A stretch of 64,000 nucleotides of DNA. It comes from Escherichia coli (lineage in GTDB: Bacteria > Pseudomonadota > Gammaproteobacteria > Enterobacterales > Enterobacteriaceae). Below, piece by piece: positions 1-64,000 of this stretch (positions within the stretch are counted from its first letter, which is position 1; each line of letters begins with the position of its first letter). The translations under genes were made by a program, and so were the position numbers. The notes below the pieces were generated by a model. It was not told where the DNA came from, searched no databases, and saw nothing but the letters and a program-made list of their open reading frames with translations. The DNA is taken from assembly GCF_003991155.1 (NCBI RefSeq), contig NZ_CP031295.1; one strand, given 5' to 3'.

Positions 1-1
1 G

Positions 2-1282
2 CCTGTGCCGGATATGACCGGTGTGGTGGATACGACCTTTGATGACAAGGTGCGTCAGCATGCCACCACCGAGATGCAGGTGACGGCAGCGCAGATGCAG
101 AAGCAGTATGAGGAAATCCGTCGTGAGCTGGATGTTCTGAACAAACAGCGCGGTGATGACCAGCGTCGTATTGAAAAGTTGGGACAGGACAATGCCGCCC
201 TGGCAGAGCAGGTAAAAGCCCTGGGTGCTAATCCCGTCACGGCGACCGGTGAGCCTGTACCGCAGATGCCTGCCTCACCGCCCGGCCCGGAAGGCGAACC
301 ACAGCCAGGAAACACCCCCGTATCCTTCCCGCCGCAGGGCAGCGTTGCTGTTCCACCGCCGACGGCGTTTTATCCCGGGAATGGTGTCACGCCACCACCA
401 CAGGTGACGTACCAGTCTGTGCCGGTGCCTAACCGGATACAGCGTAAGGTGTTTACCCGTAATGAGGGAAAACAGGGACCATCACTGCCGTACATTCCGT
501 CAGGAAGTTTTGCGAAAGCCATGCTGATTGAAGGGGCGGATGCCAATGCCTCTGTCACCGGTAATGAATCCACGGTGCCGATGCAGCTGCGTATCACCGG
601 CCTGGTGGAAATGCCGAACAGCAAGACGTATGACGCAACGGGATGTTTTGTTGGTCTGGAAGCCTGGGGGGATGTGTCCAGTGAGCGTGCCATTGTACGT
701 ACCCGCAATATCAGCTGCCTGAAGGACGGCAAAACTATTGATATGCCGATTAAGGGGCATGTCAGCTTCCGGGGTAAAAACGGTATCAAGGGCGAAGTGG
801 TGATGCGTAACGGCAAAATCCTCGGCTGGGCATGGGGCGCGGGATTTGTTGACGGTATCGGTCAGGGAATGGAGCGCGCCTCCCAGCCGGCTGTCGGGCT
901 GGGTGCCACTGCTGCTTACGGGGCCGGCGATGTCCTTAAAATGGGTATCGGTGGCGGCGCATCGAAAGCCGCACAGACGCTCAGTGACTACTACATCAAA
1001 CGTGCCGAACAGTATCACCCGGTGATACCGATTGGTGCGGGCAACGAAGTGACCGTGGTGTTCCAGGACGGCTTCCAGCTGAAAACCGTGGAAGAGATGG
1101 CGCTGGAACGCACGCAGAGCAGAGCGGAAGAAGACAATCCGGAAAGTCCGGTTCCTGTTCCGCCATCAGCTGAAAGTCATCTTAACGGCTTTAATACTGA
1201 CCAGATGCTGAAGCAGCTGGGCAACCTGAATCCGCAGCAGTTTATGTCCGGCAGTCAGGGAGGGGGCAATGATGGCAAATAA
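2..1282 (+). CDS. traB: TraB, F-type conjugative transfer protein (N-terminus lies upstream of window)
   Basis: 425-aa ORF running from window edge, proline-rich linker, followed by traP-trbD-trbG-traV synteny typical of F tra operon. Confidence 0.85.
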   Translation, partial: PVPDMTGVVDTTFDDKVRQHATTEMQVTAAQMQKQYEEIRRELDVLNKQRGDDQRRIEKLGQDNAALAEQVKALGANPVTATGEPVPQMPASPPGPEGEPQPGNTPVSFPPQGSVAVPPPTAFYPGNGVTPPPQVTYQSVPVPNRIQRKVFTRNEGKQGPSLPYIPSGSFAKAMLIEGADANASVTGNESTVPMQLRITGLVEMPNSKTYDATGCFVGLEAWGDVSSERAIVRTRNISCLKDGKTIDMPIKGHVSFRGKNGIKGEVVMRNGKILGWAWGAGFVDGIGQGMERASQPAVGLGATAAYGAGDVLKMGIGGGASKAAQTLSDYYIKRAEQYHPVIPIGAGNEVTVVFQDGFQLKTVEEMALERTQSRAEEDNPESPVPVPPSAESHLNGFNTDQMLKQLGNLNPQQFMSGSQGGGNDGK

Positions 1283-1862
1283 TACGTCGTCCCGTCAGGC
1301 GGGCCATGCCGCCCGGTATGTTGTCGCCCGGGTTCTGCGAGGACTGTTCTGGTGTCTGAAGTACACCGTCATTCTGCCACTGGCCACAATGGCCCTGATG
1401 GCTCTGTTTGTTTTATGGAAGGACAACACCACGCCGGGGAAATTACTGGTTAAGGAGATTAACTTCGTAAGACAAACAGCACCTGCCGGACAGTTCCCGG
1501 TCAGTGAATGCTGGTTTTCTTCCTCTGATTCTTCAGGCAGATCAGAAATACAGGATATCTGCCATTACCGCGCGGCTGATGCTGCAGATTATGTCAGGGA
1601 GACTGACCGGTCACTGATGCAACTGGTCACCGCATTATGGGCAACACTGGCACTGATGTATGTCTCGCTGGCAGCGATCACCGGGAAATATCCGGTGCGA
1701 CCCGGAAAAATGAAATGTATCCGGGTGGTAACCGCAGATGAACATCTGAAGGAAGTTTATACGGAAGACGCTTCCCTGCCGGGAAAAATCAGGAAATGCC
1801 CTGTTTATCTTCCTGATGACAGAACAAACAGAAACAACGGAGATAAAAATGAACATGCGTAA
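1269..1862 (+). CDS. traP: TraP conjugal transfer protein
   Basis: 197-aa membrane protein ORF overlapping traB stop; position in F-like gene order. Confidence 0.7.
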   Translation: MMANNTSSRQAGHAARYVVARVLRGLFWCLKYTVILPLATMALMALFVLWKDNTTPGKLLVKEINFVRQTAPAGQFPVSECWFSSSDSSGRSEIQDICHYRAADAADYVRETDRSLMQLVTALWATLALMYVSLAAITGKYPVRPGKMKCIRVVTADEHLKEVYTEDASLPGKIRKCPVYLPDDRTNRNNGDKNEHA

Positions 1863-2046
1863 TATTAATGTTATTACAGCCCTCTCTGTGCCGGGTAAAA
1901 CCGTGTCAGATGATTTTATGCATGCTGTTCTCAGTAACTGCGCCACAAGAATCGTACTTCCTGCACCGGAGAAATTCGGTTCTGAGTCATTGCCGGACAA
2001 TTTTAATATGACTGCTGTCGGTGTGATGAAGAATTCAGAAATATAA
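1849..2046 (+). CDS. trbD: TrbD small tra protein (internal ATG chosen, 65 aa)
   Basis: Small ORF between traP and trbG; synteny only. Confidence 0.5.
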   Translation: MNMRNINVITALSVPGKTVSDDFMHAVLSNCATRIVLPAPEKFGSESLPDNFNMTAVGVMKNSEI

Positions 2047-2057
2047 GGAACCCTTCG

Positions 2058-2309
2058 ATGAATAAGCTGGTTTCTGATGGCAGCGTCAAAAAAATAAATT
2101 ATCCGGTGCTGTATGAGTCCGGAATAACACCTCCGTTATGTGAAGTCAGTGCACCAGAACCTGATGCGGGTGGGAAACGCATTGTGGCATATGTTTATAA
2201 ATCATCACGGAGTACGGTTTTTGAAAATCCTGACATTGTAAAAACCTGTACGGTCAGGGATTTGAAGAAGGATTTTGTGAACTGCGATGAGAAAGGTGAG
2301 GGACAATGA
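2058..2309 (+). CDS. trbG: TrbG
   Basis: 83-aa ORF in expected position upstream of traV. Confidence 0.55.
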   Translation: MNKLVSDGSVKKINYPVLYESGITPPLCEVSAPEPDAGGKRIVAYVYKSSRSTVFENPDIVKTCTVRDLKKDFVNCDEKGEGQ

Positions 2310-2821
2310 AACAGATTTCTTTCTTTATTCCTCTGCTGGGGACCTTATTACTTTCCGGCTGTGCCGGAACCAGTACGGAATTTGAGTGTAACGCCACCAC
2401 ATCCGATACCTGTATGACGATGGAGCAGGCCAATGAGAAGGCCAAAAAACTGGAGCAGTCCTCAGAAGCAAAGCCGGTTGCGGCATCACTGCCGCGCCTG
2501 GCTGAAGGGAACTTCCGGACAATGCCGGTGCAGACCGTCACCGCGACCACTCCGTCCGGCAGCAGACCTGCGGTGACAGCACATCCGGAGCAGAAACTGC
2601 TGGCACCTCGCCCGCTGTTTACCGCTGCCCGGGAAGTGAAAACGGTTGTTCCGGTCAGTTCAGTTACGCCGGTAACACCTCCTCGTCCGCTAAGAACGGG
2701 TGAGCAGACGGCAGCATTATGGATAGCGCCTTATATTGATAACCAGGATGTTTATCATCAGCCATCCAGCGTGTTTTTTGTTATTAAACCGTCTGCGTGG
2801 GGAAAACCACGTATTAATTAA
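2306..2821 (+). CDS. traV: TraV outer-membrane lipoprotein of F-type T4SS
   Basis: 171 aa, lipobox LLLSGCAG after signal peptide, start overlaps trbG stop. Confidence 0.8.
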   Translation: MKQISFFIPLLGTLLLSGCAGTSTEFECNATTSDTCMTMEQANEKAKKLEQSSEAKPVAASLPRLAEGNFRTMPVQTVTATTPSGSRPAVTAHPEQKLLAPRPLFTAAREVKTVVPVSSVTPVTPPRPLRTGEQTAALWIAPYIDNQDVYHQPSSVFFVIKPSAWGKPRIN

Positions 2822-2955
2822 CTGGCCCTGAAGTTGTATATCAGCCGGCAATGCCGGCGGGCTTTCTGTATTCAAAATCTGCCTGTAAAACGAGTGCCCT
2901 GTGCGTGAAAAGGGATGGGCGGTAGCGTGTCAGAACATGTCGGGAGGAATATTCC

Positions 2956-3177
2956 GTGAGTGATGAAGCCGATGAAGCATATTCAGTGACAGAACAACTG
3001 ACCATGACAGGAATAAACCGGATACGCCAGAAAATAAATGCTCATGGTATTCCTGTTTATCTCTGTGAAGCATGCGGAAATCCTATTCCGGAAGCCCGGC
3101 GGAAAATATTTCCCGGTGTGACGTTGTGCGTTGAATGTCAGGCGTATCAGGAAAGACAGAGAAAACATTATGCATAA
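2956..3177 (+). CDS. traR: TraR, DksA-like zinc-finger protein
   Basis: 73 aa with CxxC...CxxC (CEACGNP...CVECQ) C4 zinc finger. Confidence 0.8.
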   Translation: MSDEADEAYSVTEQLTMTGINRIRQKINAHGIPVYLCEACGNPIPEARRKIFPGVTLCVECQAYQERQRKHYA

Positions 3178-3336
3178 GTCAGTCGCAGAACATAGTGATT
3201 TAATTCCGGATGAACATGAGTGGATATTCAGAAAACAGAAATCTTTGTATATGCGCCGGGAAATGGCGCGTTAATTACAGGTATTCCCTTCATGGCTACC
3301 GCATTTCTCGCTTTATTTTTCAACTAAGGAATTCAT

Positions 3337-5964
3337 GTGAATAACCCACTTGAGGCCGTCACTCAGGCGGTTAACTCCCTCGTCACAGCACTGAAACTGC
3401 CTGACGAATCCGCAAAGGCCAATGAAGTTCTGGGCGAAATGAGCTTCCCGCAGTTCAGCCGTCTGCTGCCGTACCGTGATTACAACCAGGAATCCGGTCT
3501 GTTCATGAATGACACCACGATGGGCTTTATGCTGGAAGCCATCCCCATCAATGGGGCGAATGAGTCCATTGTGGAGGCCCTCGATCACATGCTGCGCACC
3601 AAACTGCCGCGCGGTATTCCGTTGTGTATCCATCTGATGTCCAGTCAGCTGGTTGGTGACAGGATTGAATACGGGCTGCGTGAGTTCTCCTGGTCAGGTG
3701 AACAGGCTGAACGGTTTAACGCCATTACCCGGGCCTATTATATGAAAGCGGCAGCGACACAGTTTCCGCTGCCGGAGGGGATGAATCTGCCCCTGACCCT
3801 GCGCCATTACCGGGTGTTTATCTCGTACTGTTCTCCTTCGAAGAAAAAAAGCCGGGCCGACATTCTGGAAATGGAAAACCTGGTGAAAATCATCCGGGCG
3901 TCGTTACAGGGGGCCAGTATCACCACACAGACGGTGGATGCACAGGCCTTTATCGATATTGTCGGGGAGATGATTAACCATAACCCGGACTCCCTGTATC
4001 CGAAAAGACGTCAGCTGGACCCGTATTCTGATCTGAATTATCAGTGTGTGGAGGACAGTTTTGATCTGAAAGTCCGGGCTGATTACCTGACGCTGGGCCT
4101 GCGTGAGAACGGCAGGAACAGCACGGCCCGCATCCTGAATTTCCATCTGGCCCGTAACCCGGAAATCGCCTTCCTGTGGAACATGGCCGACAACTACAGC
4201 AACCTGCTGAACCCGGAACTGTCCATCTCCTGTCCGTTCATCCTGACGCTGACTCTGGTGGTGGAAGACCAGGTGAAAACCCACAGCGAAGCCAACCTGA
4301 AGTACATGGACCTGGAGAAAAAGTCGAAGACCTCCTATGCCAAATGGTTTCCGTCCGTGGAGAAAGAGGCGAAGGAGTGGGGGGAACTGCGTCAGCGGCT
4401 GGGCTCCGGTCAGTCCTCTGTCGTGTCCTACTTCCTCAACATCACAGCATTCTGCAAGGACAATAATGAAACGGCGCTGGAAGTGGAGCAGGACATCCTG
4501 AACAGCTTCCGTAAAAACGGTTTTGAGCTGATTTCACCGCGCTTTAACCACATGCGCAATTTCCTGACCTGCCTGCCCTTTATGGCCGGGAAAGGGCTGT
4601 TTAAACAGTTGAAAGAGGCCGGAGTGGTTCAGCGCGCAGAGAGCTTTAATGTTGCCAACCTGATGCCGTTAGTGGCGGATAACCCCCTGACACCGGCAGG
4701 TCTGCTGGCACCCACCTACCGTAACCAGCTGGCGTTTATCGATATTTTCTTCCGGGGGATGAATAACACCAACTACAACATGGCGGTCTGTGGCACCTCC
4801 GGGGCCGGTAAAACCGGGCTGATACAGCCACTTATCCGCAGCGTGCTGGACTCCGGAGGCTTTGCCGTGGTGTTTGACATGGGGGATGGATACAAGTCCC
4901 TGTGTGAGAACATGGGCGGGGTGTATCTGGACGGTGAAACCCTGCGTTTTAACCCGTTTGCGAACATCACCGATATTGACCAGTCAGCGGAGCGTGTCCG
5001 TGACCAGTTGTCGGTGATGGCCAGCCCCAACGGTAACCTGGATGAAGTGCATGAAGGTCTGCTGCTGCAGGCGGTCAGGGCCTCCTGGCTGGCTAAAAAG
5101 AACAGGGCGCGCATCGATGATGTGGTGGATTTCCTGAAAAACGCCCGTGATAACGACCAGTATGTCGAGTCACCGACCATCCGCAGCCGTCTGGATGAAA
5201 TGATTGTCCTGCTGGATCAATATACCGCCGGCGGCACTTACGGCCGGTATTTTAACTCTGATGAGCCGTCCCTGCGGGATGATGCGAAAATGGTGGTGCT
5301 GGAGCTGGGCGGACTGGAAGACCGTCCGTCACTGCTGGTTGCGGTGATGTTCAGCCTCATTATTTACATCGAGAACAGGATGTACCGCACGCCGCGTAAC
5401 CTCAAAAAACTGAACGTCATTGATGAGGGATGGCGTCTGCTGGACTTCAAAAATCACAAGGTCGGTGAGTTTATTGAGAAAGGTTACCGTACCGCCCGCC
5501 GTCATACCGGTGCCTATATCACCATCACACAGAACATCGTCGACTTTGACTCTGACAAGGCCTCCAGTGCTGCCCGCGCGGCATGGGGTAACTCCTCCTA
5601 CAAAATTATCCTCAAACAGAGTGCGAAGGAGTTCGCGAAATACAACCAGCTGTATCCGGACCAGTTCCTGCCACTGCAGCGTGACATGATTGGTAAGTTC
5701 GGTGCGGCCAAAGATCAGTGGTTCAGTTCCTTCCTGCTGCAGGTGGAAAACCATTCCTCCTGGCACCGTCTGTTTGTGGACCCGTTAAGCCGCGCCATGT
5801 ACAGCTCTGACGGCCCGGATTTTGAGTTTGTGCAGCAGAAGCGTAAAGAGGGGCTGAGTATTCATGAGGCGGTATGGCAGCTGGCGTGGAAGAAGTCAGG
5901 GCCGGAGATGGCTTCGCTGGAAGCCTGGCTGGAAGAACATGAGAAATACAGGAGTGTGGCATGA
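3337..5964 (+). CDS. traC: TraC, VirB4-like T4SS ATPase (GTG start)
   Basis: 875-aa ORF, Walker A-like GTSGAGKT, size and position as in F. Confidence 0.9.
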   Translation: MNNPLEAVTQAVNSLVTALKLPDESAKANEVLGEMSFPQFSRLLPYRDYNQESGLFMNDTTMGFMLEAIPINGANESIVEALDHMLRTKLPRGIPLCIHLMSSQLVGDRIEYGLREFSWSGEQAERFNAITRAYYMKAAATQFPLPEGMNLPLTLRHYRVFISYCSPSKKKSRADILEMENLVKIIRASLQGASITTQTVDAQAFIDIVGEMINHNPDSLYPKRRQLDPYSDLNYQCVEDSFDLKVRADYLTLGLRENGRNSTARILNFHLARNPEIAFLWNMADNYSNLLNPELSISCPFILTLTLVVEDQVKTHSEANLKYMDLEKKSKTSYAKWFPSVEKEAKEWGELRQRLGSGQSSVVSYFLNITAFCKDNNETALEVEQDILNSFRKNGFELISPRFNHMRNFLTCLPFMAGKGLFKQLKEAGVVQRAESFNVANLMPLVADNPLTPAGLLAPTYRNQLAFIDIFFRGMNNTNYNMAVCGTSGAGKTGLIQPLIRSVLDSGGFAVVFDMGDGYKSLCENMGGVYLDGETLRFNPFANITDIDQSAERVRDQLSVMASPNGNLDEVHEGLLLQAVRASWLAKKNRARIDDVVDFLKNARDNDQYVESPTIRSRLDEMIVLLDQYTAGGTYGRYFNSDEPSLRDDAKMVVLELGGLEDRPSLLVAVMFSLIIYIENRMYRTPRNLKKLNVIDEGWRLLDFKNHKVGEFIEKGYRTARRHTGAYITITQNIVDFDSDKASSAARAAWGNSSYKIILKQSAKEFAKYNQLYPDQFLPLQRDMIGKFGAAKDQWFSSFLLQVENHSSWHRLFVDPLSRAMYSSDGPDFEFVQQKRKEGLSIHEAVWQLAWKKSGPEMASLEAWLEEHEKYRSVA

Positions 5965-6347
5965 GTTCAACGCAGAAACCCGCCGACGTCACGGCAGAAC
6001 AACGCATCCACTGGTGGTGGATGGTGCCGGGATGCCTGGCAATGGTGTTACTGAACGCAGCCGTCAGTTACGGCATTGTCAGACTGAACGCACCGGTGAC
6101 TGTCGCCTTCAACATGAAACAGACCGTGGATGCGTTTTTTGACAGCGCCAGTCAGAAACAACTGTCAGAAGCACAGTCAAAAGCCCTTTCAGCGCGTTTT
6201 AACACGGCACTGGAAGCCAGCCTGCAGGCGTGGCAGCAGAAACACCACGCGGTCATTCTGGTGTCGCCTGCTGTGGTACAGGGGGCACCGGATATCACCC
6301 GGGAAATCCAGCAGGATATTGCCCGGCGAATGAGGGCGGAACCATGA
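5961..6347 (+). CDS. trbI: TrbI
   Basis: 128-aa ORF with N-terminal TM helix, overlaps traC stop and traW start. Confidence 0.7.
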   Translation: MSSTQKPADVTAEQRIHWWWMVPGCLAMVLLNAAVSYGIVRLNAPVTVAFNMKQTVDAFFDSASQKQLSEAQSKALSARFNTALEASLQAWQQKHHAVILVSPAVVQGAPDITREIQQDIARRMRAEP

Positions 6348-6976
6348 GATGCCGGGGGCTGATTGCCCTGCTGATATGGGGGCAGAGTGTGGCCGCCGCC
6401 GATCTTGGTACCTGGGGCGATCTGTGGCCGGTAAAGGAGCCGGACATGCTGACGGTGATCATGCAGCGCCTGACGGCACTGGAGCAGTCCGGTGAGATGG
6501 GCCGGAAAATGGATGCCTTTAAGGAGCGGGTGATCCGCAACAGTCTGCGGCCCCCTGCCGTGCCCGGTATCGGACGCACGGAGAAATACGGCAGCCGGTT
6601 GTTTGACCCGTCCGTCAGACTGGCTGCGGATATCCGGGATAACGAAGGGCGGGTGTTTGCCCGTCAGGGTGAAGTGATGAATCCGCTGCAGTATGTTCCT
6701 TTTAACCAGACGCTGTATTTCATCAATGGCGATGATCCGGCGCAGGTGGCCTGGATGAAACGCCAGACGCCGCCCACACTGGAGAGCAAAATTATCCTCG
6801 TGCAGGGCAGTATCCCGGAGATGCAGAAAGCGCTGGACAGCCGTATTTACTTTGACCAGAACGGTGTGCTCTGCCAGCGCCTCGGCATTGATCAGGTCCC
6901 GGCACGGGTGAGCGCCGTTCCCGGCGATCGCTTCCTGAAGGTGGAATTTATTCCGGCAGAGGAGGGCAGAAAATGA
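6344..6976 (+). CDS. traW: TraW pilus assembly protein (internal ATG at 6344 used instead of the longer ORF start at 6230)
   Basis: MRCRGLIALLIWGQSVAA signal peptide; ATGA overlap with trbI stop. Confidence 0.8.
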   Translation: MRCRGLIALLIWGQSVAAADLGTWGDLWPVKEPDMLTVIMQRLTALEQSGEMGRKMDAFKERVIRNSLRPPAVPGIGRTEKYGSRLFDPSVRLAADIRDNEGRVFARQGEVMNPLQYVPFNQTLYFINGDDPAQVAWMKRQTPPTLESKIILVQGSIPEMQKALDSRIYFDQNGVLCQRLGIDQVPARVSAVPGDRFLKVEFIPAEEGRK

Positions 6977-7965
6977 AGCGAGGCCTGTGGCTGCTGATGT
7001 TCTTCCTTCTCGCCGGTCATGTCCCTGCGGCGTCTGCGGATTCTGCCTGTGAGGGGCGTTTTGTAAACCCGATCACGGATATCTGCTGGAGCTGTATTTT
7101 CCCGCTCTCGCTGGGCAGTATCAAAGTCAGTCAGGGTAAGGTCCCCGACACGGCGAACCCGTCGATGCCCATTCAGATTTGTCCGGCACCGCCGCCGCTG
7201 TTCAGGCGTATCGGGCTGGCCATTGGTTACTGGGAGCCGATGGCGCTGACGGACGTCACCCGGTCACCGGGATGCATGGTTAACCTGGGCTTCAGCCTGC
7301 CGGCTTTTGGTAAAACGGCACAGGGAACGGCGAAAAAGGATGAGAAGCAGGTGAACGGGGCGTTCTATCACGTTCACTGGTACAAATACCCGCTGACGTA
7401 CTGGCTGAACATCATCACATCGCTGGGCTGTCTGGAAGGTGGTGACCTGGATATCGCTTATCTTTCTGAAATTGACCCCACCTGGACGGACAGCAGCCTG
7501 ACCACCATTCTCAATCCGGAAGCTGTCATCTTTGCCAATCCGATAGCACAGGGGGCCTGTGCAGCAGATGCCATTGCCAGCGCCTTTAATATGCCTCTCG
7601 ATGTTCTGTTCTGGTGTGCCGGTTCGCAGGGCAGTATGTACCCGTTCAATGGCTGGGTGAGTAATGAGTCCAGTCCGTTGCAGTCCTCCCTGCTGGTCAG
7701 TGAACGCATGGCGTTCAAGCTGCACCGTCAGGGCATGATTATGGAAACCATCGGGAAAAATAACGCCGTCTGTAATGAATATCCGTCCCCAATCCTGCCC
7801 AAAGAACGCTGGCGTTACCAGATGGTGAATATGTATCCGGACAGCGGGCAGTGCCACCCGTTCGGGCGCAGCGTGACCCGCTGGGAAACCGGGAAAAATC
7901 CGCCCAACACAAAGAAAAACTTCGGCTACCTGATGTGGCGTAAACGTAACTGTGTCTTCCTGTGA
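6973..7965 (+). CDS. traU: TraU pilus assembly/DNA transfer protein
   Basis: 330-aa ORF with signal peptide, overlaps traW stop. Confidence 0.85.
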   Translation: MKRGLWLLMFFLLAGHVPAASADSACEGRFVNPITDICWSCIFPLSLGSIKVSQGKVPDTANPSMPIQICPAPPPLFRRIGLAIGYWEPMALTDVTRSPGCMVNLGFSLPAFGKTAQGTAKKDEKQVNGAFYHVHWYKYPLTYWLNIITSLGCLEGGDLDIAYLSEIDPTWTDSSLTTILNPEAVIFANPIAQGACAADAIASAFNMPLDVLFWCAGSQGSMYPFNGWVSNESSPLQSSLLVSERMAFKLHRQGMIMETIGKNNAVCNEYPSPILPKERWRYQMVNMYPDSGQCHPFGRSVTRWETGKNPPNTKKNFGYLMWRKRNCVFL

Positions 7966-7972
7966 GGTGAAT

Positions 7973-8606
7973 GATGAAGCTGAGTATGAAATCTCTGGCA
8001 GCACTGCTGATGATGCTGAACGGGGCGGTTATGGCGTCAGAAAACGTGAACACTCCTGAAAACCGCCAGTTCCTGAAGCAGCAGGAAAATTTAAGCAGAC
8101 AACTGCGTGAAAACCTGACCATCAGCTGAAAGCCGGGCGGAGAAGCAGGTGCTGGAAACCCCTTCAGCGTTCAGATAACCATTTCTGGATGAGCTGGTTC
8201 GTAAACAGCAGGCTTCGCAGGACGGGAAACCCGGCAGGGTGCTCTGTATTTTGTGTCGTTTTCCATTCCCGAAGAGGGGCTGAAACGAATGCTGGGCGAA
8301 ACCCGGCACTACGGTATACCCGCCACACTGCGGGGCATGGTGAACAATGACCTGAAGACCACCGCTGAAGCCGTGCTGTCCCTGGTGAAAGACGGCGCGA
8401 CTGATGGTGTTCAGATCGACCCGACGCTGTTTTCACAGTACGGCATTCGCAGTGTACCGGCACTGGTGGTGTTCTGCAGTCATGGATACGACATCATCCG
8501 GGGAAACCTGCGGGTCGGCCAGGCGCTGGAGAAAGTGGCCGCCACGGGTGACTGCCGGCAGGTGGCTCATGATTTACTGGCAGGGAAAGGAGATTCCGGG
8601 AAATGA
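7973..8606 (+). pseudogene. trbC: trbC, disrupted by several frameshifts (signal-peptide N-terminus 7973-8129 stops early; TrbC-like C-terminus in another frame 8253-8606)
   Basis: N-terminal MMKLSMKSLAALLMMLNGAVMA ORF ends after 52 codons; recognisable TrbC C-terminal sequence resumes in a different frame; indels sit at homopolymer runs. Confidence 0.6.
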
Positions 8607-10411
8607 AACGTATTTTACCTCTGATACTGGCTCTGGTTGCCGGCATGGCACAGGCTGACAGCAACAGTGATTACCGGGCCGGTTCTGATTTTGCTCACCA
8701 GATCAAAGGGCAGGGAAGCAGCAGTATTCAGGGCTTTAAGCCACAGGAGAGTATCCCCGGCTATAACGCGAATCCGGACGAGACAAAATATTACGGTGGC
8801 GTGACTGCCGGCGGGGATGGCGGCCTGAAAAATGACGGCACCACGGAATGGGCGACCGGTGAAACCGGAAAAACCATTACAGAGTCATTCATGAACAAGC
8901 CGAAAGACATTCTTTCACCGGATGCACCGTTTATCCAGACCGGCAGGGATGTGGTGAACCGGGCTGACAGCATTGTGGGAAACACCGGGCAGCAGTGCAG
9001 TGCGCAGGAGATTAGCAGGAGTGAATACACGAATTACACCTGTGAGCGGGATTTACAGGTGGAGCAGTACTGCACACGAACTGCCCGTATGGAGCTGCAG
9101 GGGAGTACCACATGGGAAACCCGGACGCTGGAGTATGAAATGAGTCAGCTACCTGCACGTGAAGTGAATGGTCAGTATGTTGTCTCCATTACCTCTCCCG
9201 TTACCGGTGAAATTGTCGATGCGCATTACAGCTGGAGTCGTACTTACTTGCAGAAGAGTGTACCTATGACAATTACAGTACTGGGAACCCCACTGAGCTG
9301 GAATGCCAAATACTCAGCAGATGCCTCATTTACACCAGTACAGAAAACACTGACTGCCGGTGTGGCTTTTACGTCATCTCACCCCGTCCGGGTCGGGAAT
9401 ACAAAATTCAAACGTCATACGGCAATGAAGCTGCGTCTGGTTGTCAGGGTAAAAAAAGCCTCGTACACCCCGTATGTTGTCTGGTCTGAAAGCTGCCCGT
9501 TCAGCAAGGAGCAGGGGAAACTGACAAAAACAGAATGTACGGAGGCTGGCGGGAACAGGACGCTGGTGAAAGACGGTCAGTCATACAGCATGTACCAGAG
9601 CTGCTGGGCATACCGGGACACGTATGTCACGCAGTCAGCAGACAAGGGAACCTGTCAGACCTACACCGACAATCCTGCCTGTACCCTGGTGTCACACCAG
9701 TGTGCCTTTTACTCCGAAGAAGGTGCCTGTCTGCATGAATATGCCACGTACTCCTGTGAGTCAAAAACATCCGGGAAAGTGATGGTCTGTGGGGGAGACG
9801 TATTCTGTCTCGATGGCGAATGCGATAAGGCTCAGAGCGGGCAGAGTAATGATTTTGCCGAAGCCGTTTCTCAGCTGGCGGCACTGGCCGCAGCAGGTAA
9901 GGATGTTGCGGCGCTGAACGGGGGGGATGTCCGTGCTTTCACCGGTCAGGCGAAATTTTGTAAGAAGGCTGCAGCCGGATACAGCAACTGCTGTAAGGAC
10001 AGCGGCTGGGGACAGGATATCGGGCTGGCCAAATGCAGCAGTGATGAAAAGGCCCTGGCTAAAGCAAAATCAAACAAACTGACCGTCAGCGTCGGGGAGT
10101 TCTGTTCGAAGAAAGTGCTGGGTGTCTGTCTGGAGAAAAAACGCAGCTACTGTCAGTTTGATTCGAAGCTGGCGCAGATAGTCCAGCAGCAGGGGCGCAA
10201 CGGTCAGTTGCGTATCAGTTTTGGTAGTGCGAAGCATCCTGACTGTCGGGGGATTACGGTTGATGAGCTGCAGAAAATTCAGTTCAACAGACTGGATTTC
10301 ACTAACTTCTACGAAGACCTGATGAATAACCAGAAAATCCCGGACAGTGGCGTTCTGACGCAGAAAGTGAAAGAGCAGATTGCTGACCAGCTGAAACAGG
10401 CAGGACAGTAA
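8603..10411 (+). CDS. traN: TraN mating-pair stabilisation outer-membrane protein
   Basis: 602-aa cysteine-rich secreted protein in F gene order. Confidence 0.85.
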   Translation: MKRILPLILALVAGMAQADSNSDYRAGSDFAHQIKGQGSSSIQGFKPQESIPGYNANPDETKYYGGVTAGGDGGLKNDGTTEWATGETGKTITESFMNKPKDILSPDAPFIQTGRDVVNRADSIVGNTGQQCSAQEISRSEYTNYTCERDLQVEQYCTRTARMELQGSTTWETRTLEYEMSQLPAREVNGQYVVSITSPVTGEIVDAHYSWSRTYLQKSVPMTITVLGTPLSWNAKYSADASFTPVQKTLTAGVAFTSSHPVRVGNTKFKRHTAMKLRLVVRVKKASYTPYVVWSESCPFSKEQGKLTKTECTEAGGNRTLVKDGQSYSMYQSCWAYRDTYVTQSADKGTCQTYTDNPACTLVSHQCAFYSEEGACLHEYATYSCESKTSGKVMVCGGDVFCLDGECDKAQSGQSNDFAEAVSQLAALAAAGKDVAALNGGDVRAFTGQAKFCKKAAAGYSNCCKDSGWGQDIGLAKCSSDEKALAKAKSNKLTVSVGEFCSKKVLGVCLEKKRSYCQFDSKLAQIVQQQGRNGQLRISFGSAKHPDCRGITVDELQKIQFNRLDFTNFYEDLMNNQKIPDSGVLTQKVKEQIADQLKQAGQ

Positions 10412-10434
10412 GGTATGGGAAATAACCGGGGGAA

Positions 10435-10695
10435 ATGATGAAAGTCATATTCACGTCGAACCGTTTTATTGATTTTCTTATCCGGCTTTTGATTACAGCG
10501 ATTGTCATTTCTCCGGTAATTATCTGGTCGTGGGATACGGTAAAAGAAACCACGGCAGACGGGATGCTTGCCGCTGCTTTCGTTATCCTTTACTCCGGTG
10601 TGCTCCTGTTTATTCTGTATTTTTGTTTTTCTGCCCTGACTGACCTGCAGAAACCTGATGAAAGAAAAAGTGATGAAAGGAATGAAGATGAATAA
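10435..10695 (+). CDS. trbE: TrbE
   Basis: 86-aa membrane ORF between traN and traF. Confidence 0.55.
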   Translation: MMKVIFTSNRFIDFLIRLLITAIVISPVIIWSWDTVKETTADGMLAAAFVILYSGVLLFILYFCFSALTDLQKPDERKSDERNEDE

Positions 10696-11431
10696 AGCAT
10701 TACTGCCACTGTTACTCTGCTGCTTTATTTTTCCGGCGTCAGGAAAAGATGCAGGCTGGCAGTGGTATAACGAGAAAATAAATCCGAAGGAAAAAGAAAA
10801 TAAACCTGTATCTGCAGCCCCCCGTCAGGAACCGGATATTATGCAGAAACTGGCCGCACTGCAGACGGCAACAAAGCGGGCGCTGTACGAAGCCATTCTG
10901 TATCCCGGCGTGGATAATTTTGTGAAATATTTCCGGCTGCAAAATTACTGGACTCAGCAGGCCGGGCTTTTCACCATGAGCGCCAGAAAGGCCATGCTGG
11001 CACATCCTGAACTGGACTATAACCTGCAGTACAGCCATTACAACGGCACGGTACGGAACCAGCTGGCAGCAGACCAGGCGCAGCAGCGACAGGCCATTGC
11101 GAAACTGGCTGAACACTACGGCATCATGTTTTTTTACCGGGGGCAGGACCCCATCGACGGGCAACTGGCGCAGGTCATTAATGGCTTCCGGGATACGTAT
11201 GGTCTGAGTGTTATTCCCGTTTCCGTGGATGGCGTGATTAATCCGCTGTTGCCGGATTCCCGGACTGACCAGGGGCAGGCGCAGCGCCTCGGCGTGAAAT
11301 ATTTCCCGGCCATGATGCTGGTTGACCCGAAACAGGGCAGTATTCGCCCGTTATCATACGGCTTTATTTCGCAGGACGACCTGGCAAAACAGTTCCTGAA
11401 CGTTTCTGAAGATTTTAAACCCAATTTTTAA
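10688..11431 (+). CDS. traF: TraF pilus assembly protein (thioredoxin-like fold, no CxxC)
   Basis: 247 aa from MNKALLPLLLCCFIFPASG signal peptide; overlaps trbE stop. Confidence 0.8.
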   Translation: MNKALLPLLLCCFIFPASGKDAGWQWYNEKINPKEKENKPVSAAPRQEPDIMQKLAALQTATKRALYEAILYPGVDNFVKYFRLQNYWTQQAGLFTMSARKAMLAHPELDYNLQYSHYNGTVRNQLAADQAQQRQAIAKLAEHYGIMFFYRGQDPIDGQLAQVINGFRDTYGLSVIPVSVDGVINPLLPDSRTDQGQAQRLGVKYFPAMMLVDPKQGSIRPLSYGFISQDDLAKQFLNVSEDFKPNF

Positions 11432-11446
11432 TCGCGGATTTGATTT

Positions 11447-11815
11447 ATGAGTGAAGATTATTTGAAAATGTTTACAGGTGTTGTTCTGTTAATATTTGTC
11501 ATTATTGCCGGTTATTTCTTTTCTGAGCGTAATGACAGGAAAATGTTTCTCCTGAGCTCACTGGTTTTCCTTGTTATTAATATCGCGTGTTTATATGTGC
11601 TTACCGCCAGTCTCTGGTTTCTGTGTGGTGCAATTATGAGTCAGGGCGCAGCACTGGTTGTTTCAATAGTTGCGGCCGCATTACCGGACGTTACGAGCTT
11701 CGACAGGTTCAGAAGAATATTTATCTGTATTGTGTTGTCATCGGTATGGTCCGGAGTGATGTGGTTTTTTATAAGGGGGGCTTATGACAGGCTAAGTCAT
11801 ATAAAACGGTCATAA
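11447..11815 (+). CDS. trbA: TrbA membrane protein
   Basis: 122-aa hydrophobic ORF in F position. Confidence 0.55.
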   Translation: MSEDYLKMFTGVVLLIFVIIAGYFFSERNDRKMFLLSSLVFLVINIACLYVLTASLWFLCGAIMSQGAALVVSIVAAALPDVTSFDRFRRIFICIVLSSVWSGVMWFFIRGAYDRLSHIKRS

Positions 11816-12111
11816 AAACCATACAAAATAATGAGGTTGATTACTGAAGACCATATGATAAACCATACCGCAATCCAGTGGCTTCTGAATAGCTCACAAA
11901 AATAAATATAGATAATTGAAAATAACCATAATACAACGATGCCTGCTGCGATACTTAATAAACTTATTACAAGATAGTCAGGGAAGGCATTGACCGGTAA
12001 TGAATGTGATGCTGCATATATCAGCGCAATAATTGCCGCATTTCCCGGTAACGACTCTCTTATTATGTTTCTGATTATTTCCAGTTTTTCTTTAAAAGAT
12101 CGCTTTTCCAT
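11797..12111 (-). CDS. artA: ArtA, antisense-strand ORF in tra operon
   Basis: 104-aa hydrophobic ORF on minus strand between trbA and traQ, as in F. Confidence 0.45.
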   Translation of the reverse strand: MEKRSFKEKLEIIRNIIRESLPGNAAIIALIYAASHSLPVNAFPDYLVISLLSIAAGIVVLWLFSIIYIYFCELFRSHWIAVWFIIWSSVINLIILYGFYDRFI

Positions 12112-12191
12112 TTGTACCTCTGATTAATATCACACAAACGCGAATATTACAGACATGAATACTCTCATGTAAATAATAACCGGAGTTTAAC

Positions 12192-12476
12192 ATGATAAGT
12201 AAACGCAGATTCTCTTTACCCCGGCTTGATATTACGGGAATGTGGGTATTTTCCCTGGGTGTCTGGTTTCATATCGTCGCCCGTCTTGTTTACAGCAAAC
12301 CCTGGATGGCTTTTTTTCTGGCGGAGCTGATTGCGGCCATTCTCGTACTGTTCGGCGCATACCAGGTGCTGGATGCATGGATTGCCCGTGTCAGCCGGGA
12401 AGAGCGTGAGGCACTGGAAGCCAGGCAACAGGCCATGATGGAAGGGCAGCAGGAGGGCGGACATGTCTCTCACTAA
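12192..12476 (+). CDS. traQ: TraQ pilin chaperone
   Basis: 94-aa ORF with TM helix, position. Confidence 0.7.
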   Translation: MISKRRFSLPRLDITGMWVFSLGVWFHIVARLVYSKPWMAFFLAELIAAILVLFGAYQVLDAWIARVSREEREALEARQQAMMEGQQEGGHVSH

Positions 12477-13008
12477 ATCACTGCTGTTCACCCTGTTGCT
12501 GAGCGCCGCTGCTGTGCAGGCCTCCACCCGGGATGAAATAGAGCGACTCTGGAATCCGCAGGGTATGGCTACGCAGCCTGCACAACCGGCAGCAGGCACG
12601 TCAGCCAGGACAGCAAAGCCGGCTCCCCGCTGGTTCCGCCTCAGTAATGGCAGGCAGGTTAACCTGGCCGACTGGAAGGTGGTGCTGTTTATGCAGGGGC
12701 ATTGCCCTTACTGTCACCAGTTTGACCCGGTACTGAAACAGCTGGCACAGCAGTACGGCTTTTCCGTTTTTTCCTACACCCTGGATGGTCAGGGGGATAC
12801 GGCCTTTCCTGAAGCATTACCGGTGCCACCGGAGGTGATGCAGACCTTCTTCCCGAATATCCCGGTGGCCACACCGACCACCTTCCTGGTCAACGTCAAC
12901 ACGCTTGAGGCATTACCGCTTTTACAGGGGGCAACGGATGCCGCCGGTTTTATGGCGCGGGTGGATACCGTTTTGCAGATGTACGGAGGAAAAAAAGGTG
13001 CGAAATAA
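12463..13008 (+). CDS. trbB: TrbB periplasmic thioredoxin-like disulfide isomerase
   Basis: 181 aa, signal peptide, CPYC active-site motif. Confidence 0.8.
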   Translation: MSLTKSLLFTLLLSAAAVQASTRDEIERLWNPQGMATQPAQPAAGTSARTAKPAPRWFRLSNGRQVNLADWKVVLFMQGHCPYCHQFDPVLKQLAQQYGFSVFSYTLDGQGDTAFPEALPVPPEVMQTFFPNIPVATPTTFLVNVNTLEALPLLQGATDAAGFMARVDTVLQMYGGKKGAK

Positions 13009-13279
13009 GCAGGTGGTGTTACTCATTGCCGGAATATCCGGCATCGTGACGGGAATAATCGTCAGCCTGAATATCCCCTTTATCCGTCAGGGGCTTTTTT
13101 ATCCCGCCAGCCCTGTAGAAATTGTCGTTTCGCTGAGTCTTACCTTTTCTGTTTCTGTTGTGTTTTTTGTGGGGGCAATTGTGGGATGGATTTCGGTGTC
13201 TGAAATATATTACAGCCGCATGACCGGTCTGAATGAATCATCGGAAATATCAGAGGGAACTTATAATGAGAGAAAATAA
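12998..13279 (+). CDS. trbJ: TrbJ (GTG start overlapping trbB stop)
   Basis: 93 codons from GTG at 12998 in frame with ORF 12905-13279; membrane protein; synteny. Confidence 0.45.
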   Translation: MRNKQVVLLIAGISGIVTGIIVSLNIPFIRQGLFYPASPVEIVVSLSLTFSVSVVFFVGAIVGWISVSEIYYSRMTGLNESSEISEGTYNERK

Positions 13280-13646
13280 AAGTAATCCTGAGCTCAAAAT
13301 CAGAAGTACAGAACGAGATTATAAATACATTTCCAGAATTACTGGCAGGTATGCTGGGTTGTCTCTGGTATTCCTGACTGCCGGAATTGTTTTATGGACA
13401 GTTATGGATATTATTTTTGATGCCTGTATTGATTCGTGGAAAGCGGACCCGGAATTAAATAATTCGAGTTATATGTGGAATATCCTGATATATGCCATTC
13501 CGTATGCGTTATATGCGCTTGCAGCCGGGTTTCTTGTTACATTTTTTTCTGTCCCCAATGTACGAATTAATATACGGAAATATCGAGATATTCCTGCTGA
13601 AATGTCGTATGCACCGGGAGAACACATTAAGGGAGGGCAAGAATGA
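13266..13646 (+). CDS. trbF: TrbF
   Basis: 126 codons from MRENK start, two TM helices, overlaps traH start. Confidence 0.5.
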   Translation: MRENKSNPELKIRSTERDYKYISRITGRYAGLSLVFLTAGIVLWTVMDIIFDACIDSWKADPELNNSSYMWNILIYAIPYALYALAAGFLVTFFSVPNVRINIRKYRDIPAEMSYAPGEHIKGGQE

Positions 13647-15019
13647 TGCCACGCATTAAACCTCTTCTGGTTCTTTGTGCCGCCTTACTGACGGTGACGC
13701 CTGCAGCGTCAGCGGATGTGAACAGCGACATGAATCAGTTCTTTAATAAGCTGGGATTTGCTTCCAATACCACACAGCCGGGCGTCTGGCAGGGGCAGGC
13801 CGCCGGCTATGCTTACGGTGGCTCCCTGTATGCCCGTACTCAGGTCAAAAATGTTCAGCTAATTTCCATGACGCTGCCGGATATCAATGCTGGATGTGGC
13901 GGCATCGACGCCTATCTCGGCTCGTTCAGTTTTATTAATGGTGAGCAGTTGCAGCGTTTTGTTAAGCAGATTATGAGCAATGCTGCCGGTTACTTTTTTG
14001 ACCTTGCCCTGCAGACAACGGTGCCGGAAATAAAAACCGCAAAAGACTTCGTGCAGAAAATGGCAAGCGACATTAACAGTATGAACCTCAGTTCCTGCCA
14101 GGCTGCACAGGGGATTATCGGCGGGCTTTTCCCCCGGACGCAGGTGTCCCAGCAAAAAGTCTGTCAGGACATTGCCGGTGAGAGCAATATTTTTGCTGAC
14201 TGGGCGGCTTCCCGGCAGGGATGTACCGTTGGCGGGAAATCTGACAGTGTCAGGGATAAAGCCAGCGACAAGGATAAGGAGCGGGTGACCAAAAACATCA
14301 ACATCATGTGGAATGCGCTTTCCAAAAACAGAATGTTTGACGGCAACAAAGAGCTGAAAGAATTTGTGATGACGCTGACCGGCTCACTGGTGTTTGGTCC
14401 CAACGGCGAAATCACACCGCTGTCAGCCAGAACCACTGACCGCTCAATTATCCGGGCCATGATGGAAGGCGGCACAGCAAAAATTTATCACTGCAACGAT
14501 TCTGATAAATGCCTGAAAGTGGTGGCAGACACACCGGTGACTATCAGCCGGGATAATGCACTGAAGTCTCAGATTACTAAACTTCTGGCCAGCATTCAGA
14601 ACAAGGCGGTCAGTGACACGCCTCTGGATGACAAGGAAAAAGGCTTTATTTCCAGTACCACCATCCCCGTCTTCAAATACCTGGTTGACCCGCAGATGCT
14701 CGGAGTTTCCAACAGCATGATTTACCAGCTGACGGACTATATCGGTTACGACATCCTGCTGCAGTACATTCAGGAGCTGATACAGCAGGCCCGGGCGATG
14801 GTGGCCACGGGAAATTATGACGAAGCGGTTATCGGACATATTAACGACAACATGAATGATGCCACCCGGCAGATTGCGGCGTTTCAGTCACAGGTGCAGG
14901 TACAGCAGGATGCGCTGCTGGTTGTCGATCGTCAGATGAGCTACATGCGTCAGCAGCTTTCCGCCCGCATGCTCAGTCGTTACCAAAACAACTATCACTT
15001 CGGAGGGAGCACGCGGTGA
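13643..15019 (+). CDS. traH: TraH pilus assembly protein
   Basis: 458-aa secreted protein, synteny. Confidence 0.85.
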   Translation: MMPRIKPLLVLCAALLTVTPAASADVNSDMNQFFNKLGFASNTTQPGVWQGQAAGYAYGGSLYARTQVKNVQLISMTLPDINAGCGGIDAYLGSFSFINGEQLQRFVKQIMSNAAGYFFDLALQTTVPEIKTAKDFVQKMASDINSMNLSSCQAAQGIIGGLFPRTQVSQQKVCQDIAGESNIFADWAASRQGCTVGGKSDSVRDKASDKDKERVTKNINIMWNALSKNRMFDGNKELKEFVMTLTGSLVFGPNGEITPLSARTTDRSIIRAMMEGGTAKIYHCNDSDKCLKVVADTPVTISRDNALKSQITKLLASIQNKAVSDTPLDDKEKGFISSTTIPVFKYLVDPQMLGVSNSMIYQLTDYIGYDILLQYIQELIQQARAMVATGNYDEAVIGHINDNMNDATRQIAAFQSQVQVQQDALLVVDRQMSYMRQQLSARMLSRYQNNYHFGGSTR

Positions 15020-17838
15020 ATGAAGTTTATGTGATTGCCGGTGGTGAGTGGTTGCGGAATAACCTGAACGCCATTGCCGCCTTTATGGGAACCAGGACGT
15101 GGGATTCCATTGAAAAAATTGCGCTCACATTGTCTGTTCTCGCGGTGGCCGTAATGTGGGTACAGCGGCACAACGTGATGGATTTGCTGGGCTGGGTGGC
15201 CGTATTTGTGCTTATCAGCCTGCTGGTTAATGTCCGCACATCGGTGCAGATTATTGATAACAGTGACCTGGTCAAAGTTCACCGGGTGGATAATGTGCCG
15301 GTCGGACTGGCGATGCCACTTTCACTGACGACCCGTATCGGGCATGCAATGGTGGCCAGTTACGAGATGATCTTCACGCAACCGGACAGTGTCACCTACA
15401 GCAAAACGGGGATGCTGTTTGGCGCAGAACTGGTATCAAAAAGCACCGACTTTTTGTCCCGCAATCCGGAAATCGCCAATCTTTTCCAGGATTATGTGCA
15501 GAACTGTGTTATGGGGGATATTTACCTGAACCACAAATACACGCTGGAGGAGCTGATGGCCTCCGCTGATCCCTACACGCTGATTTTTTCCCGCCCCAGC
15601 CCGCTGCGGGGCGTTTATGACAGCAATAATAATTTCGTAACCTGTAAGGACGCGTCGGTTTCGCTGAAAGACAAGCTGAATCTGGACACACAGAGTGGCG
15701 GAAAAACCTGGCATTATTATGCCCAGCAGCTATTTGGTGGACGCCCTGATCCTAACCTGCTGTTCAGTACGCTGATTGGCGACAGTTACAGTTACTTCTA
15801 TGGCTCAAGTAAATCAGCCAGCCAGATCATCCGCCAGAATGTCACCATCAATGCGCTGAAGGAGGGGATCACCAGTTATGCCGCACGTAATGGTGATTCG
15901 GCCAGCCTGGTGAATCTGGCCACCACGTCATCGATGGAGAAACAACGTCTGGCACATGTCTCCATCGGTCATGTGGCGATGCGGACACTGCCCATGACGC
16001 AGACCATCCTGACGGGGATCGCCATCGGTATTTTCCCGCTCCTGGTACTGGCGGCTGTATTCAACAAACTGACGCTGTCTGTCCTGAAAGGTTATGTGTT
16101 TGCCCTGATGTGGCTGCAGTCATGGCCACTCTTGTACGCCATTCTGAACAGTGCCATGACATTTTATGCGAAACAGAATGGTGCGCCGGTGGTGCTCTCT
16201 GAAATTTCACAGATACAACTGAAATACTCCGATCTGGCTTCCACTGCCGGGTATCTTTCCATGATGATCCCGCCATTATCCTGGATGATGGTCAGGGGGC
16301 TTGGGGCCGGATTTTCCAGTGTGTACAGCCATTTCGCTTCCTCTGCTATCAGCCCGACTGCCAGTGCGGCAGGTAGTGTGGTTGACGGTAATTACTCCTA
16401 CGGCAACATGCAGACGGAAAACGTGAACGGCTTCAGCTGGAGCACCAACAGCACCACGTCGTTTGGTCAGATGATGTACCAGACCGGCAGTGGCGCAACC
16501 GCCACACAGACCCGTGACGGTAATATGGTGATGGATGCAAGCGGAGCGATGTCCCGTTTACCGGTCGGTATCAATGCAACGCGTCAGATTGCAGTGGCAC
16601 AACAGGAAATGGCCCGGGAGGCGTCGAACAGAGCAGAAAGTGCCCTGCATGGTTTCAGCAGCAGTATTGCCAGTGCCTGGAACACGCTCAGTCAGTTTGG
16701 TTCTAACCGGGGGAGCAGTGACTCTGTCACCAGTGGTGCTGACAGTACGATGAGTGCACAGGACTCCATGATGGCCAGCCGTATGCGCAGTGCAGTGGAA
16801 AGCTATGCGAAGGCGCATAATATCAGTAATGAGCAGGCGACTCAGGAACTGGCATCCAGAAGTACGAGAGCTTCTGCCGGGATGTATGGAGATGCTCATG
16901 CTGAATGGGGGGTTAAACCTAAAATTCTTGGTGTTGGTGGAGGATTAGGCGTTAGAGGTGGTGGTCGGGCTGGCATTGACTGGAGTGATGATGATGCGCA
17001 TCAGGCCAGCAGTGGTTCACGGGCCAGCTATGATGCTCGTCATGATATTGACGCTAAAGCCAGTAAGGACTTTAAAGAGGCCAGCGATTACTTTACCAGT
17101 CGCAAAGTCAGTGAATCCGGCAGCCATACTGACAATAATGCTGATTCCCGGGTGGATCAACTGTCTGCAGCCCTGAATTCAGCGAAACAGAGTTACGACC
17201 AGTACACGACGAATATGACCCGCAGCCATGAATATGCTGAAATGGCATCCCGTACTGAAAGCATGAGTGGGCAGATGAGCGAAGATTTGTCGCAACAGTT
17301 TGCACAGTATGTGATGAAACACGCACCGCAGGATGCCGAAGCTATTCTGACAAATACCAGTTCGCCGGAGATTGCAGAACGCCGTCGGGCAATGGCCTGG
17401 TCTTTTGTGCAGGAACAGATACAGCCTGGTGTTGATAATGCCTGGCGGGAATCCCGTGGCGATATTGGTAAAGGAATGGAGAGCGTACCTTCGGGTGGAG
17501 GCAGTCAGGATATTATTGCTGACCATCAGGGACATCAGGCCATTATTGAGCAAAGAACGCAGGACAGTAATATCCGTAATGATGTAAAACATCAGGTTGA
17601 TAATATGGTCACAGAATATAAAGGGAATATAGGTGATACTCAGAACAGCATACGTGGCGAGGAAAATATTGTAAGAGGACAGTATTCTGAACTGCAGAAT
17701 CACCATAAAACAGAGGCATTATCTCAGAATAATAAATATAATGAAGAAAAGTCGGCTCAGGAAAGAATGCCCGGGGCTGACAGTCCACAGGAACTGATGA
17801 AAAGGGCAAAGGAGTATCAGGATAAGTATAAGCAATAA
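15016..17838 (+). CDS. traG: TraG mating-pair stabilisation/entry exclusion inner-membrane protein
   Basis: 940-aa ORF with polytopic N-terminus, overlaps traH stop. Confidence 0.85.
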   Translation: MNEVYVIAGGEWLRNNLNAIAAFMGTRTWDSIEKIALTLSVLAVAVMWVQRHNVMDLLGWVAVFVLISLLVNVRTSVQIIDNSDLVKVHRVDNVPVGLAMPLSLTTRIGHAMVASYEMIFTQPDSVTYSKTGMLFGAELVSKSTDFLSRNPEIANLFQDYVQNCVMGDIYLNHKYTLEELMASADPYTLIFSRPSPLRGVYDSNNNFVTCKDASVSLKDKLNLDTQSGGKTWHYYAQQLFGGRPDPNLLFSTLIGDSYSYFYGSSKSASQIIRQNVTINALKEGITSYAARNGDSASLVNLATTSSMEKQRLAHVSIGHVAMRTLPMTQTILTGIAIGIFPLLVLAAVFNKLTLSVLKGYVFALMWLQSWPLLYAILNSAMTFYAKQNGAPVVLSEISQIQLKYSDLASTAGYLSMMIPPLSWMMVRGLGAGFSSVYSHFASSAISPTASAAGSVVDGNYSYGNMQTENVNGFSWSTNSTTSFGQMMYQTGSGATATQTRDGNMVMDASGAMSRLPVGINATRQIAVAQQEMAREASNRAESALHGFSSSIASAWNTLSQFGSNRGSSDSVTSGADSTMSAQDSMMASRMRSAVESYAKAHNISNEQATQELASRSTRASAGMYGDAHAEWGVKPKILGVGGGLGVRGGGRAGIDWSDDDAHQASSGSRASYDARHDIDAKASKDFKEASDYFTSRKVSESGSHTDNNADSRVDQLSAALNSAKQSYDQYTTNMTRSHEYAEMASRTESMSGQMSEDLSQQFAQYVMKHAPQDAEAILTNTSSPEIAERRRAMAWSFVQEQIQPGVDNAWRESRGDIGKGMESVPSGGGSQDIIADHQGHQAIIEQRTQDSNIRNDVKHQVDNMVTEYKGNIGDTQNSIRGEENIVRGQYSELQNHHKTEALSQNNKYNEEKSAQERMPGADSPQELMKRAKEYQDKYKQ

Positions 17839-17853
17839 TACTGTGTTTGGGAG

Positions 17854-18351
17854 ATGATAATGAGATGTTTAGCCCATATTGCTCTGGTAACAGTGATACA
17901 GTTTATCGCCTGTTATCTGGCTGATTGGGGGAATGCCGAAACAGTTTTTATGCTGTTCTTCATAGTGCTATGGCAGGGACTGTTTATCTGGTTGTTCTCT
18001 CAAATACGAAAAAAACGGGATGTGTCGGATGAGTTTAAGTTTAGTAAAGGCGTTTGGTATATAACGATGCCAGTATCTTCCTTACTCTCTCCGTTATTAA
18101 GCCTGATGGTTTTTATCATTGGTACACTATACGAATTAAGGCAAGTTAGTGGTTGCATAAGCATAAAAAAATGGGGGCAAAATCAACTCAAAGACCAATA
18201 TGATGGGAGTGAAAAGTTAGACTTCGGGGGCATTGAACAGACCCCAACGATCTACTATAACCCTTCAACCGGATATCCTATGCATGGAGGCTTTGATTCA
18301 GCGGGAAATACTTTTGGGACTCGTTGGCAGGACTATTATGACAGGCAATAA
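17854..18351 (+). CDS. traS: TraS entry-exclusion inner-membrane protein
   Basis: 165-aa hydrophobic ORF between traG and traT. Confidence 0.55.
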
Positions 18352-18382
18352 GAAAACTGTAGTTTGTAAAAAAGGTAATTTG

Positions 18383-19114
18383 ATGAAAACAAAAAAATTG
18401 ATGATGGTTACACTGGTCAGTTCCACTCTGGCCCTTTCAGGGTGTGGTGCGATGAGCACAGCAATCAAGAAGCGTAACCTTGAGGTGAAGACTCAGATGA
18501 GTGAGACCATCTGGCTTGAACCCGCCAGCGAACGCACGGTATTTCTGCAGATCAAAAACACGTCTGATAAAGACATGAGTGGGCTGCAGGGCAAAATTGC
18601 TGATGCTGTGAAAGCAAAAGGGTATCAGGTGGTGACTTCTCCGGATAAAGCCTACTACTGGATTCAGGCGAATGTGCTGAAGGCCGATAAGATGGATCTG
18701 CGGGAGTCTCAGGGATGGCTGAACCGTGGTTATGAAGGCGCAGCAGTTGGTGCAGCGTTAGGTGCCGGTATCACCGGATATAATTCCAATTCTGCCGGTG
18801 CCACACTCGGTGTGGGCCTTGCTGCCGGTCTGGTGGGTATGGCTGCAGATGCGATGGTGGAAGATGTGAACTATACCATGATCACGGATGTGCAGATTGC
18901 AGAGCGTACTAAGGCAACGGTGACAACGGATAATGTTGCCGCCCTGCGTCAGGGCACATCAGGTGCGAAAATTCAGACCAGTACTGAAACAGGTAACCAG
19001 CATAAATACCAGACCCGTGTGGTCTCAAATGCGAACAAGGTTAACCTGAAATTTGAAGAGGCGAAGCCTGTTCTCGAAGACCAGCTGGCCAAATCAATCG
19101 CAAATATTCTCTGA
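18383..19114 (+). CDS. traT: TraT surface-exclusion/serum-resistance lipoprotein
   Basis: Internal ATG giving [21 protein letters not shown] lipoprotein signal; 243 aa. Confidence 0.8.
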
Positions 19115-19177
19115 TTATCTTCCGGAGGCTGGTCTGACCGGCCTCCTGACTGACGCCTCGCTTTGCTCGTTGTCCAA

Positions 19178-19215
19178 CCCCGGGGAGAAATAAAATAAAT
19201 TTTATTTCTCCCCGG
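19178..19215 (+). terminator. Hairpin downstream of traT (ccggggagaaataaaat/attttatttctccccgg)
   Basis: Near-perfect inverted repeat seen directly; a second GC hairpin lies at 19122-19146. Confidence 0.4.
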
Positions 19216-19366
19216 CGTTTCCGAAATAAATATGAAAACACTGAGCGGTTGTGCAAATTCTTTGTGCGACCGTGAAGTGTTGCCGGCGAAGCCGGAATTT
19301 AACGGTTATTAATCTTTTCATCATTAATAATCAGTCCGACTGACTTTCTTTCTTCAGAATATCATC

Positions 19367-21507
19367 ATGAGTTTTAACGCAAAGGATATGACCCAGGGCG
19401 GTCAGATTGCGTCCATGCGTATCCGCATGTTCAGTCAGATCGCCAATATCATACTTTACTGCCTGTTTATTTTTTTCTGGATCCTAGTTGGTCTGGTTTT
19501 ATGGGTAAAAATAAGCTGGCAGACGTTTGTGAATGGCTGCATTTACTGGTGGTGCACCACGCTGGAAGGCATGCGGGATTTAATCAGGTCCCAGCCGGTC
19601 TATGAGATCCAGTATTACGGCAAAACCTTCCGGATGAACGCGGCTCAGGTACTGCATGATAAATATATGATCTGGTGCGGAGAGCAGCTATGGTCCGCAT
19701 TCGTTCTGGCCACAGTTGTGGCACTGGTTATTGCCTGATTACCTTCTTTGTTGTCTCACGGATTCTGGGGCGTCAGGGTAAACAACAGAGCGAAAATGAA
19801 GTCACAGGTGGTCGTCAGCTGACAGACAATCCGAAAGACGTTGCCCGGATGCTGAAAAAGACGGCAAGGACTCCGATATACGGATTGGCGACCTGCCGAT
19901 TATCCGGGATTCCGAAATCAGAACTTCTGTCTGCACGGCACGGTCGGGGCCGGTAAGTCGGAAGTTATCCGTCGTCTGGCCAACTACGCCCGTCAGCGTG
20001 GAGATATGGTGGTGATTTATGACCGTTCAGGGAATTTGTTAAAAGTTACTATGATCCCTCCATCGATAAAATCCTGAATCCGCTGGATGCCCGCTGTGCC
20101 GCACGGGATTTGTGGAAGAGTGCCTGACACAGCCAGATTTTGATAATACCGCAAATACTCTGATCCCGATGGGGACAAAAGAGGACCCGTTCTGGCAGGG
20201 TTCAGGACGTACCATTTTTGCGGAAGCGGCATACCTGATGCGTAATGACCCCAACCGCAGCTACAGCAAACTGGTGGACACACTGCTTTCCATCAAAATT
20301 GAAAAGCTGCGTACCTTCCTGCGTAATTCACCGGCGGCCAACCTGGTGGAAGAGAAAATCGAGAAAACGGCCATATCCATCCGTGCTGTGCTGACCAACT
20401 ACGTGAAAGCCATCCGTTACCTGCAGGGGATTGAGCATAACGGTGAGTCTTTACCATCCGTGACTGGATGCGTGGTGTCCGGAAGATCAGAAAAACGGCT
20501 GGCTGTTTATCTCGTCGAATGCCGACACCCATGCCTCCCTGAAGCCGGTGATCTCCATGTGGCTGTCCATTGCCATTCGTGGTCTGCTGGCAATGGGAGA
20601 AAACCGTAACCGTCGTGTGTGGTTTTCTGTGATGAGCTACCCACGTTACACAAACTGCCGGACTGGTGGAGATCCTGCCGGAAGCCCGTAAGTTCGGTGG
20701 CTGTTATGTGTTTGGTATCCAGTCTATGCCCAGCTGGAAGATATCTACGGTGAAAGCGGCTGCCACGCTGTTTGACGTCATGAACACCCGTGCCTTTTTC
20801 GTTCTCCCAGCCATAAGATTGCAGAGTTCGCTGCCGGTGAGATTGGTGAGAAAGAGCACCTGAAAGCCAGCGAGCAGTATTCCTACGGTGCTGATCCGGT
20901 ACGTGACGGGGTATCGACCGGTAAGGATATGGAGCGTCAGACGCTGGTCAGTTATTCCGACATTCAGTCTCTGCCGGATCTGACCTGTTATGTCACCCTG
21001 CCCGGACCGTATCCGGCAGTAAAACTCTCCCTGAAATATCAGACACGACCGAAGGTCGCTCCGGAGTTTATTCCGCGTGACATCAACCCGGAAATGGAGA
21101 ACCGTCTGAGTGCCGTACTTGCCGCAAGGGAAGCAGAAGGTCGTCAGATGGCCAGCCTCTTCGAACCGGATGTCCCGGAGGTTGTTTCCGGAGAAGACGT
21201 GACTCAGGCTGAACAGCCGCAACAGCCGGTGTCTCCTGCCATCAACGATAAGAAGTCAGATGCAGGTGTGAATGTTCCGGCAGGGGGGATCGAGCAGGAG
21301 CTGAAAATGAAACCGGAAGAAGAGATGGAACAGCAACTGCCACCCGGGATCAGTGAATCCGGTGAAGTGGTGGATATGGCCGTTTATGAGGCATGGCAAC
21401 GGGAGCAGAATCCGGATATCCAGCAGAAGATGCAGCGTCGTGAAGAGGTGAACATCAATGTGCACCGGGAGCGCGGGGAGGATGTTGAGCCGGGAGATGA
21501 TTTCTGA
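19367..21507 (+). pseudogene. traD: traD coupling protein, fragmented into at least 5 frames by small indels
   Basis: TraD N-terminus ([12 protein letters not shown]...), middle and QQP-rich C-terminus (...EPGDDF) are all present but in different frames (ORFs 19367-19738, 19675-19956, 20112-20609, 20666-20863, 20929-21507). Confidence 0.7.
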
Positions 21508-21515
21508 TGAACAGG

Positions 21516-21914
21516 TCAGCTCCAGTCTTCAATTCTCAGACCGTCCACACGTTCAAATTCCCGGGTGTTATTAGTCACAATAATCAGTCCCCGACTGCGG
21601 GCATGACCTGCGATCATTTGATCAAATGGCCCGACAGGGCGTCCCTGACGGGCAAGTTCTGCTCTTATCTGGCCGCTGTGTGTGGCTGCGGCAGCGTCGT
21701 AATCCAGAACATCAATGCGGGAAACAAATCCCTCGATCACAGCGAGATTACGTTCAGGCATCTGGCTTTTTTCTGCACCATATATCAGCTCCATCAGGGT
21801 GACCGAACTGATACACATTCTCCCCTGGTTCAGGTTAAAACGCTCCCTGACGCTGGCGGGTTTGTTCTTTATCGTGAAAATGCAGATGTTGGTATCGAGC
21901 ATAAACTTCAGCAT
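21516..21914 (-). CDS. vapC: VapC PIN-domain toxin
   Basis: 132 aa, N-terminal MLKFMLDTNICIF typical of PIN domains; overlaps upstream antitoxin gene. Confidence 0.8.
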   Translation of the reverse strand: MLKFMLDTNICIFTIKNKPASVRERFNLNQGRMCISSVTLMELIYGAEKSQMPERNLAVIEGFVSRIDVLDYDAAAATHSGQIRAELARQGRPVGPFDQMIAGHARSRGLIIVTNNTREFERVDGLRIEDWS

Positions 21915-22141
21915 CAGAATGACTCCCTTTCCTGCATGCCGGGCTGTTCCCTGTTATCCATAAAATCGGCGCTGACGTTGTGTCCGTCGAACCATTCGTC
22001 CCATGTCTCTCCGGCTGGCGTAATGATTCTGGTTCGTCCGACAGCAATCACTTCAACGCGTTTTACGTTTTCCGGCAATGCAACCGCTTTTGGCAGTCTG
22101 ACCGCCTGGCTGCGGTTGCTGAAAAATACGGTGGTTTCCAT
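21914..22141 (-). CDS. vapB: VapB antitoxin (AbrB/SpoVT-like)
   Basis: 75-aa ORF immediately upstream of and overlapping vapC. Confidence 0.75.
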   Translation of the reverse strand: METTVFFSNRSQAVRLPKAVALPENVKRVEVIAVGRTRIITPAGETWDEWFDGHNVSADFMDNREQPGMQERESF

Positions 22142-22222
22142 TATTTGCCTCCTTATGTGGATATGTCTTGTGTATATCCATTGTGGGATTGATACCGGGA
22201 TATGTCAAAGGGATATACGTTT

Positions 22223-25200
22223 ATGATGAGTATCGCGCAGGTCAGATCGGCCGGAAGTGCCGGTAACTATTATACCGACAAGGATAATTACTATGTGCTG
22301 GGCAGCATGGGAGAACGCTGGGCCGGCAGGGGGGCTGAACAGCTGGGGCTGCAGGGCAGCGTCGATAAGGATGTTTTTACCCGTCTTCTGGAGGGGAAGC
22401 TGCCGGACGGAGCGGATTTAAGCCGCATGCAGGATGGCAGTAATAAGCATCGTCCCGGCTACGACCTGACCTTCTCCGCCCCCAAAAGTGTCTCCGTGAT
22501 GGCCATGTTAGGCGGTGATAAACGTCTTATTGATGCACATAACCAGGCCGTGGATTTTGCTGTCCGTCAGGTGGAGGCGCTGGCTTCCACACGGGTTATG
22601 ACGGACGGACAGTCAGAAACGGTGCTGACCGGTAATCTGGTGATGGCACTGTTTAACCACGACACCAGTCGCGATCAGGAACCACAGTTACACACACATG
22701 CGGTAGTGGCCAATGTCACGCAGCATAACGGCGAGTGGAAGACATTGAGCAGTGACAAAGTGGGGAAAACGGGGTTCATTGAGAATGTGTACGCTAATCA
22801 GATTGCCTTCGGCAGGCTCTACCGGGAAAAACTGAAAGAGCAGGTTGAGGCGCTAGGCTATGAAACGGAAGTGGTTGGTAAGCACGGTATGTGGGAGATG
22901 CCGGGCGTACCGGTGGAGGCCTTCTCCGGACGCTCACAGGCTATCCGGGAGGCCGTCGGGGAAGACGCCTCGCTGAAATCCCGGGATGTGGCGGCACTGG
23001 ATACGCGAAAATCCAAACAGCACGTCGATCCTGAAGTCAGAATGGCTGAATGGATGCAGACGCTGAAGGAAACCGGGTTCGACATCCGGGCGTATCGTGA
23101 CGCGGCGGACCAACGGGCGGAGACCCGCACGCAGACGCCCGGACCCGCTTCACAGGACGGGCCGGATGTGCAGCAGGCGGTGACACAGGCCATTGCCGGA
23201 TTAAGTGAACGCAAAGTGCAGTTTACGTACACGGACGTGCTGGCCAGAACGGTCGGCATACTGCCGCCGGAAAATGGTGTGATTGAACGGGCACGCGCCG
23301 GTATCGATGAGGCCATCAGCCGTGAGCAGCTTATCCCCCTCGATCGTGAGAAGGGGCTGTTCACGTCCGGGATTCATGTGCTCGATGAGCTGTCAGTCCG
23401 GGCACTCAGTCGTGACATCATGAAACAGAACCGGGTGACCGTACATCCGGAGAAAAGTGTCCCCCGGACGGCCGGTTACAGCGATGCGGTCAGTGTTCTG
23501 GCACAGGATCGCCCGTCGCTGGCTATTGTGTCCGGGCAGGGCGGTGCAGCCGGGCAGCGTGAGCGGGTGGCGGAGCTGGTCATGATGGCCCGGGAGCAGG
23601 GGCGGGAGGTGCAGATTATCGCCGCTGACCGTCGCTCGCAGATGAACCTGAAGCAGGATGAACGGCTGTCCGGTGAGCTGATAACCGGACGTCGTCAGCT
23701 GCAGGAGGGCATGGCCTTCACGCCGGGCAATACTGTTATCGTTGACCAGGGCGAAAAACTCTCCCTGAAAGAGACGTTAACCCTGCTGGACGGTGCCGCA
23801 CGTCATAACGTACAGGTCCTGATAACCGACAGCGGGCAGCGAACCGGTACAGGCAGTGCACTGATGGCCATGAAAGATGCCGGGGTGAACACATATCGCT
23901 GGCAGGGGGGAGAACAGCGGCCGGCCACCATCATCAGTGAACCGGACCGTAATGTCCGCTATGCCCGGCTGGCAGGAGATTTTGCTGCCAGCGTGAAAGC
24001 CGGAGAAGAGAGCGTGGCACAGGTCAGCGGGGTACGGGAACAGGCCATACTGACACAGGCCATTCGCAGTGAGCTGAAAACACAGGGCGTGCTCGGACGC
24101 CCGGAGGTAACCATGACCGCCCTGTCGCCGGTCTGGCTGGACAGCCGGAGCCGTTATCTGCGGGATATGTACCGTCCGGGGATGGTGATGGAGCAGTGGA
24201 ACCCGGAGACACGCAGTCATGACCGCTATGTTATCGACCGGGTGACGGCGCAGAGTAACAGCCTGACCCTGCGGGATGCGCAGGATGAAACGCAGGTGGT
24301 GCGTATTTCCTCCCTGGACAGCAGCTGGTCGCTGTTCCGGCCGGAAAAAATGCCGGTGGCAGACGGCGAGCGACTGAGGGTGACAGGGAAAATTCCCGGA
24401 CTCCGCGTCTCCGGCGGTGACCGCCTGCAGGTGGCATCCGTCAGTGAAGATGCGATGACGGTTGTTGTGCCGGGGCGGGCTGAACCGGCCTCCCTGCCTG
24501 TGAGCGATTCACCATTCATGGCACTGAAGCTGGAGAACGGCTGGGTGGAAACGCCCGGGCATTCCGTCAGCGACAGTGCGAAGGTTTTTGCCTCCGTCAC
24601 ACAGATGGCAATGGACAACGCCACCCTGAACGGTCTGGCCCGCAGCGGTCGTGATGTCCGGCTGTATTCCTCACTGGATGAAACCCGTACTGCGGAAAAA
24701 CTTGCCCGCCATCCCTCCTTTACGGTGGTTTCTGAGCAGATAAAGGCGCGTGCCGGTGAGACATTGCTGGAAACCGCTATCAGTCTGCAGAAAACCGGGC
24801 TTCACACGCCGGCACAGCAGGCTATTCATCTGGCGCTTCCTGTGGTGGAAAGTAAAAACCTGGCCTTCAGCATGGTGGACCTGCTGACAGAGGCGAAGTC
24901 GTTTGCTGCAGAAGGAACCAGTTTTACTGAACTGGGAGGGGAAATCAATGCGCAGATAAAACGCGGTGATTTACTGTATGTGGATGTGGCAAAAGGCTAT
25001 GGCACAGGCCTGCTGGTTTCCCGTGCGTCGTATGAGGCAGAAAAGAGCATTCTTCGCCATATTCTCGAAGGTAAGGAGGCGGTCACGCCACTGATGGAGA
25101 GAGTACCTGGCGAACTCATGGAGAAACTGACATCAGGACAGCGTGCCGCTACCCGCATGATACTGGAAACGTCCGACCGTTTCACGGTGGTGCAGGGCTA

Positions 25201-27493
25201 TGCCGGTGTGGGTAAGACCACACAGTTCCGGGCGGTGATGTCAGCCGTGAACATGCTGCCGGAGAGTGAACGTCCCCGTGTCGTGGGGCTGGGGCCCACG
25301 CACCGTGCGGTCGGTGAGATGCGCAGCGCCGGCGTGGATGCACAGACGCTGGCGTCCTTTCTGCATGACACGCAGCTGCTGCAGCGCAGCGGAGAAACGC
25401 CGAATTTCAGCAACACGCTGTTCCTGCTCGATGAGAGCTCTATGGTGGGCAATACCGACATGGCACGGGCATACGCCCTGATTGCGGCCGGTGGCGGTCG
25501 TGCCGTGGCCAGTGGTGACACGGACCAGTTGCAGGCCATCGCGCCCGGTCAGCCTTTCCGTCTCCAGCAGACGCGCAGTGCTGCCGATGTGGTCATCATG
25601 AAGGAGATTGTGCGTCAGACGCCGGAACTGCGGGAGGCGGTATACAGCCTGATTAACCGGGATGTGGAAAGGGCACTGTCCGGGCTTGAGAGTGTGAAAC
25701 CGTCTCAGGTTCCCCGTCAGGAGGGCGCATGGGCACCGGAGCACTCCGTGACGGAGTTCAGTCACAGCCAGGAAGCGAAACTGGCAGAAGCGCAGCAGAA
25801 GGCGATGCTGAAAGGCGAGGCTTTCCCGGATATCCCCATGACACTGTATGAAGCCATTGTCCGCGACTATACCGGCAGGACACCGGAAGCACGGGAGCAG
25901 ACGCTGATTGTCACACACCTGAATGAGGACCGGCGCGTACTGAACAGCATGATTCATGATGCACGGGAAAAGGCCGGTGAGCTGGGCAAAGAGCAGGTCA
26001 TGGTGCCTGTCCTGAACACAGCGAATATACGTGACGGAGAACTGCGTCGTCTCTCCACCTGGGAGAATAACCCGGATGCCCTTGCCCTGGTGGATAGTGT
26101 GTATCACCGGATTGCCGGTATCAGCAAGGATGACGGGCTGATAACCCTGGAGGATGCGGAAGGTAACACGCGGCTGATTTCGCCCCGGGAGGCGGTGGCT
26201 GAAGGCGTCACACTGTACACCCCGGACACCATCCGGGTGGGAACCGGTGACCGGATGCGCTTCACGAAGAGTGACCGGGAGCGAGGTTATGTGGCCAACA
26301 GCGTCTGGACGGTGACAGCGGTTTCCGGTGACAGTGTCACGCTGTCGGACGGACAGCAGATCCGGGTGATTCGCCCAGGTCAGGAGCGGGCAGAGCAACA
26401 TATTGACCTGGCTTATGCCATCACCGCCCACGGTGCGCAGGGGGCAAGTGAAACCTTTGCCATCGCGCTTGAAGGCACGGAAGGTAACCGGAAACTGATG
26501 GCCGGCTTTGAGTCAGCCTACGTGGCCCTGTCGCGTATGAAGCAGCATGTGCAGGTGTACACCGATAACCGTCAGGGCTGGACGGATGCCATCAACAATG
26601 CCGTACAGAAAGGAACTGCCCACGATGTGCTAGAGCCGAAATCGGACCGGGAGGTCATGAATGCAGAGCGGCTGTTCAGTACGGCGCGGGAGCTGCGGGA
26701 CGTGGTGGCCGGCCGTGCCGTTCTCCGTCAGGCAGGGCTGGCCGGGGGAGACAGTCCTGCACGGTTTATTGCACCCGGGCGCAAATATCCGCAGCCGTAT
26801 GTGGCACTGCCGGCTTTTGACCGTAACGGCAAGTCAGCTGGTATCTGGCTGAACCCGCTGACCACGGATGACGGAAACGGGCTGCGGGGCTTCAGTGGTG
26901 AAGGCCGGGTGAAAGGCAGCGGGGATGCGCAGTTCGTGGCCCTGCAGGGCAGCCGTAACGGAGAGAGCCTGCTGGCTGATAATATGCAGGATGGTGTCCG
27001 GATTGCCCGTGATAATCCTGACAGCGGTGTGGTGGTAAGAATCGCCGGTGAAGGTCGTCCGTGGAATCCCAGAACCATCACCGGTGGTCGCGTGTGGGGG
27101 GATATCCCGGACAACAGCGTTCAGCCGGGAGCCGGAAATGGCGAACCGGTCACGGCAGAGGTACTGGCACAGCGGCAGGCTGAAGAGGCCATCCGCCGTG
27201 AAACGGAACGCCGTGCGGATGAAATTGTCCGTAAAATGGCAGAGAACAAACCTGACCTGCCGGACGGCAAAACAGAGCAGGCTGTCAGGGATATTGCCGG
27301 GCTGGAGCGTGACCGGTCTGCCATATCTGAACGGGAAGCCGCGCTGCCGGAGAGTGTACTGCGTGAACCACAACGGGTGCGGGAAGCGGTCCGGGAGGTT
27401 GCCCGGGAAAATCTGCTGCAGGAGCGACTGCAGCAGATGGAGCGGGATATGGTTCGTGACCTGCAGAAAGAGAAAACCCTGGGCGGAGACTGA
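22223..27493 (+). CDS. traI: TraI relaxase/helicase (start set at MMSIAQVRSAGS)
   Basis: 1756 codons; N-terminal relaxase motif region, helicase Walker A GYAGVGKT. Confidence 0.9.
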   Translation: MMSIAQVRSAGSAGNYYTDKDNYYVLGSMGERWAGRGAEQLGLQGSVDKDVFTRLLEGKLPDGADLSRMQDGSNKHRPGYDLTFSAPKSVSVMAMLGGDKRLIDAHNQAVDFAVRQVEALASTRVMTDGQSETVLTGNLVMALFNHDTSRDQEPQLHTHAVVANVTQHNGEWKTLSSDKVGKTGFIENVYANQIAFGRLYREKLKEQVEALGYETEVVGKHGMWEMPGVPVEAFSGRSQAIREAVGEDASLKSRDVAALDTRKSKQHVDPEVRMAEWMQTLKETGFDIRAYRDAADQRAETRTQTPGPASQDGPDVQQAVTQAIAGLSERKVQFTYTDVLARTVGILPPENGVIERARAGIDEAISREQLIPLDREKGLFTSGIHVLDELSVRALSRDIMKQNRVTVHPEKSVPRTAGYSDAVSVLAQDRPSLAIVSGQGGAAGQRERVAELVMMAREQGREVQIIAADRRSQMNLKQDERLSGELITGRRQLQEGMAFTPGNTVIVDQGEKLSLKETLTLLDGAARHNVQVLITDSGQRTGTGSALMAMKDAGVNTYRWQGGEQRPATIISEPDRNVRYARLAGDFAASVKAGEESVAQVSGVREQAILTQAIRSELKTQGVLGRPEVTMTALSPVWLDSRSRYLRDMYRPGMVMEQWNPETRSHDRYVIDRVTAQSNSLTLRDAQDETQVVRISSLDSSWSLFRPEKMPVADGERLRVTGKIPGLRVSGGDRLQVASVSEDAMTVVVPGRAEPASLPVSDSPFMALKLENGWVETPGHSVSDSAKVFASVTQMAMDNATLNGLARSGRDVRLYSSLDETRTAEKLARHPSFTVVSEQIKARAGETLLETAISLQKTGLHTPAQQAIHLALPVVESKNLAFSMVDLLTEAKSFAAEGTSFTELGGEINAQIKRGDLLYVDVAKGYGTGLLVSRASYEAEKSILRHILEGKEAVTPLMERVPGELMEKLTSGQRAATRMILETSDRFTVVQGYAGVGKTTQFRAVMSAVNMLPESERPRVVGLGPTHRAVGEMRSAGVDAQTLASFLHDTQLLQRSGETPNFSNTLFLLDESSMVGNTDMARAYALIAAGGGRAVASGDTDQLQAIAPGQPFRLQQTRSAADVVIMKEIVRQTPELREAVYSLINRDVERALSGLESVKPSQVPRQEGAWAPEHSVTEFSHSQEAKLAEAQQKAMLKGEAFPDIPMTLYEAIVRDYTGRTPEAREQTLIVTHLNEDRRVLNSMIHDAREKAGELGKEQVMVPVLNTANIRDGELRRLSTWENNPDALALVDSVYHRIAGISKDDGLITLEDAEGNTRLISPREAVAEGVTLYTPDTIRVGTGDRMRFTKSDRERGYVANSVWTVTAVSGDSVTLSDGQQIRVIRPGQERAEQHIDLAYAITAHGAQGASETFAIALEGTEGNRKLMAGFESAYVALSRMKQHVQVYTDNRQGWTDAINNAVQKGTAHDVLEPKSDREVMNAERLFSTARELRDVVAGRAVLRQAGLAGGDSPARFIAPGRKYPQPYVALPAFDRNGKSAGIWLNPLTTDDGNGLRGFSGEGRVKGSGDAQFVALQGSRNGESLLADNMQDGVRIARDNPDSGVVVRIAGEGRPWNPRTITGGRVWGDIPDNSVQPGAGNGEPVTAEVLAQRQAEEAIRRETERRADEIVRKMAENKPDLPDGKTEQAVRDIAGLERDRSAISEREAALPESVLREPQRVREAVREVARENLLQERLQQMERDMVRDLQKEKTLGGD

Positions 27494-27512
27494 CACAGGA
27501 AGATAAACGCTG

Positions 27513-28259
27513 ATGACAACGGATAACACGAACACAACACGTAATGATTCACTGGCTGCCCGGACCGATACCTGGTTGCAGTCGTTGCTGGTCTGGTCAC
27601 CCGGACAGCGGGATATCATCAAAACGGTGGCACTGGTGCTGATGGTTCTGGACCATGCAAACCGCATTCTGCATCTGGACCAGTCGTGGATGTTTCTGGT
27701 CGGGCGTGGGGCCTTTCCGCTGTTTGCCCTGGTGTGGGGGCTGAATCTGTCCCGTCATACGCATATCCGGCAGGAGGCCATTAACCGGCTGTGGGGATGG
27801 GCGGTGATTGCCCAGTTCGCATATTATCTGGCCGGCTTTCCTTGGTATGAGGGGAATATCCTGTTTGCCTTTGCAGTTGCGGCACAGGTGCTGACATGGT
27901 GTGAAACGCGCACCTGGTGGCGTTCCGCAGAGACCATGTTGCTTCTGGCAATGTGGTTGCCTTTCTCCGGCACCAGTTACGGCATTGCCGGGCTGCTGAT
28001 GCTGGCAGTCAGCCACAGGCTGTACCGGGCGGAAGACAGAATGGAACGTCTGGCGCTGGTCGCCTGCCTGCTGGCTGTTATTCCGGCGCTTAACCTTGCC
28101 ACCAGTGATGCAGCGGCGGTGGCCGGCCTTGTGATGACGGTGCTGACTGTTGGTCTGGTGTCCTGTACAGGGAAATCACTACCCCGTTTCTGGTACGGGG
28201 ATTTTTTCCCGACGTTCTATGCCTGTCATCTTACTGTGCTGGGCGTTCTGGCTGTGTGA
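27513..28259 (+). CDS. traX: TraX pilin acetylase
   Basis: 248-aa polytopic membrane ORF after traI. Confidence 0.8.
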   Translation: MTTDNTNTTRNDSLAARTDTWLQSLLVWSPGQRDIIKTVALVLMVLDHANRILHLDQSWMFLVGRGAFPLFALVWGLNLSRHTHIRQEAINRLWGWAVIAQFAYYLAGFPWYEGNILFAFAVAAQVLTWCETRTWWRSAETMLLLAMWLPFSGTSYGIAGLLMLAVSHRLYRAEDRMERLALVACLLAVIPALNLATSDAAAVAGLVMTVLTVGLVSCTGKSLPRFWYGDFFPTFYACHLTVLGVLAV

Positions 28260-28317
28260 CTGGTATGATGCTGGCGCTGATTCTGCTTATTAATAAACAA
28301 CATAACACAGGATATTT

Positions 28318-29178
28318 ATGAAAATTACGGATCACAAACTCCCTGAAGGTATTGCCCTGACATTTCGTGTCCCGGAAGGAAATATAAAACATCCTTTGAT
28401 TCTCTTATGCCATGGATTTTGCGGTATCCGGAATGTTCTGCTGCCTTCCTTTGCGAATGCGTTTACAGAAGCCGGGTTTGCAACGATTACTTTTGATTAT
28501 CGTGGATTCGGTGAGAGTGAAGGGGAACGAGGTCGTCTGGTTCCGGCAATGCAGACCGAAGATATTATTTCAGTTATCAATTGGGCAGAAAAGCAGGTAT
28601 GTATTGATAATCAGCGTATAGGATTATGGGGAACATCGCTGGGTGGGTGTCATGTATTCAATGCAGCTGCGCAGGATAAAAGAGTGAAAAGTATTGTCAG
28701 CCAGCTGGCTTTTGCTGACGGTGAGGTTCTGGTTACCGGAGAAATGAATGAACTGGAGAAAGCTTCTTTTCTGTCCACGCTGAATAAAATGGCAGAAAAG
28801 AAGAAAAATACCGGGAAAGAGATGTTTGTGGGGGTTACCCGGGTACTGAGTGATAATGAATCAAAGGTATTCTTCGAGAAGGTAAAAGGTCAGTATCCTG
28901 AAATGGATATAAAAATACCTTTCCTTACGGTTATGGAGACGTTGCAATATAAACCGGCAGAGAGCGCAGCCAAAGTACAGTGCCCAGTTTTGGTTGTTAT
29001 TGCCGGCCAGGATAGTGTTAATCCACCAGAACAGGGAAGAGCCTTATATGATGCTGTTGCTTCTGGTACTAAGGAATTATACGAGGAAGCTGACGCATGC
29101 CATTATGATATTTATAAAGGCGCGTTTTTTGAACGTGTGGCGGCAGTACAGACGCAATGGTTTAAAAAACATCTTTAA
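28318..29178 (+). CDS. alpha/beta-fold hydrolase
   Basis: 286 aa with GTSLGG nucleophile elbow (GxSxG); sits between traX and finO. Confidence 0.6.
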   Translation: MKITDHKLPEGIALTFRVPEGNIKHPLILLCHGFCGIRNVLLPSFANAFTEAGFATITFDYRGFGESEGERGRLVPAMQTEDIISVINWAEKQVCIDNQRIGLWGTSLGGCHVFNAAAQDKRVKSIVSQLAFADGEVLVTGEMNELEKASFLSTLNKMAEKKKNTGKEMFVGVTRVLSDNESKVFFEKVKGQYPEMDIKIPFLTVMETLQYKPAESAAKVQCPVLVVIAGQDSVNPPEQGRALYDAVASGTKELYEEADACHYDIYKGAFFERVAAVQTQWFKKHL

Positions 29179-29280
29179 TTGTCGGTATTAATATGTCAGA
29201 GGTCGTTGAGGTCAGCTTAATATCATAGTGAGTAGTTTCAACGACCTGGAGGACATATTTTCACAAAGGTCAGGGCAATC

Positions 29281-29841
29281 ATGACAGAGCAGAAACGACC
29301 GGTACTGACACTGAAACGGAAAACGGAAGGGGAAACACCGACCCGGAGCCGGAAAACCATCATCAATGTCACCACGCCACCAAAATGGAAGGTGAAAAAG
29401 CAGAAACTGGCGGAGAAGGCTGCCCGGGAAGCAGAGCTGGCGGCGAAGAAAGCACAGGCCAGACAGGCGCTGTCCATTTATCTGACGCTGCCCTCGCTGG
29501 ATGAGGCGGTGAACACTCTGAAACCTTGGTGGCCGGGATTGTTTGACGGTAACACGCCCCGGCTTCTGGCCTGCGGTATCCGGGACGTGTTACTGGAAGA
29601 CGTGGCGCAGCGGAATATCCCGCTCTCGCATAAAAAACTGCGCCGGGCGCTGAAGGCCATCACCCGTTCAGAAAGCTATCTGTGTGCCATGAAAGCCGGT
29701 GCCTGCCGGTATGACACGGAAGGGTATGTGACGGAGCATATTTCTCAGGAGGAGGAAGCGTATGCGGCAGGGCGTTTGGAGAAAATTCGCCGCCAGAACC
29801 GGACAAAGGCAGAACTTCAGGCCGTGCTTGATGGGAAATAA
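29281..29841 (+). CDS. finO: FinO fertility-inhibition RNA chaperone
   Basis: 186 aa, basic N-terminus and FinO/ProQ-type C-terminal domain; terminal gene of tra region. Confidence 0.85.
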
Positions 29842-29845
29842 AAAA

Positions 29846-29870
29846 AGCCTCCCCGGAAACCGGGGAGGCT
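29846..29870 (+). terminator. Hairpin after finO (agcctccccgg aaa ccggggaggct)
   Basis: Perfect inverted repeat immediately after the finO stop. Confidence 0.45.
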
Positions 29871-30812
29871 GAAACAATAAGGCTTAAAAGGAAATAACTT
29901 CCGTACCCGAAAGGAAGCCAGTCCACTGAATTATTTACCACAATAATACTGACGACTAAAAGGGAGGAGCAGAAAAATGAATGGATTCAGAAACAGTTCA
30001 CGGAACGGTCAGGTCTGGCGTTACCAGCGTGCCGGCGGGCGGGCCGTTATTCTGGAGGTCAGTGGACGCTGGATGGAAGCGGCAGAAGCATGGCGACGGG
30101 CTGCCTGCATAGCTCCCCGGACAGACTGGCAACAGTTTGCCCGGAAAAGGGCTGAACACTGCCACCGGCGCTGCCGGGGAAGGGTGTAACGAAAAAAGCA
30201 GCCTTCATTACTCCAGGAGTCAGAAGGCTGAAAGGAGTTTATGAGATTTGCTTTTTTTAATATCCGGTCGGGCAGTATGACCGGCCAGTTCTGAGTAGCA
30301 CAGAGTTTTTTCCGTATTAAGTCGCGATTTTATATTTTGTGATTAATTTCACAAAATAAGGTCTTATTCAATGTGTGCTGCGATATTCAGGGGGGCTGAA
30401 ATACAGGTGCCATTTATCTGATATGGAGAATAACATGAGGAAATATATTCCACTGGTATTATTTATCTTTTCATGGCCGGTATTGTCTGCAGATGTTCAC
30501 GGGCAGATTTATGCACCAGACAGAATGAATGTTAATTAGTTTATGAATACAACAGGGGCTGATCAGCAATCACCGGAACATCGTAGCTGACGCGTTCGCA
30601 ATGCTCAGTTGTCCCCCCCGGAAACGGGAAAAAGTAAGTTTTCCCCCGCTCCCGGCGTTTTTGTAACAAAAACAGGCAAATGGGGGTAATAGTCAGCAAC
30701 AGGGAATGTGGTATTATCGCGGCGGGTGTTTGAGCCTTTCTGGTTCAGGCAAGACGCAGGTACCAGAAATGCGAAGACCCCACTCGTTAATCCATTAACT
30801 CGTGAGGTCTGC

Positions 30813-31019
30813 ATGAAGTACCTTAACACTACTGATTGTAGCCTCTTCTTTGCTGAGAGGTCAAAGTTTATGACGAAATATGCCCTTATCGGGTTGCTCG
30901 CCGTGTGCGCCACGGTGTTGTGTTTTTCACTGATATTCAGGGAACGGTTATGTGAGCTGAATATTCACAGAGGAAATACAGTGGTGCAGGTAACTCTGGC
31001 CTACGAAGCACGGAAGTAA
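30813..31019 (+). CDS. srnB: Hok/Gef-family type I toxin reading frame (SrnB-like); toxin core 30870-31019 with overlapping leader ORF
   Basis: C-terminal ...LIGLLAVCATVLCFSLIFRERLCELNIHRGNTVVQVTLAYEARK matches Hok-family pattern (TM helix, LCEL, AYE). Confidence 0.7.
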   Translation: MKYLNTTDCSLFFAERSKFMTKYALIGLLAVCATVLCFSLIFRERLCELNIHRGNTVVQVTLAYEARK

Positions 31020-31302
31020 GCTGCCGGGCGGGGACGGAAGTCCCCGCTTTCCGGAAGTGTGAGGTATTTCAGGGGCAGACACCCTATATACCAGAAACAG
31101 CCGGTCCCGCCCGGGGCCGGCACCCTGGCTAAGGCATTTCCAGCTTTTCAGTCATTTCATTATCAAAATCACATTAAACGGTCGTAATCAGACATGATTT
31201 GTGCGCCAACACAGATCATCGTCACAACTTTCAAGTCGCTGATTTCAAAAAACTGTAGTATTCTCTGCGAAACGATCCCTGTTTGAGAATTGAGGAGGCG
31301 AG

Positions 31303-31560
31303 ATGTCGCAGACAGAAAATGCAGTGACTTCCTCATCAGGCACCAAGCGTACATACCGGAAAGGTAACCCTGTTCCGGCCAGAGAGAGGCAAAGAGCTTC
31401 TCTGGCTCGCAGAAGCAACACTCATAAGGCTTTTCATGCGGTTATTCAGGCCCGGTTAAAAGACAGGCTGAGTGAACTGGCGGATGAGGAAGGTATTACT
31501 CAGGCGCAGATGCTTGAAAAACTGATTGAATCAGAGCTGAAACGCAGAGCGACTTCGTAA
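31303..31560 (+). CDS. copB: CopB/RepA2 copy-number repressor of RepFIIA replicon
   Basis: 85 aa beginning [11 protein letters not shown] and ending ...[18 protein letters not shown], upstream of tap/repA1. Confidence 0.8.
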
Positions 31561-31694
31561 ATATTCACATTCTTGCTTATCTCAGGAGTGAGTGGTAGAT
31601 TGCTGATCGTTTAAGGAATTTTGTGGCTGGCCACGCCGTAAGGTGGCAGGGAACTGGTTCTGATGTGGATTTACAGGAGCCAGAAAAGCGAAAA

Positions 31695-31778
31695 CCCCGA
31701 TAATCTTCTTCAAGTTTGGCGACTAGAAAGATTACCGGGGCCCCATAAAACCGCATAGCCAACAATTCAGCTATGCGG
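31695..31778 (-). ncRNA. copA: Putative CopA antisense RNA / CopT target region (two stem-loops)
   Basis: Long imperfect inverted repeat 31695-31740 plus hairpin 31751-31778 just upstream of tap; strand and ends inferred from RepFIIA organisation. Confidence 0.35.
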
Positions 31779-31791
31779 GGAGTATAGTTAT

Positions 31792-31866
31792 ATGCCCGGA
31801 AAAGTTCAAGACTTCTTTCTGTGCTCACTCCTTCTGTGCATTGTAAGTGCAGGATGGTGTGGCTAA
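31792..31866 (+). CDS. tap: Tap (RepA6) leader peptide, 24 aa
   Basis: [24 protein letters not shown] read directly from sequence. Confidence 0.75.
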
Positions 31867-32333
31867 TCATGAAACACATTCAGTAATAGCGGGTGGGATT
31901 GAATCAGATCTTCACATTGATTCCAGCAAGTATCCTCACCCGTTTTGCAGCCTTCTCCAGAAAAGGGCTCATTTTGACTCCTTCAAGCATCTGATCTTCA
32001 TCAGAGGTTTGCTTGCAATAGCGCATGGCAAACGTAAAAATAAAATCAGCGCGTCGATGGTTAGTTTTTATGTTTCCCTCGTACAAGTAATGTGCGCACA
32101 CTACATCCCTGATACGAACAAAGTTAACTTATCTGTTAAAGAGCTTTCAGTTTGTAGTGGAGGTTCATACACTCGTGTTTGGAGAGCCCTCAAAACTCTT
32201 GATAATGATCTTCATCTCATCGCTTTTGATGGAGGAACCATCTGGTTCAGACCAGATATGTTCGAAACTTTACGTGTCGGCCCAGACGAGCTAGTTACCG
32301 CCCGTAGGAGGGGGAATAGTGTTGGAGGGGGAC

Positions 32334-33191
32334 ATGGCTGATCTCCTTCAAAAATACTATTCACAGGTTAAAAATCCGAATCCGGTGTTCACACCCCGTG
32401 AAGGTGCCGGAACGCTGAAGTTCTGCGAAAAACTGATGGAAAAGGCGGTGGGCTTCACCTCCCGTTTTGATTTCGCCATTCATGTGGCACATGCCCGTTC
32501 GAAGGGACTGCGTCGGCGCATGCCACCGGTACTGCGTCGCCGGGCTATTGATGCGCTGCTGCAGGGGCTGTGTTTTCACTATGACCCGCTGGCCAACCGC
32601 GTCCAGTGCTCCATCACTACGCTGGCCATTGAGTGCGGACTGGCGACGGAGTCTGCTGCCGGAAAACTCTCCATCACCCGGGCCTCCCGAGCCTTGACGT
32701 TCCTTGCAGAGCTGGGACTGATTACCTACCAGACGGAATATGATCCGCTTATCGGGTGCTACATTCCGACCGATATCACGTTCACACCGGCGTTATTTGC
32801 CGCCCTTGATGTGTCTGAGGATGCAGTGGTTGCTGCGCGCCGCAGTCGTGTTGAATGGGAAAACAGACAGCGCAAAAAGCAGGGGCTGGATACCCTGGGT
32901 ATGGATGAACTGATAGCGAAAGCCTGGCGTTTTGTGCGTGAGCGTTTCCGCAGTTACCAGACAGAGCTTAAGTCCCGTGGAATAAAGCGTGCCCGTGCGC
33001 GTCGTGATGCGAACAGGGAACGTCAGGATATCGTCACCCTGGTGAAACGGCAGCTGACGCGTGAAATCTCGGAAGGGCGCTTCACTGCCAATCGTGAGGC
33101 GGTAAAACGCGAAGTGGAGCGTCGTGTGAAAGAGCGCATGATTCTGTCACGTAACCGTAATTACAGCCGGCTGGCCACAGCTTCCCCCTGA
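32334..33191 (+). CDS. repA1: RepA1 replication initiator of RepFIIA-type replicon
   Basis: 285 codons from [27 protein letters not shown]...; C-terminus ...[12 protein letters not shown]. Confidence 0.85.
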
Positions 33192-33199
33192 AAGTGACC

Positions 33200-33500
33200 T
33201 CTTCTGAATAATCCGGCCCGCACCGGAGGCATTCGCACGCCTGAAGCCTGCCAGCGAACAAAAAAGCAGCACCTCATACAAAAAACAACCTCATCATCCA
33301 CCTTCTGGTGCATCTGGCCCCCCCTGTTTTTGATACAAAACACGCCTCACAGACGGGGAATTTTGCTTATCCACATTTAACTGCAATGGACTTCCCCATA
33401 AGGTTACAACCGTTCATGTCATAAAGCGCCAGGCGCCAGCCTTACAGGGTGCAATGTATCTTTTAAACACCTGTTTATATCTCCTTTAAACTACTTAATT
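33200..33500 (+). other. Putative oriR region with DnaA box TTATCCACA at 33367-33375
   Basis: Consensus DnaA box downstream of repA1 in AT-rich sequence. Confidence 0.4.
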
Positions 33501-34129
33501 ACATTCATTTAAAAAGAAAACCTATTCACTGCCTGTCCTGTGGACAGACAGATATGCACCTCCCACCGTAAACGGCGGGCCCCAACCGGAGCCACTTTAG
33601 TTACAACACACAAAACCAACCTCCAGAAAAACCCCGAACCAGCGCAGAACTGAAACCACAAAGCCCCTCCCTCATAACTGAAAAGCGGCCCCGCCCCGGC
33701 CCTTCGGGCCGGAACAGAGTCGCTTTTAATTATGAATGTTGTAACTACATCTTCATCGCTGTCAGTCTTCTCGCTGGAAGTTCTCAGTACACGCTCGTAA
33801 GCGGCCCTCACGGCCCGCTAACGCGGAGATACGCCCCGACTTCGGGTAAACCCTCGTCGGGACCACTCCGACCGCGCACAGAAGCTCTCTCATGGCTGAA
33901 AGCGGGTATGGTCTGGCAGGGCTGGGGATGGGTAAGGTGAAATCTATCAATCAGTACCGGCTTACGCCGGGCTTCGGCGGTTTTACTCCTGTATCATATG
34001 AAACAACAGAGTGCCGCCTTCCATGCCGCTGATGCGGCATATCCTGGTAACGATATCTGAATTGTTATACATGTGTATATACGTGGTAATGACAAAAATA
34101 GGACAAGTTAAAAATTTACAGGCGATGCA

Positions 34130-34780
34130 ATGATTCAAACACGTAATCAATATCTGCAGTTTATGCTGGTTATGCTGGCTGCATGGGGCATTAGTTGGGG
34201 AGCCAGATTTGTCATGGAGCAGGCCGTTCTGCTTTATGGATCAGGAAAAAACTATTTGTTCTTCAGTCATGGTACTGTTCTGATGTACCTGCTGTGTGTT
34301 TTCCTGGTATACCGCCGTTGGATAGCTCCGCTACCGGTCGTTGGTCAGCTGCGCAACGTTGGCGTACCGTGGCTGGTCGGTGCGATGGCCGTGGTGTATG
34401 TCGGTGTATTTCTGCTCGGTAAGGCGCTGGCTCTGCCTGCTGAGCCATTTATGACGAAACTTTTTGCCGATAAGTCCATACCTGACGTGATCCTGACGTT
34501 GCTGACCATCTTTATCCTTGCCCCGTTGAATGAGGAAACGCTGTTCCGGGGGATTATGCTGAACGTCTTCCGTTCACGGTACTGCTGGACGATGTGGCTG
34601 GGGGCGCTGATAACGTCGTTGTTGTTCGTCGCCGCGCACAGCCAGTATCAGAACCTGCTGACACTGGCAGAACTGTTCGGTGGGTTGATTACATCAGTGG
34701 CCAGGATCAGAAGTGGTGGCCTGCTGCTGCCGGTATTGCTGCATATGGAAGCAACCACGCTGGGTTTACTGTTTGGTTGA
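34130..34780 (+). CDS. CPBP-family intramembrane protease (tir-like)
   Basis: 216-aa polytopic protein with EExxxR-like (NEETLFRG) and HxxxH-like motifs. Confidence 0.65.
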   Translation: MIQTRNQYLQFMLVMLAAWGISWGARFVMEQAVLLYGSGKNYLFFSHGTVLMYLLCVFLVYRRWIAPLPVVGQLRNVGVPWLVGAMAVVYVGVFLLGKALALPAEPFMTKLFADKSIPDVILTLLTIFILAPLNEETLFRGIMLNVFRSRYCWTMWLGALITSLLFVAAHSQYQNLLTLAELFGGLITSVARIRSGGLLLPVLLHMEATTLGLLFG

Positions 34781-34872
34781 AAGTTATATTTTTATTAAAC
34801 ATTGTGCGTTAAAGCCTGGTGTGTTTTTTTAGTGGATGTTATATTTAAATATAACTTTTATGGAGGTGAAGA

Positions 34873-35130
34873 ATGCATACCACCCGACTGAAGAGGGTTG
34901 GCGGCTCAGTTATGCTGACCGTCCCACCGGCACTGCTGAATGCGCTGTCTCTGGGCACAGATAATGAAGTTGGCATGGTCATTGATAATGGCCGGCTGAT
35001 TGTTGAGCCGTACAGACGCCCGCAATATTCACTGGCTGAGCTACTGGCACAGTGTGATCCGAATGCTGAAATATCAGCTGAAGAACGAGAATGGCTGGAT
35101 GCACCGGCGACTGGTCAGGAGGAAATCTGA
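34873..35130 (+). CDS. pemI: PemI antitoxin (MazE-like)
   Basis: 85-aa ORF directly upstream of pemK. Confidence 0.8.
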   Translation: MHTTRLKRVGGSVMLTVPPALLNALSLGTDNEVGMVIDNGRLIVEPYRRPQYSLAELLAQCDPNAEISAEEREWLDAPATGQEEI

Positions 35131-35131
35131 C

Positions 35132-35464
35132 ATGGAAAGAGGGGAAATCTGGCTTGTCTCGCTTGATCCTACCGCAGGTCATGAGCAGCAGGGAACGCGG
35201 CCGGTGCTGATTGTCACACCGGCGGCCTTTAATCGCGTGACCCGCCTGCCTGTTGTTGTGCCCGTAACCAGCGGAGGCAATTTTGCCCGCACTGCCGGCT
35301 TTGCGGTGTCGTTGGATGGTGTTGGCATACGTACCACAGGTGTTGTACGTTGCGATCAACCCCGGACAATTGATATGAAAGCACGGGGCGGAAAACGACT
35401 CGAACGGGTTCCGGAGACTATCATGAACGAAGTTCTTGGCCGCCTGTCCACTATTCTGACTTGA
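35132..35464 (+). CDS. pemK: PemK toxin (MazF/Kid endoribonuclease)
   Basis: 110 aa from MERGEIWLVSLDPTAGHEQQGTRPVLIV. Confidence 0.85.
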   Translation: MERGEIWLVSLDPTAGHEQQGTRPVLIVTPAAFNRVTRLPVVVPVTSGGNFARTAGFAVSLDGVGIRTTGVVRCDQPRTIDMKARGGKRLERVPETIMNEVLGRLSTILT

Positions 35465-35657
35465 ACATGGGGTTTGAGGGGCAACTGGATGAAAACGTAC
35501 GATTTAGGGCACTAAAACCGCTGTTGTCCCACCATTCTGGTGATTCCCAAACGTTATTTGGCTAAAAAGTAGTTTTGATGTGGTTTATTTTCCGAATTCC
35601 AAGCGCAGCCCTACTTTCTTGTGCGTATTTGCGTGTTTTGCGCAGTTTTGAAGTTCC

Positions 35658-36127
35658 GGTGATGCTGCCAACTTACTGATTTAGTGTATGATGGTGTTTT
35701 TGAGGTGCTCCAGTGGCTTCTGTTTCTATCAGCTGTCCCTCCTGTTCAGCTACTGACGGGGTGGTGCGTAACGGCAAAAGCACCGCCGGACATCAGCGCT
35801 ATCTCTGCTCTCACTGCCGTAAAACATGGCAACTGCAGTTCACTTACACCGCTTCTCAACCCGGTACGCACCAGAAAATCATTGATATGGCCATGAATGG
35901 CGTTGGATGCCGGGCAACCGCCCGCATTATGGGCGTTGGCCTCAACACGATTTTCCGCCATTTAAAAAACTCAGGCCGCAGTCGGTAACCTCGCGCATAC
36001 AGCCGGGCAGTGACGTCATCGTCTGCGCGGAAATGGACGAACAGTGGGGATACGTCGGGGCTAAATCGCGCCAGCGCTGGCTGTTTTACGCGTATGACAG
36101 GCTCCGGAAGACGGTTGTTGCGCACGT
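35658..36127 (+). mobile_element. insA: Truncated IS1 (left IR, insA intact at 35713-35988, insB truncated)
   Basis: IS1 terminal sequence GGTGATGCTGCCAACTTACTGAT; InsA zinc-finger protein; insB breaks off at ~36127. Confidence 0.8.
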
Positions 36128-36722
36128 ATTGGGGTCTGACGCTCAGTGGAACGAAAACTCACGTTAAGCAACGTTTTCTGCCTCTGACGCCTCTTTTAAT
36201 GGTCTCAGATGTCCTTTGGTCACCAGTTCTGCCAGCGTGAAGGAATAATGGCCGAGCATATTGATATGTCCGTGGCAAAGCGGGGAGAGGCGTGCGATAT
36301 CTTCATCATTCAGTGTTTCACCCTGCGCCCGGAGATGATCCAGGGCTGCCTGCATATAAATAGTGTTCCATAACACGACGGCGTTAGTGACCAGCCCCAG
36401 TGCGCCCAGTTGATCTTCCTGACCGTCGGTATATCGTTTTCTTATCTCACCTTTTTGACCGTGACAGATGGCTCTGGCAACGGCATGGCGACTTTCTCCC
36501 CGATTAAGCTGGGTCAGAATGCGCCGGCGGTAATCTTCATCATCAATATAATTAAGCAGATACAGCGTTTTGTTGATGCGCCCCACTTCAATGATTGCCT
36601 GAGTCAGTCCGGAAGGACGTTCACTTTTCAGCAATGAACGGACCAGCACTGAAGCCTGTACTTTGCCCAGCTTCAGGGAGCCAGCGGTCCGGATCATTTC
36701 GTCCCACTGAAGGACTATTTTT
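36128..36722 (-). mobile_element. Tn3-family (Tn3/Tn2-like) 38-bp IR plus tnpA 3' fragment, truncated by IS26
   Basis: GGGGTCTGACGCTCAGTGGAACGAAAACTCACGTTAAG at 36128-36165; minus-strand ORF encodes a Tn3-type transposase C-terminus. Confidence 0.7.
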
Positions 36723-37542
36723 GGCACTGTTGCAAAGTTAGCGATGAGGCAGCCTTTTGTCTTATTCAAAGGCCTTACATTTCAAAAACTCTGCTTACCA
36801 GGCGCATTTCGCCCAGGGGATCACCATAATAAAATGCTGAGGCCTGGCCTTTGCGTAGTGCACGCATCACCTCAATACCTTTGATGGTGGCGTAAGCCGT
36901 CTTCATGGATTTAAATCCCAGCGTGGCGCCGATTATCCGTTTCAGTTTGCCATGATCGCATTCAATCACGTTGTTCCGGTACTTAATCTGTCGGTGTTCA
37001 ACGTCAGACGGGCACCGGCCTTCGCGTTTGAGCAGAGCAAGCGCGCGACCATAGGCGGGCGCTTTATCCGTGTTGATGAATCGCGGGATCTGCCACTTCT
37101 TCACGTTGTTGAGGATTTTACCCAGAAACCGGTATGCAGCTTTGCTGTTACGACGGGAGGAGAGATAAAAATCGACAGTGCGGCCCCGGCTGTCGACGGC
37201 CCGGTACAGATACGCCCAGCGGCCATTGACCTTCACGTAGGTTTCATCCATGTGCCACGGGCAAAGATCGGAAGGGTTACGCCAGTACCAGCGCAGCCGT
37301 TTTTCCATTTCAGGCGCATAACGCTGAACCCAGCGGTAAATCGTGGAGTGATCGACATTCACTCCGCGTTCAGCCAGCATCTCCTGCAGCTCACGGTAAC
37401 TGATGCCGTATTTGCAGTACCAGCGTACGGCCCACAGAATGATGTCACGCTGAAAATGCCGGCCTTTGAATGGGTTCATGTGCAGCTCCATCAGCAAAAG
37501 GGGATGATAAGTTTATCACCACCGACTATTTGCAACAGTGCC
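36723..37542 (-). mobile_element. tnp26: IS26 copy 1 (820 bp; tnp26 36775-37479, minus strand)
   Basis: 14-bp terminal inverted repeats GGCACTGTTGCAAA at both ends; intact 234-aa transposase from MNPFKGRHF. Confidence 0.9.
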
Positions 37543-39043
37543 ACTTCGACGACTACCTGCTGCCGGCCGAGAAGTTCGCCGCACTCAAGCGCGAGCAGGC
37601 CCTGCCCCTGGCGATCAACCCGAACAGCGACCAGTACCTGGAAGAGCGTTTGCAGCTGCTGGACGAGCAGTTGGCCACCGTCACCCGCCTGGCCAAGGAC
37701 AACGAGCTGCCCGATGCCATCCTCACCGAGTCAGGGCTGAAAATCACCCCGCTGGATGCGGCGGTGCCGGATCGGGCGCAGGCGCTGATCGACCAAACCA
37801 GCCAGTTACTGCCGCGCATCAAGATCACCGAACTGCTGATGGACGTGGACGACTGGACGGGCTTCAGCCGCCACTTCACCCACTTGAAGGACGGGGCCGA
37901 GGCCAAAGACAGGACGTTGCTGCTGTCCGCAATCCTCGGTGATGCGATCAACCTCGGGCTGACCAAGATGGCCGAGTCGAGCCCCGGCCTGACCTACGCC
38001 AAGCTGTCCTGGCTGCAAGCCTGGCACATCCGCGACGAAACCTATTCGGCGGCCTTGGCCGAGCTGGTCAACCACCAGTATCGCCACGCCTTTGCCGCCC
38101 ACTGGGGCGACGGCACGACCTCATCCTCCGATGGCCAGCGCTTCCGCGCGGGTGGCCGGGGCGAGAGCACCGGGCACGTCAACCAAGTACGGTAGCGAGC
38201 GGGACGGCTGTTCTATACCCATATCTCCGACCAGTACGCGCCGTTCAGCACCCGCGTGGTGAATGTCGGCGTCCGCGATTCCACCTATGTGCTCGACGGC
38301 CTGCTGTACCACGAGTCCGACCTGCGGATCGAGGCACTACACCGACACGGCCGGCTTCACCGATCACGTCTTTGCCCTGATGCACCTGCTAGGCTTCCGC
38401 TTCGCGCCGCGCATCCGCGACCTCGGCGAAACCAAGCTGTACGTGCCGCAGGGCGTGCAAGCTACCCGACGTTGCGCCCGCTGATCGGCGGCACCCTGAA
38501 CATCAAGCACGTGCGTGCCCACTGGGACGACATCCTGCGCGGCCAGCTCGATCAAGCAGGGCACCGTCACCGCCTCGCTGATGCTGCGCAAGCTCGGCAG
38601 CTACCCGCGCCAGAACGGACTGGCCGTGGCCCTGCGCGAGCTGGGCCGGATCGAGCGCACGCTGTTCATCCTGGACTGGCTGCAAAGTGTTGAACTGCGC
38701 CGCCGCGTGCATGCCGGCCTGAACAAAGGTGAGGCGCGCAACTCGCTGGCGAGGCGGTGTTCTTCAACCGCCTTGGGGAAATCAGGATCGGAGCTTCGAG
38801 CAGCAGCGCTACGGCCAGCGGCCTCAACACGGTGACGGCGGCTATCGTGCTGTGGAACACGGGTACACGGAACGCCACCCGGGGTTGGTCGAGGCCGGCA
38901 AGCCGGTGGACGGCGAGCTGCTGCAATTCCTGTCGCCGCTGGGCTGGGAGCACATCAACCTAACCGGCGATTACGTCTGGCGGCAGAGCCGCAGACTGGA
39001 AGACGGGAAGTTTCGGCCCTTACGGATGCCCGGAAAACCTTAG
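37543..39043 (+). pseudogene. tnpA: Tn1721/Tn21-subgroup tnpA 3' fragment (copy A), 5'-truncated by IS26, with several frameshifts
   Basis: Tn3-family transposase sequence spread over at least 4 frames; ends at the Tn1721 IR. Confidence 0.75.
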
Positions 39044-39076
39044 CGTACGATTTTTTCCGAATTCTGCGGGCTCCCC
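39039..39076 (+). repeat. Tn1721 38-bp terminal inverted repeat
   Basis: Reverse complement of GGGGAGCCCGCAGAATTCGGAAAAAATCGTACGCTAAG. Confidence 0.7.
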
Positions 39077-39374
39077 TATCTCATCTGCGCAAGGCAGAAC
39101 GTGAAGACGGCCGCCCTGGACCTCGCCCGCGAGCGCCAGGCGCACGAGGCCGGCGCGCGGACCCGCGCCACGGCCCACGAGCGGACGCCGCAGCAGGAGC
39201 GCCAGAAGGCCGCCAGAGAGGCCGAGCGCGGCCGTGAGGCTTGGACGCTAGGGCAGGGCATGAAAAAGCCCGTAGCGGGCTGCTACGGGCGTCTGACGCG
39301 GTGGAAAGGGGGAGGGGATGTTGTCTACATGGCTCTGCTGTAGTGAGTGGGTTGCGCTCCGGCAGCGGTCCTGA

Positions 39375-40025
39375 TCAATCGTCACCCTTTCTCGGTCCTT
39401 CAACGTTCCTGACAACGAGCCTCCTTTTCGCCAATCCATCGACAATCACCGCGAGTCCCTGCTCGAACGCTGCGTCCGGATCGGCTTCGTCGAAGGCGTC
39501 TATCGCGGCCCGCAACAGCGGCGAGAGCGGAGCCTGTTCAACGGTGCCGCCGCGCTCGCCGGCATCGCTGTCGCCGGCCTGCTCCTCAAGCACGGCCCCA
39601 ACAGTGAAGTAGCTGATTGTCATCAGCGCATTGACGGCGTCCCCGGCCGAAAAACCCGCCTCGCAGAGGAAGCGAAGCTGCGCGTCGGCCGTTTCCATCT
39701 GCGGTGCGCCCGGTCGCGTGCCGGCATGGATGCGCGCGCCATCGCGGTAGGCGAGCAGCGCCTGCCTGAAGCTGCGGGCATTCCCGATCAGAAATGAGCG
39801 CCAGTCGTCGTCGGCTCTCGGCACCGAATGCGTATGATTCTCCGCCAGCATGGCTTCGGCCAGTGCGTCGAGCAGCGCCCGCTTGTTCCTGAAGTGCCAG
39901 TAAAGCGCCGGCTGCTGAACCCCCAACCGTTCCGCCAGTTTGCGTGTCGTCAGACCGTCTACGCCGACCTCGTTCAACAGGTCCAGGGCGGCACGGATCA
40001 CTGTATTCGGCTGCAACTTTGTCAT
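39375..40025 (-). CDS. tetR: TetR(A) tetracycline repressor
   Basis: 216 aa from MTKLQPNTVIRAALDLLNEVG; divergent from tetA. Confidence 0.9.
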   Translation of the reverse strand: MTKLQPNTVIRAALDLLNEVGVDGLTTRKLAERLGVQQPALYWHFRNKRALLDALAEAMLAENHTHSVPRADDDWRSFLIGNARSFRQALLAYRDGARIHAGTRPGAPQMETADAQLRFLCEAGFSAGDAVNALMTISYFTVGAVLEEQAGDSDAGERGGTVEQAPLSPLLRAAIDAFDEADPDAAFEQGLAVIVDGLAKRRLVVRNVEGPRKGDD

Positions 40026-40029
40026 GCTT

Positions 40030-40085
40030 GACACTTTATCACTGATAAACATAATATGTCCACCAACTTATCAGTGATAAAGAAT
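40030..40085 (+). promoter_or_regulatory. tet operator palindromes in tetR-tetA intergenic region
   Basis: ttatcactgataa and cttatcagtgataaaga palindromic half-sites between divergent tetR and tetA. Confidence 0.55.
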
Positions 40086-40130
40086 CCGCGCGTTCAATCG
40101 GACCAGCGGAGGCTGGTCCGGAGGCCAGAC

Positions 40131-41330
40131 GTGAAACCCAACAGACCCCTGATCGTAATTCTGAGCACTGTCGCGCTCGACGCTGTCGGCATCGGCCTGA
40201 TTATGCCGGTGCTGCCGGGCCTCCTGCGCGATCTGGTTCACTCGAACGACGTCACCGCCCACTATGGCATTCTGCTGGCGCTGTATGCGTTGATGCAATT
40301 TGCCTGCGCACCTGTGCTGGGCGCGCTGTCGGATCGTTTCGGGCGGCGGCCGGTCTTGCTCGTCTCGCTGGCCGGCGCTGCTGTCGACTACGCCATCATG
40401 GCGACGACGCCTTTCCTTTGGGTTCTCTATATCGGGCGGATCGTGGCCGGCATCACCGGGGCGACTGGGGCGGTAGCCGGCGCTTATATTGCCGATATCA
40501 CTGATGGCGATGAGCGCGCGCGGCACTTCGGCTTCATGAGCGCCTGTTTCGGGTTCGGGATGGTCGCGGGACCTGTGCTCGGTGGGCTGATGGGCGGTTT
40601 CTCCCCCCACGCTCCGTTCTTCGCCGCGGCAGCCTTGAACGGCCTCAATTTCCTGACGGGCTGTTTCCTTTTGCCGGAGTCGCACAAAGGCGAACGCCGG
40701 CCGTTACGCCGGGAGGCTCTCAACCCGCTCGCTTCGTTCCGGTGGGCCCGGGGCATGACCGTCGTCGCCGCCCTGATGGCGGTCTTCTTCATCATGCAAC
40801 TTGTCGGACAGGTGCCGGCCGCGCTTTGGGTCATTTTCGGCGAGGATCGCTTTCACTGGGACGCGACCACGATCGGCATTTCGCTTGCCGCATTTGGCAT
40901 TCTGCATTCACTCGCCCAGGCAATGATCACCGGCCCTGTAGCCGCCCGGCTCGGCGAAAGGCGGGCACTCATGCTCGGAATGATTGCCGACGGCACAGGC
41001 TACATCCTGCTTGCCTTCGCGACACGGGGATGGATGGCGTTCCCGATCATGGTCCTGCTTGCTTCGGGTGGCATCGGAATGCCGGCGCTGCAAGCAATGT
41101 TGTCCAGGCAGGTGGATGAGGAACGTCAGGGGCAGCTGCAAGGCTCACTGGCGGCGCTCACCAGCCTGACCTCGATCGTCGGACCCCTCCTCTTCACGGC
41201 GATCTATGCGGCTTCTATAACAACGTGGAACGGGTGGGCATGGATTGCAGGCGCTGCCCTCTACTTGCTCTGCCTGCCGGCGCTGCGTCGCGGGCTTTGG
41301 AGCGGCGCAGGGCAACGAGCCGATCGCTGA
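40131..41330 (+). CDS. tetA: TetA(A) tetracycline efflux MFS transporter (GTG start)
   Basis: 399 aa from (M)KPNRPLIVILSTVALDAVGIG; 12-TM MFS. Confidence 0.9.
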   Translation: MKPNRPLIVILSTVALDAVGIGLIMPVLPGLLRDLVHSNDVTAHYGILLALYALMQFACAPVLGALSDRFGRRPVLLVSLAGAAVDYAIMATTPFLWVLYIGRIVAGITGATGAVAGAYIADITDGDERARHFGFMSACFGFGMVAGPVLGGLMGGFSPHAPFFAAAALNGLNFLTGCFLLPESHKGERRPLRREALNPLASFRWARGMTVVAALMAVFFIMQLVGQVPAALWVIFGEDRFHWDATTIGISLAAFGILHSLAQAMITGPVAARLGERRALMLGMIADGTGYILLAFATRGWMAFPIMVLLASGGIGMPALQAMLSRQVDEERQGQLQGSLAALTSLTSIVGPLLFTAIYAASITTWNGWAWIAGAALYLLCLPALRRGLWSGAGQRADR

Positions 41331-41468
41331 TCGTGGAAACGATAGGCCTATGCCATGCGGGTCAAGGCGACTTCCGGCAAGCTATACGCGCCCTAGGAGT
41401 GCGGTTGGAACGTTGGCCCAGCCAGATACTCCCGATCACGAGCAGGACGCCGATGATTTGAAGCGCAC

Positions 41469-42245
41469 TCAGCGTCTGATCAAGAACAACCATCCTAGCA
41501 ACACGGCGGTCCCCGGGCTGAGAAAGCCCAGTAAGGAAACAACTGTAGGTTCGAGTCGCGAGATCCCCCGGAACCAAAGGAAGTAGGTTAAACCCGCTCC
41601 GATCAGGCCGAGCCACGCCAGGCCGAGAACATTGGTTCCTGTAGGCATCGGGATTGGCGGATCAAACACTAAAGCTACTGGAACGAGCAGAAGTCCTCCG
41701 GCCGCCAGTTGCCAGGCGGTAAAGGTGAGCAGAGGCACGGGAGGTTGCCACTTGCGGGTCAGCACGGTTCCGAACGCCATGGAAACCGCCCCCGCCAGGC
41801 CCGCTGCGACGCCGACAGGATCTAGCGCTGCGTTTGGTGTCAACACCAACAGCGCCACGCCCGCAGTTCCGCAAATAGCCCCCAGGACCGCCATCAATCG
41901 TATCGGGCTACCTAGCAGAGCGGCAGAGATGAACACGACCATCAGCGGCTGCACAGCGCCTACCGTCGCCGCGACCCCGCCCGGCAGGCGGTAGACCGAA
42001 ATAAACAACAAGCTCCAGAATAGCGAAATATTAAGTGCGCCGAGGATGAAGATGCGCATCCACCAGATTCCCGTTGGAATCTGTCGGACGATCATCACGA
42101 GCAATAAACCCGCCGGCAACGCCCGCAGCATCGCGACCGTCATCGGTGAGAAGTTCGGCAGGTATTGGGTGGTGACAATGTAGGTGCTGCCCCAAATGGC
42201 AGGTGCTATCGCTGTGAACAATAAATCGGGCGTGCGTAATGACAT
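41469..42245 (-). CDS. pecM: PecM-like EamA/DMT-family transporter
   Basis: 258-aa polytopic protein convergent with tetA, as in Tn1721. Confidence 0.7.
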   Translation of the reverse strand: MSLRTPDLLFTAIAPAIWGSTYIVTTQYLPNFSPMTVAMLRALPAGLLLVMIVRQIPTGIWWMRIFILGALNISLFWSLLFISVYRLPGGVAATVGAVQPLMVVFISAALLGSPIRLMAVLGAICGTAGVALLVLTPNAALDPVGVAAGLAGAVSMAFGTVLTRKWQPPVPLLTFTAWQLAAGGLLLVPVALVFDPPIPMPTGTNVLGLAWLGLIGAGLTYFLWFRGISRLEPTVVSLLGFLSPGTAVLLGWLFLIRR

Positions 42246-42382
42246 GCGATTACAAGACCTCCGCTACGGCGATGGGTTTTTGAGAGTTGCAGGCGCCGCG
42301 ATGACCGCACCCTGACTTGGACTGGCCCTGCCTCGCACCAATCCACCTGCGGCTATGGCCGCGATCATGCGAGGCCCGAAAA

Positions 42383-42720
42383 TTACACGACCTGTACACG
42401 TCCGCCGAACCCGGAACGCAACAGAGCTTCGTGGGCATCCCGATCCGGGTCGTAGCAGCAGTCCTGGACCAAACGCACGTCGTAGTCCGCATCACTAGCC
42501 CAGGCGACGCTTGAAAGAACAACGCCGGTGGTGCTTATCCCGGCCATGACAAGCGTGCTTACGCCGCGCGTCCGAAGGTCGGCGTCGAGCGCCGTGCCAT
42601 AAAAGACGCTGGCTCGCGGACATGCATAGAAAAGGTCGCCCCGTTCGATCGCAAGCCCTTCGACGGGCAGACCGGTGCGAAATCGTCCGCTCGGGAGATA
42701 CGGTGAGATTTGGCGATTCG
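42383..42720 (-). pseudogene. Isochorismatase-family (cysteine hydrolase) C-terminal fragment
   Basis: C-terminus ...STLVMAGISTTGVVLSSVAWASDADYDV... resembles isochorismatase family; no N-terminus; upper boundary approximate. Confidence 0.35.
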
Positions 42721-42739
42721 TCGCCGGCGGCGCATGTTC

Positions 42740-44320
42740 ATACTCTTCGCCGAGCGAAAAGTTGGGGAACAGCACGGGCCGGCCGCGCAAGGCGTGCTGG
42801 CAGCCGTGCAGACCCTGCGTGAGATGAACGCCGACAACCTGCGCAAGGTGCCGGCCGATGCACCCACGGCCTTCATCAAGCCGCGCTGGAAGCCGCTGGT
42901 GATCACCCCGGAAGGCCTCGACCGGAAATTCTACGAAATCTGCGCCCTGTCCGAGCTGAAGAACGCCCTGCGCTCCGGCGACATCTGGGTCAAGGCTCGC
43001 GGCAGTTCCGCGACTTCGACGACTACCTGCTGCCGGCCGAGAAGTTCGCCGCACTCAAGCGCGAGCAGGCCTGCGGCGATCAACCCGAACAGCGACCAGT
43101 ACACGGAAGAGCGTTTGCAGCTGCTGGACGAGCAGTTGGCCACCGTCACCCGCGGCCAGGACGGCAAGCTGCCCGATGCCATCCTCACCGAGTCAGGGCT
43201 GAAAATCACCCCGCTGGATGCGTGCCGGATCGGCGCAGGCGCTGATCGACCAAACCAGCCAGGTTACTGCCGCGCATCAAGATCACCGAACTGCTGATGG
43301 ACGTGGACGACTGGACGGGCTTCAGCCGCCACTTCACCCACTTGAAGGACGGGCCGAGGCCAAAGACAGGACGTTGCTGCTGTCCGCAATCCTCGGTGAT
43401 GCGATCAGCCCGGGCTGACCAAGATGGCCGAGCCGAGCCCGGCCTGACTGCCAAGCTGTCGTCGCGGCAAGCACGGCACATCCGCGACGAAACCTATTCG
43501 GCGGCCTTGGCCGAGCTGGTCAACCACCAGTATCGCCACGCCTTTGCCGCCCACTGGGGCGACGGCGACCTCATCCTCCGATGGCCAGCGCTTCCGCGCG
43601 GGTGGCCGGGCGAGAGCACCGGCACGTCAACCCGAATACGGTAGCGAGCCGGGACGGCTGTTCTACCCATATCTCCGACCAGTACGCGCCGTTCAGCACC
43701 CGCGTGGTGAATGTCGGCGTCCGCGATTCCACCTATGTGCTCGACGGCCTGCTGTACCACGGTCCGACCTGCGGATCGAGGAGCACTACACCGACACGGC
43801 CGGCCCGCGATCACGTCTTTTGCCCTGATGCACCTGCTGGGCTTCCGCTTCGCGCCGCGCATCCGCGACCTCGGCGAAACCAAGCTGTACGTGCCGCAGG
43901 GCGTGCAAGCCTACCCGACGTTGCGCCCGCTGATCGGCGGCACCCTGAACATCAAGCACGTGCGTGCCCACTGGGACGACATCCTGCGCCTGGCCAGCTC
44001 GATCAAGCAGGGCACCGTCACCGCCTCGCTGATGCTGCGCAAGCTCGGCAGCTACCCGCCAGAACGGACTGGCCGTGGCCCTGCGCGAGCTGGGCGGATC
44101 GAGCACGCTGTTCATCTGGACTGGCTGCAAAGTGTTGAACTGCGCCGCCGCGTGCATGCCGGCCTGAACAAAGGTGAGGCGCGCAACTCGCTGGCGGGGG
44201 TGTTCTTCAACCGCCTTGGGGAAATCAGGGATCGGAGCTTCGAGCAGCAGCGCTACCGGGCCAGCGGCCTCAACCTGGTGACGGCGGCTATCGTGCTGTG
44301 GAACACGGTGTACCTGGAAC
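42740..44320 (+). pseudogene. tnpA: Second copy (copy B) of Tn1721-type tnpA 3' segment, heavily affected by indels/substitutions, 3'-truncated by IS26
   Basis: Same transposase sequence as 37543-39043 but extends further 5' and is broken into many frames; 5' boundary approximate. Confidence 0.65.
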
Positions 44321-45140
44321 GGCACTGTTGCAAAGTTAGCGATGAGGCAGCCTTTTGTCTTATTCAAAGGCCTTACATTTCAAAAACTCTGCTTACCAGG
44401 CGCATTTCGCCCAGGGGATCACCATAATAAAATGCTGAGGCCTGGCCTTTTGCGTAGTGCACGCATCACCTCAATACCTTTGATGGTGGCGTAAGCCGTC
44501 TTCATGGATTTAAATCCCAGCGTGGCGCCGATTATCCGTTTCAGTTTGCCATGATCGCATTCAATCACGTTGTTCCGGTACTTAATCTGTCGGTGTTCAA
44601 CGTCAGACGGCACACGGCCTTCGCGTTTGAGCAGAGCAAGCGCGCGACCATAGGCGGGCGCTTTATCCGTGTTGATGAATCGCGGGATCTGCCACTTCTT
44701 CACGTTGTTGAGGATTTTACCCAGAAACCGGTATGCAGCTTTGCTGTTACGACGGGAGGAGAGATAAAATCGACAGTGCGGCCCCGGCTGTCGACGGCCC
44801 GGTACAGATACGCCCAGCGGCCATTGACCTTCACGTAGGTTTCATCCATGTGCCACGGGCAAAGATCGGAAGGGTTACGCCAGTACCAGCGCAGCCGTTT
44901 TTCCATTTCAGGCGCATAACGCTGAACCCAGCGGTAAATCGTGGAGTGATCGACATTCACTCCGCGTTCAGCCAGCATCTCCTGCAGCTCACGGTAACTG
45001 ATGCCGTATTTGCAGTACCAGCGTACGGCCCACAGAATGATGTCACGCTGAAAATGCCGGCCTTTGAATGGGTTCATGTGCAGCTCCATCAGCAAAAGGG
45101 GATGATAAGTTTATCACCACCGACTATTTGCAACAGTGCC
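44321..45140 (-). mobile_element. tnp26: IS26 copy 2 with frameshifted transposase
   Basis: Terminal IRs present; tnp26 split into ORFs 44419-44703 and 44700-45095 by single-base indels relative to copies 1 and 3. Confidence 0.8.
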
Positions 45141-45479
45141 CGCCCGCCTATGGTCGCGCGCTTGCTCTGCTCAAACGCGAAGGCCGGTGCCCGTCTGACG
45201 TTGAACACCGACAGATTAAGTACCGGAACAACGTGATTGAATGCGATCATGGCAAACTGAAACGGATAATCGGCGCCACGCTGGGATTTAAATCCATGAA
45301 GACGGCTTACGCCACCATCAAAGGTATTGAGGTGATGCGTGCACTACGCAAAGGCCAGGCCTCAGCATTTTATTATGGTGATCCCCTGGGCGAAATGCGC
45401 CTGGTAAGCAGAGTTTTTGAAATGTAAGGCCTTTGAATAAGACAAAAGGCTGCCTCATCGCTAACTTTGCAACAGTGCC
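45141..45479 (+). mobile_element. Partial IS26 (3' 339 bp with IRR), inverted relative to copy 2
   Basis: tnp26 C-terminal coding sequence plus terminal IR TTTGCAACAGTGCC at 45466-45479. Confidence 0.75.
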
Positions 45480-45616
45480 AATTTATGAGTAAAGGATTAT
45501 GTCCACGATAAGCACCTGGGTCGATTCCTGGGAGGCGGCCATGAGGGTAGGGAAGCGCCGTCCCGTCAAGTCAGCGTAATGCTCTGCCAGTGTTACAACC
45601 AATTAACCAATTCTGA

Positions 45617-46432
45617 TTAGAAAAACTCATCGAGCATCAAATGAAACTGCAATTTATTCATATCAGGATTATCAATACCATATTTTTGAAAAAGCCGTTT
45701 CTGTAATGAAGGAGAAAACTCACCGAGGCAGTTCCATAGGATGGCAAGATCCTGGTATCGGTCTGCGATTCCGACTCGTCCAACATCAATACAACCTATT
45801 AATTTCCCCTCGTCAAAAATAAGGTTATCAAGTGAGAAATCACCATGAGTGACGACTGAATCCGGTGAGAATGGCAAAAGCTTATGCATTTCTTTCCAGA
45901 CTTGTTCAACAGGCCAGCCATTACGCTCGTCATCAAAATCACTCGCATCAACCAAACCGTTATTCATTCGTGATTGCGCCTGAGCGAGACGAAATACGCG
46001 ATCGCTGTTAAAAGGACAATTACAAACAGGAATCGAATGCAACCGGCGCAGGAACACTGCCAGCGCATCAACAATATTTTCACCTGAATCAGGATATTCT
46101 TCTAATACCTGGAATGCTGTTTTCCCGGGGATCGCAGTGGTGAGTAACCATGCATCATCAGGAGTACGGATAAAATGCTTGATGGTCGGAAGAGGCATAA
46201 ATTCCGTCAGCCAGTTTAGTCTGACCATCTCATCTGTAACATCATTGGCAACGCTACCTTTGCCATGTTTCAGAAACAACTCTGGCGCATCGGGCTTCCC
46301 ATACAATCGATAGATTGTCGCACCTGATTGCCCGACATTATCGCGAGCCCATTTATACCCATATAAATCAGCATCCATGTTGGAATTTAATCGCGGCCTC
46401 GAGCAAGACGTTTCCCGTTGAATATGGCTCAT
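45617..46432 (-). CDS. aph(3')-Ia: APH(3')-Ia aminoglycoside phosphotransferase (kanamycin/neomycin resistance)
   Basis: 271 aa MSHIQRETSCSRPRLNSNMDADLYGYKWARDNVGQSG...; flanked by IS26 as in Tn4352-like structures. Confidence 0.9.
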   Translation of the reverse strand: MSHIQRETSCSRPRLNSNMDADLYGYKWARDNVGQSGATIYRLYGKPDAPELFLKHGKGSVANDVTDEMVRLNWLTEFMPLPTIKHFIRTPDDAWLLTTAIPGKTAFQVLEEYPDSGENIVDALAVFLRRLHSIPVCNCPFNSDRVFRLAQAQSRMNNGLVDASDFDDERNGWPVEQVWKEMHKLLPFSPDSVVTHGDFSLDNLIFDEGKLIGCIDVGRVGIADRYQDLAILWNCLGEFSPSLQKRLFQKYGIDNPDMNKLQFHLMLDEFF

Positions 46433-46519
46433 AACACCCCTTGTATTACTGTTTATGTAAGCAGACAGTTTTATTGTTCATGATGATATATTTTTATCTT
46501 GTGCAATGTAACATCAGAG

Positions 46520-47339
46520 GGCACTGTTGCAAATAGTCGGTGGTGATAAACTTATCATCCCCTTTTGCTGATGGAGCTGCACATGAACCCATTCAAAGGC
46601 CGGCATTTTCAGCGTGACATCATTCTGTGGGCCGTACGCTGGTACTGCAAATACGGCATCAGTTACCGTGAGCTGCAGGAGATGCTGGCTGAACGCGGAG
46701 TGAATGTCGATCACTCCACGATTTACCGCTGGGTTCAGCGTTATGCGCCTGAAATGGAAAAACGGCTGCGCTGGTACTGGCGTAACCCTTCCGATCTTTG
46801 CCCGTGGCACATGGATGAAACCTACGTGAAGGTCAATGGCCGCTGGGCGTATCTGTACCGGGCCGTCGACAGCCGGGGCCGCACTGTCGATTTTTATATC
46901 TCCTCCCGTCGTAACAGCAAAGCTGCATACCGGTTTCTGGGTAAAATCCTCAACAACGTGAAGAAGTGGCAGATCCCGCGATTCATCAACACGGATAAAG
47001 CGCCCGCCTATGGTCGCGCGCTTGCTCTGCTCAAACGCGAAGGCCGGTGCCCGTCTGACGTTGAACACCGACAGATTAAGTACCGGAACAACGTGATTGA
47101 ATGCGATCATGGCAAACTGAAACGGATAATCGGCGCCACGCTGGGATTTAAATCCATGAAGACGGCTTACGCCACCATCAAAGGTATTGAGGTGATGCGT
47201 GCACTACGCAAAGGCCAGGCCTCAGCATTTTATTATGGTGATCCCCTGGGCGAAATGCGCCTGGTAAGCAGAGTTTTTGAAATGTAAGGCCTTTGAATAA
47301 GACAAAAGGCTGCCTCATCGCTAACTTTGCAACAGTGCC
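46520..47339 (+). mobile_element. tnp26: IS26 copy 3 (tnp26 46583-47287)
   Basis: 14-bp IRs at both ends, intact transposase. Confidence 0.9.
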
Positions 47340-47660
47340 ACGAACAGCACCTTCAGATAATGGTATCCAGTCAATTTGTGCCTTCATAATACCAGTCATC
47401 GCTCCATGTCGTTCCGGAGAGCACCACACCATTCCTTCAGACCAGCGAACCAGTTCACGCAACTCCATAACTTTTGGATGTGATTCCGGTGCATCATCAG
47501 GAAGTGGAAGGCCAGATGGATTAAAAATGCGGACGTCTGCGCCCATTGCAGTTAACAAACGGCCTGCTTCCTCTGTCGCCAGTCGACTGTATGAGCGCTC
47601 ACGAACTGAGCCATAAAGCATTAGAATACGAGGTGGGTGAGATATTGCCGGTATCCCCAT
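47340..47660 (-). pseudogene. arsH: arsH (NADPH-dependent FMN reductase) 5' fragment truncated by IS26
   Basis: N-terminal ~107 codons with ...[13 protein letters not shown]...[24 protein letters not shown] then IS26 boundary. Confidence 0.6.
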
Positions 47661-47820
47661 TTTTTGCTCAGTTATTGCAGTATCAGATAAATCAGGAACT
47701 ATATTATTTAACCTATTAATTTTTATGATTTTCTCTATATATTCTTGGCTTAATTAGGTGTGCTTCGCACGGGTAGATACAGCATTCGTCAATCATGACA
47801 GTTATGAGTTTTCCGGTTAC

Positions 47821-48144
47821 TTACCCATTTTTGCCAGCGGGTTCCGCAACATCTGTTTTACTGTTTACACAGCACTCTTCACGTAAGAATTCGATGATAG
47901 CTTCCAGTATTTCATATTGAGAGACGCACATGAGCGTTCGACTCTCCCGGTTTTGTGTGACGAGTCCTACTGATACCAGGGCTGAAATATGATGACTTAA
48001 CGTTGATGAAGGAATGCCAAGCTGCTTTTGCAATTCACCTACAGGTAAACCTTGTTCTCCAGCTTTTACAAGATGTTTGAATATGAACAAACGGGTCGGG
48101 TGACCCAGTTCTTTTAGAGCTTTAGCTACTTCTTCCAGTTGCAT
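47821..48144 (-). CDS. arsR: ArsR/SmtB-family metalloregulator
   Basis: 107 aa with HTH (PTRLFIFKHL...LPVGELQKQLGIPSSTLSHHISAL) and C-terminal cysteine pair. Confidence 0.65.
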   Translation of the reverse strand: MQLEEVAKALKELGHPTRLFIFKHLVKAGEQGLPVGELQKQLGIPSSTLSHHISALVSVGLVTQNRESRTLMCVSQYEILEAIIEFLREECCVNSKTDVAEPAGKNG

Positions 48145-48248
48145 GTGACAACCCTCTGCCTGATGATATTTCGATAATACCAGAAATATCTTGACTATAA
48201 TTATATTTCGATTATTCTAGAATAATAGATTCTGTCAAGAGGTTTAGT

Positions 48249-49328
48249 ATGAATAGTTGGATTCCTATGTTGCAAGATGCCGCAGAGATGTTTGTTTTTC
48301 TGGCTGTTGAGCTTTCATTGCTGTTTATTGTCATTAGTGCCGGTGTGAGCCTGATAAGGCAAAAAGTCCCGGATCATAAAATTCAGCAGATGATGGGGGC
48401 GAGAAAAGGTAAGGGGTATCTGTTGGCCTCGTTGCTGGGAGCCGTTACCCCTTTCTGTAGTTGCTCAACAATTCCAATGTTGCGAGGATTGTTGTCTGCG
48501 AAAGCGGGGTTTGGTCCGACACTCACTTTTTTGTTTGTTTCACCGTTGCTTAATCCCATTATCGTGGGACTAATGTGGGTTACCTTTGGCTGGAAAGTAA
48601 CTTTGCTGTATGCGATCATCGCTGCCGGTGTTTCAGTTCTTTCCAGTATTATACTGGATTATTTAGGGTTTGAACGTCATATTGTTGAATACAAAAATTC
48701 AGTATCAGGTAGTTGCGCCACCAAGTGCGGTGATTCTGAAGCTTCGGTAAAAACGAATTGCTGTACTTCATCAGCAAAAACCATAATTAACTTAAAGACA
48801 GTAAAGAAAGAGCAAAATATATCGGCGTGTTGTCCCTCAATTCTATCAGAAAAATCTTCTGAAAGTTGTTGCAGCAGCGAGAGTCAGGGCAACAGAAATC
48901 TCACAATGAATGCCACCTCTGGTCTAATAAAATTAGCAATGAAAGATGCCTTACAACAGTTTAAGGATGTTCTGCCTTATCTTTTGTTAGCTATATTAAT
49001 AGGTTCATTTATTTATGGTTTTATCCCTTCAGAGTGGATTGCAGCTCATGCCGGTGCAGATAATCCATTAGCCATACCGCTCAGTGCTGTTGTTGGTATT
49101 CCGCTGTATATTCGTGCTGAGGCCGTAATACCACTTGCATCAGTTCTGATGACTAAAGGTATGGGCCTCGGAGCTTTAATGGCCTTGATAATCGGTAGTG
49201 CTGGAGCGAGTCTGACAGAAGTAATATTGCTTAAATCAATGTTCAGAATGCCCATGATAATCGCATTTCTGACGGTTATCTTAGGTATGGCAATCCTTAT
49301 GGGATATTTAACGCAATTTTTGTTTTAA
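48249..49328 (+). CDS. arsP: ArsP-like permease (putative organoarsenical efflux)
   Basis: 359-aa polytopic protein with TPFCSCS motif; divergent from arsR. Confidence 0.6.
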   Translation: MNSWIPMLQDAAEMFVFLAVELSLLFIVISAGVSLIRQKVPDHKIQQMMGARKGKGYLLASLLGAVTPFCSCSTIPMLRGLLSAKAGFGPTLTFLFVSPLLNPIIVGLMWVTFGWKVTLLYAIIAAGVSVLSSIILDYLGFERHIVEYKNSVSGSCATKCGDSEASVKTNCCTSSAKTIINLKTVKKEQNISACCPSILSEKSSESCCSSESQGNRNLTMNATSGLIKLAMKDALQQFKDVLPYLLLAILIGSFIYGFIPSEWIAAHAGADNPLAIPLSAVVGIPLYIRAEAVIPLASVLMTKGMGLGALMALIIGSAGASLTEVILLKSMFRMPMIIAFLTVILGMAILMGYLTQFLF

Positions 49329-49620
49329 TCCTTATGAGAAGGGATTTTTGCGTCAATATGAAAATCCCTTCAGTCTTACGGCGCGGTTCTAACGGTGTAG
49401 CCCTTTTATTGTTATCCCTAAACCACCTCCTAGGGAGGTGGTGATTGATCCTGTAAGGCTATAGCCTGAAGAATGCCCATGTCGGAATATCTCTGCTTAC
49501 TGACCACAAGTAAAAGCAACTGTTCTACCAGCAGCCTGCAAAAAACATATAAGCTGATCTGAAAGGAATACTTCACAATGAATATTATTGTGTTTGTAAC
49601 CTGCTGTTATCGCGATGAAA

Positions 49621-50238
49621 TTACCGTTCAGTTTTTTCGGTTGACGCGGACTGTTCCTGCATGGTTTTCATCTTTAGCTTCTGTTGTTCCCTTACTGCCA
49701 GCCAGCGTCTGGCATTCAGCGCATCGCATTCTGATACCTGACCTGCTGGTAGTCCATCCAGTCCATAACGAGGGATACCTGCGACAGCAGTACGCTGCAG
49801 ATATACCTGTCGGGTGGTGATGCAGGATATTGCACAGGACCATTCATCCAGTGTCAGTTCTGTCTCAGGGTGTTCTGTCAGGAATGCGGCAAAATCATTG
49901 GTTATGCCAATTTTCAGTGGAAGAAATCCTCCGCCTTCTGCGCGAAGATGGGGAAACAGAGACTTCACTTTTTCCACGCAATCGTGAGTAAATTCATGAG
50001 TCCAATGAGGCTGGCGTGGAAAACGGCGTCTTTTCTTTTTTTTCTTACAGGCAGGAGCATCAGGGGTATGAGTATCGACGGCAGGCGAACTGATCCCCTC
50101 AGAGACTGATTCTTCCATCTTTTCTGTCTCTGAACGTGCGATAACACCTGTTTTTTCAGATAAGGAAGGGGGTAAAAGAGTGCGACGTTTTTTCACCATA
50201 ATGATGGGTGTTTTCTTTTCTTCCTGATATTTCCCCAT
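49621..50238 (-). CDS. FinO/ProQ-domain RNA-binding protein (second FinO-family gene in window)
   Basis: Lys/Arg-rich N-terminus followed by FP..PLKIGI...YL...A.RYGLDG pattern shared with FinO/ProQ domain. Confidence 0.55.
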   Translation of the reverse strand: MGKYQEEKKTPIIMVKKRRTLLPPSLSEKTGVIARSETEKMEESVSEGISSPAVDTHTPDAPACKKKKKRRRFPRQPHWTHEFTHDCVEKVKSLFPHLRAEGGGFLPLKIGITNDFAAFLTEHPETELTLDEWSCAISCITTRQVYLQRTAVAGIPRYGLDGLPAGQVSECDALNARRWLAVREQQKLKMKTMQEQSASTEKTER

Positions 50239-50525
50239 AAAAACCTCTACGATGTGTTCTTATATAATAATATATATCATATTTTCACGATTAACATAAT
50301 ATCTTCGTTAAGAAAACAACAGAGCAAAATTTGTTTTTTTTTGACAGGCATGAAATGAGCCAGCATAATTATATTAATTATTATCCCAAATGAGTTTTTG
50401 TATTTGCTCATTCGGGATGGTTGGATATTTTAAGTTATATCTACTGTATCATTCTCAGGTAATCGTTCCATTAAATCAGAAACTACGGGCTGTAACCAGT
50501 CAGTGACTTCACTCACATACTGATG

Positions 50526-51992
50526 TCATTCGGGATGCCTGGAGGCCAGATCCATCACTCGTGTTAACCCGGACGGACGATCAATGCCCAATTTAGTTAA
50601 AATATTCGAGATATAATTATGAGCATCAAGTTCAACTCTGATATCCCTTGCTGCTTCGATTATTTCTAAATATTCGCCACCCAATCCGTCCAGTGGGACA
50701 TTTGTAATAAGATAATGAATGTATTGTTCAGGCTTAACCCCATTTGGGAGATTAAATTGTTTTACTTTTCCTTCCGCTGCCGCTTTTAACTCATAAGTTC
50801 GTGATTCTGTGCCGGTGAAAACTTTATCACGAGCAGTTTTCTTTTCATTTTCTGTGGAATATTTATCGCCATCAAGAATATAAAGTTTACCAGATAGATT
50901 GTCACCACGAATAAGGGTACTGGCAAGTAGAGTGAATGCGTTTGAAGCTGCGCCAAATTTAAATATTTTTACATATTTGCTGGCCTTAAGTGAAGAACAT
51001 ATTTTATTTATTATGGCAACAGCTAAGTCATCTTCTACATATATTTCAATAGGCGTCGTTGATTCACCTGTTAATCTGTTTATAGCATCAGGTTTTGTTT
51101 CTTCAAATGAATAACTACGGCCTTGAATGTTTACGACGTGTCTTATATTTATCTTGTCTGATAAAGTGGTTATCATTTCTCTATGGGTAGTAAAGATGAT
51201 TTGTTTGTTTTTATCTTTGGCATGAGATGATATGACTTCTATTAACTTTTTCAATGCTTCGTCATGCAACAATAAATCTAATTCATCAATTAATATTAAG
51301 GCGTTCTTGTCCGCTTTCAATATTGTTTCCAGAATTAAAAATATCTTTTGCTCTCCTGCGCTCATACTCAATGATGAGTAGGCCAGTCCCCCTGACTCAA
51401 CTCCAATCAATATTTTTCCATTGGGTTGTTGATGCTGATTGAAACTTGTGTATGGTTTATTAAGTATATAGGAGGCGTAATGAAGAATGTTTGTTATTAA
51501 ATCATTACTGACACTGCTGGTTTCATACTGAATATTATTCTTTTTTTCTGATTCTATTATAGGAACACATTTATCAATGCCAAGATAGTAAACTTCTCTT
51601 AAAGGACGACGAGCATAAATCTGAATCCATCGTGAGCCTCGAATATCTGCTTTTCCATAATTTTTCAATTCATTTTCAATCATTACCCCATCTTTACGAT
51701 AAGTTAAATTTACAATGAAGTCACTGCCGTTCCATTCAGCATGTGGGCTGCGTGGAAAAAAATGCATTAACCGATGGTCTTCACCGGGGAAACCTTCTTC
51801 AGGCATGTATATGCTTGCTATAGCATGGAGTATTGTTGATTTTCCGCTTCCATTTGGACCTAAAATTGCGGTTAACGCATGAGGTTTAAAAATAATCTCG
51901 TTTAATCCATTTATACATTTTAGTTTGTTAATTTTAATGGAGTTCAAGACTTGACCAGTAATGGTTTTTTTATTTTTTTCTGCCATTTTCAA
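50526..51992 (-). CDS. ABC-type ATPase fused to TOPRIM/DUF4435-like domain (OLD-family or fused PARIS-like candidate)
   Basis: Walker A GPNGSGKST, signature-like LSMSAGEQK, Walker B LILIDELDLLLHDE, H-loop TTH; C-terminal VEDD ... LYILDGDK consistent with TOPRIM E and DxD. Confidence 0.6.
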   Translation of the reverse strand: MKMAEKNKKTITGQVLNSIKINKLKCINGLNEIIFKPHALTAILGPNGSGKSTILHAIASIYMPEEGFPGEDHRLMHFFPRSPHAEWNGSDFIVNLTYRKDGVMIENELKNYGKADIRGSRWIQIYARRPLREVYYLGIDKCVPIIESEKKNNIQYETSSVSNDLITNILHYASYILNKPYTSFNQHQQPNGKILIGVESGGLAYSSLSMSAGEQKIFLILETILKADKNALILIDELDLLLHDEALKKLIEVISSHAKDKNKQIIFTTHREMITTLSDKINIRHVVNIQGRSYSFEETKPDAINRLTGESTTPIEIYVEDDLAVAIINKICSSLKASKYVKIFKFGAASNAFTLLASTLIRGDNLSGKLYILDGDKYSTENEKKTARDKVFTGTESRTYELKAAAEGKVKQFNLPNGVKPEQYIHYLITNVPLDGLGGEYLEIIEAARDIRVELDAHNYISNILTKLGIDRPSGLTRVMDLASRHPE

Positions 51993-52248
51993 ATCCTAGC
52001 ATTATGTTGGGGGGATTCACCATGTAATTCAGAAACATATAACTGTGAACAGGGGATATATCAAATCCTTTTAATATTCTATTTGGCACAGTATTCTACA
52101 TCAGGCCTCTTTTATGCTACAGACTTTTTGAGATGTCTGTAATTTTAGACTTAATGTTATGACTGATCATATCTCCTATCCACTGGTGGCGCAGGAAAGT
52201 TAACCAGCTGCCACCATGGGATGATGTGTAAACCGTGCTGGTATGTTT

Positions 52249-52839
52249 TTACGGGGTGACGCTTTCATTAACCTGTACACGAACCTCCATTCCGGCATCG
52301 TGACAGGCCTGCAGCCACTGCGCCACTTCCAGCGGATCGCCCTCCAGGCGTACCACCCTGCCTTCTTTATTCCATAACTGCAGACAGGTGCTGCCGTCGA
52401 GACGTACCACAAAATCCCCACGGCAGGCCTGATACGTTATGCCGTTCAGCTGCACCGCCAGATCAGTGGCAGAAGTGCCGTCTGCGGGCAGACCTGCTGC
52501 CGGGACCAGCGGCAGTACGACGACTTCTGCCGCACGCTGTTCTGCCCGGAGGCGGTCCTGTTCTGCCAGCAGCAGAGGCTGTGCCACGGCCCGGCCGGCG
52601 TCCGTCAGCTCGACAGCCAGCTGCAGATTCGGGGCGCGCAGGGTACGCAGCCAGCCGGCATCCTCCAGACGACGGCAGGAGGCGCGCAGGTTTGGCCCGT
52701 AGACCGGGGCTTCCCCGCTTCGCTCCAGCACCCGTTCCAGGTCCCGCGTCAGCACGGGGCCCGGCCGTTTTTCATCAAGCGCAGCCAGCACAATCAGCAC
52801 TCTCCGCTGCAGTGGCGACGGTCGGCGGCTCTGGGTCAT
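52249..52839 (-). CDS. Hypothetical protein with possible N-terminal winged-helix domain (GC-rich)
   Basis: 196-aa ORF; start overlaps upstream gene stop (TAATG); family not recognised. Confidence 0.35.
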   Translation of the reverse strand: MTQSRRPSPLQRRVLIVLAALDEKRPGPVLTRDLERVLERSGEAPVYGPNLRASCRRLEDAGWLRTLRAPNLQLAVELTDAGRAVAQPLLLAEQDRLRAEQRAAEVVVLPLVPAAGLPADGTSATDLAVQLNGITYQACRGDFVVRLDGSTCLQLWNKEGRVVRLEGDPLEVAQWLQACHDAGMEVRVQVNESVTP

Positions 52840-53096
52840 TACCTGTCATCCTCCGGCCAGATGAGGTTTCTGAGGCGCTGAAAGTCGGCGTCAATGAGCT
52901 CCTGTCTCTTTATGGCATTCATTGAGGCATAGCCATTTATGGCCAGTTCATGCCAGAAGATCAGCACGGCTCCGGCTTTGGCTGACTCGCAGAGATAAAT
53001 CGCGCCCTGGCTGTCCAGATTGCATTCCCGGATGCGTTTTTCCGCAAACCGGGTCAGTTGTTCATAGCTGAGTGAAAACACCCTTTCTTCATCCAT
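52839..53096 (-). CDS. Hypothetical small protein, first gene of two-gene cassette
   Basis: 85-aa ORF translationally coupled to 52249-52839. Confidence 0.3.
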   Translation of the reverse strand: MDEERVFSLSYEQLTRFAEKRIRECNLDSQGAIYLCESAKAGAVLIFWHELAINGYASMNAIKRQELIDADFQRLRNLIWPEDDR

Positions 53097-53449
53097 CCTG
53101 CACGCTCCATCTGATAATGTACTGACAGGTAAAAATAATATCCTGCATGATTTGTGTGCTCATGATTTCTGATAATATCAGATATTGTTTTATCATCAAT
53201 GATGAAAACCATATCTGATATGATTTTATATATATTTCTTAATTATCATATCATTTGCGTCTTTTCTGCCGCGCAGATCCAGTTTCCGGCTAAGTCGGAT
53301 CGACCTAATCTTTGTTTCTGATATGAACACCTCGGAGAGGTGTAAGCAATGGTATAAACGAAATGTATTATGTATCTGCATCACAGCATGCGGGCACATT
53401 TTGCGGAAGGATATGAATCCCCCCGGAATAACTGGCAAAGGACAGATAA

Positions 53450-55588
53450 ATGGACATTGAAATACGCCACTGCAATAACATCGTACGAGCACATATCACC
53501 CTCACTGCCGATAAACTGAACATTAAGTTTGCGCCAAATGGTACTGGAAAAAGTACGCTGTCACGGGCCATAAGCTGTGCGGCGCGGGACGACATTCAGG
53601 GACTACAGGCACTGATGCCCTTCCGGCTGCGCGGAGAAAACCCCGATAGCACCGGGCCCATTGTCATCGGTGCTGACGGGATTGGGGACGTGATGTGCTT
53701 CAACGAGGAGTACGTCAGTCAGTTTACGTTCCAACCGGACGAGCTCATCAGTGATAGCTTTAATATTCTTATCCGCAATCAAGCCCATGCGGAAAGAGAG
53801 CGTGAAATAGAAGAAATGACGCAAAAGATCCGGGCTGTTTTCACGGATCACACTGAGCTGAACTCTCTGATAGACCATCTACAGGAACTCAGTAATGCTT
53901 TCAGATCAACCAGTTCCGGGATTTCACGTTCTTCAACCGGCATGAGAGGTCTGTCAGGCGGAAATAAAATACACCACATTCCGGCTGGTCTTGAGAACTA
54001 TCAACCCTACATCCGCAGTGAACGCCGCGTGGAATGGATTGACTGGCAGACAAAGGGACTCGAGTTTTCGCCCCTTTCGGATGGCTGCTGTCCGTTCTGT
54101 ACCGGTGATATCACGGGAAAGGAAGCACAAATTCGCCAAGTCAGAGAGGAATACGATAAATCCACCATTAAAAACCTGACCGCTATCATCAGACTGGTGG
54201 AAAACCTCGGTAATTACCTGACGGAGAGCGCCAGAGAACGCCTTCTGGCCATTACTATGCTTCAGAACGGTCCGGAAGCCGAACATATCGAGTACCTAGT
54301 GGCGTTGAAACGCCAGACCGATACGCTGACAGAGAAACTCACTGCGCTGAGAGGCCTGAATGTTTTCAGCCTGCAGGAACAGCAGAACGTTCGGGAGGTG
54401 CTCACTGCCAGGTTGATTGACCTGCAGTTCTTCCCTGATCTGCAATCCGAACTCATGCAGGGGATCACCGACAGACTGAACGCGGCCCTTATGGACCTGA
54501 TAAACCTTGCCGGACCGCTGCAGGGAAAAATTAACCGGCACCGGGACAGCATGATCCGGCTGATCGCACAGCACAAAACAAACATCAATAATTTCCTCAC
54601 TTATGCAGGCTATAAATACAGGGTGGATATAGCCGGCGAGGGAGAGCAGAGAAAACTCAGGCTACGACACATAGATTTTGACGGGTACGTCAGCGGCGGT
54701 AGCCAGCATCTCAGCTATGGAGAACGGAACGCCTTTGCGATTGTGTTATTCATGTATGAATGCCTGTCAAAAAACCCGGGACTGATTATCCTTGATGATC
54801 CCATATCTTCTTTTGATAAAAACAAGAAGTTTGCCATTCTTGAAATGCTGTTCAGACGTGCAAGTGGTGAATGCCTGAAGAACCGGACTGTACTTATGCT
54901 GACGCATGACGTGGAGCCTGTGATTGACACGCTGAAGTCAGTCAGAAGGTTGTTCAGTAATCAGGTGACCGCCTCCTGCCTGCGCCTGTCTGCTGGAGTC
55001 ATAGAAGAATTACCTGTTAACGACGGCGATATCATGACATTCATGCAGATCTGCAAATCCATCACCGCGTCAGCAGACTGTGAGGAGATCATTAAGCTCA
55101 TCTATCTTCGTCGCTACTTTGAAATCGTTGACGAACGTGGTGATGCTTATCAGCTTCTATCCAATCTATTCCATCGACGCGTCGTCCCGCTGGATTATCG
55201 CGAGCCTGCCGCTGCGGGCTCGGGCTATCCCAAAATGGCTCCTGAGAAAATTCAGCAGGCCTTGCGGGATATCCGGGAGTATGTGGACAGTTTTGATTAC
55301 CCGCGACTTCAGGCTCTCGTCAGCAGCCCAGATGAAATAAAAAACCTGTACCGTCGCTGTCGTAACGGCTATGAAAAACTGCAGGTATTCCGTTTACTGG
55401 AACTGGATCAGGACCATCCGGTAATACGAAAATTCGTTAACGAAACGTACCACATTGAAAATGAGTTCATCTGTCAACTAGATCCGTCCAGATTCGATCT
55501 CATCCCGGAGTACGTGATTATGGAATGTGACAAGCTCATCGCCCTGCCACCGGCAGCAAACCAGAGCTCGGTTGCCCGTATCGCTTGA
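53450..55588 (+). CDS. Rad50/SMC-like ABC ATPase with CxxC hook and C-terminal extension (RloC/PrrC-like anticodon-nuclease candidate)
   Basis: Walker A APNGTGKST at N-terminus, CCPFC ~200 aa in, signature LSYGERNAF, Walker B LIILDDP, H-loop LMLTHD ~430-480, then ~230 aa C-terminal region. Confidence 0.5.
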   Translation: MDIEIRHCNNIVRAHITLTADKLNIKFAPNGTGKSTLSRAISCAARDDIQGLQALMPFRLRGENPDSTGPIVIGADGIGDVMCFNEEYVSQFTFQPDELISDSFNILIRNQAHAEREREIEEMTQKIRAVFTDHTELNSLIDHLQELSNAFRSTSSGISRSSTGMRGLSGGNKIHHIPAGLENYQPYIRSERRVEWIDWQTKGLEFSPLSDGCCPFCTGDITGKEAQIRQVREEYDKSTIKNLTAIIRLVENLGNYLTESARERLLAITMLQNGPEAEHIEYLVALKRQTDTLTEKLTALRGLNVFSLQEQQNVREVLTARLIDLQFFPDLQSELMQGITDRLNAALMDLINLAGPLQGKINRHRDSMIRLIAQHKTNINNFLTYAGYKYRVDIAGEGEQRKLRLRHIDFDGYVSGGSQHLSYGERNAFAIVLFMYECLSKNPGLIILDDPISSFDKNKKFAILEMLFRRASGECLKNRTVLMLTHDVEPVIDTLKSVRRLFSNQVTASCLRLSAGVIEELPVNDGDIMTFMQICKSITASADCEEIIKLIYLRRYFEIVDERGDAYQLLSNLFHRRVVPLDYREPAAAGSGYPKMAPEKIQQALRDIREYVDSFDYPRLQALVSSPDEIKNLYRRCRNGYEKLQVFRLLELDQDHPVIRKFVNETYHIENEFICQLDPSRFDLIPEYVIMECDKLIALPPAANQSSVARIA

Positions 55589-55749
55589 GCCACTGTTTTT
55601 GCCGCCGGAAGATAGGCTTTAGCTCCCTGATAGTCTGATCTTCGAAGATACCCTACAGTTTAGGACCGCTTACTGTAGATATCTGTTAAAACAGCCCGTA
55701 TACGGGCTGTTTCTTGGTGCCCTTATCTCCTGACTTTGAAAAGAGTGTC

Positions 55750-56166
55750 TTACTTCACCCAGTCTTCCAGCACCAGGTCAGGCACTCGCTCAAATTCTCT
55801 TGTATTATTCGTTACCAGTATCGCCCCGGCGGCGATGGCGTGCCCGGCAATCGCCGTGTCGTTCGGGCCGATCGGCGTCCCGGCCAGCCGCAGTGCCACT
55901 TTAATCTTCGTGGTGGCGTCTACTGCGGCGCGATCCCAGGGCAGGATGGCATCGAGGCGGGCGCAGAATTCATCGACCAGTTGGACGTGACGTGGTGAGG
56001 CCTTTGGGCCGGTAGCCCCGAAGCGCATTTCAGAGTAGGTGATGGCCGAGACCACTATACGGTGGCCGCGTAGCACCGCCTGCTCCAGACGCTTCAGGAC
56101 GGCTTCTGGCTGTTCACGCATGATGAACGAGCAGATACAGGTATCAAGCATATAAGTCTTGTTCAC
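55750..56166 (-). CDS. vapC: VapC/VagD PIN-domain toxin
   Basis: 138 aa MNKTYMLDTCICSFIMREQ...; overlaps antitoxin gene. Confidence 0.85.
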   Translation of the reverse strand: MNKTYMLDTCICSFIMREQPEAVLKRLEQAVLRGHRIVVSAITYSEMRFGATGPKASPRHVQLVDEFCARLDAILPWDRAAVDATTKIKVALRLAGTPIGPNDTAIAGHAIAAGAILVTNNTREFERVPDLVLEDWVK

Positions 56167-56393
56167 AGGTTAAATCGCCCTTCGTCGCTGACAACATCCT
56201 CGCGCTCCGCCATAAAATCTGGATCGGCTTTTTCGTACTCTAGGAATGATCCCCAGGTTGGCCGGACGGGGCGCAGGATGATGCTGTCCCCTTCCCGGAC
56301 GATCTCGAGCTCGCTCACCCCCTCAAAATCCAGATCACGAGGCAGACGGATGGCGCGGTTGTTGCCATTTTTGAATATCGATACGGTTCTCAT
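56163..56393 (-). CDS. vapB: VapB/VagC antitoxin
   Basis: 76-aa ORF upstream of PIN toxin with 4-nt overlap. Confidence 0.8.
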   Translation of the reverse strand: MRTVSIFKNGNNRAIRLPRDLDFEGVSELEIVREGDSIILRPVRPTWGSFLEYEKADPDFMAEREDVVSDEGRFNL

Positions 56394-56409
56394 GTTTTTT
56401 CTCTCCCGA

Positions 56410-56545
56410 GCATATGGATATGTGAAACATATCCGGAATATTCAAAGCACCGGGTGTGTGCATATGTTTAGTATAGGCAGATGTGTGGCATATGTATAGC
56501 GGTAGCATATGTAGATGCCAGGCATATGTTTAGCATATCTCTATT
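56410..56545 (+). repeat. Array of 5-6 direct repeats with CATATG core in the divergent vapB / 56689-gene promoter region
   Basis: gcatatgg, catatcc, gcatatgtttag, gcatatgtatag, gcatatgtagat, gcatatgtttag seen at ~17-28 bp spacing. Confidence 0.45.
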
Positions 56546-56688
56546 TCTTTCTTTTTTATCGGAGATCCGAAAAAAGGTTAAGTCTGATCTTAATGAAATT
56601 ACATGGAATTTGAGTGATATCCCTTACCCCACATCTCCAACGTGCTATCTATAAAGGTTGATACATCTCACTTAGTCCGGAGGTTGTT

Positions 56689-56979
56689 ATGAGCGTCAAA
56701 ATCACAGGTTTAGACAAAATGCAGAAACAGCTAAAAGAGGTTGAGAGAGCAACAGAGGCATTAAACGGAAGTTATGATGTCCACTTCGATGCTAACGATC
56801 CTGTCAGCATTGAGAACGCGATTCAGGAAGCCTATTCCATGGTGTACGAACGCGCTTCTGGTTATGCCACTAATCCGATGGTCAGCCCATTAATCGAACA
56901 CATGAAAGAAAATCTGCGCCAACAGATTCTGGACAGAGCAGAACAACAAAGACAGGAGAGCGGGCAGGATGGCAATTGA
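56689..56979 (+). CDS. Hypothetical small protein (96 aa), first gene of operon with TIR-like protein
   Basis: ORF with 11-nt overlap onto downstream gene start; no recognised motif. Confidence 0.35.
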   Translation: MSVKITGLDKMQKQLKEVERATEALNGSYDVHFDANDPVSIENAIQEAYSMVYERASGYATNPMVSPLIEHMKENLRQQILDRAEQQRQESGQDGN

Positions 56980-57868
56980 TATCTTTCAGTCACTTAAAAA
57001 TTGCGTATTCGACCTTCAGCGCGCTGACGTTCAGAACTATCAGCAACCTCTTAAGCAATTGGCCCGGCTCTTGAACTCAGAGAATCTGCAGTCAGTTAAT
57101 GCACATCTGACCCGCAATGTTGAACTTGATACCTTTCTGGCCAGGAGTGAAGATACTGAATCCAGCATGGCTGGTTCCGCTGTTCTACAGTGGCCTGATG
57201 AGCCCGCTGATATTTTGGGCCTGAAGTTGCTGCTGATCGAGAAAATGGCAGACGATAACAATTTTTCCTTTAATTTCTGTCATACATTTTTCTATGATCG
57301 AAACATTATTGAATCCATTCGAAAATTCACGTCGTCATTAGTTGCCCCGTTCGTGCGCGATTACCAGTTGTATGTGGAAAACCAACACGATCCTGAGCCT
57401 GCAGTGTTTCGGCCGGTTTCCCGAAAAATTTTTATTGTTCATGGCCATGATAATGATGCCCTTCAGTCTGTTGCCCGTTTTATATCCCGGATAGGTCTTG
57501 AGGAAATCATTCTTTCAGAACGTCCTGACGGCTCCAGGACGATTATCGAGAAATTTGAAGCAGAGTCAGGGGATGTCAGTTTTGCCATCGTGCTGATGAC
57601 GCCCGACGATAGCGGCAGTGCTCTGGCATCTGAAAGCACACGTCTCCGCGCACGCCAGAATGTCCTGTATGAGCTCGGATATTTCGCCGGGAAGCTTGGA
57701 CGCGGGAAAGTACTTGTACTCAGGAAGGGAGATATCGAAATCCCTTCAGATCTTGCCGGGGTTCTCTATACCGAGCTTGATGAGCATGGTGGATGGAAAC
57801 GCAAACTGCTGAGTGAGCTTGCGTATGCCGGTGTTCCTTTTGACAAGGATAAAGCATTAAGCGCCTGA
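56969..57868 (+). CDS. Protein with C-terminal TIR-like nucleotide-binding domain
   Basis: C-terminal ~140 aa with KIFIVHGHD ... FAIVLMTPDD ... NVLYELGYFAGKLGRGKV pattern resembling bacterial TIR-like domains; N-terminal ~150 aa unrecognised; RBS aggagag upstream. Confidence 0.5.
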   Translation: MAIDIFQSLKNCVFDLQRADVQNYQQPLKQLARLLNSENLQSVNAHLTRNVELDTFLARSEDTESSMAGSAVLQWPDEPADILGLKLLLIEKMADDNNFSFNFCHTFFYDRNIIESIRKFTSSLVAPFVRDYQLYVENQHDPEPAVFRPVSRKIFIVHGHDNDALQSVARFISRIGLEEIILSERPDGSRTIIEKFEAESGDVSFAIVLMTPDDSGSALASESTRLRARQNVLYELGYFAGKLGRGKVLVLRKGDIEIPSDLAGVLYTELDEHGGWKRKLLSELAYAGVPFDKDKALSA

Positions 57869-57885
57869 TCTCCTTCATTTAGTAA

Positions 57886-57915
57886 GAAAAAGGCCGCTAA
57901 GCGGCCTTAATTTTT
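57886..57915. terminator. Bidirectional rho-independent terminator between convergent genes
   Basis: aaaaaggccgc taa gcggccttaattttt: GC stem flanked by A-run and T-run. Confidence 0.6.
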
Positions 57916-57917
57916 GG

Positions 57918-60143
57918 TCAGTCGTCATTTTCCAGCGCTGTTTTGAGCGCTTCCTGCTCCGGAGTCAGCTCGTTGCCGGACAGCATAACCTTCAACTTCT
58001 CTTCGACTGCTGGCCAGTCATCAAAGAACGGACTGACCTGGTCACGCGCAATCCGGCGATATGCCCCTCGGTGGGAGCTGAAGACACTGGTCTGTAATCG
58101 TATCAACAGGTTAACAAGGCCTTCATCAGTGGTAGTAACTTCTCTGACCCATTGCTTCACGGTTTCACCTGAACTCATGTCTCTCCAGGCGTAGAGATAC
58201 CCGAGAAGAGACTTGCGCAGGAGAAGCTGTTGCTGAAGTTCTGGTTGATTCATACGTTCCGCAAACCTGTCACGCAACCGTTCCGTAATATCGCGACTGA
58301 AAAGAGCGTCTGAAGGCGAAGGTACTGCATTCTGAGCAAGTCCATGTTCCCAGATAAGATCCCGCATAAAATCGGCTATCCAGAACGGCGAAGCACCCGT
58401 AACGATCAGTTTTTCCATAAGCGTGATCGTTCTGGTCTCATCAATATCCTGCATATGCTTCAGCAGATGCCGTACAACCTCATTAATGGCCATTTCACGC
58501 AGGGAAAACCATGGGTTACGGATACTGAAGCGAGTGCTCACCTCATCGGTGTGATCGAAGAAAAAATGAACCAGTCCTGCGCACTCTTCGAAATTACGTT
58601 CTCTTATCAGGCCTGGAGTCAGTCTGCTCAGTATATGTTCAAACCAGGTTCCGGACAGACTGCCCACACTGTTGATTTTTGAGAGCAGCAATTCAGAAAG
58701 CTGCTGCTGTTTTTCCGATACGCCAGCCTGTTCAAAAAGCTGTCTGAAGAATTCAGGTGGCAGAACATTCTGTGGTGAGGAGAAGGCAAAATAATATCGC
58801 CAGTGCGTCAGGCTGCTGAGTCGTTTACCGGTCGTCTGGATATGACGAAAATCCTCACTGACGGGCTCAAAAAGATTCAGATATTCATCATTATGTCCAC
58901 TGATACCTGGGATCCAGTCTGCAAGTGTCAGAAACGAGTCTGCATTTGATGCCCTGAACGTCTTCATACATCTGATAAGCCCCTCCCGGAAGTCTGCTTT
59001 CTCTCCGTCAGAAAGCATACCCTGACCGGTTTCAATCACGGACCGTTCTGTCAGGTAATGCTCTGTCCAGTCATACAGAGCCGGGTTTGTCACCCGTATA
59101 AGCTGAAGCAGGCACAAATCAGGGAAATAAACAAAATCCCGCATCCCCGGATAAAGAAAAATCAGGGAATTAATGGCCTGATGGATTTCCCGTGGCGTCG
59201 AAAGTGCGGCACCATAGGTATCAGTCACCGCGATGAGATCCCTTACCATTCCAGAGTCTGGCGGTTGATTATTAATTTGCTGATATAGAGCCTCAGCCCG
59301 CTGGCGAAATTCATTACGTAAATCAAAGGCTTCAGGTCGGGGTAATTTAAAACTAAGCTGAATGATTTTCTGGAGATAACGGCTGCCATCTTCGATATTC
59401 AGCGCATGTTCAACGGCATGAGTGATAATCTGCCTGTCATAACAGAGAATATGGGTAAAGCGGGGCAGATCGGCTACTGCACGCACAAGCCTGAACACTT
59501 CCGCCACCTGGGATGGCTCCAGTCGGTCCAGATCATCCATGACAACAATGAACTTCAGATCCAGACTCACCAGTTGTCCTGCAATTTCAGCCCGAAGCTT
59601 TGTCGTGGTTTTCTGATCAACAGCCAGACGGCTGTCTGAAAATACCTTTATTCCGCCTGCTATCCAGTTAATAATGCTGGAAAACTGTCCGATATATTGA
59701 ACCAGTGGAAGGACGCGCGATGAAGTATCCTGAGCATACTCAATCACTTTTTGAGCTTCCGGTGACAACAGATATTTACGCCAGAGCTTTTTGAAGCCCT
59801 TCGGGGGATAGCGTATTTCCATTTCCTGCTGGATAACCGTGGCAACCGGAAGAAAGAGCGCTTCAACCGGACTGCCGCCACTCAGCCAGGGAGAAATATG
59901 CAGCACATGCGTGTGAGCATCTTTTTTCAGGGCAAGGTTTCTCAGGATCAGATTAAGGAGGCTTGTTTTACCCGATCCCCATGCACCTTCTATTCCGACA
60001 ACATTTGAAGCCTCCAGAGGAAGAGTAAGGATGGAACGGGATATATTTTCTGCGATATTACCGAAACCGTATCGATCCTCAGGTACATCTTCAACTGCCG
60101 CATCAAGCCCTTTCTGGTTCCACAGCTGCCTCAGTATCTTCAT
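57918..60143 (-). CDS. KAP-family P-loop NTPase
   Basis: 741 aa; Walker A GIEGAWGSGKTSLLNLI, Walker B FIVVMDDLDRLEP, large helical C-terminal region. Confidence 0.7.
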   Translation of the reverse strand: MKILRQLWNQKGLDAAVEDVPEDRYGFGNIAENISRSILTLPLEASNVVGIEGAWGSGKTSLLNLILRNLALKKDAHTHVLHISPWLSGGSPVEALFLPVATVIQQEMEIRYPPKGFKKLWRKYLLSPEAQKVIEYAQDTSSRVLPLVQYIGQFSSIINWIAGGIKVFSDSRLAVDQKTTTKLRAEIAGQLVSLDLKFIVVMDDLDRLEPSQVAEVFRLVRAVADLPRFTHILCYDRQIITHAVEHALNIEDGSRYLQKIIQLSFKLPRPEAFDLRNEFRQRAEALYQQINNQPPDSGMVRDLIAVTDTYGAALSTPREIHQAINSLIFLYPGMRDFVYFPDLCLLQLIRVTNPALYDWTEHYLTERSVIETGQGMLSDGEKADFREGLIRCMKTFRASNADSFLTLADWIPGISGHNDEYLNLFEPVSEDFRHIQTTGKRLSSLTHWRYYFAFSSPQNVLPPEFFRQLFEQAGVSEKQQQLSELLLSKINSVGSLSGTWFEHILSRLTPGLIRERNFEECAGLVHFFFDHTDEVSTRFSIRNPWFSLREMAINEVVRHLLKHMQDIDETRTITLMEKLIVTGASPFWIADFMRDLIWEHGLAQNAVPSPSDALFSRDITERLRDRFAERMNQPELQQQLLLRKSLLGYLYAWRDMSSGETVKQWVREVTTTDEGLVNLLIRLQTSVFSSHRGAYRRIARDQVSPFFDDWPAVEEKLKVMLSGNELTPEQEALKTALENDD

Positions 60144-60144
60144 A

Positions 60145-61236
60145 TTACAGATCTCCGTACAGGCAGCGCAGCCCGGTCAGGGCCTCCGCCAGCGGGCCTT
60201 CTTGACACCGCGTGGCGAGCTCCCGGACCAGCGTCTCAAAGGCCTCCGCCGGCATAAAAATCCGCAGGCCGTCTATCCCGAAGAAGCCCTCCGGCGTGAC
60301 GTTTCCGGGCGGGGAGAACATCACTCGCTCCCCCTGGTGACCGTGCGTCAGGGCTTCCGGATGCCGGGCATACAGCGTGAACAGGCCCAGCAGTTCGGAT
60401 AACGCTTCCCAGCCGTACGGCACCACGAAGTCCTGGCCGGTGATCAGCAGGTGCAGACGGGGTGTGGTGTACCAGGCCCCCGGGCGTTCTCCGGGGTGCT
60501 GGCCGTCAACGCGGATCTCCAGGCGCAGCGTGCCGGCCTCAATGGTTTCCGTGACGGCAGAAATAACCGGGCGCAGCTCCTGTGCCAGCGTTCTTGCCTG
60601 TTCTGTGTTCCAGTCCAGGCCGCGCAGCATCAACGGGAAAACAGCTTTCAGCCGCGGCAGGGTGAAGATTTCTGCCAGCACCGCGTCCGGCACCTCCGCC
60701 AGGCCAAAACAGTCGCTCTCGAGCGGACGCAGGAGGTGTTCGGCATACATCTGATCCACCACGGGGCGCAGCGCTGCCCGGAAGGCTTCAAACTCTTCCG
60801 TCCAGTTTTTCCCGGCCAGGCGGAAAATCCCCTTCAGGTAGTGACCGTCCACAGGGCGATCGTGCTCCACCTGCCAGGCCAGCAGGTTGCCAGTGATGTC
60901 CAGCAGCGTGTCCAGGGCCGGGAGTGTGGCCAGCCTATTATGCCCGCGCAGGAAGGCCTCCCTGACGTGAACCAGGACAAAGCGCAGTTCGTCGCGGGAG
61001 AGCGCTGACGTGCCGAAGGTCTGGCCCAGAATGATATGCCGGTACAGCTGCCGGACCGTGGCCTCCGGATCGGCAATGAGCTGAAAATACCCGTCACCGG
61101 GCGCGACCGTTTTCAGGCCGTCATCGAGGAAGCGTTCGGCTAGGGCGTTGACCGAAGTATTTTCCCGACCGGCACGCGTTTTCAGCGCCTCGATAAGTTT
61201 TTTGTGAAAACGCAGGTTAAGCTGGCTTAGCATCAT
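60145..61236 (-). CDS. Protein with N-terminal ribbon-helix-helix (RHH) motif and large unknown C-terminal domain
   Basis: 363 aa; N-terminal LNLRFHKKLIEALKTRAGRENTSVNALAERFL resembles Arc/MetJ/CopG RHH; stop is 1 nt from KAP NTPase start. Confidence 0.5.
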   Translation of the reverse strand: MMLSQLNLRFHKKLIEALKTRAGRENTSVNALAERFLDDGLKTVAPGDGYFQLIADPEATVRQLYRHIILGQTFGTSALSRDELRFVLVHVREAFLRGHNRLATLPALDTLLDITGNLLAWQVEHDRPVDGHYLKGIFRLAGKNWTEEFEAFRAALRPVVDQMYAEHLLRPLESDCFGLAEVPDAVLAEIFTLPRLKAVFPLMLRGLDWNTEQARTLAQELRPVISAVTETIEAGTLRLEIRVDGQHPGERPGAWYTTPRLHLLITGQDFVVPYGWEALSELLGLFTLYARHPEALTHGHQGERVMFSPPGNVTPEGFFGIDGLRIFMPAEAFETLVRELATRCQEGPLAEALTGLRCLYGDL

Positions 61237-61777
61237 CGATCCTTTAATGTTTGTTTTGTTCTTAATGCTAACCTAGCATTTTATTATTAGCTATTAATCA
61301 GTTTTTTAGTTTTTGAAAATTGTGATGCTTCTAAAATTGAGGATTTTAATGCTACAACAATGCCTGCCTCTTCTTATTTCTCCGGAGATCCGAAAACCCC
61401 AGGTTACGGATCTTCCTCTCCCCCCACACAACGCCACCTCCTGTCAGCACAACATGTGGTATCTCATTCAGCTGCTCATGACACTATATGTTGTGTCATC
61501 TCCCTGACCTGTGATGCGCCGCGCAGGGGCGGAAAACAGCGATATGATTATTTTCTCAGCGTGGTACACTTCCGGAAAGTTGTGATATTCCGGAAAGTCG
61601 GATCTGACGGAAACGGCTCTCCGGTAATTTAACTGCGTTTCTATATGGCTACTTATTATTTCAGTATGTGAAATTCATTTTTTGTGAAAGTCACTGTTCT
61701 CAACAGAGTGGCACTCATCTGGCGATGATTGAGGTGTGGTAAAATTGCACGGCTAACTATTCAACTGAGGAAAGGAC

Positions 61778-62128
61778 ATGTTTACTGCATTCAATGAGAG
61801 AAATGATTTCAGTTATGCTTTTGAAAAAATCCGTAATGCGATTTCCGCGCCAGGAGAAAATAATCTTTATGCTGCAACAGAATTAGGTCTTGGCATTCTG
61901 CTCCGTAAATACGAGCAGTTTCGCCAGGAACTGGATGCGGCCGGTGAGCTGGGAAACTGGGAATATGATCTCGATACCTACAATCACTGTATTGCGGTGC
62001 TGCAACGTTACTTCACCGGCAATCCATCCGGGCTCACAGAACGTGATGCCCGGATTTACAGCCATTACCTGCAGACTGAGCACAAAGGCTTTGTGAAGCT
62101 GGCTGAAGAACTGGCTGCCGACCGCTGA
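61778..62128 (+). CDS. Hypothetical protein (116 aa)
   Basis: ORF with upstream promoter-like AT-rich region; no recognised motif. Confidence 0.3.
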   Translation: MFTAFNERNDFSYAFEKIRNAISAPGENNLYAATELGLGILLRKYEQFRQELDAAGELGNWEYDLDTYNHCIAVLQRYFTGNPSGLTERDARIYSHYLQTEHKGFVKLAEELAADR

Positions 62129-62171
62129 ATACATACAGAAGGCGGGATTTCTCAACAATAAAGGAATAAAC

Positions 62172-62861
62172 ATGGCTGACTGGTTTATTGCGACCGAAGG
62201 CGTGAAGGTGGTGAAGGACAGCGCCAGTCTGGGGCCGCAGATAATTACAGCTGTATCGACCATCGCATCTGCTGTCGGAGCGGTGTTCCTTACTCACCAC
62301 TTCACACTCAGACGTGAGGAGAGAACTGCAGCAGCGAAGCTGGCCAGCGAGCGTCTTTACATTAGTACAGAGCTGGTTTTTTTACTTGAGCGATTTGCGC
62401 AGCGTTGCGCTCCAGCAGCAACAGCAACTGTGGAGCACGATCAGGATGGCAGAGGAGAAGCTGAGTTCTTATTACCGGAAATCGATTATTCCCCGGTATC
62501 TGGTAACTGGCGCTCCCTTCCTTCTGGCCTGATGTATAGGCTCAGCGAACTCTCTGTTCTCAGCTACGAAGCTGTCGTGTGTGTAGATAATGTGTTTGTT
62601 GAAGATACTCCTTATGGTGGAGCGGGTGAATATAGTTTGCATAAAAACGCAGCTATGTTGGGAGTAAAAGCACTGCGGTTATCACGAGAACTGAGAATGT
62701 TATGTGGCCTCCCTCTGCACGGCCTTTCCGATACACTATCGCCAACGAGGTTGGTATTGTTGAAAGCCAGAGGTAAAACACTCCAAAAGGAGTACGAAAT
62801 GGTAAAGAAGTCTAAAAAGACCGAGCAAGAGATTGAGGATTTCATAAAGGGGACATCATGA
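62172..62861 (+). CDS. Hypothetical protein with N-terminal TM helix (229 aa)
   Basis: Hydrophobic segment QIITAVSTIASAVGAVFL; stop overlaps resD start. Confidence 0.3.
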   Translation: MADWFIATEGVKVVKDSASLGPQIITAVSTIASAVGAVFLTHHFTLRREERTAAAKLASERLYISTELVFLLERFAQRCAPAATATVEHDQDGRGEAEFLLPEIDYSPVSGNWRSLPSGLMYRLSELSVLSYEAVVCVDNVFVEDTPYGGAGEYSLHKNAAMLGVKALRLSRELRMLCGLPLHGLSDTLSPTRLVLLKARGKTLQKEYEMVKKSKKTEQEIEDFIKGTS

Positions 62862-63649
62862 GTGGCCCACAATTGCTTTCCCTGCCAGGTTCTTTTTTAA
62901 CGCCTCCGGCAACATTACCTGTTGCCATTGATTACCCGGCTGCGCTGGCACTACGTCAGATGGCACTTGTGCAGGACGAATTACCAAAATATCTGTTGGC
63001 GCCGGAGATCAGCGCCCTGCTCCACTATGTACCGGATCTGCACCGCAAAATGTTGCTGGCCACCCTGTGGAACACGGGCGCACGTATAAACGAAGCGCTG
63101 GCGCTGACGCGGGGAGATTTTTCTCTGGCGCCGCCATATCCGTTCGTACAGCTGGCCACGCTCAAACAACGGACTGAAAAAGCGACCAGAACGGCAGGCC
63201 GTGTCCCTGCTGGCAGTCAGGTGCATCGCCTGGTTCCCCTGTCCGATACACAATACGTCAGCCAACTGCAGATGATGGTGGCCACGCTGAAAATCCCACT
63301 GGAGCGCAGAAACAAACGAACCGGAAGAATGGAGAAGGCGCGCATCTGGGGAATCACCGACCGCACAGTTCGCACCTGGCTGAATGAAGCTGTAGAGGCC
63401 GCTGCGGCCGACGGCGTGACGTTCTCTGTTCCGGTTACCCCACATACTTTCCGCCATTCCTACGCGATGCATATGCTGTATGCTGGTATTCCGCTGAAGG
63501 TGCTGCAGAGCCTGATGGGGCACAAGTCGATTAGTTCGACAGAGGTGTACACGAAGGTGTTTGCGCTGGATGTGGCTGCACGGCACCGGGTGCAGTTTTC
63601 GATGCCTGAGTCCGATGCTGTCACAATGCTGAAAAACAGACACGCATAA
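62858..63649 (+). CDS. resD: ResD-like tyrosine site-specific recombinase (plasmid multimer resolvase)
   Basis: 263 aa with catalytic-domain HTFRHSYAMHMLYAGIPLKVLQSLMGHKSISSTEVYTKV (R..H..Y). Confidence 0.8.
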   Translation: MSGPQLLSLPGSFLTPPATLPVAIDYPAALALRQMALVQDELPKYLLAPEISALLHYVPDLHRKMLLATLWNTGARINEALALTRGDFSLAPPYPFVQLATLKQRTEKATRTAGRVPAGSQVHRLVPLSDTQYVSQLQMMVATLKIPLERRNKRTGRMEKARIWGITDRTVRTWLNEAVEAAAADGVTFSVPVTPHTFRHSYAMHMLYAGIPLKVLQSLMGHKSISSTEVYTKVFALDVAARHRVQFSMPESDAVTMLKNRHA

Positions 63650-63826
63650 GTCACAAATCATAATTATGAATTGTGATTTATTCTATAAAAGAAGAGACCA
63701 CTGCAATATGTGATCTCTTGTATTATTTCATAATTGTTAAAGCCACTTCACAGTATGCTCACATTGTACGGATATATTCGTAATGTTTTTTTATATCGAA
63801 TGAACGACAGAAGTTGTGGAGATTTT

Positions 63827-64000
63827 ATGAAAGTAATTAGCATGAAATTTATTTTTATTTTAACGATTATTGCTCTTGCTGCTGTTTTTTTCTGGTCTGA
63901 AGATAAAGGTCCGGCATGCTATCAGGTCAGCGATGAACAGGCCAGAACGTTTGTAAAAAATGATTACCTGCAAAGAATGAAACGCTGGGACAACGATGTA
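63827..64000 (+). CDS. Hypothetical membrane protein (partial, continues beyond window)
   Basis: ATG at 63827 with N-terminal TM helix MKVISMKFIFILTIIALAAVFF; no stop before window end. Confidence 0.3.
   Translation, partial: MKVISMKFIFILTIIALAAVFFWSEDKGPACYQVSDEQARTFVKNDYLQRMKRWDNDV

Follow-up and report, generated by a model that had tools for sequence, protein, structure and literature searches.

The periplasmic protein TrbC is made as 212 aa and processed to 191 aa; an N-terminal signal peptide of about 21 aa serves its export to the periplasm (review PMC7555446). Both assembly of the F pilus and conjugation depend on TrbC, whose C-terminal domain interacts with the TraW N-terminal domain (PMC7555446, a review that cites Maneewannakul 1991 and Shala-Lawrence 2018). 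The E. coli plasmid pPK8241-82kb encodes an F-type TrbC (WP_000777691.1) in the gene order traU-trbC-traN, where the trbC stop and the traN start overlap. The plasmid pO83_CORR (E. coli NRG 857C, NC_017659.1) has a related IncF backbone that bears resistance and colicin modules, and its conjugation genes are not all intact. A further point of comparison is the residual error of Oxford Nanopore (ONT) consensus sequences, of which roughly 70% in Enterobacteriaceae lies in Dcm motifs (CCAGG/CCTGG), with homopolymer length next in importance (Wick et al. 2019, PMC6591954).

Here, we describe a trbC locus within a 64,000-nucleotide stretch of E. coli DNA (the window). Overall, the window is a plasmid backbone of the IncF type with multi-resistance and colicin functions and has many close relatives among E. 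coli plasmids; on it lie the tra operon, an IncFII repA, a Tn1721-like element with tet(A), IS26 copies, and pif genes. Like pPK8241-82kb, the window has the order traU-trbC-traN, the overlap between the trbC stop and the traN start, and a TrbC with the same signal-peptide-like N-terminus and C-terminal domain; its trbC is identical to that of pPK8241-82kb at all 633 positions present. It differs in lacking six bases between 8109 and 8230, and hence has no 212-codon ORF as written. Whereas the defect of pO83_CORR is a clean multi-gene deletion from traK to traG, that of the window consists of clusters of single-base deletions at error-prone motifs. In this respect the window resembles residual ONT consensus errors in Enterobacteriaceae DNA, which likewise concentrate at CCAGG/CCTGG and in homopolymer lengths (PMC6591954). 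Unlike an unpolished ONT assembly, in which errors occur throughout, the window shows them in a few patches, with a local density of 1–5% as opposed to ~0.5% for a deep consensus, and the platform is in our case read from the error pattern. The trbC lesion is present in the sequence as given and, judging from that sequence, the organism itself almost certainly lacks it.

Reading frames at the trbC locus

Positions 7974–8606 on the + strand are an F-type trbC with frame interruptions in the sequence as written. The locus and its neighbors are arranged as follows:

6973–7965, + strand: traU, intact, 330 aa, 330/330 profile positions
7974–8606, + strand: trbC (type-F pilin assembly protein), 633 nt versus 639 nt expected, 100% identity to pPK8241 trbC apart from six gaps
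7974–8109, + strand: trbC N-terminal segment in the correct frame, with a signal-peptide-like start MKLSMKSLAALLMMLNGAVMA; the ORF as written continues to a false stop at 8127–8129
8110–8134, + strand: trbC middle piece 1, KPDHQLKA
8135–8158, + strand: trbC middle piece 2, AEKQVLE
8159–8184, + strand: trbC middle piece 3, PLQRSDNHF
8185–8229, + strand: trbC middle piece 4, LDELVRKQQASQDGKP
8230–8606, + strand: trbC C-terminal segment (RQGALYFVSF...DSGK*), back in the N-terminal frame; its TGA (8604–8606) overlaps the traN ATG at 8603
8603–10411, + strand: traN, intact, 602 aa, 602/602 profile positions

The original prediction had recognized this region as trbC, and family profiles bear this out. 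Both end ORFs match NF010290 (NCBIfam), the 52-aa N-terminal ORF at profile positions 1–47 and the 117-aa C-terminal ORF (8253–8606) at positions 96–212, and the latter reaches 119 bits against the TIGR02742 equivalog, above its cut-off of 66.45. In the family profile search, pPK8241 trbC in its intact form, which equals the restored trbC of the window, reaches 445 bits (cut-off 333). The order traU-trbC-traN, which is also that of pPK8241 and pCREC-544_1, is the position expected of a type-F TrbC, and the flanking genes proved intact, as had been thought. The single ~212-codon ORF that characterizes type-F TrbC is missing from the sequence as written and appears only once six bases are put back.

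The N-terminal ORF stops at 8127–8129, which is 52 codons from the ATG at 7971, the count originally given, or 51 from the reference start; the RefSeq-style start is the ATG at 7974 rather than position 7973, where the gene had been taken to begin. Ahead of the first frame change, 45 residues are correct TrbC, and the N-terminus (MKLSMKSLAALLMMLNGAVMA/SE) is identical to the reference and signal-peptide-like by its sequence. The frame assignments beyond this point need revision. The middle of the gene, said to be readable in a single third frame, alternates between two other frames in four pieces of 24–45 nt. The C-terminal ~117 codons, placed earlier in yet another frame, share the frame of the N-terminus: the six deletions amount to a net -6, and positions 7971, 7974, and 8253 each equal 0 mod 3.

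Six deletions at homopolymers and Dcm motifs

Alignment with the intact 639-nt trbC of pPK8241-82kb (661 aligned bases) resolved the single-base indels originally noted in this gene into six 1-base deletions, with 0 substitutions:

8110–8113, + strand, junction 8109/8110: deletion 1, A4 in the window versus A5 in all close references
8133–8136, + strand, junction 8134/8135: deletion 2, CCGG in the window versus CCTGG (Dcm motif) in the references
8156–8162, + strand, junction 8158/8159: deletions 3 and 4, AAACCCC in the window versus AAAACCCCC in the references (A4 to A3, C5 to C4)
8182–8188, + strand, junction 8184/8185: deletion 5, TTTCTGG in the window versus TTTCCTGG in the references (C lost from a CCTGG Dcm motif)
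8230–8232, + strand, junction 8229/8230: deletion 6, C3 in the window versus C4 in the references
8087–8248, unstranded: maximal extent of the low-quality patch, at most 162 bp, flanked by intact runs (A4 at 8086, T4 at 8249)

Putting the six bases back in silico yields pPK8241 trbC exactly, together with its 212-aa product (annotated as WP_000777691.1); the original prediction had said that one continuous ~212-codon ORF in a corrected sequence would speak against the split, and such an ORF is obtained, by computation only. Between 8100 and 8235, every homopolymer of at least 4 bases is one base short (4/4) and both CCTGG (Dcm) sites are damaged (2/2), whereas none of the six 3-base runs is altered (0/6) and the remaining bases are likewise unaltered. 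The homopolymers adjoining the patch are intact (A4 at 8086, T4 at 8249 and 8259, G4 at 8276), and in control stretches only 3 of 839 homopolymers of at least 4 bases differ. By simple arithmetic, the chance of six changes all falling on the ~28 error-prone bases of the 136-base patch is ~(28/136)^6, or ~8e-5. The error density, 6 in about 130 nt, exceeds the ~0.5% error of a deep ONT consensus (Wick, Judd and Holt 2019, Genome Biol 20:129, PMC6591954).

We searched for the same allele in other records. Megablast found the trbC lesions in none of 4257 matching plasmid records and in none of 2850 matching E. coli complete-genome records, with a best identity of 99.1% among the matches listed in each case; the top matches listed span 807 nt each versus 801 nt in the window. 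A 45-nt pattern across two of the deletions had 0 exact matches among genomes representing GTDB species, one per species, and exact look-up of the 52-aa and 117-aa fragment proteins in the gene-position index found neither.

Patches of the same kind and their probable origin

Against pCREC-544_1, window positions 1–36997 (~36 kb) show 22 deleted bases and 1 inserted base. The deleted bases are divided among trbC (6), traD (13), and a single deletion at 34678–34681 (3), so that indels cluster in trbC and traD only, with one G-run insertion and one 3-base deletion besides. This restriction to a few patches rules out homopolymer noise across the whole assembly. Further patches lie in transposon and insertion-sequence repeats:

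19731–20799, + strand: traD patch, 13 single-base deletions specific to the window and CCTGG changed to CACGG at two sites (19757, 20102)
38184–38880, unstranded: patch in Tn1721-like repeat copy A, 16 deleted bases, CCWGG damaged at 5/6 sites
42993–44318, unstranded: patch in Tn1721-like repeat copy B, 39 deleted bases, CCWGG damaged at 7/10 sites
44321–45140, unstranded: IS26 copy with 4 gap positions and 0 substitutions relative to the IS26 copy at 36723–37542

The original prediction had also held that traD shares the problem of trbC, and the same class of error is indeed present there. The traD deletions are seen against three different references; they grow denser toward 20799 and then cease. 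We considered the traD substitutions as errors too and rejected this: the gene is a mosaic, its 5′ part like pSA186_3 and its 3′ part like pCREC-544_1, and the substitutions are mostly natural allele mosaicism, leaving the 13 deletions and the two altered CCTGG sites, now CACGG, as the only differences specific to the window.

The repeats permit a comparison within the window. Its 1.35-kb Tn1721-like segment occurs in two direct copies (37540–38878 and 43010–44325) that are just 94.5% alike, and transposase reading frames in them are broken by the same type of error. Relative to the reference, 17 lesions are confined to copy A and 63 to copy B, with 5 common to both. From the sequences of the two copies, these differing sets of lesions are best read as independent noise and not inheritance, because inherited mutations would be common to both. 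The window also holds three full IS26 copies (36723–37542, 44321–45140, and 46520–47340) and a partial one (45141–45481), of which 36723–37542 has 100% identity to the reference IS26 and 46520–47340 is likewise cleaner than 44321–45140. Repeats within the window do not underlie every patch; they account for those in the transposon and IS26, and no repeat of the trbC or traD patch was found within the 64-kb window.

To describe the errors by motif, we pooled four measured patches: trbC, traD, and Tn1721-like copies A and B. Within them, 18 of 23 CCWGG sites are altered, versus 2 of 129 outside (Fisher p = 6e-17); a conservative count that drops two traD sites, which are allele differences shared with reference L003, gives 16/21. 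Six of the altered sites across the measured patches show one and the same change, CCTGG to CACGG, and 74 bases are deleted versus 2 inserted. Both marks of a nanopore-type patch are present, namely enrichment at Dcm CCWGG sites and homopolymer-length errors biased to deletions. Dam (GATC) sites, examined as a second methylation signature, showed no clear effect, with 0/17 affected in the transposon patches and 3/8 in traD.

Together, these observations suggest that trbC is very probably intact on the real plasmid, its six missing bases being uncorrected long-read consensus errors, most likely from Oxford Nanopore. We favor this reading because the trbC lesions are exclusively deletions, fall exclusively at homopolymers of at least 4 bases and at Dcm CCTGG sites, and lie in a patch of at most 162 bp, and because the same class of error recurs in other patches, among them transposon and IS26 repeats, and none of the other public records searched carries the lesions. 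The question of real loss versus consensus error, which the original prediction had left open, is thereby tilted strongly toward the latter. We infer the artefactual status of the lesions from their pattern in the sequence, and the platform and the reason for escape from polishing in the same manner.

In this model, native enterobacterial DNA would carry 5-methylcytosine at Dcm sites (CCWGG), and nanopore basecallers would systematically miscall these modified sites as well as homopolymers of at least 4 bases. The stretch 8087–8248 would then be of long-read quality amid an assembly otherwise of short-read-level accuracy. If the assembly was hybrid or polished with short reads, errors would persist solely where short reads failed to correct them; candidate places include repeats, segments shared with another replicon, and gaps in the short-read graph. 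Being repeats, the transposon and IS26 patches could have escaped correction in this way. For trbC and traD, the cause could be a further copy of the segment in another part of the genome, or a spot where short-read coverage or the short-read graph breaks. The density of the trbC patch, being above ~0.5%, would imply very low long-read depth or an old basecaller.

Another source of artefact is unlikely, though it too would leave the real gene intact: the low-quality tail of a single Sanger read across a gap, PacBio CLR at low coverage, or homopolymer undercalls by 454 or Ion Torrent. The lesions are all deletions, and in trbC four of six are undercalled homopolymers, of a sort that several platforms make; the manner in which the traD deletions densify toward 20799 and then end is also as in the tail of a single read. 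Against this, the CCWGG-specific damage and the recurrent CCTGG to CACGG change point to a reading of native methylated DNA. The templates read by Sanger, 454, and Ion Torrent sequencing are unmethylated copies, and PacBio basecalls are hardly affected by 5mC. To our knowledge, Dcm methylation is invisible to methods that read amplified or copied DNA, and given this, the specificity for CCWGG would therefore indicate long reads of native DNA.

That trbC, together with traD, has genuinely been lost by frameshifts, leaving a plasmid with no F pilus and no self-transfer in a host resistant to F-specific phages, we regard as quite improbable. It has some appeal, as TrbC as written ends after 45 correct residues, assembly of the F pilus and conjugation depend on the protein (review PMC7555446), traD is broken as another transfer gene, and tra-defective F-like plasmids exist (pO83_CORR lacks traK-traG). 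Several lines of evidence argue against it. First, the gene is otherwise 100% identical to its relative and has six indels and 0 substitutions within at most 162 bp, at exactly four homopolymers and two Dcm motifs; the mixture of substitutions and indels, irrespective of error motifs, that would mark a pseudogene is not seen. Second, the same class of lesion occurs in IS26 and in the Tn1721-like repeats, with different lesions in each Tn1721-like copy. Third, no part of the allele was found in the plasmid, E. coli, and GTDB searches, so that inheritance of the lesions in independent records, the other mark of a pseudogene, is lacking among the 4257 plasmid records, the 2850 E. coli records, and the GTDB representatives. 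Finally, after a first frameshift there would be no selection to cluster five more within the next 120 nt.

Another reading is that the lesions are real and stem from a localized burst of -1 frameshift mutagenesis, such as an error-prone repair synthesis tract, that inactivated trbC and traD; we consider this more improbable still. Were it true, a resistance and colicin F-like plasmid would have become fixed as non-conjugative, without a pilus or sensitivity to F-specific phages, and the coincidence with Dcm sites would imply a methylation-linked mutational process other than the known deamination of 5mC. Deamination itself we rejected as a source of real Dcm-linked mutations: it predicts C to T transitions, of which none were seen, the changes being deletions and CT to AC. 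Expression of trbC through ribosomal frameshifting or transcriptional slippage at homopolymer runs can be dismissed, as it would require five or six successive recoding events within 120 nt in a protein that thousands of relatives encode in one unbroken frame; although some lesions sit in A and C runs, which are slippage-type sites, and the net -6 restores the original frame, two lesions lie outside runs and the identical pattern recurs in genes unrelated to trbC as well as in repeats of IS and transposon origin.

Consensus error, our preferred reading, bears mainly on quality control, and its biological import is slight, trbC being well known and very probably intact. Taken at face value, the record yields trbC and traD pseudogenes and a plasmid called non-conjugative, which would understate its potential for transfer. 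Such a false pseudogene call would mislead an assessment of mobility, because a TrbC truly cut off after residue 45 would mean the loss of both piliation and transfer, and the plasmid at risk of this miscall carries tet(A) and other mobile resistance modules. The test by Dcm motifs and homopolymers takes as inputs only the sequence and one close relative, and can flag such patches in other records.

Isolated differences outside the patches

A few differences stand apart from the patches. At 11775, in the 3′ end of trbA (11447–11815), a G run has one base more than its counterpart in pCREC-544_1, which alters the C-terminal tail of TrbA (122 aa versus 115 aa in pCREC-544_1); in this comparison with one reference, the insertion may be a real polymorphism or a homopolymer error. 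The 3-base deletion at 34678–34681, seen against three references (L002, L003, and L004), lies near a gene for a CPBP-family endopeptidase downstream of repA; it is isolated, outside the error patches, and possibly real. Relative to p3682_FQ, isolated single-base insertions occur at 50334 and 61402, one adding a T to a long T run and the other adding a G. Between traD and traI, pCREC-544_1 has a vapBC toxin-antitoxin pair on the opposite strand (33534–34159) that is absent in classical F, and the window aligns through this region, at ~21500–22200 by correspondence (approximate coordinates).

Follow-up and report, generated by a model that had tools for sequence, protein, structure and literature searches.

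The traD gene, which encodes the type IV coupling protein of F-type plasmids, is located on the plus strand at 19367..21507 of the window, i.e., of the whole stretch of 64 kb that was analyzed. TraD is an ATPase of the inner membrane and delivers the relaxosome-bound DNA strand to the pore used in conjugation. From traB to a point past repA, 37.5 kb of the window align collinearly with plasmid pCREC-544_1 (NZ_CP024827) at 99.6% identity, and traD occupies its F-type tra operon position between traT and vapCB-traI. The large neighboring genes traG (15016-17838, 940 aa) and traI (22202-27493) are intact, as the preliminary description of this DNA had stated. The vapBC toxin-antitoxin pair that separates traD from traI (21516-22141, minus strand) is likewise present in pBCE049-1 and pCREC-544_1 and is missing from NZ_CP037904, where traD abuts traI. 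A 239-aa open reading frame on the plus strand (21507-22226), antisense to vapBC, was taken as spurious.

A full-length traD is missing from the list of open reading frames between 18.5 and 22.5 kb, and the gene is represented there by fragments at 19367-19738, 19675-19956, 20112-20609, and 20929-21507 and by several smaller ones. In the plasmid records, 3991 entries contained one place covering at least 80% of the traD region, and among the matches listed the annotation was that of a type IV coupling protein TraD. The region was aligned to four intact traD genes, namely those of pBCE049-1, pCREC-544_1, the E. coli LHM10-1 plasmid unnamed1 (NZ_CP037904), and pNCYU-25-82-3 (CP042630.1). This alignment revealed 12 indel events comprising 13 bases between 19730 and 20800, all of which were deletions (insertions 0); 11 events removed one base and one removed two. 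Relative to the best-matching allele, the first six events are TTT>TT at 19730/1, A6>A5 at 19854/5, CC>C at 19918/9, G4>G3 at 20029/30, GG>G at 20117/8, and T4>T3 at 20447-52, and the last six are G3>G2 at 20480/1, T5>T4 at 20622/3, CC>C inside a CCTGG motif at 20662/3, CC>C at 20723/4, GAGA>GA at 20751/2, and CC>C at 20799/800. Positions 20448 and 20452 had at one stage been considered unique substitutions, which was rejected since realignment to the LHM10-1 allele yields the simple T4>T3 contraction. As a consequence of the 12 deletions the gene is written in 13 segments that rotate through all three reading frames, where at least five frames had been claimed previously. The example of five A residues where the frame needs six was exact (A6>A5 at 19855), and the proposed coincidence of the frame transitions with shortened homopolymers is correct in that every event is a run contraction, but only six of the 12 events lie in runs of three or more bases.

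All 11 single-base deletions fall in runs of at least two bases, an outcome with a chance probability of ~3e-4 given that ~48% of the bases in this stretch of traD sit in such runs; the twelfth event is the GAGA>GA contraction. However, run context alone does not discriminate between error and mutation, since real indels favor homopolymers too. The clustering of the events is pronounced, with a density of 11.2 per kb over 1071 bp versus a single event in 36.3 kb of collinear pCREC-544_1 backbone (conditional binomial p = 4e-18). Outside the damaged patches, this backbone accordingly contains one indel in 36.3 kb, and most of its 1-kb bins contain no substitution. Programmed frameshifting was considered and rejected, as there are 12 shifts, no recoding signals, and a continuous frame in thousands of relatives.

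When the 13 missing bases were filled in silico, a single open reading frame of 717 codons without internal stops or IS elements was obtained, in agreement with the ~717-codon frame that had been predicted. The repaired protein scored 1640.7 bits against NF010254 (cut-off 1221; residues 1-717) and 834.6 bits against TIGR02759 (cut-off 521). Its Walker A motif GTVGAGKS spans residues 192-199, the respective codons (19937..19960, plus strand) being intact and out of frame as written, while the Walker B motif FFCDELP is located at residue 422, with the corresponding DNA present at 20625, and the C-terminal tail ending in EDVEPGDDF is retained. Every residue of the repaired protein matches one of the four natural alleles, except for two changes, W132R and W248R, at Dcm sites. 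The repaired gene resembles the traD genes of pCREC-544_1 (WP_000009324.1, 717 aa) and of LHM10-1 unnamed1 in its position within the order traT-traD-vapCB-traI, its length, its Walker A and B motifs, and its tail, whereas the copy as written differs from the traD of F-type IncF plasmids by the lack of 13 bases in 12 places and by W132R and W248R. A single uninterrupted frame is thus not present in the sequence as given, which we attribute to sequence error and not to the gene. From the sequence it appears almost certain that the window encodes an ordinary, well-known F-type TraD coupling protein and that the gene is intact in the real plasmid. Among relatives, the Q/P-rich C-terminal part of TraD naturally varies in length without loss of frame (717, 723, 726, and 741 aa); one example is a 72-bp difference from pBCE049-1 in the 3' part of the gene at ~21212.

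The five-way alignment also showed that traD is an allelic mosaic. The gene is pCREC-544_1-like up to 19680, resembles the LHM10-1 and pNCYU-25-82-3 alleles (hereafter LHM10-1-like) at 19681-~20117, is again pCREC-544_1-like at 20135-20446, LHM10-1-like at 20447-20841, and pCREC-544_1-like thereafter. The deletions are confined to the two LHM10-1-like islands. The first island (19681..20117, plus strand), embedded in the pCREC-544_1-like backbone, contains five one-base deletions and two changes of CCTGG to CACGG (19757-61 and 20102-06), and the second (20447..20841, plus strand) contains seven deletion events removing eight bases, including the CC>C contraction inside CCTGG at 20662. The 310-bp pCREC-544_1-like stretch between them (20135..20446, plus strand) contains no indel, and every marker from 20135 to 20375 corresponds to the pCREC-544_1 allele. 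The islands themselves are best read as real sequence, because all of their allele markers match natural alleles exactly. The exact alternation of the two allele types was found in no other record searched among plasmids and E. coli genomes, and owing to this mosaic no natural plasmid with exactly the repaired allele was found among them. The best nucleotide identity of the unrepaired traD region was 98.1% (4584 matching plasmid and 3296 matching E. coli records), and for the repaired 1400-nt segment the best match reached 98.9% among plasmids and 99.1% among E. coli genomes. The compared plasmids often have mosaic tra genes, and the traD mosaic may have arisen by a rare natural recombination, or evidence from two alleles may in part have been mixed in it. 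We also considered whether errors mark every segment unlike the pCREC-544_1-like backbone, as reference-guided polishing would produce, and rejected this as a general rule since a long LHM10-1-like stretch at ~4.9-7.8 kb is clean and free of indels.

CCWGG is the methylation motif of Dcm. The only substitutions in the traD patch that are absent from natural alleles are the two tandem CCTGG>CACGG changes at 19757-61 and 20102-06. The same change occurs at 38828, 38866, 43102, and 43472, giving six in the window, all of them inside indel patches. Among the 93 CCWGG sites in the 37.5-kb alignment, non-allelic alterations are likewise restricted to indel patches (8133, 8184, 19757, 20102, and 34678), and the deletion at 20662 falls in a CCTGG site of the allele type shared by pBCE049-1 and LHM10-1. 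In one transposon patch, CCWGG columns account for nine of the 22 differing columns while making up 3.5% of all columns, and in the other for 14 of 59 (2.0% of all columns), an enrichment of at least 10-fold among differing columns. Similar alterations are present in a separate public assembly, pNCYU-25-82-3 (CP042630.1), which has CACGG at the same traD codon (W132R) and a change at the second site (W248R), and in which six of 12 CCWGG sites are altered in 7.4 kb. Unlike in the window, however, only three small indels are present in 7.4 kb of this assembly, whose traD stays in frame over 726 aa. With default models, ~70% of the consensus errors in Oxford Nanopore (ONT) assemblies of an enterobacterial genome were found in Dcm motifs, followed by homopolymer-length errors (Wick et al., 2019; PMC6591954). 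The recurrence of one and the same double substitution at six sites of a methylation motif, combined with run contractions in the direction of deletion only, bears the mark of basecalling and not of mutation. The pNCYU-25-82-3 record also contains an annotated 65-aa "traI" fragment and carries errors of its own.

Contrary to what had been assumed, the damage is not local to traD. Across the window, 60 deletions and seven insertions were counted (binomial p = 1.3e-11), concentrated in five stretches of 1-2 kb, and the same type of damage was found in at least four patches besides traD, affecting trbC, two Tn1721-type tnpA fragments, and one IS26 copy. The trbC gene (7974..8606, plus strand), which the preliminary description does not mention, has lost six bases in five deletions at 8109-8229. 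Two of these deletions fall inside CCTGG sites; the net change is in frame, and three stop codons result. The repaired TrbC is 100% identical to TrbC of the LHM10-1 plasmid (NZ_CP037904), and these deletions, too, lie inside an LHM10-1-like island. A small error spot at 34679..34682, with a net loss of three bases at CCTGG in a gene for a CPBP-family intramembrane protease, probably represents one more isolated error at a Dcm site. A G-run at 11775, close to the 3' end of trbA, has six G residues in the window and five in pBCE049-1 and pCREC-544_1, which could reflect either true variation in tract length or an erroneous insertion.

Beyond 37.5 kb, the window was compared with pO83_CORR and CP059905. 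A Tn1721-type tnpA fragment occurs twice in this part of the window, at 37540-39076 and ~42780-44321, adjoining IS26 copies and tet(A). The error patch in the first copy (38185..39005) contains 12-13 deletions and five altered sites out of 11 CCWGG, with CCTGG>CACGG twice, while the patch in the second copy (42994..44199) contains nearly all of the 27 deletions and two insertions found in the alignment of 39076-44321 and all of the altered CCWGG sites of that alignment (seven of 21), again with CCTGG>CACGG twice. Multi-base deletions occur in these transposon patches. Identity to the reference is 98.6-98.9% for each copy, but between the two copies it is only 94.7%, with 35 gap openings; 17 differences are unique to one copy, 62 to the other, and three are shared. 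These copy-specific differences point to independent noise and not to inherited mutation. In the IS26 copy at 44319-45140, four to five small indels are located at 44319..44770, whereas the other IS26 stretches (36721-37542, 45141-45480, and 46520-47340) are free of indels, indicating that sequence quality varies between copies of one repeat. Two further single-base observations concern this comparison: at 61402, between pifC and the next gene, the window has one G more than pO83_CORR and CP059905.1, which creates a CCAGG site, and the public record CP059905.1 carries errors of its own, lacking single bases that are common to pO83_CORR and the window.

The preliminary description had left a choice between a real loss of transfer and a low-quality consensus. 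The latter is strongly favored, because the run contractions are deletions only, the miscalls recur at Dcm motifs, and the gene is otherwise undamaged, and real loss finds little support. We are highly confident that the broken traD is a sequencing and assembly artefact consisting of residual nanopore-type consensus errors, and that the frameshifts are not present in the plasmid. The patches combine an excess of deletions, a stereotyped Dcm miscall, homopolymer-length errors, and repeat copies that differ from each other, and they resemble known residual nanopore errors in their deletion bias, run contractions, CCWGG miscalls, patchiness, concentration in repeats, and disagreement between copies. 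They would represent short patches of long-read nanopore-type consensus left in an assembly that otherwise has short-read accuracy. Short-read polishing is unreliable in repeats, where errors often remain (Wick and Holt, 2022; PMC8812927), and Dcm-motif and homopolymer errors persist in repeats or in the long-read bridges of hybrid assemblies (Wick et al., 2017, PMC5481147; Wick et al., 2019; Wick and Holt, 2022). The heaviest error patches of the window sit in sequence repeated within it, and these published limits of polishing and bridging (PMC8812927, PMC5481147) apply directly to the transposon and IS26 patches.

The traD and trbC patches differ from known residual errors in repeats in that they are not repeated within the 64-kb window; self-comparison of the window revealed no second copy of traD or of trbC, so that a second copy, if any, would be elsewhere in the genome. 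We propose that these two patches arose where short reads were insufficient to resolve short allele islands, probably because a second, nearly identical tra region was present in the same sample. The preliminary description had raised this possibility by suggesting that another replicon with a traD might have confounded polishing; the confinement of the traD and trbC errors to islands unlike the backbone and the position of the heaviest patches in repeated sequence agree with it. In the islands, the raw long-read consensus may have been used, as Unicycler does where there is no graph path, or short-read polishing may have failed. The restriction of the errors to short LHM10-1-like islands within a pCREC-544_1-like backbone is the pattern expected if a second tra region had given rise to bubbles or dead ends. 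Some islands and repeats were nevertheless spared, namely the LHM10-1-like stretch at ~4.9-7.8 kb and the three IS26 stretches, which counts against the explanation.

Alternative origins of the deletions were also evaluated. Homopolymer-length deletions are typical as well of flow-based platforms and of low-coverage PacBio consensus, and a traD mosaic matched by no other record (best 99.1% for the repaired segment) would fit a chimeric consensus of two alleles. On these grounds the errors could stem from Ion Torrent, 454, or PacBio CLR reads, or from a consensus collapsed from two co-resident traD alleles. However, flow-based and PacBio consensus is not expected to turn CCTGG into CACGG. It is nanopore basecalling of Dcm-methylated DNA that produces CCWGG-specific miscalls (PMC6591954), and against a chimera stand the exact match of all island markers to natural alleles and the frequency of mosaic tra genes, which leaves a non-nanopore artefact with a small residual chance. 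A still smaller one is assigned to real pseudogenization of traD and trbC by repeated frameshifts, which would render the plasmid non-self-transmissible or mobilizable only with a helper. This would account for the absence of an intact traD from the sequence as given, real indels also prefer short runs, and natural inactivation of traD does exist in other assemblies. Among assemblies sharing a 192-aa C-terminal TraD fragment, the lesions comprise a large tra deletion ending in traD (L007, L010-L012), an insertion of an IS21-family element (L009), and a single 1-bp indel (L008). All matches to this fragment came from other plasmids, whose lesions are single and differ from those of the window. 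For the 123-aa N-terminal traD fragment, the protein index contained no exact match. The six natural lesions examined consist of one event each, not 12. In the patch, by contrast, 12 indels are accompanied by substitutions at Dcm motifs only, and its 36-kb flanks are essentially identical to a relative. In mutation accumulation experiments with E. coli, substitutions outnumber indels about tenfold, and therefore 12 indels without an ordinary substitution are not credible. Of the damage that would accompany a decayed pseudogene, none was found in traD once the mosaic was taken into account, i.e., the restored frame contains no stop, and non-Dcm substitutions and IS elements are absent. None of the deletions is shared with relatives among the 4584 plasmid and 3296 E. 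coli records (best identity 98.1%), and the alignment to the four intact alleles shows each of them as a gap. Finally, there is no mutational rationale for the six tandem CT>AC changes, which are all identical and all located at Dcm motifs, and the same type of error affects transposon and IS copies and differs between them.

A local shower of -1 frameshifts introduced by the error-prone polymerase DinB (Pol IV) during double-strand-break repair in the tra region would be the mutational counterpart of this pattern. The DinB pathway typically gives -1 deletions in short mononucleotide runs and is fed by the nicking of F plasmids by TraI, and break repair by DinB is the only biology known to us that makes local -1 clusters. 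In E. coli, DinB-dependent mutation reportedly peaks within the first kilobases beside the break (PMC3607216). However, such events are rare per repair, and 12 within 1 kb with clean flanks are far outside anything reported. DinB also fails to explain the CT>AC changes at Dcm sites, the multi-base deletions in the transposon patches, and the lesions that differ between repeat copies. That the deletions are real and that an F-type plasmid lost traD and trbC in bursts through some localized -1 shower, for instance by DinB break repair, is barely conceivable, and for DinB activity in the tra region as the specific source the probability would be close to nil.

With residual nanopore-type errors as the preferred explanation, the main value of the finding, which is otherwise ordinary, is a quality flag for the record that extends to trbC and the transposon region. 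Taken at face value, a resistance and colicin plasmid would look non-conjugative, with traD and trbC as pseudogenes, and use of the uncorrected record would lead to an overcount of pseudogenes and to distorted allele typing, for instance because of the false W132R and W248R. Patches of deletion-only frameshifts, the change of CCWGG to CACGG, and clean flanks are together warning signs of unpolished nanopore bridges in a hybrid assembly, and such patches tend toward repeats and short allele islands.

A scan of species-representative genomes for the exact 20-mer of the F-type traD Walker A region yielded only two stray contigs, a 30-kb contig of a "Lachnospiraceae bacterium" MAG (CAAGKF010000127.1) and a 211-bp contig of Acinetobacter idrijaensis (JQCU01000483.1), both of which look like mis-binned or contaminating enterobacterial plasmid DNA.

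Follow-up and report, generated by a model that had tools for sequence, protein, structure and literature searches.

The closest described relatives of the gene pair analysed here are the vapBC operons of the F plasmid, of Shigella pINV and of the Salmonella Typhimurium plasmid pSLT. Structures are available for the S. sonnei VapBC hetero-octamer (6SD6; PMC8923223) and for VapBC of the F plasmid (9H6A-D series; PMC11796401). VapC cleaves tRNA(fMet) and kills, and the D7A substitution abolishes this; D7, E42, D98 and E119 have been named as its active site (PMC8923223). VapB, which neutralises VapC, is a substrate of Lon and is protected while the complex is promoter-bound (PMC11796401). The locus stabilises pINV and test plasmids (PMC8923223, PMC11796401). 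vapBC2, "encoded within the trbH gene" of pSLT, stabilised that plasmid 5.5-fold (PMC5065971). Earlier publications already cover the gene pair and its position in F-like plasmids, the trbH overlap, and the structure, target and plasmid-maintenance role.

We analysed a 64,000-nt stretch of Escherichia coli contig NZ_CP031295.1, referred to below as the window. It carries a vapBC pair at positions 21516-22141. We conclude with high confidence that this is an F-plasmid-type vapBC type II toxin-antitoxin operon (alias mvpAT; vapBC2 in pSLT) of the enteric tRNA(fMet)-specific VapC subfamily, at its usual traD/traI place. For annotation, the region can be regarded as settled as a standard F-type vapBC addiction module.

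The vapBC gene pair and its described relatives

The genes, their junctions with the transfer operon and the frame antisense to them are as follows.

21516..21914, minus strand: vapC, 132 aa, ATG start, from the ORF list
21914..22141, minus strand: vapB, 75 aa, ATG start, from the ORF list
22148-22152, minus strand: putative vapB Shine-Dalgarno sequence GGAGG, 6 nt 5' of the vapB ATG
21505..21510, plus strand: left junction TGATGA, comprising the traD stop and an overlapping ATG
22223..22229, plus strand: right junction ATGATGA, where the trbH-frame stop overlaps the traI start (MMSIAQ...)
21507..22226, plus strand: trbH frame, 239 codons, antisense to vapBC

Both vapB and vapC are intact ORFs. 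vapB lies directly 5' of vapC on the same strand, and the vapB stop and vapC start share one base (TGATG, minus strand). The traD stop occupies 21505-21507 and traI starts at 22223, both on the plus strand, the latter position following the annotation of record NZ_CP022166 (100% identical). This leaves a traD-traI gap of 715 nt in which vapBC lies antisense to the tra operon and convergent with its transcription, with an 81-nt spacer between vapB and traI. The earlier note had described a PIN toxin and its antitoxin at these positions, transcribed against the tra operon in the short gap between the coupling protein and relaxase genes. Our analysis bears this out in each respect: the ORFs, their matches to PF01850, PRK13725 and NF040493, the opposite strands of vapBC and traD/traI, and the length of the gap.

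Family matches of both proteins were far above chance level. VapC matched the Pfam PIN domain PF01850 (E=1.9e-21) and NCBIfam PRK13725, "tRNA(fMet)-specific endonuclease VapC", at 289.1 bits against a cut-off of 143 (E=3.4e-87). VapB matched NCBIfam NF040493 at 110.6 bits (cut-off 60). Its match to Pfam MazE_antitoxin PF04014 over residues 6-48 (24.4 bits) fell 0.3 bits short of the gathering score of 24.7. The VapB N-terminus is an AbrB/SpoVT-type DNA-binding domain. Among solved structures, 129 of 132 VapC residues are identical to 6SD6 chain C and 73 of 75 VapB residues to 6SD6 chain A; further close structures are 3TND from S. flexneri and the 9H6A-9H6D series. The window VapC has all four active-site acids (D7, E42, D98, E119), which are invariant across the alignment. 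All sequence-level hallmarks of the enteric tRNA(fMet)-specific VapBC family were found.

Comparison with the F plasmid shows the same genes, lengths, one-base overlap, site, orientation, junction sequences and 81-nt spacer to traI. At the DNA level the two genes are 96% identical to those of F, and the promoter region agrees at 80 of 81 bases. The proteins differ from those of F by 4 aa in VapC and 3 aa in VapB, the latter including residue 7. Shigella pINV MvpAT/VapBC (3TND, 6SD6) has the same promoter and operators, with VapC 97-98% and VapB 96-97% identical. The pINV toxin has been shown by experiment to be a tRNA(fMet) endonuclease that stabilises its plasmid by killing plasmid-free cells. 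On pINV, 160 nt of the traD 3' end and a remnant of the traI 5' end still adjoin the locus; the pINV transfer operon is defunct, while that of the window is largely intact. VapBC2 of pSLT occupies the same traD/traI site with the same junction design. It is more distant, at ~87-88% DNA identity, with 7 aa differences in VapC and 6 aa in VapB.

Predicted regulation, toxin alleles and plasmid maintenance

The region 5' of vapB contains a predicted promoter and two operator-like repeats.

22180..22208, minus strand: predicted sigma-70 promoter of vapBC; -35 TTGACA at 22208-22203, 17-nt spacer, -10 CACAAT at 22185-22180
22158..22180, no strand: operator-like inverted repeat 1, TGGATAT-N9-ATATCCA, with 7-nt arms that are 100% complementary
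22198..22218, no strand: operator-like repeat 2, GGATAT-N9-ATATAC, spanning the -35 hexamer

The predicted promoter agrees with the consensus at 10 of 12 positions. Repeat 1 spans the -10 hexamer and the expected transcription start. Repeat 2 is a direct-repeat copy of repeat 1 at a distance of 39 bp (22159-22182 and 22198-22221). The TGTCAA (-35) motif is kept in 13/13 related loci, copies in other contexts included, and both operator-like repeats are likewise kept across these 13. The CCTCC motif of the vapB Shine-Dalgarno sequence is kept in most related loci. In orthologous systems the VapB4C4 complex binds two operator sites (PMC11796401). These elements predict an autoregulated vapBC promoter with operators for VapB4C4. 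A consensus scan gave no tra-strand promoter for traI within the cassette; minus-strand terminator-like matches 3' of vapC were weak in the same scan.

A mode of action can be proposed from these elements and the characterised orthologues. vapB and vapC would be co-transcribed from the sigma-70 promoter predicted just 5' of vapB. VapB would bind and block VapC in a VapB4C4 complex, as shown for 97-98% identical proteins. Sitting on the two inverted-repeat operators, this complex would repress the overlapping promoter, as shown for orthologues whose operator sequences are matched here. If the plasmid were lost, Lon protease would remove the unstable VapB. Freed VapC would then cut the anticodon loop of initiator tRNA(fMet) and halt translation initiation, and the plasmid-free cell would arrest or die, as described for the Shigella and Salmonella orthologues. 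By this analogy the window module is presumably expressed, represses itself, and arrests or kills plasmid-free cells.

The window carries the R32 allele of VapC (S. sonnei type) together with A58 in VapB, as in S. sonnei; S. flexneri has K32 and T58. In one study in S. sonnei, a test plasmid was kept less stably with R32 VapC than with K32 VapC, yet the two toxins were equal in toxicity and in tRNA(fMet) cleavage (PMC8923223). Residue 7 of the window VapB is phenylalanine (F7), against leucine (L7) in the F plasmid, pINV and pSLT; the L7P change in F vapB is an antibiotic-tolerance mutation (PMC11796401). R32 in VapC and F7 in VapB may tune the strength of the module.

The poorer stabilisation by R32 VapC in that assay, and an adjoining traD that looks broken in the window sequence, could be taken to mean that the module is present but inert here, with a weakened toxin allele or in a decaying locus. 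We regard this as very unlikely. The R32 toxin was undiminished in toxicity and cleavage in the same study, neither ORF is interrupted, no catalytic residue is lost, and the exact DNA is common to hundreds of plasmids. The traD defects, moreover, resemble sequencing errors. Deletion of 13 bases (12 gaps) within 19731-20799 disrupts the traD frame in the window, and because of these deletions "traD" denotes the gene by homology and not an intact ORF. A cluster of one-base deletions also occurs in trbC at 8109-8229. The trbC and traD deletion clusters occur in no other record, and are probably sequencing errors. We considered traD as a decaying pseudogene and rejected this: all 13 deletions, mostly contractions of short homopolymers, are unshared, and the much longer traI is intact.

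The standard addiction module therefore remains our reading of vapBC, as given at the outset, and it does not stand alone. The other modules located in the window are listed below.

34873-35130: pemI
35132-35464: pemK, PF02452 at 1.8e-29
30813-31019: Hok/Gef SrnB-type toxin, PF01848
55750-56166, minus strand: second vapC
56163-56393, minus strand: second vapB

PemI and PemK are 100% identical to the PemI and PemK sequences used for comparison. The earlier note had counted four addiction modules, and the pemIK, srnB-type and second vapBC modules are each confirmed beside the first vapBC. These four are the modules named beforehand, and are a lower bound for the window. The second vapBC, of a type common on Klebsiella plasmids, likewise encodes a PIN toxin and an AbrB-type antitoxin in the same gene order, and the four active-site acids align. 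It differs in being only 41-42% (VapC) and 30% (VapB) identical to the first pair, and its VapC scores 104.6 against the tRNA(fMet)-specific subfamily model, under the cut-off of 143. It also lies outside the tra operon, and its antisense frame has stop codons.

Judged by its orthologues, the first vapBC is one of at least four addiction modules keeping this IncF resistance plasmid in its host. Its own contribution may be small or masked with three other modules present. Such stabilising systems help explain the persistence of IncF plasmids without antibiotic selection.

Placement between traD and traI

A 1101-nt junction query matched 4208 PLSDB records, and 1164 of these (28%) carried the whole cassette with both flanks. 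The cassette alone was found whole in 1165 PLSDB records. Among complete E. coli genomes, the junction was matched in 2812 of 5426, and 757 of these 2812 carried the cassette. F has the same pair at the same traD/traI site (NC_002483 91966-92591). In R100-type plasmids the site is empty, with traD stop and traI start sharing bases within TGATGATGA or a close variant; the left junction of the window, TGATGA, agrees with this sequence. Occupied sites have the form TGATGA, 713 nt, TGATGA. Empty sites may be either ancestral or secondary deletions; a simple deletion between the two TGATGA copies would not yield TGATGATGA.

The pair had been described beforehand as inserted at this place. It does lie in the traD/traI gap, but the placement is not peculiar to this plasmid, being shared with F and 28% of the junction-matching PLSDB records. 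That sharing lowers the significance of the finding, and the placement itself is ordinary. The earlier note had itself proposed a comparison with related plasmids and held that universal placement would reduce the significance of the locus. The placement proved widespread, with that effect, but not universal, as the R100-type site is empty.

Divergence of the cassette was compared with that of its flanks. Identities to F were 96.5% for vapC, 96.1% for vapB and 95.6% for traI; the corresponding values for a pSLT-type plasmid were 88.2%, 86.8% and 83.8%. Pantoea plasmids, an Enterobacter MAG and a plasmid of Enterobacter huaxiensis share the arrangement at ~73% nt identity. Across the F-type, pSLT-type, Enterobacter and Pantoea plasmids, divergence of the cassette parallels that of traD and traI. 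Almost all plasmid copies of the lineage lie at the traD/traI junction or a remnant of it. A distant-mode search of PLSDB with the Pantoea junction found no fifth junction-embedded lineage. Close relatives outside tra regions were seen on an E. coli chromosome and on a 152-kb E. coli contig, with VapC 90-91% identical.

A recent, plasmid-specific gain through a mobile cassette landing in the tra operon would fit a polymorphic site, with the cassette absent from ~72% of matching plasmids, and the short TGA/TGATGA repeat at the junctions. Such an event is nevertheless highly improbable. At least 399 PLSDB records are at least 99% identical over the cassette and both flanks, and the pair stands at the same site in F. 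Divergence parallel to that of traD and traI, and recurrence of the site and junction design in Enterobacter and Pantoea plasmids at ~73% nt identity, also argue against it. Furthermore, almost no plasmid copy of the lineage is found at other places, and neither a transposase nor inverted terminal repeats lie beside the cassette. On these comparisons, the locus is an old, inherited, polymorphic resident of F-like transfer regions and not a recent insertion.

In a further reading, the locus mainly modulates conjugation, beside or instead of addiction. Convergent transcription, together with VapBC bound 15-65 bp 5' of the traI start, would hold back read-through past traD into traI/traX; relaxase supply would thereby be tied to the state of the toxin-antitoxin pair. 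In favour of this, vapBC is convergent with the tra operon, 5-25 bp separate the traI ATG from the -35 hexamer and second operator, which cover the likely ribosome-binding site of traI, and the arrangement is kept in four diverged lineages. However, plasmids with an empty site are likewise classed as conjugative, and the same cassette stabilises pINV, where only a remnant of the tra operon is left. Maneewannakul and Ippen-Ihler are also said to have found in 1993 that F trbH insertion mutants still transferred, which counts against this reading. We consider a main role in conjugation control unlikely, and retain plasmid maintenance as the probable function of the locus.

The trbH frame antisense to vapBC

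The plus-strand frame opposite vapBC runs from one transfer gene to the next. It begins on an ATG that shares bases with the traD stop (TGATG) and ends on a TGA that shares bases with the traI ATG (ATGA). In the pSLT and Shigella literature, vapBC is put within trbH (as in PMC5065971) or an antisense transcript is given this name. The frame was open in 9/9 junction-embedded loci, at 239 or 250 codons.

On one alternative reading, trbH (239 aa) is a real transfer-protein gene, as in the classical F map, with vapBC as its by-product. In favour are the length of the ORF, its openness in each junction-embedded copy that we examined, its place among the tra genes of older maps and of PMC5102898, and the naming of a TrbH protein in some records. 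The pattern of substitution speaks for the other strand. A pSLT-type plasmid differs from the window at 99 nt here, which alters 62 of 239 residues in TrbH but only 7 of 132 in VapC and 6 of 75 in VapB. Selection acts on the minus-strand frames. TrbH gave no Pfam family match. Structures have been solved for VapB and VapC, and their activities demonstrated. Automated annotation calls TrbH mainly at loci where assembly errors frameshift vapBC. A homologue search with the TrbH protein returned 11 clusters only. Two of these, L096 and L097, were dismissed as evidence of selection, their source assemblies being riddled with frameshifts. TrbH is not a conserved protein, and a genuine transfer-protein gene with vapBC as by-product is scarcely credible.

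A different explanation for the open frame is that selection keeps it free of stops, so that ribosomes can pass from traD over the antisense cassette to traI. We put this forward tentatively, at somewhat less than an even chance. Ribosomes ending traD would restart at the overlapping ATG (TGATG or TAATG), translate 239-250 meaningless codons through antisense vapBC, and terminate on the stop that overlaps the traI ATG (ATGA or TGATG). Such a bridge would restore the traD-traI coupling of empty sites, and would shield ~715 nt of C-rich mRNA from Rho-dependent polarity. The C/G ratio of the tra-strand RNA is 1.10 across the cassette, compared with 0.76-0.83 in the flanking tra genes. With C in excess of G, the stretch would be a plausible Rho target if left untranslated.

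Several observations on geometry and stop codons are consistent with this idea. The overlaps of start and stop are kept in 4/4 diverged lineages despite differing junctions (TGATG/TAATG at the start; ATGA/TGATG at the stop). The vapB-traI spacer is 81 or 117 nt between lineages, a difference of 36 nt or 12 whole codons. Single-base changes are expected to create stops in 2.9-3.6% of cases. On a neighbour-joining tree, the junction-embedded branches accumulated ~306 substitutions and no stop gains, against ~212 substitutions and 7 stop gains on branches to non-embedded relatives (binomial p ~0.002); this comparison covers four embedded lineages, and all seven stop gains come from two clades. 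The non-embedded rate of 0.033 per substitution equals the mutational expectation (0.029-0.036).

Copies elsewhere follow the same trend. A genome-wide scan gave 80 VapC homologues at 70-91% identity, 79 of them off the traD-traI junction and two with unreliable coordinates. The frame was open in 4 of ~77 homologues in unrelated contexts, with a median of 3 stops. In four Salmonella plasmids the cassette has relocated behind traX with a short traD 3' remnant retained, and stops are present in three of the four.

Resampling of codons gave a more cautious picture. When vapBC was recoded synonymously with tra-gene codon usage, the tra-strand frame stayed open in 12.8% of cases, so the openness of any single sequence is unremarkable. 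Codon-usage-aware resampling of the differing codons left the frame open with probabilities of 0.73 for F, 0.57 for the pSLT type and 0.24-0.26 for the Enterobacter types. Under uniform codon choice these values dropped to 0.42, 0.19 and 0.01-0.02, respectively. The codon-usage-aware resampling alone is not significant, and for this reason the bridge idea rests on the comparison with non-embedded copies.

The proposal of a bridging frame was not found in the literature searched, which excluded older subscription papers on F. If true, it would account for a "gene of unknown function" that has stood on the F map for 30 years. It would also show how an operon may accommodate an opposite-strand gene pair placed between two genes whose translation is coupled.

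vapBC away from the traD–traI junction

Copies of the window vapBC lineage were found behind traX on four Salmonella plasmids, where they adjoin a phospholipase-D gene and repA. Two further relatives were located in E. coli.
L089, Salmonella plasmid CP075145, locus positions 974-1599: vapBC
L091, Salmonella plasmid NC_019342, locus positions 974-1599: vapBC
L092, Salmonella plasmid NC_019125, locus positions 974-1599: vapBC
L093, Salmonella plasmid CP074602, locus positions 974-1599: vapBC
L009, E. coli E69 chromosome CP089930, 3215498-3220893: vapBC relative
L010, a 152-kb E. coli contig: vapBC relative
Next to vapC, both L089 and L091 have a stretch resembling the final ~30 nt of traD, suggesting that the Salmonella cassette was relocated from the traD–traI junction. 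The former trbH frame, antisense to vapBC, contains stop codons in three of the four Salmonella copies. The VapC proteins of the two E. coli relatives are 90-91% identical to that of the window, and neither traD nor traI was present within 2.5 kb of vapBC at either locus. Their antisense frames are interrupted by four stops (L009) and two stops (L010).

Control region and alleles of the tra-linked vapBC

Three short features belong to the window pair.
22203-22222: vapBC -35 box and second operator over the traI ribosome-binding site (predicted from sequence)
22121-22123: VapB codon 7 (F7)
21819-21821: VapC codon 32 (R32)
The traI ATG at 22223 is preceded, at a distance of 9 nt, by its likely ribosome-binding site, AAAGGGA. 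That site is overlain by the predicted vapBC -35 box and second operator-like site, and the vapBC control region and relaxase translation start would therefore share the same 25 bp. VapB residue 7 is phenylalanine in the window, whereas the F, pINV and pSLT plasmids encode leucine. In F vapB, L7P is a reported antibiotic-tolerance mutation that also increases plasmid retention (PMC11796401). VapC R32 is the S. sonnei-type allele, associated with weaker plasmid retention (PMC8923223). The F7/R32 pair is common to hundreds of plasmids.

A second vapBC

Another vapBC is encoded elsewhere in the window.
55750-56393 (-): second vapBC
Its VapC shares 41% identity with the first and scored 104.6, below the cut-off of 143 for the tRNA(fMet)-specific subfamily, so it should not be taken for granted that the two toxins act on the same RNA. 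Klebsiella plasmids very commonly carry relatives at 40-45% identity.

Frame disruption and the TrbH annotation

Window traD is split across three frames. Compared with the otherwise 99.5%-identical NZ_CP022166, traD (19731-20799) has 13 fewer bases, spread over 12 gaps of which a single one spans two bases; the trbC region (8109-8229) lacks six. One base is also absent at 9919 and one added at 11775. Most of the window deletions contract short homopolymers, and no PLSDB or E. coli record carried the same ones (best match 98.0%). These deletions are probably sequencing or assembly errors rather than gene decay. In two public assemblies, L096 (GCA_046507445.1) and L097 (GCA_046507405.1), traD and traI are broken up into numerous small ORFs, a pattern indicative of long-read errors left uncorrected. 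Gene calling in both gave 'TrbH' in place of VapBC, showing a route by which this antisense ORF enters protein databases.

Follow-up and report, generated by a model that had tools for sequence, protein, structure and literature searches.

An srnB/srnC-type toxin-antitoxin locus of an IncF multidrug-resistance plasmid and its predicted antisense RNA

Introduction

Does a Hok-like frame of 49 codons on an Escherichia coli plasmid belong to a complete type I toxin-antitoxin module and, if so, where is its antisense RNA encoded and how is its leader read? These questions were raised by a locus in a 64,000-nt stretch of contig NZ_CP031295.1 (the window; all coordinates are counted from its first letter). 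An earlier note, made from the letters of the window, had recognized a Hok/SrnB-type locus and expected an antisense regulator, which it did not place.

Reviews list srnB/srnC as a homologue of hok/sok, with a consistent gene arrangement, killing and regulation (PMC4147584). In full-length hok mRNA, tac and fbi form a locking stem; 3' processing leads to tac/ucb and Shine-Dalgarno (SD)/dcb stems, translation and Sok binding (PMC9841398, PMC1635323). For srnB of plasmid F, papers cited by PMC4147584 and PMC1635323 are given as the source that 3' processing activates translation, that RNase III cuts the duplex and that plasmid-free segregants die. SrnB killing was delayed by SrnC expressed from its own promoter (PMC12390103).

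Results

Toxin core and identity of the locus

The srnB toxin core was found at 30870-31019 on the plus strand. Its translation, MTKYALIGLLAVCATVLCFSLIFRERLCELNIHRGNTVVQVTLAYEARK, has 49 amino acids (aa), in the size range of the Hok/Gef family (~50 aa), and matched all 42 positions of the Pfam profile HOK_GEF (PF01848) with 37.3 bits (E = 2.1e-9), above the gathering score of 22. Scores with the NCBIfam subfamily models HokA (34.4 vs 89) and Hok (32.9 vs 73) were below the strict cut-offs, in keeping with a distinct branch. The protein was identical to SrnB of plasmid F (WP_001312851.1). The toxin assignment of the earlier note was therefore confirmed, and the span that it gave to the locus, 30700-31019, proved too short: the -35 hexamer of the mRNA promoter starts at 30690, and regulatory elements of the 3' untranslated region (UTR) reach ~31122, about 100 nt further 3'. 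A GAGAGG motif of the toxin core is located at 30855-30860, where it overlaps the -35 box of the antisense promoter described below. A search for a second Hok-family ORF across the 64-kb window found none, leaving srnB as the sole one.

The 551-bp region of the locus had matches in 3040 plasmid records and was present in 2072 of 5426 complete E. coli genomes, nearly always plasmid-borne. The exact allele (100%) was found in hundreds of Enterobacteriaceae plasmids. Since this region is recurrent and the toxin accession is shared with plasmid F, the 49-aa frame is not a chance ORF. Gene order, as read from an identical record, was traI, traX, finO, an ANR-family regulator, a nuclease fragment, srnB, and then copB/repA2, tap and repA of an IncFII replicon. 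Rfam matches in the window to AS-traI, AS-traG and CopA agreed with this order. This synteny (finO - srnB - copB/CopA/repA) puts the locus at the same site as in F, between finO and the RepFIC/FII replication-control genes.

Pairwise alignment with srnB/srnC of F (NC_002483, 2736-3191) gave ~97% nucleotide identity, from ~30695 to beyond 31200 of the window. The two loci have the same antisense promoter hexamers and spacing, the same in-frame 57-nt leader, the same fbi and the same site by the replication-control genes. They differ by ~15 substitutions, six of them in the 3' UTR; the others include a leader change, L13F (30849), a C to U change at mRNA position 7 (30730) and a base in an internal loop of SrnC (30785). 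The upstream flanks are unrelated, with an IS3-disrupted finO region in F versus finO, the ANR-family gene and the nuclease fragment in the window. The shared toxin accession, the ~97% identity and the common UniProt cluster with SRNB_ECOLI (see below) identify the locus as an allele of srnB/srnC. We are highly confident that it is an intact hok/sok-family type I toxin-antitoxin module, of the kind that acts in post-segregational killing on F-like plasmids.

The Rfam sok model describes the mRNA leader

A covariance-model search, which the earlier note had proposed for Sok/SrnC-like RNAs, identified the locus, with a match in the toxin-sense direction only, and did not map the antisense RNA. 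RF01794 ("sok antitoxin") matched the plus strand at 30724-30882 over its full length (1-157), scoring 90.2 bits (gathering score 59). A permissive Rfam scan of both strands returned no minus-strand family. RF01794 was on the toxin-sense strand in 9/9 intact family loci, its 3' boundary coincided exactly with the toxin ATG in flm and in the pnd-like loci, and its first helix corresponds to the tac/ucb stem, in which the mRNA 5' end pairs with the anti-SD box. These three properties show that RF01794 models the mRNA leader and not the antisense RNA; the match identifies the locus, reveals a structured leader of ~150 nt as in hok/sok-type systems, and anchors the mRNA 5' end at 30724.

If the Rfam label was taken literally, with its strong plus-strand match, the antitoxin would be a 159-nt plus-strand transcript (30724-30882). 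Such an RNA would be the 5' part of the toxin mRNA, hence not complementary to it, and strand logic refutes this reading. The end of the model on the toxin ATG and its first helix also speak against it, as do the strong promoter on the minus strand and the length of Sok, which is 64 nt and not 157 nt (PMC1635323). We assign virtually no probability to a plus-strand antitoxin and use RF01794 as a leader model.

The srnB mRNA and its structural elements

The predicted srnB mRNA promoter is located at 30690-30717 on the plus strand. It comprises a -35 box TAGTCA (30690-30695), a 16-nt spacer with a TGn motif and a -10 box TATTAT (30712-30717), giving 9/12 consensus positions plus an extended -10; homology with F begins at ~30695, within this promoter. 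The predicted start at 30724 is 7 nt after the TGnTATTAT box. The full-length mRNA is predicted to be ~400 nt long (30724-31122, plus strand), with the 5' end taken from the Rfam leader model and the 3' end placed after a terminal hairpin.

The mRNA begins with the tac element GGGUGUUUG (30724-30732), which would pair with fbi in the full-length RNA or with ucb in the processed RNA. In the full-length fold, the partner of the ucb element, or anti-SD box, AGACCCC (30775-30781), is the leader SD region; when the leader is folded alone, it is tac. The dcb element GCCUC (30841-30845), directly adjacent to the -10 box of SrnC, is the partner of the leader SD in the open form; the same relation between dcb, leader SD and antisense -10 box was reported for hok (PMC9841398).

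Downstream of the toxin, the minimum free energy (MFE) structure has a 10-bp post-stop hairpin, GGGCGGGGAC/GUCCCCGCUU (31026-31049). By analogy with hok, for which such a role is drawn from the literature (PMC1635323), it may act as a roadblock and so set the 3' end of the processed RNA. On thermodynamic grounds only, 18 bp in three stacks are predicted between a 3'-UTR element (31052-31070) and the start region of the leader ORF (30815-30834) when the RNA is full-length. This 3'-UTR element is followed by the fbi element CAGACACCC (31076-31084), complementary to the mRNA 5' end, and by a GC-rich hairpin, GCCGGUCCC/GGGGCCGGC (31100-31121; 9-bp helix in the MFE structure), with which the full-length mRNA presumably ends. 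This hairpin is a putative terminator by its position only, with no U-run after it. A further regulatory pairing through the 9-nt repeat TACCAGAAA (30761 and 31089) was rejected, because such a repeat is close to what chance would give, its conservation in F is partial, and its copies are in the wrong order for an extension of tac/fbi.

Predicted structural switch and co-variation of tac and fbi

Folding of 30724-31125 (402 nt) gave an MFE of -173.8 kcal/mol (z = -6.2), in which nt 1-9 paired with nt 353-361 as a 9-bp tac/fbi helix. The isolated leader (30724-30850) adopted the open form as its MFE structure, with -41.8 kcal/mol compared to -32.5 kcal/mol for the closed form. The open leader contained the tac/ucb stem, and its GAGG was paired with CCUC at 30842-30845. 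The loop of this SD/dcb hairpin is the predicted 9-nt target CCUUAACAC (30821-30829), an exact complement of the predicted SrnC 5' end. According to the partition function, the unpaired probability of the SrnC target region is predicted to rise from 0.08 in the full-length RNA to 0.53 without the 3' ~70 nt. Folding of the leader region, another check suggested beforehand, thus predicted both stems, tac/ucb and SD/dcb, and the loop complementary to SrnC.

For the tac/fbi pairing, nine family loci were compared. Their 5' ends were set by the Rfam model, and each 3' UTR was searched for the best duplex with its own first 12 nt. All nine intact loci, the window and eight others, had an fbi-like element 50-77 nt after the stop codon. 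The paired elements co-varied: GGGUGUCUG/CAGACACCC in srnB, GGGUGCUUG/CAAGCACCC in the MOBH-plasmid and Aeromonas loci, GGGUGCUU/AAGCACCC in Vibrio, GGGCGC/GCGCCC in pnd and GGCGCUU/AAGCGCC in flm, with changes at tac positions 4, 6 and 7 across the family. Shuffled sequences gave equally good duplexes in 0-4/300 cases in eight loci; the window value was 3/300. The shuffle control was weak for flm (21/300), where the known AAGCGCC element was recovered. For one further locus, the 5' end came from a sub-threshold Rfam match (52 bits) and no fbi was found; this locus was disregarded. The end pairing of hok/sok-type mRNAs, tac/fbi with the alternative tac/ucb, was thereby found in the window.

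At mRNA position 7 the window has U and F has C, which weakens the tac/fbi duplex in the window (-15.5 vs -18.6 kcal/mol). Both alternative helices survive, because the change gives a U.G wobble with fbi as well as with ucb.

The predicted SrnC antisense gene

The earlier note expected an antisense gene opposite the leader start, and a sigma-70 promoter at the right place was detected on the minus strand. The SrnC promoter (30835-30864) has a -35 box TTGACC (30864-30859), an 18-nt spacer and a -10 box TACAAT (30840-30835), matching 10/12 consensus positions. Hexamers, spacing and position were constant in 9/9 srnB-type loci, including decayed ones, with the end of the -10 box always 35 nt upstream of the toxin start codon. 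A scan for promoter consensus found two sites in the region, with 0.9 expected by chance, and is not statistically remarkable alone; because of this, the promoter call is based on position, conservation and homology. Transcription should start at ~G30829, 6-7 nt downstream of the -10 box, judging from the promoter sequence.

The predicted SrnC RNA is ~65 nt long (30765-30829, minus strand), as deduced from its fold and family homology, with ends uncertain by 2-3 nt. It would consist of a 15-16-nt single-stranded 5' tail, a stem-loop with the core stem GACCUCAC...GUGGGGUC (30809-30776) and a 3' tail UCUUCGCAUUUCU near 30765. This predicted tail and stem-loop resemble the published architecture of Sok, a 64-nt RNA with an 11-nt tail and a stem-loop (PMC1635323). 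The ~65-nt fold had -21.8 kcal/mol (z = -3.3), and a longer stretch of 78 nt had -31.5 kcal/mol (z = -4.9). SrnC is homologous to FlmB of F and to other antisense RNAs of the family, which fold alike.

Conservation of the stem was scored on a MAFFT alignment of the antisense RNAs, for the eight basal pairs, as indels had put the upper part of the stem and the loop out of register. Across 11 loci, 87.5% of the basal 8-bp stem was paired, compared to 34-62% when the partner was slid, and three pairs showed compensatory changes. The conserved U.G pairs of this stem are valid on the minus strand only. The co-variation is modest: its score was reached by 11/500 shuffles, and the same helix is possible on the sense strand.

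A simple terminator scan of the minus strand called no terminator; the SrnC hairpin was missed because its U-run is interrupted. For this reason, the 3' end near 30765 was placed by combining the hairpin prediction with homology to FlmB and the antisense RNAs of other family members. The lack of both an antisense promoter and a terminator structure had been named in advance as evidence against the module; promoter and hairpin were detected, the terminator scan was silent, and the U-tail is non-canonical. In silico, the window carries a putative antisense gene, with a candidate strong promoter and a predicted Sok-like RNA of the usual ~60-65 nt, 5' tail followed by stem-loop, that would be complementary to the leader SD (30804-30807) and ATG (30813).

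The leader ORF and its frame

The leader ORF (srnB', the mok analogue) was found at 30813-30869 on the plus strand. From its ATG, 19 codons (57 nt) lead in frame to the toxin start at 30870, and the frame stays open to 31019; a spacer of 5 nt separates the ATG from an SD sequence, GAGG (30804-30807), as read from the sequence. The earlier note compared this arrangement with the mok/hok overlap. The ATG, the GAGG and the open frame were confirmed, and the overlap in different frames was not: the leader is in the toxin frame, and translation from 30813 therefore gives an N-terminally extended form of 68 aa (30813-31019). Both the SD and the ATG are within the predicted SrnC footprint (30765-30829), as for a mok-like leader.

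The 68-aa ORF could itself be the true toxin gene; there would then be no mok-like leader or coupling, and SrnC would repress the toxin directly at its start site. A leader ATG in the toxin frame with a good SD occurs both in the window and in F, and databases carry the 68-aa form as SrnB or as a Hok family toxin. The F product is identical to UniProt SRNB_ECOLI ("Protein SrnB"), as revealed by exact-sequence look-up, and the window form, one residue away (leader L13F), is in the same 90% cluster. Judging from the reading frame, any ribosome that starts at 30813 in the window allele must make this 68-aa extended SrnB; the 49-aa core may also arise by internal initiation.

Comparison of the alleles points the other way. 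Besides the window and F, four srnB alleles had an in-frame leader. Two loci (L005, L006) have a 1-nt deletion that turns the leader into an out-of-frame peptide of 19 aa, MKYLALLIVASSLQRGQSL, the TGA of which overlaps the toxin ATG as ATGA. Exact copies of the L006 allele were found in 704 plasmid records, and those of the 76-nt leader allele of the window in 466. Since both configurations are common, the leader peptide and its fusion to the toxin are not conserved, which argues against the 68-aa protein as the obligatory toxin; the existence of the shorter allele means that the amino-acid sequence of the leader and the fusion are dispensable. SD, ATG and RNA elements were kept among the alleles, and the peptide sequence and the fusion varied. 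Furthermore, the Pfam domain spans the 49-aa core only (residues 23-64 of the 68-aa form), other toxins of the family have ~50 aa, and RefSeq annotates the 49-aa CDS. We therefore regard a 68-aa toxin gene as rather unlikely. The allele comparison fits a mok-like leader, for which translation would matter and the peptide sequence would not.

Decayed alleles

Two loci at the same position (L008, L009) have decayed. Their mRNA promoter and tac have been lost or replaced, with an IS66-family element upstream, and fbi is unchanged. A 2-nt deletion frameshifts the toxin to 44 aa, and L009 has in addition an 8-nt deletion in the leader. The Rfam leader match is lost in L008. Both loci keep an antisense promoter of 11/12 consensus positions and an intact hairpin. 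As a test of tac/fbi co-variation, these alleles were uninformative and were set aside, given the replaced promoter and tac, the unchanged fbi and the frameshifted toxin.

Such alleles, together with the weakened tac/fbi pair (U.G) of the window, raise the question of whether the window locus, too, is an inactive relic of the sort found at many chromosomal hok loci, kept by hitch-hiking with finO and the replicon on either side. However, the window retains the full set in intact form: two promoters, the RNA elements tac, ucb, dcb and fbi, the SD, the leader, the toxin and the hairpins. The U.G change preserves both alternative helices, the toxin is identical to the experimentally toxic SrnB of F, and the exact 551-bp allele is carried by hundreds of plasmids. 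A relic is thus very improbable, and we treat the locus as an intact srnB/srnC allele.

Discussion

Comparison with related systems

The overall architecture of the window locus is shared by hok/sok of R1 and flm of F (L016, 10808-11250). Their leaders contain tac, ucb, dcb and a leader ORF with its SD, their antisense RNAs consist of a 5' tail and a stem-loop and cover the start of the leader ORF, and downstream of the stop codon come an fbi at ~56 nt and then a terminal hairpin. The toxins have diverged from SrnB, and hok/flm-type toxins were absent from the tblastn matches, which went down to 41.5% identity (E <= 1e-3). The leader ORF of flm/hok (mok/flmC) overlaps the toxin in the +2 frame, whereas the window leader is in frame, and the antisense promoter hexamers differ. 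The tac/fbi pair of hok/flm also differs in sequence from that of the window, with complementarity kept.

The closest sampled non-srnB toxin with the full element set was that of the pndA/pndB-type loci on IncI/K plasmids (L011, L012), with 47.7% identity. The leader model matches these loci as well; their antisense hairpin has a GGGGCUUUC tail, and their fbi follows the stop codon by 50 nt. Unlike in the window, their leader ORF is out of frame and has 67 codons. Their tac reads GGGCGC, compared to GGGUGU in the window, and they are found on a different backbone, near trbA.

Proposed mechanism

From the anatomy of the locus and the published hok/srnB mechanism (PMC9841398, PMC4147584, PMC1635323), we propose the following course of events. 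The weak plus-strand promoter would give a stable mRNA of ~400 nt (30724 to ~31122). In this full-length form, tac (30724-30732) would be clamped to fbi (31076-31084), and the leader initiation region would be buried, inaccessible to ribosomes and antisense RNA alike. Slow 3' trimming would remove fbi. The 5' end would then refold onto ucb (30775-30781), which would expose the leader SD and ATG (30804-30815) and the loop 30821-30829.

The strong minus-strand promoter (TTGACC-18-TACAAT, 30864-30835) would provide a constant supply of short-lived SrnC of ~65 nt. Its single-stranded 5' tail may dock on loop 30821-30829, after which the leader SD and ATG would be covered. Binding would block translation of the leader, hence of the toxin, and mark the duplex for RNase III. 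Upon loss of the plasmid, SrnC would decay first, the processed mRNA would be translated, and the membrane toxin would kill the cell.

Significance

The window locus is a textbook srnB/srnC at its usual site on an IncF multidrug-resistance plasmid and is already known. There is nothing new in this copy; it is an ordinary module, present in thousands of plasmids. If undocumented, the two leader configurations might serve as a natural experiment, in which leader translation would matter and neither the peptide nor termination-reinitiation would; the window allele would kill with the 68-aa toxin and the other allele with the 49-aa core. Separately, the decayed alleles that have lost the mRNA promoter and kept an undamaged SrnC gene might be anti-addiction modules against incoming srnB plasmids. 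These ideas are speculative, and we consider their chances to be small.

RefSeq records contain the 49-aa CDS only, with no antisense RNA annotated. Given this gap and the strand of the Rfam "sok" model, automated pipelines will miss SrnC or assign it to the wrong strand. The predicted coordinates (SrnC from 30829 to 30765 on the minus strand, mRNA from 30724 to ~31122) are transferable to the hundreds of plasmids with the same allele. For its own plasmid, the locus would account for part of the stable inheritance.

Strand of the RF01794 match

The Rfam family RF01794, labelled 'sok antitoxin', matched the toxin-sense strand, both in the window (30724-30882, +) and in the Hok-family loci L002, L005 and L010-L016. 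In the pnd loci and in the hok-type flm locus, the match ended at the toxin ATG. What RF01794 models is the mRNA leader, and therefore any annotation that adopts its strand unquestioned puts the antitoxin in the wrong place.

Sequence features of the srnB mRNA

At mRNA position 7 (window 30730), the window has a T, whereas plasmid F, which carries its own srnB/srnC allele, has a C. The T gives a U.G wobble in the helices formed by the mRNA 5' end (tac, 30724-30732) with both the 3'-UTR element (fbi, 31076-31084) and the anti-Shine-Dalgarno box (ucb, 30775-30781). The tac/fbi duplex energy was -15.5 kcal/mol for the window, versus -18.6 kcal/mol for F. As judged from these predicted helices, the substitution is structure-preserving.

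In the 3'-UTR, two 14-nt arms (31024-31037 and 31101-31114) were 86% complementary. An alternative conformation is possible, in which the post-stop hairpin (31026-31049) would pair with the terminal hairpin (31100-31121) and neither would fold on its own. The 9-nt sequence TACCAGAAA occurs twice as an exact direct repeat: at 30761-30769, where it is the 3' arm of the hairpin in the 5' leader, and at 31089-31097, directly after fbi. Such a repeat is near chance expectation, and F differs at the second site, where it carries GCCAGAAA. A terminator-like hairpin with a T-run (CGCCGTGTGCGCCACGGTG TTGTGTTTTT; 30899-30927, +) lies inside the toxin coding region and is kept in F; chance alone would give about one such site in the region that was scanned.

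Genomic neighbourhood

Upstream, Rfam AS-pc02 ('antisense to pHK01_099') was matched over its full length at 30086-30271 (-, 181.9 bits), and this match overlaps the ORF of a 70-aa ANR-family regulator (29977-30189, +). It is followed by an N-terminal fragment of a thermonuclease-family gene (~30436-30539, +), which contains the signal-peptide-like MRKYIPLVLFIFSWPVLSADVHG and which an identical RefSeq record lists as a pseudogene. Downstream are the IncFII replication-control genes copB/repA2 (31303-31560) and CopA RNA (31686-31774, -), and past these a multidrug-resistance region with tet(A) and several IS elements (~33600-56000).

Variation and decay among srnB alleles

The srnB alleles differ in the frame of their leader (window 30813-30872 versus L005 422-481 and L006 411-470). 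A form with an in-frame 68-aa leader-toxin fusion was found exactly in 466 plasmid records, and a form with an out-of-frame 19-aa leader, with an ATGA stop/start overlap, in 704.

Two further srnB alleles, L008 (330-790) and L009 (330-780), are decayed. In both, an IS66-family element lies upstream, the mRNA promoter and 5' end have been replaced, and the toxin is 44 aa long after a frameshift; L009 additionally has an 8-nt deletion in the leader. Because both still have an antisense promoter with an 11/12 consensus match and an intact hairpin of SrnC, the predicted antisense RNA, they may be antitoxin-only relics.

Follow-up and report, generated by a model that had tools for sequence, protein, structure and literature searches.

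A conserved RepA-like cistron between tap and repA1 in RepFIC-type plasmids and its possible place in copy-number control

Genes and features of the locus

The stretch of Escherichia coli DNA analyzed here (the window, 64 kb in length) contains a plasmid replication region in which the copB gene, the CopA antisense RNA, and the tap leader peptide are followed by an additional open reading frame (here the ORF) and only then by the gene for the initiator, repA1 (Table 1). The intact leader peptide bears the name “RepA leader peptide Tap” in the databases and is also carried by F. Its stop codon is overlapped by a GTG at 31859 (GTGGCTAA), which opens the 160-codon ORF that runs to a TGA at 32339-32341, and this TGA in turn overlaps the ATG of repA1; because the ORF ends at 32341 and repA1 begins at 32334, the two genes share 8 nucleotides (ATGGCTGA). 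The 285-amino-acid repA1 product scores 580 bits against TIGR03474 (incFII_RepA; cut-off, 446.9). Hence, the coordinates of the original prediction, namely, an intact tap, a GTG on the tap stop, and a frame of about 160 codons ending on the repA1 start, all hold. The position at which the ORF had been listed as starting, 31847, is merely an in-frame GTG further upstream, the start in all related lineages being the GTG or TTG equivalent to 31859. The repA1 start thus lies 468 nucleotides beyond the end of tap, and the direct tap-repA overlap of IncFII (RepFIIA-type) plasmids is absent.

Alignment with a canonical control region, which had been suggested as a check, was carried out with R100 (locus L010), where tap (38746-38820) directly overlaps repA (38813-39670). 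The blastn match to R100 stops at position 31868 of the window and restarts at 32335, and the extra segment therefore measures 466 bp. It is bordered by an imperfect 9-bp direct repeat with a single R100 counterpart, TGACTGATC. This start-of-gene repeat is the only sequence common to the tap-side and repA1-side junctions; a duplication from inside tap, by which the last codons of the ORF would be a copy of those of tap, was rejected, as alignments scored against shuffles gave z values of -1.2 to 2.7, mostly nonsignificant. Nor is the extra segment part of a known RepA N-terminal variant, an option that the original prediction had allowed for, since the ORF stands as a cistron of its own and does not extend the RepA N terminus. 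An antisense frame of 65 amino acids (31904-32101, minus strand), partly annotated in F, was likewise set aside as spurious: it is broken in two of the related lineages (L003 and L005), and variation by codon position favors the sense frame.

Table 1. Features of the replication region (window coordinates)
Feature	Position	Strand	Basis or remark
copB/repA2 repressor gene, 85 aa	31303..31560	+	Identical protein named “replication regulatory protein RepA” by PGAP; homologues at related loci match PF10723
CopA antisense RNA	31686..31774	-	Rfam RF00042, 93.6 bits (gathering score 60), E 1e-17, full length
copA promoter-like site TTGAAC-17-TATACT	31781..31809	-	Consensus scan match only
tap leader peptide, 24 aa	31792..31866	+	Identical to WP_001442103.1
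Predicted hairpin in tap, pairing the ORF Shine-Dalgarno (AGGA) and GTG with upstream tap	31826..31861	+	ViennaRNA
9-bp repeat copy 1, TGGCTAATC; left edge of extra segment	31860..31868	+	blastn break against R100
ORF, 160 codons, WP_001273588.1 “hypothetical protein”	31859..32341	+	Diverged, C-terminally truncated RepA paralogue, judged by homology
Predicted winged helix-turn-helix core, codons 65-135	32051..32263	+	Invariant recognition helix SYTRVWRALKTLD
Predicted hairpin burying repA1 Shine-Dalgarno, AUG, and ORF UGA	32314..32362	+	3' arm is repA1 codons 3-6 (GAUCUCCUUC)
Strong repA1 Shine-Dalgarno GGAGGGGG	32324..32331	+	Read from sequence; also encodes Gly-rich tail of the ORF
9-bp repeat copy 2, TGGCTGATC; R100 homology restarts	32335..32343	+	blastn
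repA1 initiator gene, 285 aa	32334..33191	+	nt 1-42 of ORF-module type; R100-like from nt 43 (window 32376)
Downstream region, R100 homologous, CIS/oriR by homology	33192..34200	+	Within blastn HSP 32335-34200

Replicon type, distribution, and mosaic structure

By blastn, the control region is 96.4% identical to that of F and only 80% identical to that of R100. CopA, copB, tap, and an IncFII RepA are all present, but the control region is of the RepFIC type and not the strict RepFIIA of the original prediction. The match to the RepFIC remnant of F extends over 935 bp, up to the end of Tn1000, and includes the first 274 nucleotides of the ORF, which is cut by this transposon in F; in the Tn1000-free F of NCM3722 the chain is intact and the ORF differs by 2 nucleotides. 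PLSDB types regions identical to that of the window as IncFIC. Judged by these comparisons, the architecture is that of RepFIC/IncFIC(FII), seen in F and in ColV/ColBM-type plasmids and conserved in distant lineages of Enterobacteriaceae, with a conserved extra cistron rather than a sporadic or recent insertion. The “variant replicon” among the options first raised is thus supported.

Of 5426 complete E. coli genomes, 525 carry the arrangement, as do 528 PLSDB plasmids; among the 529 E. coli records, 525 show 99% identity or more and most are full length, and the ORF is always labeled “hypothetical protein” in the E. coli carriers. We found no mention of WP_001273588 in the literature searched; the ORF may have been described earlier, in the original RepFIC work. 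As to a second functional replicon, for which the original prediction had advised a search, tblastn with the RepFIB and RepE initiators of F detected none in the 64-kb window, whereas related plasmids carry FIB elsewhere and every E. coli carrier whose typing was checked also has a FIB or FIA replicon; the RepFIC-type replicon therefore need not function in these carriers.

Downstream of the ORF the window is a mosaic. Positions 32335 to 34200 form a single blastn HSP with 94.6% identity to the repA-oriR DNA of R100, but windowed identity shows that nucleotides 1 to 42 of repA1 are 62 to 67% identical to R100 and 81 to 95% identical to the ORF-bearing lineages, with R100 identity rising to 89 to 100% from nucleotide 43. 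The boundaries are sharp (31868/31869 and 32375/32376). We suggest from these identities that the ORF, the hairpin at its junction with repA1, and the first 14 repA codons behave as a module that recombines as a unit onto different repA/ori bodies. An ORF-less derivative with near-identical flanks was not seen, the closest being 94.6% identical. The region of pAPEC-1 identical to that of the window has been called “repFIIA-repFIC,” with “repA, a component of repFIC” mentioned without analysis (Mellata et al. 2009; PMC2626276), a name accounted for by the R100-like body of repA from nucleotide 43 onward.

The ORF product as a truncated RepA paralogue

Several lines of evidence connect the ORF product to RepA. 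BLASTP aligns it with the adjacent RepA1 at 33% identity over 98 amino acids (E 1e-8), and hhalign pairs its residues 22 to 153 with residues 23 to 172 of the 285 in RepA (97.5% probability, E 5e-12). Foldseek searches of AFDB50 with the model of the ORF product retrieve IncFII RepA proteins (E from 6.5e-6; TM about 0.6), and those of the PDB retrieve only generic winged helix-turn-helix regulators with weak E-values. In the AF2 model, codons 65 to 135 reach pLDDT values of 80 to 91 and comprise helices at 65-80, 93-100, and 104-117, followed by a beta-hairpin at 121-130; the recognition helix shows no variation among the lineages. In profile searches, the ORF has no match in Pfam, only NCBIfam matches far under the cut-off, and 17 bits against TIGR03474 (cut-off, 446.9), limited to profile positions 21 to 124. 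PADLOC and PDB sequence searches with the ORF product and RepA gave nothing, as did Pfam. We conclude from this homology that the ORF product is a RepA paralogue, diverged and truncated at its C terminus: its 160 amino acids descend from about the first 60% of an IncFII-family RepA, a part that forms a winged-helix DNA-binding domain, and the basic C-terminal ~110 residues are missing. A closer full-length “donor” RepA was not found among 5.8 billion clustered proteins or among 1.84 billion representatives. This relationship to RepA had not been recognized in the original prediction.

A second family of short RepA proteins

A comparable layout of leader, short protein, and initiator is found in plasmids of Erwiniaceae, in which a protein of 185 to 241 amino acids precedes a 339-amino-acid initiator and its stop overlaps the initiator start in all 5 contexts. 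Of the three such loci read in detail, two have an IncB-type pseudoknot control and one a CopT-like control, and all three have the Shine-Dalgarno sequence within a predicted hairpin. The two pseudoknot loci (L014 and L016) possess the Rfam PK-repBA element (94 to 98 bits) and a 17-amino-acid leader whose stop overlaps the GTG of the next gene; this leader-coupled gene encodes a RepA-N protein of 185 to 188 amino acids, and the 339-amino-acid initiator is the third cistron. The short protein of this family reaches 44% identity with IncFII RepA; the initiator downstream of it belongs to a different type. In a neighbor-joining tree the two short families form separate clades, each with 100% support, the second being placed weakly (64%) with IncFII RepA; hence, we do not claim a common origin for them.

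Selection on the ORF and the possibility of a remnant

The ORF family is kept in eight lineages with 65 to 88% protein identity, and both stop/start overlaps are retained in all 8. In one of these (L012) there is a 120-nucleotide in-frame insertion and an altered overlap (ATGA), with both couplings still intact. The start codon is always GTG or TTG, with the Shine-Dalgarno sequence and hairpin of R100 repA upstream of it. Variable sites are distributed over the three codon positions as 56/47/90, a coding signature in the sense frame. Conservation at the nucleotide level is diffuse, and a discrete conserved element that might account for its low synonymous divergence was not found within the ORF, no invariant run exceeding 12 nucleotides.

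In the light of these data we weighed the explanation that the ORF is the leftover of an older repA, stranded when a new repA-ori cassette landed behind its first ~155 codons, and that its translation only carries ribosomes to repA1, the protein itself being without function. This we regard as the most serious rival, if an unlikely one. It would account for the mosaic of the window replicon (FIC-type control, ORF module, and R100-like repA from nucleotide 43), for the Erwiniaceae loci, where a short IncFII-like protein before another type of initiator looks like the leftover of an initiator swap, and for the separate clades of the two families. It is also in keeping with a composition that has drifted to 44% GC, versus 56% in repA, and with a whole-ORF dN/dS (omega) of about 0.3, which exceeds that of repA (0.05 to 0.25), the N-terminal tail of the ORF being relaxed. 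However, a pure spacer should have an omega near 1, and the core of the ORF has values of 0.13 to 0.34; in all 8 pairs compared, the bootstrap confidence interval lies below 1. Further, the invariance of the recognition helix across lineages is not expected of a spacer, and, although a spacer could shrink, the length is held at 159 to 160 amino acids down to 65% identity. The ORF is also the best-conserved DNA of the replicon (76 to 92% nucleotide identity, against 71 to 83% for copA/tap, 62 to 94% for repA, and 52 to 84% for the ori region), and the failure to see an ORF-less derivative with near-identical flanks points the same way. The synonymous divergence of the ORF is three times lower than that of repA; together with the higher omega, this fits a younger, partly relaxed recombining module and fits equally well a strongly selected protein.

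Predicted RNA structures and proposed translational coupling

ViennaRNA folds the same tap stem in the window and in R100 (CUCCUUCUG(U/C)GC...GUGCAGGAUGG). In R1/R100 this hairpin internal to tap sequesters the Shine-Dalgarno sequence of the downstream gene, an established role. A second hairpin is predicted at the junction of the ORF and repA1, with a dG of -21.3 kcal/mol in the window and -12 to -23 kcal/mol in the 8 lineages. Counting both families, a hairpin masking the Shine-Dalgarno sequence is predicted in 11 of the 11 loci folded (8 of the ORF family and 3 of the second family; -12 to -24 kcal/mol), its core being invariant and without covariation. Because the core is invariant, covariation is uninformative for the junction hairpin and neither supports nor refutes it; the sequence there is constrained, too, by two overlapping reading frames and the Shine-Dalgarno sequence. 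In all lineages the repA1 Shine-Dalgarno reads TGGAGG(G/A)G.

The original prediction had raised the possibility that an inserted segment frees repA1 from CopA/tap control. On that account repA1 would be translated independently, from its own Shine-Dalgarno sequence and ATG, with CopA acting weakly or only via mRNA cleavage, decay, or polarity. On the face of it, an ATG with a very strong Shine-Dalgarno five nucleotides upstream, a stronger combination than the GTG and AGGA of R100, would indeed allow independent initiation; moreover, the hairpin is a prediction, and shuffled sequences fold as well as the whole 151-nucleotide junction region (z -0.65). Against this, the stop/start overlap is kept in 13 of 13 contexts from the two families (as ATGnCTGA, ATGA, TAATG, or TGATG), including after indels that change length and frame; an anti-Shine-Dalgarno CUCCUU in repA codons 4 and 5 is confined to ORF-bearing replicons, R100 having CUUCAC; and a consensus scan found no internal promoter within the ORF that might bypass CopA. 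In copy mutants of R1, unregulated RepA leads to runaway replication, and the same should follow here, yet the arrangement is stable and common. We therefore consider uncoupling improbable.

Still less credible is a nonfunctional RepFIC-type replicon, in which the ORF would be a tolerated lesion of plasmids maintained by RepFIB/FIA: the FIB or FIA replicons of the typed E. coli carriers, the harmless destruction of F's copy by Tn1000, and the one record in which a 1-nucleotide deletion fuses the ORF to repA are all as it would have them, but purifying selection acts strongly on the repA adjacent to the ORF, 8 divergent lineages have kept copB, CopA, tap, and both junctions intact, the E. coli copies are mostly near identical and full length, and the RepFIC of P307 was reportedly described by Saadi et al. 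in 1984 as an autonomous basic replicon.

A proposed three-cistron relay

Taking these findings together, we propose, as the reading we favor with moderate confidence, a translational relay of three cistrons, the middle one of which probably encodes a functional DNA-binding protein. As the ORF overlaps both tap and repA1, copy-number control probably passes through it. CopA RNA would block translation of tap, as in R1/R100. Where tap is translated, ribosomes would open the tap hairpin and start the ORF at the weak GTG or TTG overlapping the tap stop. Those ending the ORF at its UGA would have melted the second hairpin, which would otherwise bury the strong Shine-Dalgarno sequence and AUG of repA1. 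Initiation of repA1, by the same or fresh ribosomes, would follow eight nucleotides before the last base of the stop codon. By this two-step relay RepA1 synthesis would stay under CopA control, and the short protein would be made under the same control. The earlier suggestion of an extra protein expressed under copy-number control thus gains inferential support from the tap-coupled start, the canonical hairpin sequestering its Shine-Dalgarno sequence, the sense-frame coding signature, and the low omega of the core.

Being under purifying selection, the short protein probably does something; its likeliest role would be to bind DNA or RepA and thereby modulate initiation. More speculatively, and with considerable doubt, it might be a trans-acting regulator of initiation, for example an anti-initiator or partner with the origin, the repA promoter, or RepA as its target, and so add a protein layer to copy-number control or incompatibility in RepFIC-type plasmids. 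If so, the succession of leader peptide, half-initiator, and initiator would have evolved independently as a control module that recurs across the IncFII/IncB/IncL-M initiator superfamily.

Comparison with known systems

The locus shares with R1/R100 (RepFIIA) the CopA RNA, copB, the 24-amino-acid tap with its Shine-Dalgarno-sequestering hairpin, the 8-nucleotide overlap geometry, and an IncFII RepA whose body, with the ori region, is 94.6% identical to that of R100. It differs in that tap is coupled to the 160-codon ORF and not to repA, in that repA has its own ATG, a strong Shine-Dalgarno sequence, and a second, predicted hairpin in which its codons 3 to 6 take part, and in the lower identity of the control region (80%). 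The RepFIC of F and P307 is IncFIC(FII) in PlasmidFinder/PLSDB typing; with that of F the locus shares an identical Tap, the 96.4% match to the F remnant, and the chain that is intact in the F of NCM3722; it differs from the RepFIC of F in the R100-like body of its repA.

In the IncB/I-complex plasmids, control involves RNAI, the repB (repY) leader peptide, and a pseudoknot that activates translation of repA (repZ); in work by Praszkier, Wilson, and Pittard, synthesis of the IncB-type initiator reportedly depends on translation of the leader. The two Erwiniaceae pseudoknot loci resemble these plasmids in their PK-repBA element and in a 17-amino-acid leader whose stop lies over the next GTG, but their leader-coupled gene encodes the short RepA-N protein; the window has CopA and not a pseudoknot. 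A further parallel is suggested by the short forms of R6K pi and by TrfA-33/44 of RK2, initiator isoforms that modulate replication. There, too, one transcript yields both the full-length initiator and a shorter relative of it. However, a single gene with internal starts gives rise to those isoforms, which are missing N-terminal parts and otherwise have the same sequence as the initiator, whereas the short protein of the window is encoded by a separate upstream cistron, is without the C-terminal part, and is about 30% identical.

Implications

The control of IncFII replication by CopA, tap, and RepA is a textbook model of regulation by antisense RNA and underlies the typing of key resistance and virulence plasmids of Enterobacteriaceae. 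The arrangement described here is a variant of this known control system, and roughly a tenth of complete E. coli genomes have the conserved extra gene in the middle of the circuit, the carriers including ColV/ColBM virulence plasmids and Tn1000-free F. The FII typing primers would match 31603-31622 and 31844-31861, so that the amplicon would stop exactly where the extra segment begins and standard replicon typing would miss the ORF. If both the relay and a function of the protein prove true, copy-number control in this class of replicons gains an extra step and an extra player, which could affect incompatibility, plasmid curing aimed at copA/copB, and models of replicon evolution by swaps of initiator/origin cassettes.

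Anatomy and replicon type of the ORF-bearing region

Reading of the region together with the ORF listing bore out the placement of tap, the 160-codon frame (the ORF; product WP_001273588.1) and repA1 in the original prediction. RepA1 qualifies as a genuine IncFII initiator by TIGR03474 (580 bits against a cut-off of 446.9), and the GTG of the ORF overlaps the tap stop (GTGGCTAA). The R100 control shows, unlike the window, the textbook direct overlap that had been expected, with tap at 38746-38820 and repA at 38813-39670.

Features of the control region in window coordinates
Feature	Position	Strand	Basis
copB/repA2	31303-31560		Region reading and ORF listing
CopA RNA, full length	31686-31774	minus	Rfam, 93.6 bits
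tap	31792-31866		Region reading and ORF listing
ORF, 160 codons	GTG 31859 to TGA 32339-32341		Region reading and ORF listing
repA1, 285 aa	start ATG 32334, within ATGGCTGA		Region reading and ORF listing

By blastn, the window matches R100 in two blocks, 31200-31868 at 80% and 32335-34200 at 94.6% identity; hence, the extra DNA amounts to 466 bp. It is edged by an imperfect 9-bp repeat (TGGCTAATC and TGGCTGATC), the copies of which match the repA start in R100 (TGACTGATC). A Hok/Gef (srnB-type) toxin gene (30867-31019, plus strand) lies upstream of the replicon and a CPBP-family intramembrane protease gene (34130-34780, plus strand) downstream of it, an arrangement common to R100 and pCREC-544_1, and the backbone is F-type conjugative, near pO83_CORR-like plasmids.

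The ORF-bearing region is a replicon type, not a lesion. An 841-bp region is 100% identical across hundreds of plasmids, including pAPEC-O1-ColBM, pVM01, pVir68, and pO83_CORR, in which PGAP gives the order tap, “hypothetical protein” WP_001273588.1, repA. These replicons are typed as IncFIC in PLSDB, and this, with a 96.4% match to the F plasmid, upholds the earlier suggestion of a variant replicon. The match to F spans 31200-32132 and stops at a Tn1000 end, so the RepFIC remnant of F is interrupted inside the ORF; in the Tn1000-free F plasmid of E. coli NCM3722, the chain is intact and the ORF differs from that of the window by 2 nt. The ORF occurs in 528 PLSDB records and in 525 of 5426 complete E. 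coli genomes; 12 of the 539 matching places in these genomes are on chromosomes, presumably as integrated F-type plasmids. The closest ORF-less control regions (Salmonella pSLT-like) are just ~94.6% identical, and thus no recent clean deletion was seen. The identical region of pAPEC-1 has been called “repFIIA-repFIC,” with “repA, a component of repFIC,” but was left unanalysed (Mellata et al. 2009, PMC2626276). In one record (L018, NZ_CP027589.1), the G5 run within the repA SD has lost 1 nt at the equivalent of window position 32327 (GGAGGGGGA to GGAGGGGA). ORF and repA thereby come to share one frame, for which a 445-aa ORF-RepA fusion is predicted, and PGAP annotates no ORF there; either an error in sequencing the homopolymer or a natural fusion allele could be the cause. 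Two sequences that match the FII primers of IncF replicon typing (31603-31622 and 31844-31861) bracket the copA region; as the reverse site reaches only as far as the left edge of the extra segment, the FII/FIC typing amplicon is blind to the presence of the ORF.

The ORF encodes a truncated paralogue of RepA

The ORF product found no match in Pfam and only matches far under the cut-off in NCBIfam. BLASTP nevertheless relates it to the adjacent RepA1 (33% identity over 98 residues, E 1e-8), and profile-profile comparison of its family with RepA proteins (97.5% probability, E 5e-12) aligns residues 22-153 collinearly with RepA 23-172. The AlphaFold2 model is confident in the core only (residues 60-135, pLDDT 80-91), with a predicted helix-strand-helix-helix-wing order; its PDB neighbours are generic winged-helix regulators with weak E-values, and its AFDB50 neighbours are IncFII RepA proteins. 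Given these BLASTP, profile, and AFDB50 matches, the ORF product is paralogous to the N-terminal domain of RepA, from which it has diverged, and lacks the C-terminal ~110 residues. A closer full-length relative was absent from both large protein collections searched. Two long proteins (P0030, 732 aa; P0032, 872 aa) built of GGxGxD-type calcium-binding repeats aligned with ORF residues ~94-156 over 4-7 stretches (E 5e-5 to 5e-4), hits that are probably spurious and repeat-driven.

Selection on the ORF

Family members of 159-160 aa, with identity down to 65%, are found in Salmonella salamae, Citrobacter, Lelliottia, Klebsiella, and metagenomes. Each of the seven further loci compared retains copB, tap, ORF, and repA (285 aa) in that order, with a GTG or TTG start of the ORF overlapping the tap stop; at the repA end, they carry TGGAGG(G/A)G-N3-ATGnCTGA, except that L012 has an ATGA overlap. 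The ORF of this locus (L012, 3001-3600; also L013) is a 199-aa variant in which 120 nt are inserted in frame behind codon 3 (QNKSQAKWDGVPSDEQIRLPNLADSEQNVFAYSPAAKKK); the N-terminus thus tolerates large insertions with the frame and both couplings preserved.

Variable sites by codon position (56/47/90) bear a coding signature in the sense frame. Over the whole ORF, dN/dS (omega) is 0.19-0.47, and over codons 28-150 it is 0.13-0.34, with bootstrap intervals excluding 1 in 8/8 pairs and relaxed constraint in the N-terminal tail. Surprisingly, the ORF surpasses the rest of the replicon in DNA conservation: nucleotide identity among lineages is 76-92%, against 71-83% for copA/tap, 62-94% for repA, and 52-84% for the ori region. 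Its dS is about one third that of repA in the same pairs (0.18-0.64 versus 0.68-2.2), and its GC content is 43-45%, with 54-57.5% for repA, in every lineage (window and L003-L012). No discrete conserved nucleotide element that would account for this low synonymous divergence was found within the ORF; the module may plausibly owe it to horizontal spread. RefSeq minus-strand calls over the CopA region (“replication protein RepA,” WP_223195197.1; L001, NC_009837, 2518-2769) and inside the ORF (hypothetical WP_289845690.1; 3962-4084 in F, L011; window 31904-32101) look spurious, since the lineages do not share the antisense frame.

A pure remnant or spacer would account for the mosaicism of the replicon, but it does not explain why omega in the core is 0.13-0.34, why the recognition helix is invariant, or why ORF length is conserved. 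That the replicon is dead is unlikely: every E. coli carrier with checked typing is multi-replicon, but the adjacent repA is under strong purifying selection and the control elements are intact in all lineages. No FIB or FIA initiator was seen in the 64-kb window.

A predicted translational relay and a mobile module

Folding gives R100 and the window alike a tap-internal hairpin in which the SD (AGGA) pairs with upstream tap sequence, so the ORF initiation region shares the design known for repA in R1/R100. A second hairpin is predicted at the junction of ORF stop and repA1 start (32314-32362, -21.3 kcal/mol), pairing GGAGGGGG with UCUCCUUC and placing the repA1 AUG and the UGA of the ORF within loop and stem. 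Equivalents are predicted in 8/8 lineages (-12 to -23 kcal/mol), with a core so invariant that it leaves no covariation to read; the wider 151-nt region is not more stable than shuffled sequences. No promoter-like site was found inside the ORF. From the two hairpins and this lack of a promoter, we infer a CopA-tap-ORF-repA1 relay: CopA would control tap, as is established for R1, and the conserved anatomy suggests that tap translation would open the ORF start and ORF translation, in turn, that of repA1. An insertion uncoupling repA1 from CopA/tap control, one of the options in the original prediction, is contradicted by the conserved stop/start overlaps and by an anti-SD present in ORF-bearing replicons only.

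Windowed identity switches sharply within repA1: nucleotides 1-42 are 62-67% identical to R100 and 81-95% to ORF-bearing lineages, and from nucleotide 43 onward identity is 89-100% to R100 and lower to those lineages. The travelling unit (31869-32375) is hence the ORF, the junction, and the first 14 repA codons; these codons encode M-A/T-D-L-L-Q and include GAUCUCCUUC, where R100 has GAUCUUCACC.

A parallel arrangement in Erwiniaceae

The best matches of the ORF outside its family (P0028, P0029, and P0031; 31-37% identity) are short proteins covering only RepA profile positions ~4-175. They belong to a second family (185-241 aa, down to 47% identity) from Erwiniaceae plasmids of Pantoea ananatis and [Erwinia] mediterraneensis and from metagenomes. 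Members such as P0028, P0034, P0033, and P0038 cover only the N-terminal ~60% of RepA, and the family is misnamed “plasmid replication initiator RepA” by NCBI/JGI; the true initiator at these loci is the 339-aa gene 3' of the short one. In 5/5 contexts, the short gene precedes this RepA_IncFII_LM-family initiator with overlapping stop and start. In the three loci folded, the SD and AUG of the initiator are again predicted to lie in a hairpin, together with early codons rich in C/U. The control region of two loci (L014 and L016) is of the IncB type (Rfam PK-repBA, 94-98 bits), and their 17-aa leader ends in a stop that overlaps the GTG of the short gene. In [Erwinia] mediterraneensis (L017, LR026981.1, 3001-3726), a CopT-like stem-loop lies upstream of a tap-like leader (MLREKQSRLCLVRPCNSG) fused in frame to the short RepA-N protein, such that antisense RNA would act directly on the start of the latter; the gene call, beginning even further upstream, is probably too long. 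In a neighbour-joining tree, the two short families form separate clades (100% each), the second grouping weakly (64%) with IncFII RepA N-domains, and we claim no single origin for them.

Implications

Knowledge of the RepFIC replicon dates back to 1984-87, and every database contains its sequence; hence, the ORF-bearing object itself is not new. In the available literature, we found no mention of WP_001273588, and no account of the ORF as a truncated RepA paralogue, of its being locked between two coupling junctions, of purifying selection on it, or of a parallel in a second replicon family; an interpretation of the ORF may already be given by Saadi et al. (1987) or Maas et al. (1991). That leader, half-initiator, and initiator recur there in this order points either to selection for such a layout or to a common way of producing it through recombination within repA.
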